A stretch of 32,000 nt of DNA from Thermodesulfobacteriota bacterium (GTDB lineage: Bacteria > Desulfobacterota > Desulfovibrionia > Desulfovibrionales > Desulfothermaceae), in contig JBNJDO010000003.1 in NCBI GenBank assembly GCA_051744965.1, forward strand, positions 27,326 through 59,325, written 5' to 3'. The translations under genes and the position numbers were made by a program. Numbering within the stretch: position 1 is the stretch's first letter; each line of letters begins with the position of its first letter. This document shows, in pieces, positions 1 to 32,000 of this stretch. Below the pieces are notes generated by a model that saw only the letters and a list, made by a program, of their open reading frames with translations, was not told the DNA's origin and did no database searches.

Positions 1-75
1 GCCCAGGCCGGCCAGGGTCTGCAGCTGTGGTATGACTGGTTGCGGGACAAAGTGGGAAAGAAGAAAGCGAACTGA
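1..75 (+). CDS. 3' end of an unidentified CDS that starts upstream of the window
   Basis: Frame 1 is open from the window edge (AQAGQGLQLWYDWLRDKVGKKKAN) to a TGA at 73-75. The fragment is too short to assign a family. Confidence 0.3.
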   Translation, partial: AQAGQGLQLWYDWLRDKVGKKKAN

Positions 76-86
76 TAATTTATTGA

Positions 87-971
87 CTACTTTTTATCGT
101 TACCCAGCTCCAGGGCCTTGATCACTGCTGCAAAATCCAGGTCCCCGTGGTCCTGGCCCCAGGCGGTGCGGTAGAGCTGCAGCGCTGCCTGGGCAGCAGG
201 CACATTCGCTCCTTGCTCATAAGCAGTATCAGCCACGAATTTCAGATCCTTGGTCATATGCTTCAGGGGAAACTGGGTGGGATACTCGTCGTCCCGCAAC
301 ATGGGTTCCTTGAGATTGTACAGACCACAGTTTAAAGGCCCGGACTGGACCACCTCCAGCATGCTCTCCAGGCTAAGGCCACCTTGTCTGCCGAAATTTA
401 TCATTTCAGTCAGGCCCTCCATCATCACACCCAGCAGGAGGTTTATGGCCATCTTCATCATGGAACCCTGCCCTACATGGCCGCAATGCACCACCTTTTT
501 GCCCATGCTCTGCAACAAAGGTGTCTGGGCCTGCACTGCCTGCTCCTGGCCTCCGGCCAAAATCACCAGGGTAGCCTCTTCCGCCGGCTTTTTGGAGCCT
601 GAGACAGGGGCATCCAGGAAAGTGCATCCAGTGGATTGCAGCTTGGAGTGCAAATCCCTGGTGTAGGCAGGAGAAACCGAGCTCATGTTGATCAGGGTCT
701 TTTGCTCGCTTAAGGCCTGGGCAGCACCATTATCCCGGGACCAGAGCAGCTCCTCTATGGCCTCAGGTCCAGTGAGCATGAGGACAATCACATCACAGTC
801 TCGGGCCAGCTGCAAAGGGGTATCCGCAACCCTGGCCCCTTTTTCCTGCAGCCCTGAGCATTTCTCCTTGCTCCTGTTGTAGACAGTCAGATCAAATCCT
901 GCATGCAGCACATTCTCAGCCATGGCTCTGCCCATGATGCCCATACCTGCAAAGCCTATTCTATTGCTCAT
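87..971 (-). CDS. NAD(P)-dependent beta-hydroxyacid dehydrogenase (3-hydroxyisobutyrate / glyoxylate-succinic semialdehyde reductase family)
   Basis: 294 aa. N-terminal Rossmann motif IGFAGMGIMGRAMAENV, and length and layout typical of the HIBADH/GarR family. AAGGAG lies 8 nt upstream of the ATG at 971. Confidence 0.85.
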   Translation of the reverse strand: MSNRIGFAGMGIMGRAMAENVLHAGFDLTVYNRSKEKCSGLQEKGARVADTPLQLARDCDVIVLMLTGPEAIEELLWSRDNGAAQALSEQKTLINMSSVSPAYTRDLHSKLQSTGCTFLDAPVSGSKKPAEEATLVILAGGQEQAVQAQTPLLQSMGKKVVHCGHVGQGSMMKMAINLLLGVMMEGLTEMINFGRQGGLSLESMLEVVQSGPLNCGLYNLKEPMLRDDEYPTQFPLKHMTKDLKFVADTAYEQGANVPAAQAALQLYRTAWGQDHGDLDFAAVIKALELGNDKK

Positions 972-999
972 GATAATTTCTCCTTTTATCCGCTTATAT

Positions 1000-3915
1000 T
1001 TATAGTACCTGCCAGATATGTTCCAGACTCAGACCCTTTTCCTTAGCCTGCTCCAGCTTATTTTTGTCCCCCAGCACAGCAATTAATCCAGAGTCCCGCA
1101 GTGGCTGCAGGCTTCTTCCTAGATCCTGGAAATGCTGTCTTTCGGTGGCCAGGATCTCTTCCCGCAGTTTTTGCCTTTCTTCCCGGCTTTCGCCGATCAG
1201 ATAACGCAGCAAAGAAATCATGCCCTTGGCATCCGGCAGACGATACCTGTCCAGCTCGCCTATAGCCCCGACTACCGCCTTGTCTATTTCTTCCTGGGTA
1301 AAGTCTGAGCCAGCCAGAAACTCGGCGCAACTGTCAAAAGCCTGCAGAGTCTGCAGGATATGAGGATCCCTGTAGGAAACCAGGGTCAGGATCCCGGAGA
1401 GTCGGTCCAGCATGCTAAAGGCCCCGTAGGCTCCTCCCTGGACCCGGATCTTGTCCCAGAGCCAACTGGCCCTCAAATACCTGTTGGCCACCAGGCTGGA
1501 GCCATGGAAGCTATAACCCTGGCCATACAGATCCAGGGACTTGCCCACATAGTTGACCTGGGCCGGTATGCCCAATCCCTCGGACTCCAGTTCACAGTCT
1601 ACCCGCCAGGTGGCTGGACTGGGCTGGAAACTGGGCAGCCTGTTCATGAATCCCTCCACTTCAGGCTGCAGCTTGGACCAATTATCTGCATCCAGGGTAA
1701 GATTAAAGACCATGCTCCTGGAATTGACCATGGTCTGGTGCACTGCCTCCAAGCTAGAGCGCACCCCGTCCCAGTTGTTTTCCAACTCCTGCTCCAGGTA
1801 GCGCAAAAAGAGCAGATAACTCAGGCCGTCCATATGCTCCTGGGCCCAATCCGCGAGGTTATACTTGGCCCTCAGCCTGCTGTTGACCATTTGATGCCCG
1901 CCAGGCACCAGCCTTTGCTCCATCTTGGACCTCTCCTCCAGGACCAGCTGCCTGAATCTGTCCTGATCTGAAAAATCCGGCCTGGTCAGGATCTCTTCCA
2001 AGATGGAAAGCAGGCTGGAGGCCTGCTCCGGCAGGCTCTTGCCCCGGAAGAACATCCAGGCAGCAATGCCTGAGCTGTTGTACAGGCAGGAGGTAAAGCT
2101 CTCGGTATGGATCCCTCCGGTCTCGGCCTGGATAAGCTGGGAAAGACGTACATAGTCCCTGAGTTGGGTATCCATCTCCAGCAGAGCCCTGCCCCACAGA
2201 GGCACATAGCCCAGATACTTCTGCTCCAGCTGGCCCAGATCCAAGCCCAGATCCAAGTAGAATATATTGTTCGTGGGCAGATCATGGAACAGCAAAGGGG
2301 CAGGCTCTCGTTGCAGAATCTGCACAGGGATCCACTTTTCTTCCCGGGGCAGATCCTGCCTGCCCAGCCTGGGGATCTTGGCCAAATCCTCCGGCCTGTC
2401 CGGTGCCTCCTGCTTTTGCCTGACCTGCTTGCTCCAGGCAGCAATCTCTTGCAGCTCTTTCGGACTCAGCCTAAGCTGTTTTTCCTTGAGCAGCTCCTGC
2501 TCCTTTTGCTGCATCCTGGTGCTCAGCTCCGGGTCCGGTCTGAGGATCACCTTGCTGTAATGGGAATTTTCCAGGAGAAATTTCTGCACCAGGTTCTCAA
2601 AGACCCTCTCTCCGGCCTGAAGATCCTGTTTTAGCTGCTCCAGGGGCTCCTCGAACTTGAGCAGCAAAGTGGGATCCCCGTCATAGAGCCAAGTGGCCAG
2701 ACTCCTTAGCATCACTATCAGCCCCCTGGGCATGGAGCCGGTATTGTTCTCCCGCAGGGCAAATTCCACGCTGTTTACAGCCGCGCGCACCGTCTCTGGA
2801 TCAAAGCCCTGCTCTGCCAGCTCCTGCAAGGTGTCCAGGATAAGTTTTTCCACCTGGGGCAGGTTATCTTCCCGCACCCCTTTCATGCCCACGGAGATAA
2901 ACATCTGGCGCAGATCGCTCTCCAGCCCAGGACCAGCCAGATCCTCGCCCAGACCTGAGTCCAGCAGTGCCTTGCGCAAAGGCGAGGCAGGCATGCCCAA
3001 CAGGATATAGTCCAAAATCTGCCAGGCCAGGTTGAGCTGCACATTGCTGCCCACATCCAGAAGCCAGTTCAAGGTCAGCATGGATTTGGACTGACTATCT
3101 TGATCTGCAGCATAGACCTTTTCCAATGCTTTGGGCTGCTGCAGCCTAGGCTGCAAAGGCACAAAGGAGTCCACTTCCTGGGCCGGAAATTGCTCCAGGT
3201 AAGGAATGAGCATTTGCAGGCGCTTTTCCGGAGGGTCGTCCCCGTAGAAAAAAATCCTGGCATTAGCAGGATGGTAGTATTTGCGATGGAATTCCAAGAA
3301 ATCCTGGTAACTGAGATTGGGTATCTGCTCTGGATCCCCGCCTGAGTCCAGGCCGTAAGGGGAATCAGGAAACAGGGACTGCTGGGAGTATTCGTTGAGC
3401 AGTCCATCAGGGGAGGAGTAGGCCCCCTTCATCTCGTTGTAGACCACCCCCTGCAGGCTCAGCTGCTGGGAATCTTCCTCCTGCACCGCGAAATGCCAGC
3501 CTTCCTGGGCGAATATCTCCGGCTCCAGCCTGGGGAAAAACACAGAATCCAGGTAGACATCCACAAGATTGTAGAAATCCTGCAGGTTCTGGCTGGCCAC
3601 TGGATAGCAGGTCTTATCCGGAAAGGTCAGGGCATTCAGAAAGGTCTGCAGGGATCCTTTAAGCAGCTCTATAAAGGGCTCCTTAACGGGATATTTCCTG
3701 GAACCGCAAAGCACTGAGTGCTCCAGGATATGGGCTACTCCTGTGGAATCCTTGGGCGGAGTGCGGAAAGTGATTCCAAAGACCTTGTTCTCGTCACTAT
3801 TTTCCAGGGATAGTACTTGAGCATTGTTCTTTTGGTAGCGAAAGAGACTGGCCTGGGACTGGATCTCTGGAATATACCTGCTCCAGACCAGTTCAAAACC
3901 CTCAACTTCTTGCAT
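1000..3915 (-). CDS. Peptidase M16C family zinc metalloprotease (presequence-protease/PreP-like insulinase)
   Basis: 971 aa. Inverted zinc motif HxxEH (HILEHSVLCGSRKYP) near the N-terminus, and a size typical of PreP-like M16C enzymes. AGGAGG RBS upstream of the ATG. Confidence 0.85.
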   Translation of the reverse strand: MQEVEGFELVWSRYIPEIQSQASLFRYQKNNAQVLSLENSDENKVFGITFRTPPKDSTGVAHILEHSVLCGSRKYPVKEPFIELLKGSLQTFLNALTFPDKTCYPVASQNLQDFYNLVDVYLDSVFFPRLEPEIFAQEGWHFAVQEEDSQQLSLQGVVYNEMKGAYSSPDGLLNEYSQQSLFPDSPYGLDSGGDPEQIPNLSYQDFLEFHRKYYHPANARIFFYGDDPPEKRLQMLIPYLEQFPAQEVDSFVPLQPRLQQPKALEKVYAADQDSQSKSMLTLNWLLDVGSNVQLNLAWQILDYILLGMPASPLRKALLDSGLGEDLAGPGLESDLRQMFISVGMKGVREDNLPQVEKLILDTLQELAEQGFDPETVRAAVNSVEFALRENNTGSMPRGLIVMLRSLATWLYDGDPTLLLKFEEPLEQLKQDLQAGERVFENLVQKFLLENSHYSKVILRPDPELSTRMQQKEQELLKEKQLRLSPKELQEIAAWSKQVRQKQEAPDRPEDLAKIPRLGRQDLPREEKWIPVQILQREPAPLLFHDLPTNNIFYLDLGLDLGQLEQKYLGYVPLWGRALLEMDTQLRDYVRLSQLIQAETGGIHTESFTSCLYNSSGIAAWMFFRGKSLPEQASSLLSILEEILTRPDFSDQDRFRQLVLEERSKMEQRLVPGGHQMVNSRLRAKYNLADWAQEHMDGLSYLLFLRYLEQELENNWDGVRSSLEAVHQTMVNSRSMVFNLTLDADNWSKLQPEVEGFMNRLPSFQPSPATWRVDCELESEGLGIPAQVNYVGKSLDLYGQGYSFHGSSLVANRYLRASWLWDKIRVQGGAYGAFSMLDRLSGILTLVSYRDPHILQTLQAFDSCAEFLAGSDFTQEEIDKAVVGAIGELDRYRLPDAKGMISLLRYLIGESREERQKLREEILATERQHFQDLGRSLQPLRDSGLIAVLGDKNKLEQAKEKGLSLEHIWQVL

Positions 3916-3947
3916 TCATGCCTCCTGATTCATTGCCTTGACTGCTT

Positions 3948-5384
3948 CTAAAATTCCAACACTCCTTTCAGCACGCTTCCAGCCTTAACCCTTTGCTGCT
4001 GGCTAGATCTGTTTATCAGCTGTACCTCTGACTGGCAAACCACATCCCTTTCGAACAGGACGTCCCCTTGCACCAGCAGGGATTCGCACTGCAGCAGGCT
4101 GGGCGGACCAAATGGGAATCTGGCCTCGAACTGGTCCACCAGCTTATAGAAGTCTGAATCCAGGTCAATCTTGATCTGGGGCAGCTGCCGCTTTGGATTG
4201 GGCAGCAACTGGTTATATTGGTTCAGGATATAGCAATCTGAGCGTACAGCCAAAAGGTCATTGGTCTTTTTCACAGGCGCGAACCTGTCCCTCCCCACCA
4301 GCAGGGCCCCGCTATGTTCAAACTCGGATATCGCGGCGCCCATAGCTGTTTCCAGCTGGTATACCTTGGGGGACTCCTCCTCCCTGGGATCCAGATGCTT
4401 GGGATTCAAGATCAAGGGCAGCCTGGGCAAACCCCTGGCCTGTACGTATTCCTGGAATTTTTGCAGATCCAGCCAGATATTGTTGGTATTGAAGTAGCTG
4501 TACCGCTGCACATCCTGGAAGGCATCCAGATCAGATTCCGGGCACTGGGCAATCTCCCGCAGTATCAGCCTCCCGTCCTGCAGGGTTGCCAGGTGCCCGC
4601 CTTTCTTGTCAGATTCAGTACGCTGGGCTACCTCCATCAAAAAAGGCACCCCCTGACGCAGGACATAGCCCAGTATCGCTGGCTGGATCACCGCACCCAG
4701 ATTGTCTGCATTGGAGATAAAAGCATAGCGCTTGCCCTGCTGCAGCAGTTTATCCAGGACTCCAGAAGTAACCAGGGCTGCATATATATCCCCATGCCCG
4801 GGAGGATTCCATTCCAGGTCCGGATCCTGGGGGCTGCTGGCTGGCTGCAGGGTCTTGGCGTCCACCTTGGGATACATATTCTGCAGGAAGAAAAAGGGCT
4901 GCTCTGATTCAGGAAGGCCTTTCTGACGCAGATAATCCAGGGTATCCTGATGGGTGTTGAAGCTGTTCATCAAGGCCAAGCTGCCTGCCCCGCTCTTATC
5001 TTGGGCAGCCCTGGCCTGCTCCAGGATCAAATCCAGAAAGGTCTGTTCCGACTTGACCCGCAGCAGGGATTTGGCGTAGGGCATACCCATGCTGGTACCT
5101 AGGCCGCCGTTCAGCTTGATCATCACTACCTGCTGCATGGACTTCAGACCCAGTTCCTCCTCTTCCTTGCCTAGGTCCTGCAGTCTGGGAACCTGGCCCT
5201 TTTGCACGGGCTGAATCTCCTGCTCCCCTATCAGAGCCTGGGATGCCCCGGAAAGCAGACGGGAATAATACTCATAAAAAAGATCTATAACCAGCTCAGG
5301 AAGACCCTTGGCTTGCATTTTGCGCCTGAATGGTTCAAATTCTTTTTGCATATGCGCAGCAGACTGGTAATCAGGGCTGTTCAT
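3948..5384 (-). CDS. UDPGP-family UTP--hexose-1-phosphate uridylyltransferase (eukaryote-type UDP-sugar pyrophosphorylase)
   Basis: The signature KLNGGLGTSMG is diagnostic of the UDPGP (PF01704-type) fold. I trimmed the track ORF to Met18 (MNSPDYQ) because AAGGAGG sits 5 nt upstream of that ATG. Confidence 0.8.
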   Translation of the reverse strand: MNSPDYQSAAHMQKEFEPFRRKMQAKGLPELVIDLFYEYYSRLLSGASQALIGEQEIQPVQKGQVPRLQDLGKEEEELGLKSMQQVVMIKLNGGLGTSMGMPYAKSLLRVKSEQTFLDLILEQARAAQDKSGAGSLALMNSFNTHQDTLDYLRQKGLPESEQPFFFLQNMYPKVDAKTLQPASSPQDPDLEWNPPGHGDIYAALVTSGVLDKLLQQGKRYAFISNADNLGAVIQPAILGYVLRQGVPFLMEVAQRTESDKKGGHLATLQDGRLILREIAQCPESDLDAFQDVQRYSYFNTNNIWLDLQKFQEYVQARGLPRLPLILNPKHLDPREEESPKVYQLETAMGAAISEFEHSGALLVGRDRFAPVKKTNDLLAVRSDCYILNQYNQLLPNPKRQLPQIKIDLDSDFYKLVDQFEARFPFGPPSLLQCESLLVQGDVLFERDVVCQSEVQLINRSSQQQRVKAGSVLKGVLEF

Positions 5385-5575
5385 GTAAGCCTCCTTTGCA
5401 TTTTTCAGGGATCTTATCCTAAGTATCTTGAGCAAGCTAGTGGTTTGAAACCCGGATATTGGCGGCTGAATCCCGCGGATGCCCTACAAGCTGTCTGCCC
5501 TTTCCATAAAAAAGCAGGCTCTTACAGAAATAAATCAGGCTGATACAAAAGACAAGCCAGAATAAGGAAATCTTT

Positions 5576-6559
5576 ATGAGCAAAGTCCTGGTCACCGGAG
5601 GAGCAGGGTACATCGGCTCCCATACTGTACTTTGCCTGCTTGATGCCGGGTACGATGTCCTAGTCTACGACAATCTAAGCTCAGGCTTCGCAGCAGCAGT
5701 TTTGCCCCCTGCCCAGCTGGTGCAGGGGGACCTGACTGATCTGGACAAGCTGAACAACCTATTGGCAGAAAACAACTTCCAGAGCATTATCCATTTTGCT
5801 GCGGACATTGTGGTTCCGGAATCAGTAAAAAATCCCTTAAAATACTACAAGAACAACACCCTGAACACCACCCGGCTCATTGAACTGGCAGTGCGGCACC
5901 AGATCCAGAACTTTATCTTCTCCTCCACTGCTGCTGTATACGGAATCCCAGACGAGCTTCCAGTGCATGAAGGCGCGCCACTGCAGCCCATAAATCCCTA
6001 TGGCAGATCCAAGCTCATGAGCGAGTTCATCCTGCAGGACGCAGCCCAGGCCCACCCCAAACTGAAATACATTATACTGCGCTACTTCAATGTGGCTGGA
6101 GCAGATCCCCAAGGCAGACTGGGCCAGAGCACCCCTGAAGCCACACATCTGATCAAGGTGGCCTGTCAGGCCGCCCTGGGCCAAAGGCAGAGTCTGGATA
6201 TATTCGGTACAGACTATCCCACCAAGGACGGCACAGGAGTCAGGGACTACATCCATGTCACCGACCTCTCCCTGGCCCATGTGGCAGCCCTGGAACACCT
6301 GCAACAGGGTCAAGGCTCGAAGATTTTGAATTGTGGATATGGCCATGGATATTCAGTGCTGGATATTGTGCAGGCAGTGGAAAGGGTCAGCAAGACCAAA
6401 CTGCCTACCAGAAAAGTAGAGCGAAGACCCGGAGACCCTGCAGAACTGGTAGCAGATCCCAGCAGATTAAGGGCAGCATTCAATTGGCTGCCCAGGTACG
6501 ATGACATTGAAAAAATTGTGCAAACTGCCTATGCTTGGGAGCAAAATCAAAGATACTAA
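5576..6559 (+). CDS. galE: UDP-glucose 4-epimerase
   Basis: 327 aa. N-terminal VLVTGGAGYIGSH Rossmann motif and the catalytic YGRSK (YxxxK). Full-length GalE architecture. Confidence 0.9.
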   Translation: MSKVLVTGGAGYIGSHTVLCLLDAGYDVLVYDNLSSGFAAAVLPPAQLVQGDLTDLDKLNNLLAENNFQSIIHFAADIVVPESVKNPLKYYKNNTLNTTRLIELAVRHQIQNFIFSSTAAVYGIPDELPVHEGAPLQPINPYGRSKLMSEFILQDAAQAHPKLKYIILRYFNVAGADPQGRLGQSTPEATHLIKVACQAALGQRQSLDIFGTDYPTKDGTGVRDYIHVTDLSLAHVAALEHLQQGQGSKILNCGYGHGYSVLDIVQAVERVSKTKLPTRKVERRPGDPAELVADPSRLRAAFNWLPRYDDIEKIVQTAYAWEQNQRY

Positions 6560-6596
6560 GGCCCTTTACCATTACACCCTAGAAAGGAGGTTGACT

Positions 6597-7148
6597 GTGG
6601 CCCCGCTACGCTGGATCCTGATTTTGGCCTGTTTGTTGCTTATTGGTCTTTGTTCATTCTCCCTGGCTTTGGGCCAGGAAACAGGTCAGGAGGAAAGCCA
6701 GGCCCAGGAAGAGAACCAGGAAGAGAACCAGGAAGAGAAAAAGCCGGAAGTGGTCAGGCAGGGGCAGCAAGTGCCAGAGGAGGTGGAAGAGGCGGGCAAG
6801 GTTCCAGTCATGGTGGAATACCAGGACATGGACAGCCTGGGCAGAAGGCTGGTCTTCAACATACGGGAAAGGTTCAACAAATCCGATCTGTTCAGGCTAT
6901 CTGGATACCAGGAGGAAAAGATCAAGATCATGATCTCCAGCCAGGAGGAGTTCCCCTCCAGGCCAGGGCTTAGCTCCATCTACTCTATTGTCTGGACCTT
7001 TTCCTATGGCCAGGATGTCCTGGATAACTATCTACAGGCTGAGGTAGGTCAGATCAGCAACCAGGGCCTAACAGAGCTGGCAGAGGACCTGGTGGCCAAG
7101 ACAGACCGCATCTATACAGACTACAGCTATCTATTTGAGGAGGACTAA
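6597..7148 (+). CDS. Hypothetical secreted protein with an acidic EENQ-repeat linker
   Basis: GTG start preceded by GGAGG 6 nt upstream. Signal-peptide-like N-terminus (LILACLLLIGLCSFSLALG/QE), then the low-complexity acidic stretch QEESQAQEENQEENQEEKK, then a domain of about 120 aa that I could not assign. Confidence 0.55.
   Translation: MAPLRWILILACLLLIGLCSFSLALGQETGQEESQAQEENQEENQEEKKPEVVRQGQQVPEEVEEAGKVPVMVEYQDMDSLGRRLVFNIRERFNKSDLFRLSGYQEEKIKIMISSQEEFPSRPGLSSIYSIVWTFSYGQDVLDNYLQAEVGQISNQGLTELAEDLVAKTDRIYTDYSYLFEED
6705..6740 (+). repeat. 12-nt tandem repeat x3 (CAGGAAGAGAAC) encoding the QEEN repeats
   Basis: Read directly: caggaagagaac caggaagagaac caggaagagaaa, lying inside the CDS at 6597-7148. 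Confidence 0.8.
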
Positions 7149-7306
7149 AGACGCGACAACAAAAAATTCTTTTTGCAGTCGCAAGGAACAGATGCCAGAA
7201 TACAAAGGGCAGGAAAACCAGATAGCTACCCTGCTCTCTGGTAATAATTCTGTCCATTTTCTTTTTTTAGTTACATCAAGACAGCTCTCAGTAGGCCTAG
7301 AGGATG

Positions 7307-8467
7307 TCAATCCCTTAGCTCTCTGGCCTTATCTGAAAACCTTTGCCCAAGATCCTGCAGCAACTGAGCCACCTTGGCCACAGCATCGCGGTTCTGGCCC
7401 TGAACCAATCTGCGCTGCACCCACTCTGCTATATACAAAATCTCATGGCTCTCTAACTCCCTGGAGCTGGATCTGGACTTGATAGCCTTGATCAAATCCT
7501 CTCTGGCCCTTTCCCTGGCTTGTATGGCCCGGCGATAATCCCGGACTGCCTGCTCCTTCCTCAGTTCTGTCTGAGCCAGTTCCTGCTCCAGCTCTGGGTC
7601 TTCCCCTTCCTCTTCCTGGACTTGCCTTTGCAACATCTTCAGCCTGTTTTGCTCCTGGTTCAATATATAATTGGAGTGCACCGCATCCTGCTCATGTTCC
7701 AGATATTCCTGGACCAGCGCGGCGCTTTCTTGATTCTGGGCCAAAGCCTGGAACACACCGGCTACAGCTTGCATATAGCTGCCTTTGGTCTGCAGCAGAT
7801 CTGCAATCTCCTCCTGATTCAAGGTCCTTTCCTGCATCTGGCCATTAGGGCCTTCAAACTCCCACTTGCGCTGCCTGGCCTCTTGCAGGAACTGCTCCAG
7901 GAATTCCTGGGCATACTTCTCATATATCCTCTCCAGGACCTGGCTATCCATAACCCTATCCAGGATCTCCTTCCTGGCCTCTTGGGGATCTTCCTCCTGG
8001 TATCTGAAGCCGGTTAGCTCCAACCCGTATCTAGCGTTCAGGGATTTGAAGCTGAGCCTGCTCTTGCCCTGCTCCCCTGCATTATCCTTGCTCTGGGGAG
8101 GCACATAATGGGCCACCATGTACTCTGCCAGATCCTGGATAAAGTAGTTAGTCAGCACGTAATCCTGGATCCAAGTCCACCAGGACTCTTCCTGCTCTTG
8201 CCTGTCGCTGGCCTGAGGCCCTGTCTGCCCCAGCAGGGCTTTTTCCGGATCAGGCATCCCTTTGCGCAGCTTTTGCACAAACTCAGGTTCACTGCCCGCA
8301 GGCAGAGGCTCTGCCTGCTCCAGGGCCTGCCCTTCTGTCTCTTGGGGCTGGGATTCAGAGTCCAGCTGGCTCAGCTTGCTGCTTTGCTGGAAAAGGTACC
8401 AACCGCTGAAGCTGCCCAATAAAAGGGCAACAAAGAGCAATATTAACGATATCTTTTTTCTGCTCAT
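7307..8467 (-). CDS. Hypothetical membrane-anchored, Glu/Gln-rich coiled-coil-like protein
   Basis: I trimmed the ORF to the ATG giving MSRKKISLILLFVALLLGSFSGWYLF, a basic N-terminus followed by one TM helix. The rest is long, charged and predicted helical. I recognised no family. Confidence 0.55.
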   Translation of the reverse strand: MSRKKISLILLFVALLLGSFSGWYLFQQSSKLSQLDSESQPQETEGQALEQAEPLPAGSEPEFVQKLRKGMPDPEKALLGQTGPQASDRQEQEESWWTWIQDYVLTNYFIQDLAEYMVAHYVPPQSKDNAGEQGKSRLSFKSLNARYGLELTGFRYQEEDPQEARKEILDRVMDSQVLERIYEKYAQEFLEQFLQEARQRKWEFEGPNGQMQERTLNQEEIADLLQTKGSYMQAVAGVFQALAQNQESAALVQEYLEHEQDAVHSNYILNQEQNRLKMLQRQVQEEEGEDPELEQELAQTELRKEQAVRDYRRAIQARERAREDLIKAIKSRSSSRELESHEILYIAEWVQRRLVQGQNRDAVAKVAQLLQDLGQRFSDKARELRD

Positions 8468-8661
8468 GCATTTTATACCCGGGTTGCGATTTTTGCTTTC
8501 AAGGTTTACAGCTGGCTGACACACAAGGGGAACGCTAAGTCAAGCTAGCAAACACACTATAGAAACTCAACGATTTTCTTTTTGTAAAGCCTGGTCTGGA
8601 GCCTGTCCTACACCTGTTCAGGCTCTAACTCTGCAGACCCTGCAACGCAAGGGACTTTAAG

Positions 8662-9282
8662 ATGCAGGACTTTAATGAATCCCAAGGACCATTTCGCAAC
8701 AGCAAAGATATAATCCTGGCCTCCGGATCACCTAGAAGGCAAAGGTTGCTGGCTTCCCTGGGTGTGCACTTTCTGGTCCAGCCCAGTTCAAAACAAGAAC
8801 CTGAACCTTTGCCTGAACAGGATCCTGTAGAGTACTCCCAGAAAATGGCCAGGCTCAAGGCAGCCTCTACAGCAAGCAAGCAGAAAAAGGCAGTGATACT
8901 GGCAGCAGACACCATTGTGGTCTTGGAGGGAAAAATACTGGGCAAGCCTGGAGACTGTAACCAAGCCTTGGAGATCCTGCGCAGGCTAAACGGAGCCATC
9001 CACCAGGTAATAACCGGTTGCTGCCTGCTGGATACCGTCTCTGGTCAGGAAAAGGGCTTTGCTGTAAGCAGCACAGTAGCCATGGGCGATTTGCAGGACG
9101 AGATCCTGCAGGGGTATGTATGGAGCCAAAAACCCCTGGACAAGGCCGGAAGCTATGGGATCCAGGACCTGGGAGGAGCCTTGATTCGCTCCATCCAGGG
9201 TTCCTACAGCAATGTAGTGGGCCTGCCTATGCACGAAGTGCTGGAGGCCTTGCTGGAGCTTGAGGCCGTGCATCTGGAGTAA
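8662..9282 (+). CDS. maf: Maf-family nucleoside triphosphate pyrophosphatase (septum formation protein Maf)
   Basis: 206 aa. N-terminal ILASGSPRRQRLL motif and C-terminal GSYGIQ/NVVGLP motifs, both typical of Maf. Confidence 0.85.
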   Translation: MQDFNESQGPFRNSKDIILASGSPRRQRLLASLGVHFLVQPSSKQEPEPLPEQDPVEYSQKMARLKAASTASKQKKAVILAADTIVVLEGKILGKPGDCNQALEILRRLNGAIHQVITGCCLLDTVSGQEKGFAVSSTVAMGDLQDEILQGYVWSQKPLDKAGSYGIQDLGGALIRSIQGSYSNVVGLPMHEVLEALLELEAVHLE

Positions 9283-9287
9283 AGCTT

Positions 9288-9776
9288 ATGAGATCCTGGC
9301 TGACAAGAGTAGATGCCTTGCTTTTGCAACTGGCCACCCTGGGTCCCTTGGGCAGAATACCTTTTGCTCCAGGCACTTGGGGATCATTGGCTGCGGTGCT
9401 AGCGGCGCCTTGGTTGTTTGCCCCCCTGCCCTGGATCTGGAAGGTCATAATCCTTATTGCCCTGTTTTTACTAGGGGCGTGGACCGCAGGTAGAGCAGAG
9501 CAGATCCTGGGCCAAAAGGATCCTGGATCAGTGGTTGTGGACGAGTTCGCAGGCCAGCTACTGGTCTTTGCCATCTGTAGCCAGGCTTCCCCTTGGCAGC
9601 TGGCGGCAGGCTTTGTGCTGTTTAGGGCCACGGACATTTTAAAGCCCTGGCCTGTAGGTGCCTCAGAGGCCTGGCTGCCAGCAGGCTTCGGGGTCATGCT
9701 GGACGACATCCTGGCAGGGGCTTATGCCGGAATTATCCTTTTACTGCTGCAGTTCCTGCAAAGATCCATATCCTAA
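9288..9776 (+). CDS. pgpA: Phosphatidylglycerophosphatase A
   Basis: 162 aa. Motifs GRIPFAPGTWGS and DPGSVVVDEFAGQ match the PgpA family. The start is 5 nt after the maf stop. Confidence 0.85.
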   Translation: MRSWLTRVDALLLQLATLGPLGRIPFAPGTWGSLAAVLAAPWLFAPLPWIWKVIILIALFLLGAWTAGRAEQILGQKDPGSVVVDEFAGQLLVFAICSQASPWQLAAGFVLFRATDILKPWPVGASEAWLPAGFGVMLDDILAGAYAGIILLLLQFLQRSIS

Positions 9777-9783
9777 ACAAAAA

Positions 9784-9818
9784 GGCGGGAAACTGACCTG
9801 GCTGACCAGCTTCCCGCC
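9784..9818. terminator. Hairpin between convergent genes; a good rho-independent terminator for the minus-strand gene
   Basis: GGCGGGAA (9784-9791) pairs with TTCCCGCC (9811-9818), extendable to 12 bp with one mismatch. An A-run at 9777-9783 on the plus strand becomes a U-tract after the hairpin on the minus strand. Confidence 0.6.
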
Positions 9819-9846
9819 TTATGAGTACAATCTATGGTCTGGATCC

Positions 9847-10362
9847 CTATTCGCTGTCTGACATACTCTCTCTGACCTGCCCAATCAGCTCCAGGGCCTG
9901 CTGCAACTGTTCCTGATCCTCTCCCTGCAGTTGATTGCTGAGGAACCCGGCCCTTTGGGCAATATCATCCAGCAAGCTGGAATAGATCACATTCCTGGTT
10001 TCCTGGGGCAGATTCTCCAGCTCAGCCATCCTCTCCTGCAGCCCGCTCAGTGAGCTATCCAGGCCTGAGACCTGTGTATCCAGCTCAGACATGGAATCCT
10101 GCATCTGATTCATGGTGCCCCCCATCTCAGAAACCTGCTCATCCACTGCATTGAAGTTCTGCACAGTGTCCTCTAGCCCGGAGATATTGTTGTTTAGGAC
10201 AAAATAGAACACCACCATCAGCACCACTGCCAACGCGGATATAAACAGGGCCACCTTGCCCATGTCCCGGCGTACTTCCTCATGCAAATGATCCGGTCTG
10301 GGCTCATGCTCGTCTGATTTTGAAGAAAAGCTAACTTTTTTTACCTTTTCGGCCATAGACAT
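9847..10362 (-). CDS. Hypothetical single-pass membrane protein with a Ser/Asp/Gln-rich coiled-coil ectodomain
   Basis: I trimmed to Met7 (MSMAEKVKK) because GGAGG lies 8 nt upstream. It has one TM helix (VALFISALAVVLMVVFYFVL) followed by heptad-like repeats (SELDTQVSGLDSSLSGLQERMAELE). Confidence 0.55.
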   Translation of the reverse strand: MSMAEKVKKVSFSSKSDEHEPRPDHLHEEVRRDMGKVALFISALAVVLMVVFYFVLNNNISGLEDTVQNFNAVDEQVSEMGGTMNQMQDSMSELDTQVSGLDSSLSGLQERMAELENLPQETRNVIYSSLLDDIAQRAGFLSNQLQGEDQEQLQQALELIGQVRESMSDSE

Positions 10363-10558
10363 GGATATTACCTCCTTCATGATTTACTGCCATTTTGGCT
10401 CCCAGGCTGGCTGTCCAGGAGCAGCATTGGACAATTTTTTCCTGGTCAGTCTGTTTAATAATCAGCATAGACCAAGCAGAAAAAAATCTCAAGTCTATTT
10501 CTTACTCCTACACAATCTGCAAGAGTGCTCTAGCTTCAGGCCAACACCTAAAGCCCTG

Positions 10559-11932
10559 CTAGTTGATCAGGCTCTGAATGGGAGCAGGAATTCTGCCCCC
10601 ATGCTGGATAAAGCCCTGGGAGGTATCGTTGCCCCTAAGGTCGATAATCGGCGCTCTGCCCAGAAGCCCTCCGAACTCCACAGAATCTCCGGCCTGCTTG
10701 CCAGGCACAGGTATCAGCCTGGCTGCAGTGGTCTTTTTGTTGATCATTCCCACAGCCATCTCATCCGCGATAACCGCAGCCAAGGTCTCCTCTGTGGTAT
10801 CCCCGGGCACAGCCACCATGTCCAGGCCCACAGAGCAGACACTGGTCATGGCCTCCAGCTTCTCCAGACACAGATTTGAGTCACCCACTGCCTGAGCGAT
10901 GTACAGATCCTCACTAACCGGAATGAAGGCCCCGGAGAGCCCTCCCACATGGGAGCTGGCAAACGCCCCGCCCTTTTTCACCGCGTCATTGAGCAAGGCC
11001 AAGACAGCAGTGGATCCAGGTACCCCGATGCTCTCAAGCCCCATACTCTTGAAGATTTCGCCCACACTGTCTCCCACATTGGGCGTAGGGGCCAGGGAAA
11101 GGTCCACAATCCCAAAGGTAACCCCAAGTGCCTGGGCGACTTCTCTGCCGATGAGCTCCCCTACCCGGGTCACCTTGTAGGCAGTGCGCTTGATGATTTC
11201 AGAGAGGAGCCCAAGATTCAAGCCTGGATCAGACTCCAAGGCCCGGTCAATAGACTTTCTGACCACTCCAGGCCCACTGACCCCGACATTTATCACAGTG
11301 TCCGGCTCTCCTGTGCCCAGGTACGCCCCGGCCATAAAGGGAATGTCCTGGGGAATGTTGGCGAATACACACATCTTGGCGCAGCCCAAGCCATCCAGGT
11401 CCCTGGTCAGCCCTGCAGTCTCCTTGAGGCACTTGCCCATGGCATAGACTGCATCCATGTTGATCCCGGCCCTGGTGGAGGCCACATTCACCGAGGCGCA
11501 AACCCTCTCAGTACTGCTCAAGGCCTCTGGAATAGCCTGGATCAAGGCTTCATCTCCAGGGGCAGTACCCTTTTCCACCAGGGCTGTGAACCCGCCCACA
11601 AAATCCACTCCCACTTCCTGGGCAGCCTGATCCAGGACCCCGGCCAGCTCCACCAGCTGCCGTGCTCCGAAAGGAGCTGCCACTATGGCCATGGGGCTTA
11701 CAGCAATACGCTTATTTACCACCTTAATTCCGTATTTGTCCCCGATACGATCACAGGTGGAGACGAACTCCCTGCCTGTGCGCACTATCTTGCGCCGCAT
11801 ATTCTCCGCAAAGGTTTGCGGATCATGGCTAGCGCAATCAAAAAGGCTGATCCCCAGGGTCACAGTGCGCACATCCAAGTTCTCGTTTTTGACCATCTCC
11901 AAAGTGGAGATGACCTCCCTTTCAGAAAGCAT
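10559..11932 (-). CDS. UPF0210 / DUF711 (PFL4-like) family protein
   Basis: 457 aa. The N-terminus MLSEREVISTLEMVKNENLDVRTVTLGISL and the overall length match my recollection of the UPF0210 family. AAGGAG RBS. An ACT-domain gene lies immediately upstream, as is usual for this family. Confidence 0.8.
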   Translation of the reverse strand: MLSEREVISTLEMVKNENLDVRTVTLGISLFDCASHDPQTFAENMRRKIVRTGREFVSTCDRIGDKYGIKVVNKRIAVSPMAIVAAPFGARQLVELAGVLDQAAQEVGVDFVGGFTALVEKGTAPGDEALIQAIPEALSSTERVCASVNVASTRAGINMDAVYAMGKCLKETAGLTRDLDGLGCAKMCVFANIPQDIPFMAGAYLGTGEPDTVINVGVSGPGVVRKSIDRALESDPGLNLGLLSEIIKRTAYKVTRVGELIGREVAQALGVTFGIVDLSLAPTPNVGDSVGEIFKSMGLESIGVPGSTAVLALLNDAVKKGGAFASSHVGGLSGAFIPVSEDLYIAQAVGDSNLCLEKLEAMTSVCSVGLDMVAVPGDTTEETLAAVIADEMAVGMINKKTTAARLIPVPGKQAGDSVEFGGLLGRAPIIDLRGNDTSQGFIQHGGRIPAPIQSLIN

Positions 11933-12025
11933 ATCTCTAATGCTCCTTAAGAATAATCCAAGTTACAGGTTTACACCCCGATTTGATCCTGCCTCAGTCC
12001 CATGGGACAAACCTTGAGCCCTGCC

Positions 12026-12580
12026 TTAAAGTCTGCAGATATCCTCAAATATCCTTTTGTGCTGCACACTGACCTCCAGCCCTACTTCAGCTGCCCTCTG
12101 GCTCAGGCTGGAGACAAAATCCGACAACCTTACACTGATCGGTACATCCACCTCATAAATGGTCACAGATTTCTCAGGGAAAGCAATGCTGCCCCGGGCA
12201 AACTGCAGGTTGACTATATTCACGCCATACTCCTGCATCACGCAGGTTATGGTAGCAATAAGCCCCACCCGGTCCTGGCCCATGCTTATGACCACAAAGG
12301 GCTCGCTTTGCTCTTGTTCCTGCTGCTTTTGTTTGGGATGCACCTGGCTGATAAAGGGTCTCAAGCCAGTGCCCTGCAAGCGATCCTGTAAAAAGGAGTC
12401 CAACTCTGAAATATCCAAATCCTGGGGCAAAGCCACCAGGAAAATCCCAGCGAACTCCTCCTGCAGCACTGTTTGAGAGACATCTATTATGTTGCAATTC
12501 ACCTCAGCCAGCAGGCTGGCTACCTGGCAGACAATGCCTGGTCTGTCCCATCCCAACACGCTTACCGCTGCCTTTTGCAT
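12026..12580 (-). CDS. Tandem ACT-domain protein (GcvR/UPF0237-like)
   Basis: 184 aa with two ACT-like units (VLGWDRPGIVCQVASLLAEVNCNIIDVSQ and ISMGQDRVGLIATITCVMQEYGVNIVNL) joined by a KQKQQEQEQ linker. Confidence 0.75.
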   Translation of the reverse strand: MQKAAVSVLGWDRPGIVCQVASLLAEVNCNIIDVSQTVLQEEFAGIFLVALPQDLDISELDSFLQDRLQGTGLRPFISQVHPKQKQQEQEQSEPFVVISMGQDRVGLIATITCVMQEYGVNIVNLQFARGSIAFPEKSVTIYEVDVPISVRLSDFVSSLSQRAAEVGLEVSVQHKRIFEDICRL

Positions 12581-12854
12581 ATCCTTGCCCTGTCTTTGTT
12601 CTAACTGTGCCGATAGTGATCCTGACCTGGATCAGGAAATAGCAGAGCTTTTCCAGGTTTACAAGCTTTCCTTACCCTGTGTGAGAGATATCTTGACATC
12701 CTGATTGCAAGCCCTTTAATCTTTTTTGTACCTTGACAGCTTGACTCTGAACCCCCTCATTTTCAGTAAAGCTTGCTTCCGGGTACAGCAGACAATTTAG
12801 CCCCTCCTGATCCAGCTTTAAAGGAAAGGATCGAAGCCCTTGCAGGAAAAAAGG

Positions 12855-13838
12855 ATGATACAAGAGATCTCTGCAGCTATCTTTCGGATCACCATACCCA
12901 TGCCCAATAACCCCCTAAAGTATCTCAACGCATATCTCCTGCGCAACAACAAACGCCATTGCTTGATAGATACCGGCTTCAACCGGGATGTTTGCCGCAA
13001 AGCCCTGCTTCAGGCCCTAGAGGAGCTTGGTGTCCAGATCGCGGACACAGAAGTGCTGATCACCCATATGCACTCTGATCACAGCGGACTAGCGCCTGAA
13101 CTCTACGCCCAAGGGGCGCGCATCTGGATGAATAGTGCGGACGCTGAGGTCATTACCCAGCCTGCTGACTGGAGCCAAGTCCTGGAATATGCCCGAATAA
13201 ATGGATTGCCTGAGCAGGACCTGCTCCGGGCCAGGGATGCCCATCCCGGCTATAAGTATCGGCCCCAAGGAGAAGTGCAGACAGCAGAGCTAAAGGATGG
13301 GGACACTATAAGCTGCGCGGGATATGAGCTGCGCTGCCTGCTTACTCCAGGGCACAGCAGGGGACATGTCTGCTTTTACTCAGAACAAGAAGGACTTTTG
13401 TTCGCAGGGGACACCCTGCTGCAGGAGATCACCCCCAATATCTCCCAGTGGCTGCCTGGCACAAATCCCCTGGGAGATTATCTGCAGAGCCTGCAACGCC
13501 TGCATGGGCTGGAGGTGAAGCTGGTCCTGCCCGGGCATAGACGCCTTTTCTCGGATCACCGCCAGCGAATCCAGGAGCTGCAGGAGCACCACCAGAAAAG
13601 ACTGCAGGAGGTGCTGCGCCTGGTGCACGAGCAACCTGGAACTGCCCTGGATATCGCCTCTCGCATGACCTGGGACCTGGACACCCAAAACTGGGAGGAA
13701 TTTCCCCTGGCCCAGAAATGGTTTGCCACAGGAGAAGCCCTGGCCCATCTAAGTTATCTGGAATCCAAGGCACAAGTAAAAAATGAGCTTCAAGGCGGGC
13801 TTGAGGTCTGGTCCAGCCAAGCTGTAGCAGCCAGCTAA
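12855..13838 (+). CDS. MBL-fold metallo-hydrolase
   Basis: HxHxDH motif (THMHSDHSG) plus a downstream TPGHSRGH. I chose the ATG at 12855 over the TTG at 12840 used by the track. Confidence 0.8.
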   Translation: MIQEISAAIFRITIPMPNNPLKYLNAYLLRNNKRHCLIDTGFNRDVCRKALLQALEELGVQIADTEVLITHMHSDHSGLAPELYAQGARIWMNSADAEVITQPADWSQVLEYARINGLPEQDLLRARDAHPGYKYRPQGEVQTAELKDGDTISCAGYELRCLLTPGHSRGHVCFYSEQEGLLFAGDTLLQEITPNISQWLPGTNPLGDYLQSLQRLHGLEVKLVLPGHRRLFSDHRQRIQELQEHHQKRLQEVLRLVHEQPGTALDIASRMTWDLDTQNWEEFPLAQKWFATGEALAHLSYLESKAQVKNELQGGLEVWSSQAVAAS

Positions 13839-13883
13839 AACTGGACCTTGCGGCTTTAATCTGCAAACTCAAGGAGAATTGCC

Positions 13884-14216
13884 ATGCAACTGGCCATCAG
13901 CACCTCTGGACAGGACTTGTCTGCACCGTTGACCGGCTTCGGCAGAGCCAGCGGCTTTATTCTCTATGATACTGAAAAAGGGGATTTCAGCTATCACTCC
14001 AACTCCCAGAATATGCTCGCAGCCAGGGGGGCAGGGGCCAAGACAGCCCAGGATCTGGCCCAGACCGGGGCTAAAGCTGTAATCACCGGCAAGATGGGTC
14101 CCAAGGCAGCAGACTTCCTGCAAGGCAAAGGGATAAAGATCTATCTAGCCTCCCAGCCCACAGTCCAGGAGGCGATCCAGGCCTACCAGGCAGGCAGCCT
14201 GGAACAGCTGGGCTGA
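13884..14216 (+). CDS. NifB/NifX-family (dinitrogenase FeMo-cofactor-binding domain) small protein
   Basis: 110 aa. The pattern FGRASGFILYD ... AVITGKMGPKAADFLQGKGIKIY is typical of NifX/NifB C-terminal-like domain proteins. AAGGAG RBS. Confidence 0.75.
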   Translation: MQLAISTSGQDLSAPLTGFGRASGFILYDTEKGDFSYHSNSQNMLAARGAGAKTAQDLAQTGAKAVITGKMGPKAADFLQGKGIKIYLASQPTVQEAIQAYQAGSLEQLG

Positions 14217-14253
14217 GGGGCTGTTATCTTGTATTCTGCCCTGCTGCAGGGAT

Positions 14254-14282
14254 GCAGAACACTGCATAGCACAGTGTTCTGC
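14254..14282. terminator. Perfect 11-bp stem hairpin between convergent genes
   Basis: GCAGAACACTG (14254-14264), loop catagca, CAGTGTTCTGC (14272-14282). There is no clear U-tract on either side, so the terminator call is tentative. Confidence 0.5.
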
Positions 14283-14319
14283 AAGAGTGCTGGCAGGTAA
14301 CCTCCTGCTTGCCCGGGGC

Positions 14320-14598
14320 TTAGGCCTGGGACTTCATCCTTTGCAACAAAGCCTCCAGGCCCTGGGTATCATCCCTGGAGGAAATCCAGAACTGGCCCTC
14401 GTCGTCCCCGGCCTTGATCTCCAGGCTGGAGATCTTGTCCACCAGATATTTGGTCTTGCCCAAGATATCCTGGAAAGCATCCTGATCTTCCTGATCCTGC
14501 AAATCAGCATTCTGGCGCACCACTTCATATAGATAGGCCAGATAGGCGGCAGATGAGGCCAATAGATCCTGCAGCTCCTCCTCGCTCATTACTGACAT
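14320..14598 (-). CDS. Hypothetical small acidic protein (last gene of the sulfur-relay operon)
   Basis: 92 aa. GGGGAGAG RBS upstream of the ATG. Highly acidic and helical-looking, with no recognisable family. Confidence 0.5.
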   Translation of the reverse strand: MSVMSEEELQDLLASSAAYLAYLYEVVRQNADLQDQEDQDAFQDILGKTKYLVDKISSLEIKAGDDEGQFWISSRDDTQGLEALLQRMKSQA

Positions 14599-14708
14599 AG
14601 CACTCTCCCCTGGTTTTAGTTTGCGTGCGGGCTTGATCCTAGCTCAAGTCAGCAGCAGAGTCGAGCCTTGCAGGCCAAGGGCCCTACTTGCAGTCCAATA
14701 ATCCTGGC

Positions 14709-15044
14709 TTAAAAAACCACGTATCTGTCGCACTCCTCCACCATCTCCGCATTCCTGGCCTGGGTGGCAAAATCCCTGAATCCTACCCCTGGGACCTCGC
14801 CGGAAAGCTCCAATGCCCGGAAGCTGACATCACAGACAGAAATCCTGCCGGCCTTACCTTCCAGTTGCGCGAATTCCGGTTCCTGCGTTAGCAAGACGCC
14901 TTTGCCTGAGAAGAATATTTCCGCCTTCACCCCTTGCTTATGGGCTGCCTCGGTCAATTTGATCACCTGGCCCAAGAACTTGTTGTCCCTGACCAGGATG
15001 CCTAGTCTCTTGCCCTGGATATCTTGGCTTGCTTCAGCACTCAT
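14709..15044 (-). CDS. DsrE/TusD-fold-like small protein (candidate persulfide carrier)
   Basis: 111 aa. It has the beta-alpha pattern of DsrE-family proteins (RLGILV ... IFFSGKGV ... ISVCDVS ... DRYVVF). Cys71 sits near the position of the DsrE/TusD active-site Cys. The start overlaps the upstream stop (ATGA). Confidence 0.6.
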   Translation of the reverse strand: MSAEASQDIQGKRLGILVRDNKFLGQVIKLTEAAHKQGVKAEIFFSGKGVLLTQEPEFAQLEGKAGRISVCDVSFRALELSGEVPGVGFRDFATQARNAEMVEECDRYVVF

Positions 15045-15532
15045 TGCCCCTTTTCTCCTTTGCTTGAAAACAGGTCCCTGGCCTTGGCCAGAACCAGATC
15101 CCTGACGCTTTGCTCCATGGAGTACTTCAGAACCAGCAGGGTTATACCCTCGCGCAGGAGCTGGTCCTGATCCTTGCCTTGATTGTCCGGAATGTCGCCC
15201 AGAGCGGAAAAGATCTCGTATAAGTCCTTGGGCAGACTGAAAGTGAGCTGTACACTCTCCTGCTCTTGCTGTGCATCAGTATCCCTGGGAGCTTTCTCTA
15301 TCTGTTCCTGCGGAGCTTCCTGCAGGAGCTGGTAACACTCCAGGACCTTTTCCAGGCAGTGCTGCTTGAAGTATAATGCCCCTAAGGAACGGAGCACCTC
15401 CCTGGTGGCTATATGCTGCTCCGGCGGCAGATCTTCCTTGAACAAGGCCTTTTTGGCAGACTCCAAGGCGCTGTCGTAGCAATTGCATCTTTCCAGGACT
15501 ATGGCAGAGGCCACATCCTTGTCCATGTCCAT
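15041..15532 (-). CDS. Hypothetical protein (Cys-containing, helical; conserved-hypothetical slot of the cluster)
   Basis: 163 aa. AAGGAGAG RBS 8 nt upstream. CxC (ERCNCYD) and two further Cys residues. Translationally coupled to the downstream DsrE-like gene. Confidence 0.55.
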   Translation of the reverse strand: MDMDKDVASAIVLERCNCYDSALESAKKALFKEDLPPEQHIATREVLRSLGALYFKQHCLEKVLECYQLLQEAPQEQIEKAPRDTDAQQEQESVQLTFSLPKDLYEIFSALGDIPDNQGKDQDQLLREGITLLVLKYSMEQSVRDLVLAKARDLFSSKGEKGQ

Positions 15533-15577
15533 ATTAGCTCTCCTTGCAAGTGTTTTTTCCCTGAGCCCAGCTGACAG

Positions 15578-15751
15578 CTACCACCAGCAGATGACCTTGT
15601 CCGCGGCAAATATCTGCTGCAGCACCCGGTCCCAGTGCACATCGCCCCTGTAGAGCTCAACACTTTTACAGTCATTTTCCCTGCAGGTTTCCCTGATCAA
15701 ATCCGAGACCAGCTGCTCAGGCTCGGACTTCAAAATATGCAGCACCTCCAT
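15578..15751 (-). CDS. Small 57-aa ORF absent from the ORF track, with DsrH/TusB-like termini
   Basis: My own translation is MEVLHILKSEPEQLVSDLIRETCRENDCKSVELYRGDVHWDRVLQQIFAADKVICWW. GGGGGAG RBS lies 4 nt upstream of the ATG at 15749-15751. It fills an otherwise empty 303-nt gap inside the operon. Confidence 0.45.
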   Translation of the reverse strand: MEVLHILKSEPEQLVSDLIRETCRENDCKSVELYRGDVHWDRVLQQIFAADKVICWW

Positions 15752-15835
15752 ACTCCCCCCTGAATATTGCTTCCCTGGCTTCTGTACCTAAAGTTACTCA
15801 TCTTAACCATGGACCCTGGACTTTGAGCCCTCAAG

Positions 15836-16123
15836 TCAAAAAGGGATCACCAGGCTAGAGGCATTGATCAGCTCTACCAGACCCTGCTGATCCAGGGGCT
15901 GGAAGCCGTGCTTCTCGATATTGGTTTGGTCGTTGGAGTATCTTCTGCCCTCCATTTCATCCAAAAACTCCATATTATCCGAATATGCCTCGTCCATATT
16001 GGCCACCTGGTGATCCCAAACCACCATGGAAACATCAGTGGCGTGCAGCAACAGCCCCAGGCTAGTGCGCAGCCCTTCGTACTGTTGCTCCACATCCTTG
16101 ATCAATACAGTTACTCCCTGCAT
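15836..16123 (-). CDS. Cys-free DsrE/DsrF-fold-like small protein
   Basis: 95 aa. It starts 2 nt after the TusA stop. The N-terminal beta-strand VTVLIK and the C-terminal SLVIPF resemble DsrF/TusC-type subunits. It contains no cysteine. Confidence 0.5.
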   Translation of the reverse strand: MQGVTVLIKDVEQQYEGLRTSLGLLLHATDVSMVVWDHQVANMDEAYSDNMEFLDEMEGRRYSNDQTNIEKHGFQPLDQQGLVELINASSLVIPF

Positions 16124-16125
16124 AG

Positions 16126-16371
16126 CTAGCCCTTTTTGATAAAGTAGTTGGTGGAACCATTTTCAGAGTCATACATGCCTAAGAACTCGTTGCCGTTTTT
16201 GTTGGCAAAATCTGGAATATCGTTCTTGGAGCCTGGATCAGTGCCCAAGATTTGCAGTATCTCCCCGCTTTGCATGTCCTTCATGGTTTTCTTGGTCTTA
16301 AGCAGGGGCATGGGACAGCTAAGCCCACTAGTATCCAAAAACTTGTCCGCCTTGATTGTACTCGGATCCAT
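16126..16371 (-). CDS. tusA: TusA/SirA-family sulfurtransferase
   Basis: 81 aa. Canonical CPxP active-site motif (LDTSGLSCPMPLLKTKK). GGAGG RBS 6 nt upstream. Confidence 0.85.
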   Translation of the reverse strand: MDPSTIKADKFLDTSGLSCPMPLLKTKKTMKDMQSGEILQILGTDPGSKNDIPDFANKNGNEFLGMYDSENGSTNYFIKKG

Positions 16372-16395
16372 ATCATACCTCCTTTAATACTTGTT

Positions 16396-17592
16396 TTAAA
16401 AGATTACATACTTTTCGCTCTTTTCATTCCAGATGGCCCAAAAGGCCCAGGCCAGCAGGATCAGAAGATACAAAGGCAGGGCAATCTCCCAACCGAATAC
16501 GTCCGGCATGAAGGTCCCTGATCCCAGCTTGTCCATGAGACCTGTTCCGTGCAGCACTTTGTAGCCCAGGGAGTTAAACACGGAAAAGGCCAGCAGGGTC
16601 AACATCAGCTTGGTGTGTCCCTCTCCTGCCCGCCACAATGCCCCAGTGCCACAGCCTCCAGCCAAGAGCATGCCAAAGCCGAAGACCACCCCGCCCAGCA
16701 AGCTACCCAGCCAGAAGGGATGGTGTACGCCCATCATCTCCGGCTGCAGATAGTTCCACTTGATTACTGCAGAGCCCAGGCCGTAGATCATCAGGCTCAT
16801 GGCAATGACCCGGACCATCTCTGCATCCCCGGTCATGAATGGATCCCTGAAGGCCCGTACAAAGCACATCCTGGAGCGGTGCATGGTGATCCCGATCAAG
16901 GCGCCGAAGAACAGCAAACCCCCTACCAGGGTATGGCCCAGATAGGAGTAAACATAAAAAGCAGCCACTATCAGGACCAGGATCATTCCGCCCATATAGG
17001 GAGCGACTTTGCCCCAGTCTATCCAGGGCTTTTTCTGCAGATTCTGGGGCTTGGGCGCTCCTGCAGCCTTCTGGGGAATGTTGCTCAGCTCCCAGATCAA
17101 GATTTTAAGTCCTAGAAAGGCTCCTGCTCCTAAACCGATCATCATAGCGTACCCACCCATGGAGAACATGCCTATAGCATTGTAAAAGCCCCCAATATTG
17201 CAGCCTGCAGCCAGGGCCGCACCAATACCCATGCAAGCCCCGCCCACAAAGCCCTTTAGGTACTCATATGCAGGGGCCAGACGTATCTTGAACTGCCTGC
17301 CCAGCAAGGCAGAGGCCACAGCGCCTACCAGCAGCCCGATATTGCTCATTGACATGGTGTTCAGCCAGGGGACCTCTGGCTTTTCAGAGCCTATTCCCAG
17401 ACCGTAGACAATCCAGTCCCCCCAATTGCGGTAGCCTCCAGTGATGCCCCAGGAGCTGTGCCACATAAAAATTAGCAGGGCCAAAATGGCCACAAATATA
17501 CCAGCCAGCCAGCCCGGCCAGTTGCGCTCAAACACCGCTGCATAGTTGCGCCTGCTCTCCTCGCGCAGGCTTTGCCAGAATGTAACAGACAA
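16396..17592 (-). CDS. YeeE/YedE-family sulfur-compound (thiosulfate-type) transporter
   Basis: 398 aa polytopic membrane protein with the duplicated Gly/Cys-rich motifs of the Sulf_transp family (GGACMGIGAALAAGCNIGG and LLAGGCGTGALWRAGEG). TTG start with AAGGAG 6 nt upstream. Confidence 0.85.
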   Translation of the reverse strand: MSVTFWQSLREESRRNYAAVFERNWPGWLAGIFVAILALLIFMWHSSWGITGGYRNWGDWIVYGLGIGSEKPEVPWLNTMSMSNIGLLVGAVASALLGRQFKIRLAPAYEYLKGFVGGACMGIGAALAAGCNIGGFYNAIGMFSMGGYAMMIGLGAGAFLGLKILIWELSNIPQKAAGAPKPQNLQKKPWIDWGKVAPYMGGMILVLIVAAFYVYSYLGHTLVGGLLFFGALIGITMHRSRMCFVRAFRDPFMTGDAEMVRVIAMSLMIYGLGSAVIKWNYLQPEMMGVHHPFWLGSLLGGVVFGFGMLLAGGCGTGALWRAGEGHTKLMLTLLAFSVFNSLGYKVLHGTGLMDKLGSGTFMPDVFGWEIALPLYLLILLAWAFWAIWNEKSEKYVIF

Positions 17593-17648
17593 TTTGTACT
17601 CCTTGGCAAAAGGTTATTCTAAGGTCTGCTTTCCTTTATATTAATTCT

Positions 17649-17664
17649 TGCAACTGTCGTTCCA
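17649..17664 (-). promoter_or_regulatory. Candidate sigma-54 (-24/-12) promoter for the YedE-TusA-DsrE-like operon
   Basis: The minus strand reads TGGAACGACAGTTGCA against the consensus TGGCACG-N4-TTGCW. There is one mismatch and exact GG-N10-GC spacing. The -12 GC lies about 57 nt upstream of the TTG start. Confidence 0.45.
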
Positions 17665-17897
17665 AAAAACTGCTTCTGGATATTGCCTAGTTTTCTGGAT
17701 TTATACCCTGCTGCCGGTATCTGACCCTAAAATTGTTAAAGCCAGTTTCAACAACTGTTTAATCACTCTTTTCTTAACCCTGGATCCAGGAACAAACAGG
17801 CTGCATTTTTGCTTGGCAGATGCTATGAATACAGCTAAGGAGGAAGGTTATTAGTGCCTTATCCGTGAAACTCTGTCAGAAAAAACAAGAAATTTAT

Positions 17898-18033
17898 GAA
17901 CCACAAAGGCACTAAGGACACGAAGGGAAGAACGAAGAAGAATGATTTTTCTTCTGCTGGGTCAGACAGCAGAAGAAAAGGCTTCCACGCCATGAAGTAT
18001 AGCTGATTTGTGCCCTTTGTGCCTTCGTGGTTC
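17898..18033. repeat. Nested palindromic element (24-bp imperfect terminal inverted repeats around a 13-bp perfect hairpin)
   Basis: The left arm GAACCACAAAGGCACTAAGGACAC (17898-17921) matches the reverse complement of 18010-18033 at 21 of 24 positions. The arms are built from 9-nt CACnAAGGn units. The central hairpin is TTTTCTTCTGCTG (17947-17959) paired with CAGCAGAAGAAAA (17967-17979). Confidence 0.7.
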
Positions 18034-18171
18034 AAATCTTTAACTTGGGTTGCGGGCACAGTCCGCTTTAGGAAGCTCTAAACGTATTTATTCACCATCT
18101 ACTATGCCCGAACAAACATATACACCATGAGCCTGTGAATAGTCACCTCTAAACATAAATAAGGAGAGAAT

Positions 18172-18969
18172 ATGTCTACAAAGCAGATCCAGGAAGCGGC
18201 AGAGCTCATCTACCAGGAGCTCAGACTGGACACCCTGCCGGTGGCCTTCAAGATCCAGGAAGAGGCAGCGCAGGAGCCGGAAAAGACCCGCAGGCCAGCT
18301 CGAGATCTGGGCAAGCGGATCACTATCTGCCAGGCAGTGGGCATGGCCCGCACCTATGGCTGGACCCTGGGCCTGGAAGCCAGGGATATTGCCTGCGTGC
18401 CTGCCCTGATCTGCTTTGGCCACAGCAGCCTGGAGCAGCCCAGGCAGGTTTTGGCGGAGTTCTTTAGCCAGGTGGGCTGGTCCCGGGACTTGCAGACAGC
18501 CTCCAGGGAGATGGAAAACATAAACTGTTTGCCCAGGGGCAGGGCTGGAATGATCTTGCTTGCCCCGCTCAAGAAGGCCCTGTTCCACCCGGATGTGGTG
18601 GTGGTCTACGCCAACCCAGCCCAGATCATGCGCCTGGTGCACGCCTGGACCTTTACCTCAGGTAAGCCTGTACAAAGCGAAGTCAGCGGAAAAGTGGAGT
18701 GCAACAGGTATCTCCTGGGGCCTTTCCTGCACCAGGCTCCTGAAGTGGTCATCCCGGGCAACGGGGACAGGATTATGTCCAGGACCCAGGACCAGGAAAT
18801 GATCTTTGCCTTTCCAGGTTCAGCCCTTGCGGACATCAGCCAGGGACTGGAATCCGCAGGCAGAAAAATGGGGGCTCGCTATCCTGTGCCGTTTTATCAG
18901 AACTTTGAGCCGGAGTTTCCGCCAGTCTTCAGGGAGCTGGCCCAAAAGGCGGGGTTGGAGATGGATTAA
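18172..18969 (+). CDS. DUF169-domain protein (COG2043-like)
   Basis: 265 aa. The pattern LPVAFKI ... ICQAVGMAR ... VVVVYANPAQIMRLVHA ... ECNRYL matches my recollection of DUF169. AAGGAGAG RBS. Confidence 0.65.
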   Translation: MSTKQIQEAAELIYQELRLDTLPVAFKIQEEAAQEPEKTRRPARDLGKRITICQAVGMARTYGWTLGLEARDIACVPALICFGHSSLEQPRQVLAEFFSQVGWSRDLQTASREMENINCLPRGRAGMILLAPLKKALFHPDVVVVYANPAQIMRLVHAWTFTSGKPVQSEVSGKVECNRYLLGPFLHQAPEVVIPGNGDRIMSRTQDQEMIFAFPGSALADISQGLESAGRKMGARYPVPFYQNFEPEFPPVFRELAQKAGLEMD

Positions 18970-19031
18970 ACCCCCCTTTCCTGGACCTGCTGGATAGGGG
19001 AAGGAGCTGGTGCTGTGACTGCTGTCTATTA

Positions 19032-19058
19032 GGAAGGGAGTCCTTCTGATTCCCTTCC
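19032..19058. terminator. 8-bp hairpin between convergent genes
   Basis: GGAAGGGA (19032-19039) pairs with TCCCTTCC (19051-19058), followed by CTTTC. A weak terminator candidate. Confidence 0.35.
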
Positions 19059-19077
19059 CTTTCACCTGCATGTTAAC

Positions 19078-19635
19078 CTAGCCTTCTTCCTGCATGCGCT
19101 GCACCAGCTTGGGCACCATGGCCTGCATCAGCTCCTGCATCAGCTCCTGCAGTACATCCTCCACCCTTTTGGTCCCGGGCAGGATATGCTTACCCACCTT
19201 GACCCCGAAGGTCTCCCGGTACAGATCCTTGCCTTCAGGCTCTGCCCGCAGCATGATTTCCACCCTCAAAGCACCTTTGTACTCGGTGCTGGAAACCTCC
19301 TGCAGATCCACATCCAAAATCCGGCCCTCTACAGCCACCCCGGTATCAGCAGAGCCTGAGACCCTGACCTTGCAGCCTTGGGCTTCAAGCTGGTCAGCTG
19401 TGGCCTCCCTGACCCATTTCTCCACAGCAATATCCGAAAATATCTGCTCTCCCTTGCGGTTGGTGCCCAGATTGCGCTTGCCTGTTGTGTCCTGGAAAGG
19501 CAGGACTGTCACCTTATCCTCGCATTCCGGACCAAACTCCTGCTGGGGCTGGTACTGCAAAGAAACCACATTCGGACTACAGCTGCAGACCAAGGCCAGC
19601 AACAAAAAAGGCGCTATCCAAAACTTAATTTTCAT
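19078..19635 (-). CDS. Hypothetical lipoprotein (LpoB/YajG-like general architecture)
   Basis: I trimmed to Met21 (MKIKFWIAPFLLLALVCSC) because AGGAG lies 8 nt upstream. Lipobox-like LALVCSC. The VTVLPFQDTTGK motif resembles small periplasmic lipoproteins. Confidence 0.6.
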   Translation of the reverse strand: MKIKFWIAPFLLLALVCSCSPNVVSLQYQPQQEFGPECEDKVTVLPFQDTTGKRNLGTNRKGEQIFSDIAVEKWVREATADQLEAQGCKVRVSGSADTGVAVEGRILDVDLQEVSSTEYKGALRVEIMLRAEPEGKDLYRETFGVKVGKHILPGTKRVEDVLQELMQELMQAMVPKLVQRMQEEG

Positions 19636-19678
19636 GGCGACTACTCCTGGGACAAATTGTTCAGACCAAGCAAACTCT

Positions 19679-20296
19679 TTATTCTTTACCAGCAAGCATC
19701 CGGGTCAGGCCCTGCTTGTCCAGGAGCCTGAGCCTGGAGTCCCGGCCCAGTTCTTGGACCTGCTCCCTAAAACCTGGACAGGAAATCACATGCCCTTCCT
19801 GGGCGTCCCCCTTATCCAAACGCTCCAGCATGGCCTGCATCGCCTGCTCATTTACTGCCCCGGACTTGTAGTACCTATACTGCACCAACACGGTGCTCCC
19901 CTGCTTTTTGGCGATCATATCCACTTCTGCCTGGTCTTGGGGGTCAACATGGGACTCCACCTGATAGCCGTTTTTGGTGTAGAGTTCCTGTACCAGCTGG
20001 GAAAAGGCCCTTTGGGAAAGTCTGCCCAGGGAGCTGGGATCTGCTTGCCCTGAAAGCAGACGGTCCTTCATCCAGTTATTGTAGAAGGATACCGGGGCCG
20101 GAATCAGCAGGATCAGGGCGATCAACCAGGCAGTACTGGACAGAGCCCCGGCCAAGACCCCCAGCAGGGATTCTTCCGAGAAAACCCCGGGCAGTACCAG
20201 CGTAAGCAACATATAGACCGCTGCTGACAGAAGCGCGCTGACCCACCAGGGCGCTTCCACCAGCAGTTCCAGCATGTTCTTGCTGCCTTCAGCCAT
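19679..20296 (-). CDS. Membrane-anchored restriction-endonuclease-domain (Mrr_cat-like, PD-(D/E)xK) protein
   Basis: 205 aa. Two or three N-terminal TM helices are followed by a C-terminal domain matching the Mrr_cat pattern (FSQLVQELYTKNGYQVE ... VDMIAKK ... VLVQYRYY ... HVISCPGF ... RLLDKQGLTRML). Confidence 0.7.
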   Translation of the reverse strand: MAEGSKNMLELLVEAPWWVSALLSAAVYMLLTLVLPGVFSEESLLGVLAGALSSTAWLIALILLIPAPVSFYNNWMKDRLLSGQADPSSLGRLSQRAFSQLVQELYTKNGYQVESHVDPQDQAEVDMIAKKQGSTVLVQYRYYKSGAVNEQAMQAMLERLDKGDAQEGHVISCPGFREQVQELGRDSRLRLLDKQGLTRMLAGKE

Positions 20297-20298
20297 AA

Positions 20299-20832
20299 TT
20301 AGACCTTAAATCCTTTTTTACCCTCGCACCACCAGTCCTGCAGATGCATATAGCCCCGAACCAGATTCCCCAGCACAAAGCGCAGTGGCTCCCCTGGCCA
20401 CGGCAAAACATTGCGGTTTACAAAGAACATCCTGGTCAGCTCAGTGCTGCGCTCTAGAAGCAGATCCGCAAGCGTGGCTCCATTCAAATGGCTCATGGAC
20501 ACTCCATGGCCCATGCCCCCCAGGGAATACACTATGCGCTTGTCTCCTGCATAGCCCAGAGCAGGAGCCATGTCCAGGGGAATGGATATGGGACCTCCCC
20601 ACTCCTGACTGAATGCCACATCATCAAGTACCGGAAAGAACCTGTGTACGCTTCTCTTCAGGGCCTGAAATATGCCCTGGTTTTTGTCGTGCTCGGTGTT
20701 CAGGCCAAAGTAAAAGCCCAGATCCCTGCCTCCCACCACTGCCACGTCAGCCCTGCATTCCCCTTGCAGGGCAGGGTTTGGTGCATAGGGTATCGTGGTT
20801 AGCCAAAAACCCTTGCCTGCTAAATCATCCAT
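20299..20832 (-). pseudogene. FAD-dependent oxidoreductase (DAO/PuuB-like) remnant with an apparent in-frame internal deletion
   Basis: 177 aa, against roughly 430 aa expected for the family. The N-terminus ends in the first half of the dinucleotide-binding motif (ADVAVVGG). It then jumps to family-typical C-terminal motifs (FSQEWGGPI ... YSLGGMGHGVSMS). No SD sequence lies upstream of the ATG. Confidence 0.45.
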
Positions 20833-20943
20833 ATTTTATTGGCCTGTGGGCTTCCGCGGTTACTGAACCTCCATGGCAGTATTGACAGCCCGCATATAAA
20901 CTGTCAATCCAAAAGCTTAAACCGCAAACCTGCAAGCTCGCTT

Positions 20944-21669
20944 ATGCAATTCACAAAAGACTTGAACCAGAGCCTGCCCCTGCCTGCCTGGCTGCTGGCA
21001 GCCTTGCAGCAGACCCTGCCGGTAATCCTGGGCTATCTGCCTGTGGGCTTTGCCTACGGGGTCCTGGCCCAGAAAAGCGGACTCTCCGGGATGAATACAG
21101 TGCTCATGTCCCTGCTGGTCTTTGCCGGCTCTGCCCAGCTTATCGCAGTGGGCCTTTTGGCTTCCGGCGCAGGCGCGGCCACTGTCATCCTGACCACCTT
21201 TATGGTCAACCTGCGCCATCTGCTGATGTCCGCCTCCCTGGCCCCATTTTTGAAATCCTGGAGCAGGCTGCAGCAGGCCTTTTTCTCCTTCCAGCTCACA
21301 GACGAGACCTTTGCCCTGCACTCCAGCCGCTTTACCCAGGGCCATACCTCAAAGCATGAGACCCTGGCCATAAATGTCATCGCCCAAAGCGCCTGGCTGG
21401 CTGGCACCTGTCTGGGCCTGTTTGCAGGAGGACTAATCAGTGACGTCCAGCCTATAGGCCTGGACTTCGCCCTGCCTGCCATGTTCATAGTGCTCTTGGT
21501 CTGGCAGCTGCAAAGCCTGCTCAGAGTGATAACCGCTTTGGCAGCAGGAGCCTGCTCCCTGGCCCTGACCCTGCTGGGACTGGAGCAGACAAGCATCATC
21601 CTGGCCACTGTCCTGGCCGCAACCCTGGGACTTATGCTGGAGACATGGAGCAAAAACAGATCTTCCTGA
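20944..21669 (+). CDS. azlC: AzlC-family branched-chain amino acid exporter permease
   Basis: I trimmed to the ATG at 20944 (MQFTKDL). The motif LPVILGYLPVGFAYGVLAQKSGL, a polytopic membrane profile, and a following azlD support the call. Confidence 0.8.
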   Translation: MQFTKDLNQSLPLPAWLLAALQQTLPVILGYLPVGFAYGVLAQKSGLSGMNTVLMSLLVFAGSAQLIAVGLLASGAGAATVILTTFMVNLRHLLMSASLAPFLKSWSRLQQAFFSFQLTDETFALHSSRFTQGHTSKHETLAINVIAQSAWLAGTCLGLFAGGLISDVQPIGLDFALPAMFIVLLVWQLQSLLRVITALAAGACSLALTLLGLEQTSIILATVLAATLGLMLETWSKNRSS

Positions 21670-21968
21670 TCATTATAGGCATGATGCTGGTCACCTATGG
21701 ACCCAGGCTGCTGCCCATCCTGGCCTTGTCCTCCAGGCCCCTGCCCCCCAGCCTGACCAGGTGGCTGCAGCTGATCCCTGCGGCTGTTCTGGCTGCCCTG
21801 CTGGCTCCTGCGCTGTTTGCCCCGCAGGGAGAGCTGCACTTGTCCTCCCAGAACTATTTCCTCTGGGCCGCCCTGCCCACTCTTTTGGTGGCAATCAAAG
21901 GCAAAAGCTTTGTCTGGGCCATTCTAACAGGCATGGCTGTGGTGGCCCTGCTGCGCTATTTGGGCTAG
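21645..21968 (+). CDS. azlD: AzlD-family small membrane protein
   Basis: 107 aa and hydrophobic. N-terminus IFLIIIGMMLVTYGPRLLP is typical of AzlD. It overlaps the azlC 3' end by 25 nt. Confidence 0.75.
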   Translation: MEQKQIFLIIIGMMLVTYGPRLLPILALSSRPLPPSLTRWLQLIPAAVLAALLAPALFAPQGELHLSSQNYFLWAALPTLLVAIKGKSFVWAILTGMAVVALLRYLG

Positions 21969-22187
21969 CCCCCCTTCCAGCCTCCAACTTAAGAAAGTGC
22001 TGATTCGTTCTTGGCAATCAATCATAAGCTATCTGAAAACACTTTGTTTTTATTGACCATCTGCAAGACCCTGACAGCTTTAACTCCCCTGGTTTCTTTG
22101 CCTTTACTTTTTACTTTCAACTTTTTACTGTTAATTCTGCAAAGCTTAGCCTGAAACCTTGAACTTTCAAGCACTGGGGAGGAAACT

Positions 22188-22859
22188 ATGCAAGTTATGC
22201 AAGCCATCCAGGACAGGCGCAGCATCAGGGGTTTCAAGCCGGATCCAGTGCCCAAGGAAATGCTGCAGCAGATCCTGCAGGCCGCTGTCCGGGCACCCTC
22301 TGCCATGAACTCCCAGCCCTGGGAGTTTACAGTCCTGGCAGGCAGCGCCCTGCAAAAGATCCAGGACAAAAGTGCGGAAAAGTTCAGATCCGGCCAGGAT
22401 CCTGCTCCTGAGCTGGCTCCGGGCAACTGGCCCAGGGACAGTGTATACAGAAGAAGGCAGACCGATCTGGCCAAGCAGATCTTCAGCCTGCTGGGCATTG
22501 GCAGGGAGGACAAGGAAAAGCGAGTCGCCTGGGCAGAGAAAGGTATCAAGTTCTTCCAGGCCCCGGCCGCCATAATTATCTGCACTGACAGGCAGCTGCC
22601 GGAATGCGAACCCTTGCTGGACATCGGGGCAGCAGTGCAGAATATCTGTCTGGCGGCAGTGGACCAAGGCCTGGGTACCTGTATTGAAGTCCAGGGTGTG
22701 GGCTATCCAGAGGTAATCAGGGAGATCACTGGCATCGGGCAGGAAAAGCGCATCCTGCTGGGTATAGCTGCAGGCTGGCCTGACTGGGAGGACCCTGCCA
22801 ATCAGCTGCGCAGCAACAGGGAAGATCCAGATACACTCACTACCTGGATGGGATTTTAA
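22188..22859 (+). CDS. Nitroreductase-family (FMN-dependent) oxidoreductase
   Basis: 223 aa. N-terminal AIQDRRSIRGF and APSAMNSQPWEF motifs. GGGGAGG RBS. Confidence 0.85.
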   Translation: MQVMQAIQDRRSIRGFKPDPVPKEMLQQILQAAVRAPSAMNSQPWEFTVLAGSALQKIQDKSAEKFRSGQDPAPELAPGNWPRDSVYRRRQTDLAKQIFSLLGIGREDKEKRVAWAEKGIKFFQAPAAIIICTDRQLPECEPLLDIGAAVQNICLAAVDQGLGTCIEVQGVGYPEVIREITGIGQEKRILLGIAAGWPDWEDPANQLRSNREDPDTLTTWMGF

Positions 22860-22891
22860 TTAGGTAGTAATTACTTCACCCAAACAAATCC

Positions 22892-23077
22892 CTACCCAAG
22901 ACCCCGATCCTTAGGACTGTCCTCCAAAACCCTGGAAGGACAGTTCTGCTCCTGGCAGCAGCCGCAGCCCTGGGGCAGGTCCTGCCTGCCCCGCCTCTTG
23001 CCCAGCCTCCTCCAGACATACCAGGCAGCTGCCAGAACCACCAACCCGACTATAATCTTTTCCAAAACAGCATACAT
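22892..23077 (-). CDS. FeoB-associated Cys-rich small membrane protein family (orphan copy)
   Basis: 61 aa. One N-terminal TM helix (IIVGLVVLAAAWYVW), a basic stretch, then GCGCCQEQNC. GGAGG RBS 8 nt upstream. Confidence 0.5.
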   Translation of the reverse strand: MYAVLEKIIVGLVVLAAAWYVWRRLGKRRGRQDLPQGCGCCQEQNCPSRVLEDSPKDRGLG

Positions 23078-23172
23078 AGCTTAACCTCCAGAGCTTGGGG
23101 GATCCCCTTCTATAATGCCTAAATATAAGTATGCCTTAGCCTAGAAGCAATGCTGCTTTTTAACCCAACTGC

Positions 23173-25167
23173 TTAGACATGCCCAGCCTCCAGCCCGGGA
23201 GATAGCTGCTGCAGCTTGAGCATCCTGGAATACAGCCCCTGCCTATTCAAGAGCTCAGCGTGCGTGCCCTGCTCCCTGATGCGGCCCTTGTGCAGCACTA
23301 TGATCCTGTGCGCCTTGCGCACTGTACTTAATCTATGGGCCACTGTAATGGTGGTCCTGCCCTGCATGAGCCGCTCCAAGGTCGCTTGAATGTGGACCTC
23401 GGTCTCAGAGTCCACCGCAGAGGTGGCCTCGTCCAGGATGAGCAGCTCAGGGTCCCGGGCAAAGGCCCGGGCAATGGAGACCAGCTGCCTCTCCCCGGCT
23501 GACAGGGAATGCCCCTCTGCAGACAGCTCTGTGTCCAGCCCCTGTGGCAATTTCTGCAGCAGGTAATGACAGCCCGCAGCCTTCAGGGCCTGCAGCACTC
23601 CTTCCTGGTCCAGATCCGGGTTGCCCTGCAGGATATTCTGCCTCAAGCTCCCGGAAAAAATATAGGGATCCTGCAGCACCAGGGCTATCCTGGAGCGCAG
23701 GACCTTTAGGTCCCATTTCTGCAGATCCAGTCCATTGATCAGGATCCTGCCCTGGGTGGGCCAGTAATAGCCCAAAATAAGGTTAATTATCGATGTCTTG
23801 CCAGAGCCTGTCTGGCCCACCAAAGCCAGCCTCTCACCGGACTGGATCAGCATATTTATGTTTTGCAGCACTGGCTGATCAGGCTCATAAGCCAGATACA
23901 CTTCTTGAAAGCGAATATCCCTGAGGCCCTGCTTGTTCTGGAAAGAAGCAGGAGTGCTCTGCTCCTCTGCCAGCTGCTCCTGATCCATAATCAAAAAGAT
24001 ACGCTCCGCAGAGGCCAGGGCGTTCTGCAACAGGTTGTACTTCTCCGCGATGTCCCGGATGGGTCGAAAAAACATGCGCATATAGGAAATAAATGCCACC
24101 AGGGTGCCGATGCTCAGGCTCCTGCCCAGGACCTTCTGCCCTCCGTAGAGCACAATCAGGGCCACGGCCAGAAAGCCCAAGGCCTCCACCACCGGCAGAA
24201 ATACCGCCATGATCCGGATCTGGCTCAGGCCTGCCTGATAATGCTCGTGGTTGATCCTGGCAAAGCCCTGATAATTGCCCTGCTCCCGATTAAATAGCTT
24301 GATACTCTGAATGCCGCTGATAGTCTCGGAAAAAAGGGAGTTCATCTCTGCCAGCTTTATCCTGAGCTGCCTGAAGGCTGCCCTGGATTTCAGGGCAAAC
24401 AGCCAGGCCGCAGCCACCACCAAAGGCAGGACAGTAAAGCTTACCAGGGCCAGCCTCCAGTCTATGCTGAGCATCACGGCTGCGATGCCCAGGAGCATGA
24501 ACAGGTCCCGGAGCACAAAGCTGATAAAGTTGGTGAACAGCTCCTGCAGGTTCTGCACGTCATTGGCCACCCTGGTCACCAGCCTGCCCACAGGGTTCTT
24601 GTGCAGAAAGGAAAAGGACAGATTCTGGATATGGTTATAAAGCCGCAGCCGCAGATCATGCATGACCTTCTGGCCAGTATACTCCATGACCAGTTTCTGC
24701 CAGAAGCTGAAAGCAAAATTGAGCAACATCAAGAGCAGGAAAAGGCCGGTAATCCAGGCCACCCCTTTCAGGTCCGGCTCCCTTAAAAGCCGCAGCTCAG
24801 GTTTTTCCAGCTTCTTAAGAGAGGAGTAGGGGATTTGGGCCTTTCCATTTTCCTGCTGCACCAGATCCGGGTATTTGCGCAGCAAAAGCTCCCCGCCGGG
24901 ACTCTGGGGATCAAAGGTGTACAGCCTTTGCTCCTTTTGGGCCTGGCCGGCAGTGTTTTGTTCAGGCACAATATAGCGATCTATGGCCTCCTTGGTCAGA
25001 TAGGGGACCGCTATCTCCAGCAGGGTAATGCAGAGCACCAGCAACAACGAAGCCAGCACAGCCAGCCTATAGGGCTGCACAAACGGCCAGAAGCGGCGCA
25101 GGATGGAGAAATCCCTGCCTTTGCCCTGGGGCTGTTCTTCCTCGAAATAGCCGAAATCAATAGGCAT
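23173..25167 (-). CDS. ABC transporter permease/ATP-binding fusion protein (type I exporter half-transporter, MdlB-like)
   Basis: I trimmed to Met46 (MPIDFGYFEEE), which overlaps the upstream stop by 11 nt. Six-TM domain, Walker A GQTGSGKTS, signature LSAGERQ and Walker B LLILDEATSAVD. Confidence 0.85.
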   Translation of the reverse strand: MPIDFGYFEEEQPQGKGRDFSILRRFWPFVQPYRLAVLASLLLVLCITLLEIAVPYLTKEAIDRYIVPEQNTAGQAQKEQRLYTFDPQSPGGELLLRKYPDLVQQENGKAQIPYSSLKKLEKPELRLLREPDLKGVAWITGLFLLLMLLNFAFSFWQKLVMEYTGQKVMHDLRLRLYNHIQNLSFSFLHKNPVGRLVTRVANDVQNLQELFTNFISFVLRDLFMLLGIAAVMLSIDWRLALVSFTVLPLVVAAAWLFALKSRAAFRQLRIKLAEMNSLFSETISGIQSIKLFNREQGNYQGFARINHEHYQAGLSQIRIMAVFLPVVEALGFLAVALIVLYGGQKVLGRSLSIGTLVAFISYMRMFFRPIRDIAEKYNLLQNALASAERIFLIMDQEQLAEEQSTPASFQNKQGLRDIRFQEVYLAYEPDQPVLQNINMLIQSGERLALVGQTGSGKTSIINLILGYYWPTQGRILINGLDLQKWDLKVLRSRIALVLQDPYIFSGSLRQNILQGNPDLDQEGVLQALKAAGCHYLLQKLPQGLDTELSAEGHSLSAGERQLVSIARAFARDPELLILDEATSAVDSETEVHIQATLERLMQGRTTITVAHRLSTVRKAHRIIVLHKGRIREQGTHAELLNRQGLYSRMLKLQQLSPGLEAGHV

Positions 25168-26923
25168 GAATCTCTTCTTCCAGCTGCTGTAGCCTCCAGG
25201 TCCGGGAGTAATACCCCTTGCTGTCTGCCAGGAGCTCGCTGTGGGTACCGTGCTCCACCACCCTGCCCTGATCCAGGACAGCGATCCCAGCAGCAGGGGC
25301 AAGCGCTGTCAGCCTGTGGGAGGAGATGAGCATGCTTCTGGCATCCTTCTGACTGTAGAGGTTCTGTAGCACAGTGTAGGCAGTAGCAGCATCCATCTGG
25401 CTTACAGGATCGTCCAGGACAAGCAGCCCAGCAGGCTGCAACAGACCCCGGGCCAAGCAGATTCGCTGTTTCTGGCCCCCGGAGAGGATCACCCCCCGCT
25501 CTCCCACCAGGGTTTGCAATCCCTGGGGCAGGGAGTGCACAAACCCTGTAAGCTCAGTTTGCTGCAGCACATGATCTATATCCTCCTGGGATATATCCCT
25601 GCCCAGGGTGATATTCTCCAGGATAGAGCCTGCAAACAGGAATGCCTCCTGGGGCACAAAGGCAATGTTCTGCCTTAACTCCTGCAGGGGCAGCCCTTGG
25701 ACATCCTGGCCACCAAGCAGAATACTGCCCTGATCCGGGTCATATAGGCGGGGCACCAGCTTGAGCAGGGTGGACTTGCCGCTTCCAGGCGGGCCGGTCA
25801 GCCCCAGGCTGCCGCCTTGGGGCAGATCTAGATTAACCTCCTGCAAGGCGGGAAAATTGCTGCCGGGATAGCTGAAGCTGACCCCTTCCAGGCCCAAACC
25901 CAATCCCTGGCCTGCAGGCAGACTCTCTTTACCAGCAACTGATTCCTTTTCAGATTCTGTCTGCAGGATGCGATTTATGCGATCCAAAGAGGCCCTGCCC
26001 CGCTGCAGCAGGTTGATGGTCCAGCCCATGGCCATCATGGGCCAGGTCAAAAGGCCCAGGTAGTTGACAAAGGCCACAAACTCCCCAGGGCTGATGCCGC
26101 CCAGTATGGTCTGTCTGCCGCCCAGAAGCAGCACCAGGCCCAGACTTAAGTTGGTCAGAAAGAGCATCAAGGGGAAAAAGGCACCCACTATCCTGGCCAG
26201 GCCCAGGTTGGAGTCCACATATCTTCTGGAGCTGTCCGCCACCGTGCCCAGTATTTGCTCTTCCAGGCCATAGGCCCTGACCAGGCGCATGCCAGCCAGG
26301 CCTTCGCGCACGCTCTCGGTCAGATCAGAGAACCTGGCCTGTACATCCTGATAGCGATTATGCAGCCTGCGGCTGAAAAAAAGGGTGCCCAGAACAATAA
26401 AAGGCATGGGAATAAGCACCAACAGGGTAAGCTGAATATTGATGGCCAGCATGAAACCCACTGCTGCCAGGCCCAGAAATATTGCATCGTTTACAGCCAC
26501 CAGCCCCATGCCTGCAGCCATGCGCACCTGCTGCAGATCATTGGTGGCATGGGCCATAAGATCGCCGGTCTTAGTTTTGTCGAAATAGCTGCAGCTCAAG
26601 GTCTGGACATGGGCCAGGAGCTGATTGCGCAGCCCCTCCTCCAGCCTGCGGGCATTGCCCATTAGACAGCTGCGCCAGATATAGCGAAAACCGCCCATGA
26701 CCAGGGCTACAGCTGCTATTAACCCGGCATACCCTGCCAAATGGACAGCTTCAATCTGCAGGGCTGTGAGCTGATCCACTACCAGGCCCAGGATCCTGGG
26801 GATCAACAGCTGCAGCAGATTGACCACTATCAGGCTGCAGACACCGATCAGGATCCAACCCCTGCGCTCCCGGAAATAAGGCCAGACCAGGGCCAGAGAG
26901 CCCTGCCTGCTCAGGTTTCGCAT
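25157..26923 (-). CDS. ABC transporter permease/ATP-binding fusion protein (type I exporter half-transporter, MdlA-like)
   Basis: 588 aa. TM domain, Walker A GPPGSGKST, signature LSGGQKQR and Walker B LLVLDDPVSQMD. Its coupling to the downstream paralog suggests a heterodimer. Confidence 0.85.
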   Translation of the reverse strand: MRNLSRQGSLALVWPYFRERRGWILIGVCSLIVVNLLQLLIPRILGLVVDQLTALQIEAVHLAGYAGLIAAVALVMGGFRYIWRSCLMGNARRLEEGLRNQLLAHVQTLSCSYFDKTKTGDLMAHATNDLQQVRMAAGMGLVAVNDAIFLGLAAVGFMLAINIQLTLLVLIPMPFIVLGTLFFSRRLHNRYQDVQARFSDLTESVREGLAGMRLVRAYGLEEQILGTVADSSRRYVDSNLGLARIVGAFFPLMLFLTNLSLGLVLLLGGRQTILGGISPGEFVAFVNYLGLLTWPMMAMGWTINLLQRGRASLDRINRILQTESEKESVAGKESLPAGQGLGLGLEGVSFSYPGSNFPALQEVNLDLPQGGSLGLTGPPGSGKSTLLKLVPRLYDPDQGSILLGGQDVQGLPLQELRQNIAFVPQEAFLFAGSILENITLGRDISQEDIDHVLQQTELTGFVHSLPQGLQTLVGERGVILSGGQKQRICLARGLLQPAGLLVLDDPVSQMDAATAYTVLQNLYSQKDARSMLISSHRLTALAPAAGIAVLDQGRVVEHGTHSELLADSKGYYSRTWRLQQLEEEIHAY

Positions 26924-26977
26924 AGCATGCTCTTTTTAAGTATATATGGATAAGCTTATATGTGAGAGAACTGAAAA

Positions 26978-26993
26978 GCAGCAGATCTGCTGC
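26978..26993. promoter_or_regulatory. Perfect 16-bp palindrome in a divergent promoter region (candidate operator)
   Basis: GCAGCAGATCTGCTGC, read directly. It lies 55 nt upstream of the ABC operon start and 84 nt upstream of the CMD gene start. Confidence 0.35.
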
Positions 26994-27076
26994 AAAACAG
27001 GCTTGACAGCCTAGCAGCTACCAGGCTATGGAAAGCTACATATAAATTTCCAGCCCTTAAGCAAAGGAGCAAGCCC

Positions 27077-27391
27077 ATGCAAGAGCCTCCACAGCATTTT
27101 CAGAACCTGCAGAAAAGCTACAAGCCTGTTCTGGACGCTTTGGGCCAGGTAGGCCAGGCAGTACGCGAGGCAGGCCCCATCCAGGAAAAGCAGGCCCAGC
27201 TCATTCAGCTGGCAGCATCAGCGGCTATCAGGTCAGAAGGAGCAGTACACAGCCACACCCGCAGGGCAATGCAGGCAGGGGCCAGCCCGGAGGAGATCAG
27301 ACAGACCCTGCTGCTTTTGATCTCCACCATAGGCTATCCCACGGTGGCTGCCGCCCTGTCCTGGGCAGAGGATATCCTGCAGGAAAATTAG
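27077..27391 (+). CDS. Carboxymuconolactone decarboxylase (CMD/AhpD-like) family protein
   Basis: 104 aa. The CMD-domain pattern LIQLAASAAIRSEGAVHSHTRRAMQAGASPEEIRQTL is present. AAAGGAG RBS. Confidence 0.75.
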   Translation: MQEPPQHFQNLQKSYKPVLDALGQVGQAVREAGPIQEKQAQLIQLAASAAIRSEGAVHSHTRRAMQAGASPEEIRQTLLLLISTIGYPTVAAALSWAEDILQEN

Positions 27392-27402
27392 CCCAGCTTT
27401 GC

Positions 27403-28347
27403 TCAGTCTGCAGGAGAAAGTATCTTGTCCCTGGTCTGCAGGTAATGCTCCAGGTGCTCTCCGCCCAGGTTGATGGCCTTTTGCGCAGCTTGCAGGGCCT
27501 CTAGATCTCTGCCCTGCTCAGCCAGGACCTGGGCTAGATTGTTCCAGGCTGGGGCAGATTCAGGGTGTAATTCTACAGCCTTGCGCAGGGCTTGCACAGC
27601 CCTGCTTTGCTTTTGCAGGGCATAAAAGCAGTTGGCCTGGCCCAAAAGCGCAGCCAGATCCCGTGGCCATTTCTGCAAGGCAGCCTGGTAGCCCTGCTTT
27701 GCCAGATCATGCTGACCGCCCTGCTCCAATGCGTACACAGCCTGCAGGTATCTATGCCTGTTAGCAGCAGCAGGCAGCCTGCCTGGCGGCAGAACCACCA
27801 GGCCCCAATAATCTGCCCTGGCCCAAGTCCGCAAAAAGGTCCTCTCCTTTATCCGTCTGGGCTCAGGGCTGCCGTCCAGGAGACAGAGTGAGTCCTGTTC
27901 TGGACTAAAACCGCAGACCACTGCGTAATGCCAGACAGGGAACCAGGAAAGGCCCCGGTTCTGCAGTACCAGGACCGGTATCTCTGCTTTTAGCTGCGCC
28001 AGGAGCTCTCTTTTGCCCTGGATTTCATAGGCCAAGGCCCCTTTTCTGCGGGCTGCGCCGAGCAAAGCAGGCTGTAGTGTCCCTTGCCTTTCCGGATTAT
28101 AAAGCAAGGGCTCCAGCTCCCCAGGGCTGACCTCTACCCCGCTCCAATGCAGCAAAGAAGCCAAAGAGGCTGCCCCGCACTGCTTGGCACGCTGCTCGAA
28201 CCCGGGAACGTCCTGGATTTCTACAGCCTCCTGTCCTGGAGCATCTGCAGGGACCAAAGGAGCAGTCGGACCTGCGCAGCCCGCAGCAAACAGCAGAAAA
28301 GGCCAGAGCGCAATCAAAAGGTATCTAAGCCGCCAGGACAAAATCAA
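27403..28347 (-). CDS. PA2778-like lipoprotein cysteine peptidase (C39-like papain fold) with C-terminal TPR repeats
   Basis: 314 aa. Lipobox FAAGC, catalytic-type QCGAASLASLL and downstream WHYAVV, and C-terminal TPR-like repeats. TTG start 12 nt after the upstream stop. Confidence 0.7.
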   Translation of the reverse strand: MILSWRLRYLLIALWPFLLFAAGCAGPTAPLVPADAPGQEAVEIQDVPGFEQRAKQCGAASLASLLHWSGVEVSPGELEPLLYNPERQGTLQPALLGAARRKGALAYEIQGKRELLAQLKAEIPVLVLQNRGLSWFPVWHYAVVCGFSPEQDSLCLLDGSPEPRRIKERTFLRTWARADYWGLVVLPPGRLPAAANRHRYLQAVYALEQGGQHDLAKQGYQAALQKWPRDLAALLGQANCFYALQKQSRAVQALRKAVELHPESAPAWNNLAQVLAEQGRDLEALQAAQKAINLGGEHLEHYLQTRDKILSPAD

Positions 28348-28359
28348 GCCAATACAGAT

Positions 28360-28776
28360 TTAGCGAATCTGTTCCTTTTTGACGAAAGTAAACACGTCTG
28401 TGTAGCCCAGAATGTCAGTTATGATCAGCACCACAAAAATAAACAGGGCAGCGCCCACAATAGTTCCTGCACCCTGGCCCGCGGGCAGCTCCGGCAGTCT
28501 GGCCGCAGCTGCCTGGACCTCGGAATCGCTCAAGGCCTTTACCCTGGCCTCGGCCTCATCCGGAGCAATCCCCTGCTTCTCTAAGGCCTTTGCCACCTCT
28601 TCGCGCTGCAGGAAATCCTGCAGCTTCTGCCTGGCTTCCCTGGTCTCCTCGGATTCCAGGACAGCTCCAGTCTCCAGCATGGCAGCCTGTACCGGCCAGA
28701 CAGGAACCAGGGTGAAAGCCAGGACCAGGACCAGAAACAGGCTTGTAATCCGATAGAACATGCTTGGTGCAGACAT
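28360..28776 (-). CDS. PA2779-like small secreted/membrane protein (partner of the peptidase)
   Basis: 138 aa. Signal peptide (LVLVLAFTLVPVWPVQA), a helical acidic middle (LQREEVAKALEKQGIAPDEAEARVKALSDSEV), and a C-terminal TM segment GTIVGAALFIFVVLIITDILG. AAGGAGG RBS. Confidence 0.6.
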   Translation of the reverse strand: MSAPSMFYRITSLFLVLVLAFTLVPVWPVQAAMLETGAVLESEETREARQKLQDFLQREEVAKALEKQGIAPDEAEARVKALSDSEVQAAAARLPELPAGQGAGTIVGAALFIFVVLIITDILGYTDVFTFVKKEQIR

Positions 28777-28933
28777 GGGACCTCCTTGTTTTGTTTACGC
28801 TTTTGGGCATGTGATATGCCAGCCTGGATGACAGGCCTTTTTATATGCCAATTCAAGCCTGAAGGCAACAAAATCCCTGCAGGGAGCCTATAGGATCCAG
28901 TATACTCAAGAACATAAACAAAGGAGCAGCAGC

Positions 28934-30061
28934 ATGAAAATCGGTTGTCCCCGGGAGATCAAGGACAGCGAGTTCAGGGTGGGACTGACCCCGGCAGCAG
29001 CAAGGGCCTATATCCAGCACGGACACAGTGTGCTGATCCAAAAAGGGGCAGGAGCAGGCTCAGGCATCACTGACTCGGAATATGCACAAGCCGGAGCCAA
29101 GCTTCTGGAATCCGGCCCAGAGATCTGGCAGCAGGCAGAAATGATAGTCAAGGTCAAGGAACCCCTGCCTGAAGAATATGGGCTTATGCAGCCCGGACAG
29201 ATTGTGTACACCTATTTCCATCTGGCTGCCAGCCAGGAGCTGACCCAGGCCTGTCTGGACAAGGAGATCATTGCTGTAGCTTACGAGACAGTGCAGACAG
29301 ATACCGGGGCTTTGCCTCTACTCAAGCCCATGAGCGAGGTGGCTGGACGCATGGCTCCGCTCATGGGCGCATTTTACATGGCCCGGCCATTTGGGGGCAG
29401 AGGCCTGCTGCCCACTGGAGTACCCGGAGTGCTTCCGGCCAATGTGCTCATTATCGGCGGAGGCGTGGTGGGCAGCAATGCAGCCAAGACAGCCGCAGGC
29501 TTCGGCTGCCAGGTGACTATCATGGATATCCAGGTGGACACACTGGAGCACCTGGGTAATATCCTGCCGGTGAATGTCTTCACCCAGTTCAGCAACAGCC
29601 ACAACCTGGAGGCGGCTTTGCAGCGTGCGGATATAGTGATTGGGGCTGTGCTGCTGCCCGGGGCCAAGGCCCCCAAGCTTCTAGGCAAGAAAGAGCTGCA
29701 CAGGATGAAGCCTGGGGCCATACTGGTGGATGTGGCCATTGATCAGGGAGGCTGCGCAGAGACCTCCAGGCCCACCACCCACAGTGACCCGGTATATATT
29801 GAGGAGGATGTCCTGCACTATTGTGTGGCCAACATGCCCGGGGCCTACTCCCGGACCTCCACCTTTGCCCTGAACCACGCCACCATAGGCTTTGGCCTGC
29901 AGCTGGCAGGCAAGGGCGCAGAAAAGGCCTGCAAGGAAAACCCCGTGCTTTGCCGCGGTCTGAATGCCTACAAAGGCACTTTGACCTGTCCGCCGGTGGC
30001 AGAGGCCTTTGACCTGCAGGAGGTCTGCAAGCAGCCCCAGGAGGTGATCCAGGCAGTGTAG
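28934..30061 (+). CDS. ald: Alanine dehydrogenase
   Basis: 375 aa. N-terminal MKIGCPREIKDSEFRVGLTP and NAD motif IIGGGVVGSNAA. Full-length AlaDH architecture. Confidence 0.9.
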   Translation: MKIGCPREIKDSEFRVGLTPAAARAYIQHGHSVLIQKGAGAGSGITDSEYAQAGAKLLESGPEIWQQAEMIVKVKEPLPEEYGLMQPGQIVYTYFHLAASQELTQACLDKEIIAVAYETVQTDTGALPLLKPMSEVAGRMAPLMGAFYMARPFGGRGLLPTGVPGVLPANVLIIGGGVVGSNAAKTAAGFGCQVTIMDIQVDTLEHLGNILPVNVFTQFSNSHNLEAALQRADIVIGAVLLPGAKAPKLLGKKELHRMKPGAILVDVAIDQGGCAETSRPTTHSDPVYIEEDVLHYCVANMPGAYSRTSTFALNHATIGFGLQLAGKGAEKACKENPVLCRGLNAYKGTLTCPPVAEAFDLQEVCKQPQEVIQAV

Positions 30062-30139
30062 AGCCTTTGAGGGCAAAAGCCTTTAATCAATCTGCTTTGG
30101 ACTTTTGCCAGTAAACCGCAACCTAAAAGGAGGAGTTGG

Positions 30140-31486
30140 ATGGAAGCTCTGCAAGGCATTCTGAGTGCGGTCAGCGGATTCGTCTGGGGTCCCTACATGC
30201 TGATCCTGTTGGTGGGTACAGGCGTCTACCTGACCTTCGGCATGAAATGGAGGACAGTTAGCAAGCTGGGCTATGCCTTCAAGATGATGGTCAGGGGCAT
30301 AGACAAGAAAAAGCAGGAAGGCGAAGGGGAAATCACCCCTTTCCAGGCCCTGACCACTGCCCTGGCAGCCACCATAGGCACCGGAAACATAGCAGGCGTG
30401 GCCACTGCCATCTACTTGGGCGGTCCCGGGGCTGTGTTCTGGATGTGGGTCACTGCCCTGTTCGGGATGGCGGTCAAGTATGCAGAGGCTGTACTGGCTG
30501 TGCGCTACAGGGAGACCATGCCTGACGGCTCCTTTGTAGGCGGCCCCATGTACTATATCAAAAACGGCATGGGCAAGAACTGGAAATGGCTGGGCATGCT
30601 CTTTGCCATTTTTGCTGCGGTAGCCTGCTTTGGCATCGGCAACACAGTGCAGTCCAACTCAGTGGCCCTGGCGGTAAACCGAGCCTTTGACATCCCCTTC
30701 TGGCTCACAGGCCTGGTCCTGGCCGGGCTGACCTTTGCCGTGATTATCGGCGGCATCAAGCGTATCGCCAATGTGGCGGAGAAATTGGTGCCCTTTATGG
30801 CCATCATCTACGTGGTCGGGGCCTTGATAGTGATCCTGGCCAACTTCACTGAAATCGGCTCTGCCTTCAAGCTCATCTTCACGGATGCCTTTACAGGCAC
30901 CGCAGCCACAGGTGGGTTCACTGGAGCCGGGCTTGCAGCAGCCCTGCGCTTCGGCGTGGCCAGAGGTGTCTTCTCCAACGAGGCCGGACTGGGCTCCGCA
31001 CCTATAGCCCACGCTGCAGCCCGGACCAAGGATCCTGTCCGCCAGGGCATCGTGGCCATGCTCAGCCCGTTTATCGATACCATAGTGGTTTGCACCATGA
31101 CCGCCCTGGTAGTCATCATGACCGGGGCCTGGACCAGCGGAGAGACCAGCTCTGCGCTGACCGCCCTGGCCTTCAACCAGGGCCTGCCTGGGCCCGGGGA
31201 TTTTATAGTCGGCTTTGGGCTGATCATCTTCGCTTTCTCTACCATCCTGGCCTGGAGCTACTACGGCCAGGTATCAGTGGAGTACATCTTCGGCCTCAAG
31301 GGAGTAACCCCGTTTAGATACGCCTATGTCATCCTGGTCTTCCTGGGTGCCATACTGAATCTGGATCTGGTCTGGACCTTTGCGGACATGATGAACGGCT
31401 TGATGATTGTCCCCAACCTGATTGCCCTTCTGGTTTTGAGCCCGGTGGTTTTCCGTCTAACCAAGGACTACTTCGGCAACAGGTAA
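30140..31486 (+). CDS. Alanine/glycine:cation symporter (AGCS family)
   Basis: 448 aa polytopic membrane protein. Motifs TPFQALTTALAATIGTGNIAGVATAI and FSNEAGLGSAPIAHAAA are typical of the AGCS family. AAGGAGG RBS. Confidence 0.9.
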   Translation: MEALQGILSAVSGFVWGPYMLILLVGTGVYLTFGMKWRTVSKLGYAFKMMVRGIDKKKQEGEGEITPFQALTTALAATIGTGNIAGVATAIYLGGPGAVFWMWVTALFGMAVKYAEAVLAVRYRETMPDGSFVGGPMYYIKNGMGKNWKWLGMLFAIFAAVACFGIGNTVQSNSVALAVNRAFDIPFWLTGLVLAGLTFAVIIGGIKRIANVAEKLVPFMAIIYVVGALIVILANFTEIGSAFKLIFTDAFTGTAATGGFTGAGLAAALRFGVARGVFSNEAGLGSAPIAHAAARTKDPVRQGIVAMLSPFIDTIVVCTMTALVVIMTGAWTSGETSSALTALAFNQGLPGPGDFIVGFGLIIFAFSTILAWSYYGQVSVEYIFGLKGVTPFRYAYVILVFLGAILNLDLVWTFADMMNGLMIVPNLIALLVLSPVVFRLTKDYFGNR

Positions 31487-31495
31487 ATTAGAGGA

Positions 31496-31538
31496 GGAAG
31501 TTGGCCCCCTGGGGAGGATCATCATGGGGCCAACTTCC
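31496..31538 (+). terminator. Perfect 13-bp stem hairpin downstream of the symporter gene
   Basis: GGAAGTTGGCCCC (31496-31508) pairs with GGGGCCAACTTCC (31526-31538), followed only by TT. The stem is strong and the U-tract weak. Confidence 0.6.
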
Positions 31539-31657
31539 TTAGCCCTAGGTTAAATAGACCATAGGTCTACGGCAAAGCCGTATTTAACTGGGTGGCAAGT
31601 GTGAGTAAAGATCTGCTTCCAGGATGCAGATTGTGTTGACCCGGGCAGAAACAATTC

Positions 31658-31686
31658 TTGACAGAGAGAAAAAGGCGGGTTAATAT
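31658..31686 (+). promoter_or_regulatory. Near-consensus sigma-70 promoter for tRNA-Asp
   Basis: TTGACA (31658-31663), a 17-nt spacer, then TAATAT (31681-31686). The mature tRNA 5' end lies 16 nt downstream of the -10 box. Confidence 0.6.
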
Positions 31687-31701
31687 TTTGCTGTCTTTGC
31701 G

Positions 31702-31779
<78 letters not shown>

Positions 31780-31792
31780 CTTTCATATCCAC

Positions 31793-32000
31793 TTATTCCT
31801 TTCTGCCGTAAACATCCTCAATACGTTCTATATCGTCCTCACCCAGATAGCTTCCGGTCTGGACCTCAATCAGCTCCAGAGGTATGCGGCCCGGATTCTC
31901 CAGGCGATGCACAGTCCCCAAGGGGATATACATGGATTGGTCCTCTGTGAGAACGACCTCCTCCTGGTCCTTGACCACCCTGGCCGTGCCTCGGACCACC
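31793..32000 (-). CDS. manC: Mannose-1-phosphate guanylyltransferase/mannose-6-phosphate isomerase, C-terminal cupin part (partial, continues past the window)
   Basis: The C-terminal sequence [45 protein letters not shown] is the conserved cupin end of ManC/CpsB-type enzymes. The frame stays open to the window edge. Confidence 0.75.

What the first reader, a model, noticed from the sequence alone, without database searches (positions are those of the whole stretch)
14320..17592. Expanded YedE-TusA-DsrE-like (YTD-type) sulfur-relay operon with four unassignable small partners
Seen in sequence:
- Seven co-directional minus-strand genes have gaps of 24, 2, 84, 45, -4 and 110 nt, and a perfect 11-bp hairpin closes the set.
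- In order they are a YeeE/YedE transporter, TusA with the CPxP cysteine, a Cys-free 95-aa DsrE/F-fold-like protein, a 57-aa ORF, a 163-aa Cys-containing protein, a 111-aa DsrE-like protein with Cys71, and an acidic 92-aa protein.

Established knowledge, from memory:
- YeeE/YedE with a TusA-like partner imports thiosulfate-type sulfur.
- A 'YTD' cluster (yedE-like, tusA, dsrE-like plus two conserved hypothetical genes) has been noted in genomes of sulfur oxidisers and disproportionators. As far as I know its mechanism is unsolved.

Inference:
- This is an enlarged YTD variant.
- The 95-, 57- and 111-aa proteins could form a miniature DsrEFH/TusBCD-like persulfide relay.
- The 163-aa and 92-aa proteins could be unknown acceptors or adaptors.
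Basis: partly seen in the sequence, partly recalled or inferred. Interest (0 to 1): 0.72.

Follow-up and report, generated by a model that had tools for sequence, protein, structure and literature searches.

The report
Known YTD sulfur-relay operon, six-gene form
This is a normal copy of an already described sulfur-carrier operon (YeeE, TusA, DsrEFH type II), in the form that carries one extra conserved protein, "CHP3", whose job is still unknown; the seventh gene is only a local neighbour.

Summary
All seven minus-strand ORFs, their spacings and the closing hairpin are present as described. Six of them form a conserved unit: yeeE, tusA, p95, p57, p163, p111.

- **Identity of the small proteins.** The seed sequences of a 2026 survey (PMC12998232) show that p95, p57 and p163 are the YTD "conserved hypothetical proteins" CHP1, CHP2 and CHP3. 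A second 2026 paper (PMC13293266) showed by experiment that DsrE-like + CHP1 + CHP2 form "DsrEFH type II", a TusA -> DsrE-Cys -> DsrC persulfide relay.
- **p111.** It keeps the active-site cysteine (Cys71).
- **p92.** It is a real gene but occurs only in close Desulfohalobiaceae relatives. It is not part of the unit.
- **p163/CHP3.** This is the only open item. In 50 of 52 metagenome loci found by searching with p163 itself, it lies between dsrH-II and dsrE-II. It has a TPR-like N-domain with three invariant cysteines and an acidic C-domain that weakly resembles ribbon-helix-helix (RHH) folds. Clusters that carry it have cysteine-free DsrF-II.
- **Promoter.** A sigma-54-type promoter motif precedes yeeE.

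Verdict: a new member of a known kind, of modest interest.

The parts
17649..17664 (-). Sigma-54-type -24/-12 promoter motif TGGAACGACAGTTGCA (GG-N10-GC), 57 nt upstream of the yeeE start codon.
   Evidence: It is the only match to TGGNAYNNNNNTTGCW in the 32-kb window. One match somewhere is not significant on its own (0.58 expected). However, the same motif lies upstream of the first operon gene in L035, L010, L006, L011, L015 and L029. Desulfobacterales loci also carry a divergent PAS-AAA+-HTH_8 sigma-54 activator gene.
16396..17592 (-). yeeE/yedE-like sulfur-compound permease (398 aa, TTG start, AAGGAG ribosome-binding site).
   Evidence: Pfam Sulf_transp E 1e-46, two stretches. NCBIfam TsuA and YedE/FdhT models hit only below their cut-offs. 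Relatives at 54-84 % identity head the same cluster in 20 or more genomes.
16126..16371 (-). tusA (81 aa); Cys19 in the CPxP motif is the persulfide carrier.
   Evidence: Pfam TusA 87 bits against a gathering score of 28.6. The motif GLSCPMPLLKTKK is conserved in all relatives.
15836..16123 (-). dsrF type II, also called CHP1 (95 aa, no cysteine).
   Evidence: Same family as the chp1 seed set, which includes D. hydrogenovorans WP_028574671. hhalign to the cable-bacteria/Thermodesulfobacteria type gives 98.8 %, E 4e-17. There is no Pfam or PDB sequence hit.
15578..15751 (-). dsrH type II, also called CHP2 (57 aa, C-terminal ...DKVICWW).
   Evidence: Same family as the chp2 seed set. The homologue is also 57 aa in Electrothrix. 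The 33-kDa trimer reported for cable bacteria fits 114 + 123 + 57 aa (the arithmetic is my inference).
15041..15532 (-). CHP3 (163 aa). It has a TPR-like four-helix N-domain with invariant Cys16, Cys18 and Cys66, an acidic disordered linker, and an acidic C-domain that weakly resembles RHH folds. Its function is unknown.
   Evidence: It belongs to the chp3 seed family. The AlphaFold2 model has pLDDT 79 and pTM 0.69. The N-domain matches consensus TPR at E 2e-5. The gene overlaps dsrE-II by 4 nt.
14709..15044 (-). dsrE type II (111 aa); Cys71 (codon 14832-14834) is the predicted persulfide-binding residue.
   Evidence: Pfam DsrE E 5e-4, below the gathering score. The cysteine is invariant in alignment A3 and aligns with the Cys of the Electrothrix protein. 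hhalign gives 99.2 %, E 3e-19. The equivalent Cys67 was proven essential in E. aureum.
14320..14598 (-). p92: an acidic 92-aa protein restricted to this lineage. It is a neighbour and not part of the conserved unit.
   Evidence: It has only four homologues, all at 75-99 % identity. It is absent downstream of dsrE-II in L006 and in all p163-seeded loci. It is intact in L032-L034, where the cluster has decayed. dN/dS is 0.14.
14253..14283 (-). Perfect 13-bp hairpin with a 5-nt loop and no U-tract, lying between the convergent p92 gene and the Nitro_FeMo-Co-family gene.
   Evidence: MFE -40.4 kcal/mol for the 101-nt segment; z-score -2.8.

Best explanation
The locus is a sigma-54-driven yeeE-tusA-dsrF(II)-dsrH(II)-chp3-dsrE(II) operon. 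That is the 'YTD' cluster in its six-gene form, here in a Desulfohalobiaceae (haloalkaliphilic sulfate-reducer) genome.

Proposed mechanism, with the basis of each step:
1. YeeE brings a sulfur compound across the membrane. This is inferred from the family; the substrate is unknown.
2. TusA Cys19 carries the sulfur as a persulfide. This is inferred from the conserved CPxP motif.
3. TusA passes it to Cys71 of DsrE-II, which sits in a DsrE-F-H type II heterotrimer. This was shown for the cable-bacterial orthologues and is inferred here by homology.
4. The trimer passes it on to DsrC and so to DsrAB. This was shown in vitro for the orthologues. dsrC and dsrAB are not in this window.

CHP3 (p163) is an obligate extra member of this form. 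My preferred reading (about 0.4) is a dimeric, cysteine-bearing adaptor or extra relay station that works with DsrE-II. It is translationally coupled to DsrE-II, and the DsrE/F subunits in CHP3-containing clusters have lost all non-catalytic cysteines.

p92 is an unrelated lineage-specific neighbour.
For: **Family assignments.**

**Identity of p95, p57 and p163.** They match the published CHP1, CHP2 and CHP3 seed sets.

**CHP1 + CHP2 + DsrE = DsrEFH type II.** The literature gives biochemical proof: a 1:1:1 complex, TusA -> DsrE Cys67 -> DsrC.

**Homology to the cable-bacterial genes.**

**Fixed gene order.** The order YeeE-TusA-p95-p57-p163-p111 holds in 14 genome loci (of 26; 3 more have contigs ending inside the cluster) from Desulfobacterota and Acidobacteriota, and in 50 of 52 metagenome loci found with p163 itself.

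**Cultured relative.** D. hydrogenovorans has the same six genes downstream of a molybdopterin oxidoreductase (PhsABC-like by domain content), two rhodaneses and a chaperone. PMC13293266 lists that organism as 'YeeE-TusA-DsrEFH type II'.

**Sulfur-metabolism context.** Desulfobacterales loci add a rhodanese, a multihaem cytochrome c and a cytochrome b.

**Sigma-54 motif.**

**For the CHP3 reading:**
- Cys16 is present in 58 of 59 homologues; Cys18 and Cys66 in 59 of 59.
- There is a 4-nt overlap with dsrE-II.
- A CHP3-dsrE-II pair occurs alone in L078, and a YeeE-CHP3 pair in L021 and L082.
- DsrF-II has no Cys in 46 of 46 CHP3+ clusters, and DsrE-II has a single Cys in 42 of 49. In six CHP3-less clusters the counts are 2-4 and 3-4.
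Against: - The p95 profile finds nothing in the PDB by sequence, and p111 is below Pfam's DsrE gathering score.
- No dsrC or dsrAB lies in the 32-kb window, so the acceptor cannot be checked.
- The YeeE substrate is unknown. In the cable-bacterial system thiosulfate did not load TusA, DsrEFH-II or DsrC.
- Co-transcription of all six genes is not shown. A weak terminator-like site lies inside the 3' end of chp3 (15076-15093), although the scan found only 9 sites against 5.0 +/- 2.3 expected.
- For CHP3, neither TPR nor RHH is a known sulfur-transfer fold.
- The cysteine-loss correlation rests on only six, phylogenetically clustered, CHP3-less loci.
Confidence: 0.85

Rival explanations
1. CHP3 (p163) is a transcription factor. 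Its C-terminal ribbon-helix-helix domain binds DNA as a dimer. Its cysteine-rich TPR-like N-domain senses sulfane sulfur, redox state or a metal/Fe-S cluster, and so tunes the operon from within.
For: - Foldseek with the C-domain model returned 14 matches, 8 of them RHH DNA-binding proteins: MazE-mt1, PrpA RHH, NikR (rmsd 2.3 A over 51 columns), Reg576, ParD2, Rv0301, SegB and ParD1.
- The best PDB profile hit of the C-domain is E. coli YiiF (2k5j), at E 0.09. I recall YiiF as an RHH protein; this was not checked here.
- The commonest weak Pfam hits among 16 homologues are Antitox_RHH (4 of 16) and RHH_3 (3 of 16), at E about 0.03.
- The stretch before helix 1 alternates hydrophobic and polar residues, as in an RHH strand.
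- Three invariant cysteines would suit a sensor.
Against: - Every RHH signal is below significance (E 0.03 to 9).
- The C-domain is acidic in nearly all homologues, with net charge -1 to -7 over residues 94-140. That is unusual for a DNA-binding RHH.
- The full-length model has pTM 0.69, which suggests one compact helical unit.
- The gene sits mid-operon and overlaps dsrE-II.
- The operon already has a sigma-54 promoter, and in Desulfobacterales an adjacent activator gene.
- The repeat cluster I first took for an operator lies in an insertion that is absent from a near-identical strain.
Confidence: 0.25
2. One reading: all seven genes form one enlarged functional unit, with the acidic 92-aa protein as an additional acceptor or adaptor of the relay.
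For: - p92 is co-directional, 110 nt downstream, with no terminator-like site in the gap.
- The strong hairpin comes only after it.
- It is under purifying selection.
- In L032-L034 it again follows the cluster.
Against: - It has only four homologues, all at 75-99 % identity in Desulfohalobiaceae.
- It is absent in L006, whose YeeE is 84 % identical.
- It is absent from all other genome loci and from all 52 p163-seeded loci.
- It stays intact where yeeE, tusA, chp3 and dsrE-II have decayed.
- It has no cysteine.
Confidence: 0.05
3. The cluster serves assimilation or selenium handling (YedE/YedF- or YeeE/YeeD-like uptake for biosynthesis) and does not feed the dissimilatory Dsr pathway.
For: The best NCBIfam hits for YeeE are selen_YedE_FdhT (131.7 bits) and TsuA models. 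TusA also hits YedF and YeeD models.
Against: - All those hits are far below the curated cut-offs: 131.7 against 350, 102.9 against 400, and 21.8 against 147.5.
- The partners are DsrEFH type II, which transfers sulfur to DsrC in vitro.
- Neighbours in other genomes are PhsABC-like oxidoreductases, rhodaneses and multihaem cytochromes.
- PMC13293266 reports that dsrEFH-II co-occurs with reductive dsrAB in 73.9 % of genomes.
Confidence: 0.07

Closest known systems
YTD gene cluster (yedE-like, tusA, dsrE-like, chp1-3). I know it from PMC12998232, which cites Umezawa et al. 2020; I did not read the 2020 paper itself.
   Same: Same six gene families. The window's p95, p57 and p163 belong to the families of that paper's chp1, chp2 and chp3 seed sequences, which include Desulfonatronovibrio and Desulfonatronospira proteins. 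The phyla also match: Desulfobacterota and Acidobacteriota.
   Different: Nothing essential differs. The gene order here (F-H-CHP3-E after tusA) differs from the E-F-H order of the five-gene form in Thermosulfurimonas and cable bacteria. p92 is an extra local neighbour.
DsrEFH type II of cable bacteria (Plum-Jensen et al. 2026, PMC13293266)
   Same: Homologous DsrE, DsrF and DsrH subunits next to tusA and yeeE. The DsrE cysteine is conserved. DsrH is 57 aa. D. hydrogenovorans, which has the same six genes, is listed there as a carrier.
   Different: The order is permuted and CHP3 is inserted between dsrH and dsrE. DsrF-II lacks all cysteines and the C-terminal ...PPPACAE tail seen in Electrothrix and Thermosulfurimonas. 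DsrE-II lacks the second Cys of the motif C-A-D-S-Y-T-C. The text and held supplements of that paper, searched for specific terms, did not mention a third CHP.
Canonical DsrEFH (type I, Allochromatium vinosum) and TusBCD (E. coli)
   Same: The logic is the same: TusA persulfide -> Cys on the DsrE/TusD subunit of a three-subunit complex -> DsrC/TusE. This is established knowledge and is restated.
   Different: Sequence similarity is marginal. p111 hits Pfam DsrE at 20.6 bits, below the gathering score, and the PDB entry 3pnx ('putative DsrE') at E 0.085. p95 and p57 hit nothing. The subunits are much smaller (111, 95 and 57 aa), and no counterpart of CHP3 is known in those systems.
YeeE/YeeD (TsuA/TsuB) thiosulfate uptake pair
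   Same: A Sulf_transp permease is followed directly by a TusA-fold protein with the CPxP cysteine.
   Different: Both proteins score far below the TsuA and TsuB NCBIfam cut-offs. Here they are coupled to DsrEFH-II rather than to assimilation.
For CHP3 only: ribbon-helix-helix repressors (CopG, Arc, NikR N-domain, ParD) and TPR-sensor regulators (RNPP family)
   Same: The predicted helix-loop-helix geometry, the preceding alternating strand-like segment, and the TPR-like helical hairpins.
   Different: All matches are sub-threshold. The domain is acidic. The domain order (TPR at the N-terminus, RHH-like at the C-terminus) and the three invariant cysteines have no described counterpart that I know of. 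This is a resemblance and not a membership.

Membership tests
YeeE/YedE permeases (Pfam Sulf_transp PF04143) | Two Sulf_transp repeats scoring above Pfam's gathering score. | tested here: met
   160.3 bits against a gathering score of 27, in two stretches.
TsuA (YeeE) thiosulfate transporter / YedE-FdhT selenium protein (NCBIfam equivalogs) | Score above the curated equivalog cut-off. | tested here: not met
   131.7 against 350, 102.9 against 400, 81.4 against 645 and 47 against 200. It is a separate YeeE subfamily.
TusA sulfur carrier (PF01206) | TusA domain above the gathering score, with the Cys-Pro-x-Pro motif. | tested here: met
   87 bits against 28.6. Cys19-Pro-Met-Pro is conserved in all relatives.
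YTD cluster (yedE, tusA, dsrE, chp1-3) | Each small protein belongs to the published chp1, chp2, chp3 and dsrE families. | tested here: met
   The seed files contain the D. hydrogenovorans, D. magnus and Desulfonatronospira proteins that are the window's homologues P0018, P0014, P0010 and P0007 (chp3). The seed files also contain the matching 95-aa and 57-aa proteins.
YTD cluster (yedE, tusA, dsrE, chp1-3) | The genes are syntenic in one co-directional block. | tested here: met
DsrEFH type II | Homology of the three subunits to the experimentally characterised cable-bacterial proteins. | tested here: met
   Against the Electrothrix YB6 tusA-adjacent genes (L030), tblastn gives E 4e-8 (E), 1e-3 (F) and 5e-9 (H). 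hhalign gives 99.2 % and 98.8 %. L030 is a congener and not the strain used in the paper.
DsrEFH type II | Conserved sulfur-binding cysteine in DsrE (Cys67 in E. aureum). | tested here: met
   Cys71 is invariant in alignment A3 and falls in the same column as the Electrothrix Cys.
DsrEFH type II | DsrE/F/H fold of each subunit, by structure comparison with 2HY5. | not tested
Sequence-level evidence is only Pfam DsrE at 20.6 bits (below the gathering score) for p111, and nothing for p95 or p57.
DsrEFH type II | A 1:1:1 heterotrimer that accepts sulfur from TusA and donates it to DsrC. | not testable with these tools
   This is a biochemical property, shown only for E. aureum proteins.
DsrEFH type II | Co-occurrence with dsrC and reductive dsrAB in the genome. 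| not testable with these tools
   None of these genes lies in the 32-kb window, and the rest of the genome is not available.
Ribbon-helix-helix DNA-binding domain (for the CHP3 C-domain) | Significant match to an RHH profile or structure. | tested here: inconclusive
   Pfam Antitox_RHH and RHH_3 at E about 0.03 in 3-4 of 16 members. YiiF at E 0.09. Foldseek E 0.8-9, with 8 of 14 hits being RHH proteins.
Ribbon-helix-helix DNA-binding domain (for the CHP3 C-domain) | A basic or neutral DNA-facing domain. | tested here: not met
   Net charge is -1 to -7 and pI 4.0-5.7 over residues 94-140 in 31 of 33 homologues.
TPR repeat (for the CHP3 N-domain) | Match to the TPR profile and a helical-hairpin structure. 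| tested here: inconclusive
   Pfam TPR_1 scores 21.3 bits against a gathering score of 27.8. The family profile matches consensus-TPR PDB chains at E 2e-5. AlphaFold2 gives four helices (residues 5-15, 19-30, 37-56 and 60-72). Whole-model Foldseek hits to TPR and 14-3-3 proteins are weak, at E 0.3 or higher.
Sigma-54-dependent promoter | A GG-N10-GC element at a conserved position upstream of the operon. | tested here: met
   Whether it is functional was not tested.

The most novel reading that the evidence does not exclude
CHP3 is a so far unrecognised fourth working part of the DsrEFH type II relay in Desulfonatronovibrionaceae, Desulfobacterales and Acidobacteriota. It would be either a cysteine-bearing relay station or adaptor that replaces the accessory cysteines lost from DsrE/F in these clusters, or a new kind of sulfane-sulfur-sensing regulator with a TPR-like sensor and an RHH-like output. 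In either case the three-protein relay reconstituted from cable bacteria would be incomplete for this widespread form.
Probability: 0.4. Interest if true: 0.6.

Novelty: new member of a known kind. Interest (0 to 1): 0.3.

Why it matters
DsrEFH type II was proposed in 2026 as a genomic sign that many 'sulfate reducers' can also oxidise sulfur. The YTD cluster is also one of the two best candidate markers for sulfur disproportionation. This locus adds nothing new to that picture.

It does draw attention to the one cluster member that neither 2026 paper explains. CHP3 is always wedged between dsrH-II and dsrE-II. It carries three invariant cysteines. It marks a form in which the DsrE/F subunits have been stripped of their spare cysteines.

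If CHP3 takes part in sulfur transfer or in sensing, models and gene screens based on the cable-bacterial three-gene version would need adjusting for a large share of marine and soda-lake sulfur-cycling bacteria. Screens would, for example, have to tolerate an inserted gene and a permuted order.

Tried and rejected
1. **GGCAC repeats as a CHP3 operator.** Four copies of RGGCACWAA and a 13-bp perfect inverted repeat cluster upstream of yeeE. All lie in a ~306-nt insertion (17843-18148) that is absent from the near-identical contig L001, which still has chp3. Rejected.
2. **p92 as a cluster member.** Rejected on distribution.
3. **Whole-model Foldseek of CHP3 against the PDB.** It gave only weak TPR and 14-3-3 hits, at E 0.29 or higher.
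5. **Exhaustive profile search with the CHP3 alignment over 1.84 billion representative proteins.** It returned 21 hits at E <= 0.001. These were four full-length family representatives plus fragments, and otherwise unrelated long TPR-repeat proteins matching the N-domain. No annotated distant relative was found.
6. **PDB profile searches.** The p95 family gave nothing. The p111 family gave only 3pnx, a 'putative DsrE', at E 0.085.
7. **Rfam and tRNA scans.** Nothing lies in or near the cluster.
8. **Terminator scan.** There is no convincing internal terminator, and the p111-p92 spacer folds no better than shuffled sequence.
9. **CHP3 as an undescribed sixth gene.** I dropped it after finding the chp3 seed file of PMC12998232.

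Full report
**Observation**

- Pfam gives Sulf_transp (E 1e-46) and TusA (E 8e-25) above their gathering scores.
- It gives a sub-threshold DsrE hit for the 111-aa protein (E 5e-4, 20.6 against 22.7 bits).
- The 163-aa protein has only weak TPR hits, and the 95-, 57- and 92-aa proteins have nothing. NCBIfam agrees.
- TusA has Cys19 in a CPxP motif, p95 has no cysteine, p111 has Cys71, and p92 is acidic with pI 4.1.
- The closing hairpin is a perfect 13-bp stem at 14253-14283 without a U-tract.

**Source**

The window matches MAG contigs labelled Desulfohalobiaceae or Thermodesulfobacteriota. NCBI calls all five small proteins 'hypothetical protein'.

**What the literature already says**

[quoted passage not shown] This is a 1:1:1 complex. 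TusA persulfidates it specifically on DsrE Cys67, and it passes sulfur one way to DsrC. The genes occur in 985 genomes, mostly together with reductive dsrAB.

I read those seed files.
- chp1 is the p95 family and includes the D. hydrogenovorans 95-aa protein.
- chp2 is the p57 family.
- chp3 is the p163 family. Its seeds include Desulfonatronospira WP_008871195, D. hydrogenovorans WP_028574672, D. magnus WP_045214686 and MSAO_Bac4 RQD67067, which are the same proteins my own search returned.

So the six-gene form is already catalogued. Only the function of CHP3 is unknown. In my term searches of the DsrEFH-II paper and its held supplements I found only 'two CHPs' and no mention of a third.

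**Independent checks of the assignments**

I searched genomes with the YeeE protein and obtained 26 loci. I mapped the seven proteins onto them by tblastn.
- Fourteen loci (L006-L008, L011-L020, L022, L023, L029; L017 by tblastn) show the order YeeE-TusA-p95-p57-p163-p111. They come from Desulfohalobiaceae/Desulfonatronovibrio, Desulfobacterales and Acidobacteriota (Thermoanaerobaculia, Holophagae).
- Cable bacteria and other Desulfobulbia (L028, L030, L031) have tusA-p111-p95-p57, divergent from yeeE and without p163.
- Thermosulfurimonas and Thermodesulfatator (L024-L026) have YeeE-TusA-p111-p95-p57.

Profile-profile comparison between the window type and the cable/Thermodesulfobacteria type gives 98.8 % (E 4e-17) for p95 and 99.2 % (E 3e-19) for p111. 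The 57-aa protein is the same length in Electrothrix and shares the C-terminal ...CWW. Cys71 of p111 is invariant and aligned with the cable-bacterial cysteine.

The 33-kDa trimer reported for E. aureum fits subunits of about 114 + 123 + 57 aa. This supports the 57-aa protein being DsrH-II (my arithmetic).

**The seventh gene**

p92 has four homologues in 5.8 billion clusters, all at 75-99 % identity and all in Desulfohalobiaceae.
- It is missing after dsrE-II in L006, whose YeeE is 84 % identical.
- It is missing from every other locus.
- In three MAGs of a sister lineage (L032-L034) the neighbourhood is the same but the cluster has decayed. YeeE has internal deletions, tusA is gone, and chp3 and dsrE-II are frameshifted. 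p92 is intact there.
- Its dN/dS of 0.14 shows it is a real gene.

It is a neighbour and not a member.

**CHP3 (p163): position and distribution**

A metagenome scan seeded with the CHP3 alignment gave 52 loci. I mapped all six families onto them with HMMs.
- Wherever enough flank exists, CHP3 has dsrH-II immediately upstream and dsrE-II immediately downstream (50 of 52 loci).
- The exceptions are a CHP3-dsrE-II pair alone (L078) and YeeE-CHP3 (L082). The genome locus L021 also has YeeE-CHP3, there with two other DsrE-family genes and a sigma-54 activator.
- In the window, chp3 overlaps dsrE-II by 4 nt.
- The family is small and has no annotated distant relative. An exhaustive HMM search found four full-length 50 %-identity representatives, fragments, and otherwise only generic TPR proteins.

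**CHP3: structure and sequence**

- AlphaFold2 on a 22-sequence alignment gives pLDDT 79 and pTM 0.69. The model has four N-terminal helices, a disordered acidic linker (residues 77-90) and three C-terminal helices.
- The N-domain matches consensus TPR proteins (E 2e-5).
- A separate model of residues 88-163 (pLDDT 83) gave 14 weak Foldseek matches, 8 of them ribbon-helix-helix DNA-binding proteins.
- The C-domain profile's best PDB hit is YiiF at E 0.09. The commonest weak Pfam hits are Antitox_RHH and RHH_3.
- Against DNA binding, the C-domain is acidic in almost every homologue.
- Across 59 unique homologues at 29-90 % identity, Cys16 (58 of 59), Cys18 and Cys66 (both 59 of 59) are conserved. 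So are Met3-Asp4-Lys5-Asp6, Arg15, Arg44, Gln57, Lys62, Glu65 and Tyr67, all in the N-domain.

**A correlation that may bear on function**

In CHP3-containing clusters DsrF-II has no cysteine (46 of 46) and DsrE-II usually has only the active-site one (42 of 49). In the six CHP3-less clusters at hand, DsrF-II has 2-4 cysteines and DsrE-II has 3-4. These include a Cys in the ...PPPACAE tail of DsrF-II and a second Cys in the DsrE-II motif C-A-D-S-Y-T-C. The sample of CHP3-less loci is small and phylogenetically clustered, so this is only a lead.

**Regulation and context**

- The only match in the window to a sigma-54 -24/-12 pattern lies 57 nt upstream of yeeE.
- The same motif precedes the first operon gene in six other independent loci.
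- Desulfobacterales loci have a divergent PAS-AAA+-HTH_8 activator gene. This is followed by a DUF3373 gene, the six genes, a rhodanese, a multihaem cytochrome c and a cytochrome b.
- In D. hydrogenovorans the six genes follow a molybdopterin oxidoreductase with Fe-S and cytochrome-b subunits, two rhodaneses and a chaperone.
- The window itself has no other sulfur genes.

**How it most likely works**

1. YeeE imports a sulfur compound. This is inferred, and the substrate is unknown.
2. TusA Cys19 carries the sulfur as a persulfide. This is inferred from the motif.
3. DsrE-II Cys71, within the E-F-H trimer, accepts it. This is shown for orthologues and inferred here.
4. DsrC receives it and feeds DsrAB. 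This is shown in vitro for orthologues. The direction in vivo (oxidation or the oxidative branch of disproportionation) is still debated in the two 2026 papers.

For CHP3 I favour a dimeric cysteine-bearing adaptor or extra relay station working with DsrE-II (about 0.4). A sensor-regulator comes second (about 0.25). Something else, such as an assembly factor or a metal-binding protein, takes the remainder.

**Verdict**

The central inference was right but has been overtaken by publication. The 'seven-gene expansion' is really the known six-gene YTD form plus a neighbour. The locus is a new member of a known kind. The remaining interest lies in CHP3.

Noticed in passing
window 17843-18148: A ~306-nt insertion lies in the yeeE-DUF169 intergenic region, relative to the otherwise 92-95 % identical contig L001. 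It carries a perfect 13-bp inverted repeat (17947-17959 / 17967-17979) followed by a T-rich run, a 10-bp inverted repeat (17851-17860 / 17906-17915) and four copies of RGGCACWAA. L006 has a related element at the same place. It may be a small mobile or repeat element. No other copy occurs in the window.
   Followed up: partly
L032, L033, L034 (positions 3849-5964 in L032): Three MAGs of a sister Desulfohalobiaceae lineage share a decayed version of the cluster. YeeE is reduced to residues 1-35 and 101-247. tusA is deleted. chp3 is split by a frameshift, and dsrE-II is frameshifted in two of the three. dsrF-II, dsrH-II and p92 are intact. This looks like natural loss of the system, or possibly shared assembly error.
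   Followed up: partly
window 17674-17681 and 17693-17700: An 8-nt direct repeat (ATCCAGAA on the coding strand) with 19-nt spacing lies directly upstream of the sigma-54 -24 element and is also present in L001. D. hydrogenovorans has a different repeat (CCTTAAAA twice) at the same position. It could be a regulator site, but the chance expectation is about 0.1, so it is not significant on its own.
   Followed up: no
L024 5465-5830, L030 6513-6860 (DsrF-II homologues): DsrF-II in Thermosulfurimonas, Electrothrix and several chp1 seed sequences ends in a conserved tail ...GLPKQ..PPPAC(A/S)(E/D), with a cysteine two or three residues from the end. This is reminiscent of the flexible Cys-bearing arm of DsrC. 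The window type and some Desulfobulbia lack it.
   Followed up: partly
L021 181-3821; L082 236-1941; L078 4929-5810: These are alternative homes for CHP3. In L021 and L082 it follows YeeE directly, without tusA, dsrF-II or dsrH-II; L021 also has two other DsrE-family genes and a sigma-54 activator. In L078 it occurs as a lone CHP3-dsrE-II pair.
   Followed up: partly
L011, L012, L015, L029 (about 4460-15100): In Desulfobacterales the six genes sit in a larger conserved locus: a divergent PAS-AAA+-HTH_8 sigma-54 activator, DUF3373 (porin-like), the six genes, a rhodanese, a multihaem cytochrome c (Cytochrome_cB) and a cytochrome b561.
   Followed up: partly
window 18172-18969 (+): A DUF169 gene is divergent from yeeE. 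It is absent at this position in the sister lineage L032-L034 and is not linked to the cluster in other genomes.
   Followed up: no
window 31702-31779 (+): tRNA-Asp (GTC). It is the only RNA gene that Rfam and ARAGORN found in the window.
   Followed up: yes
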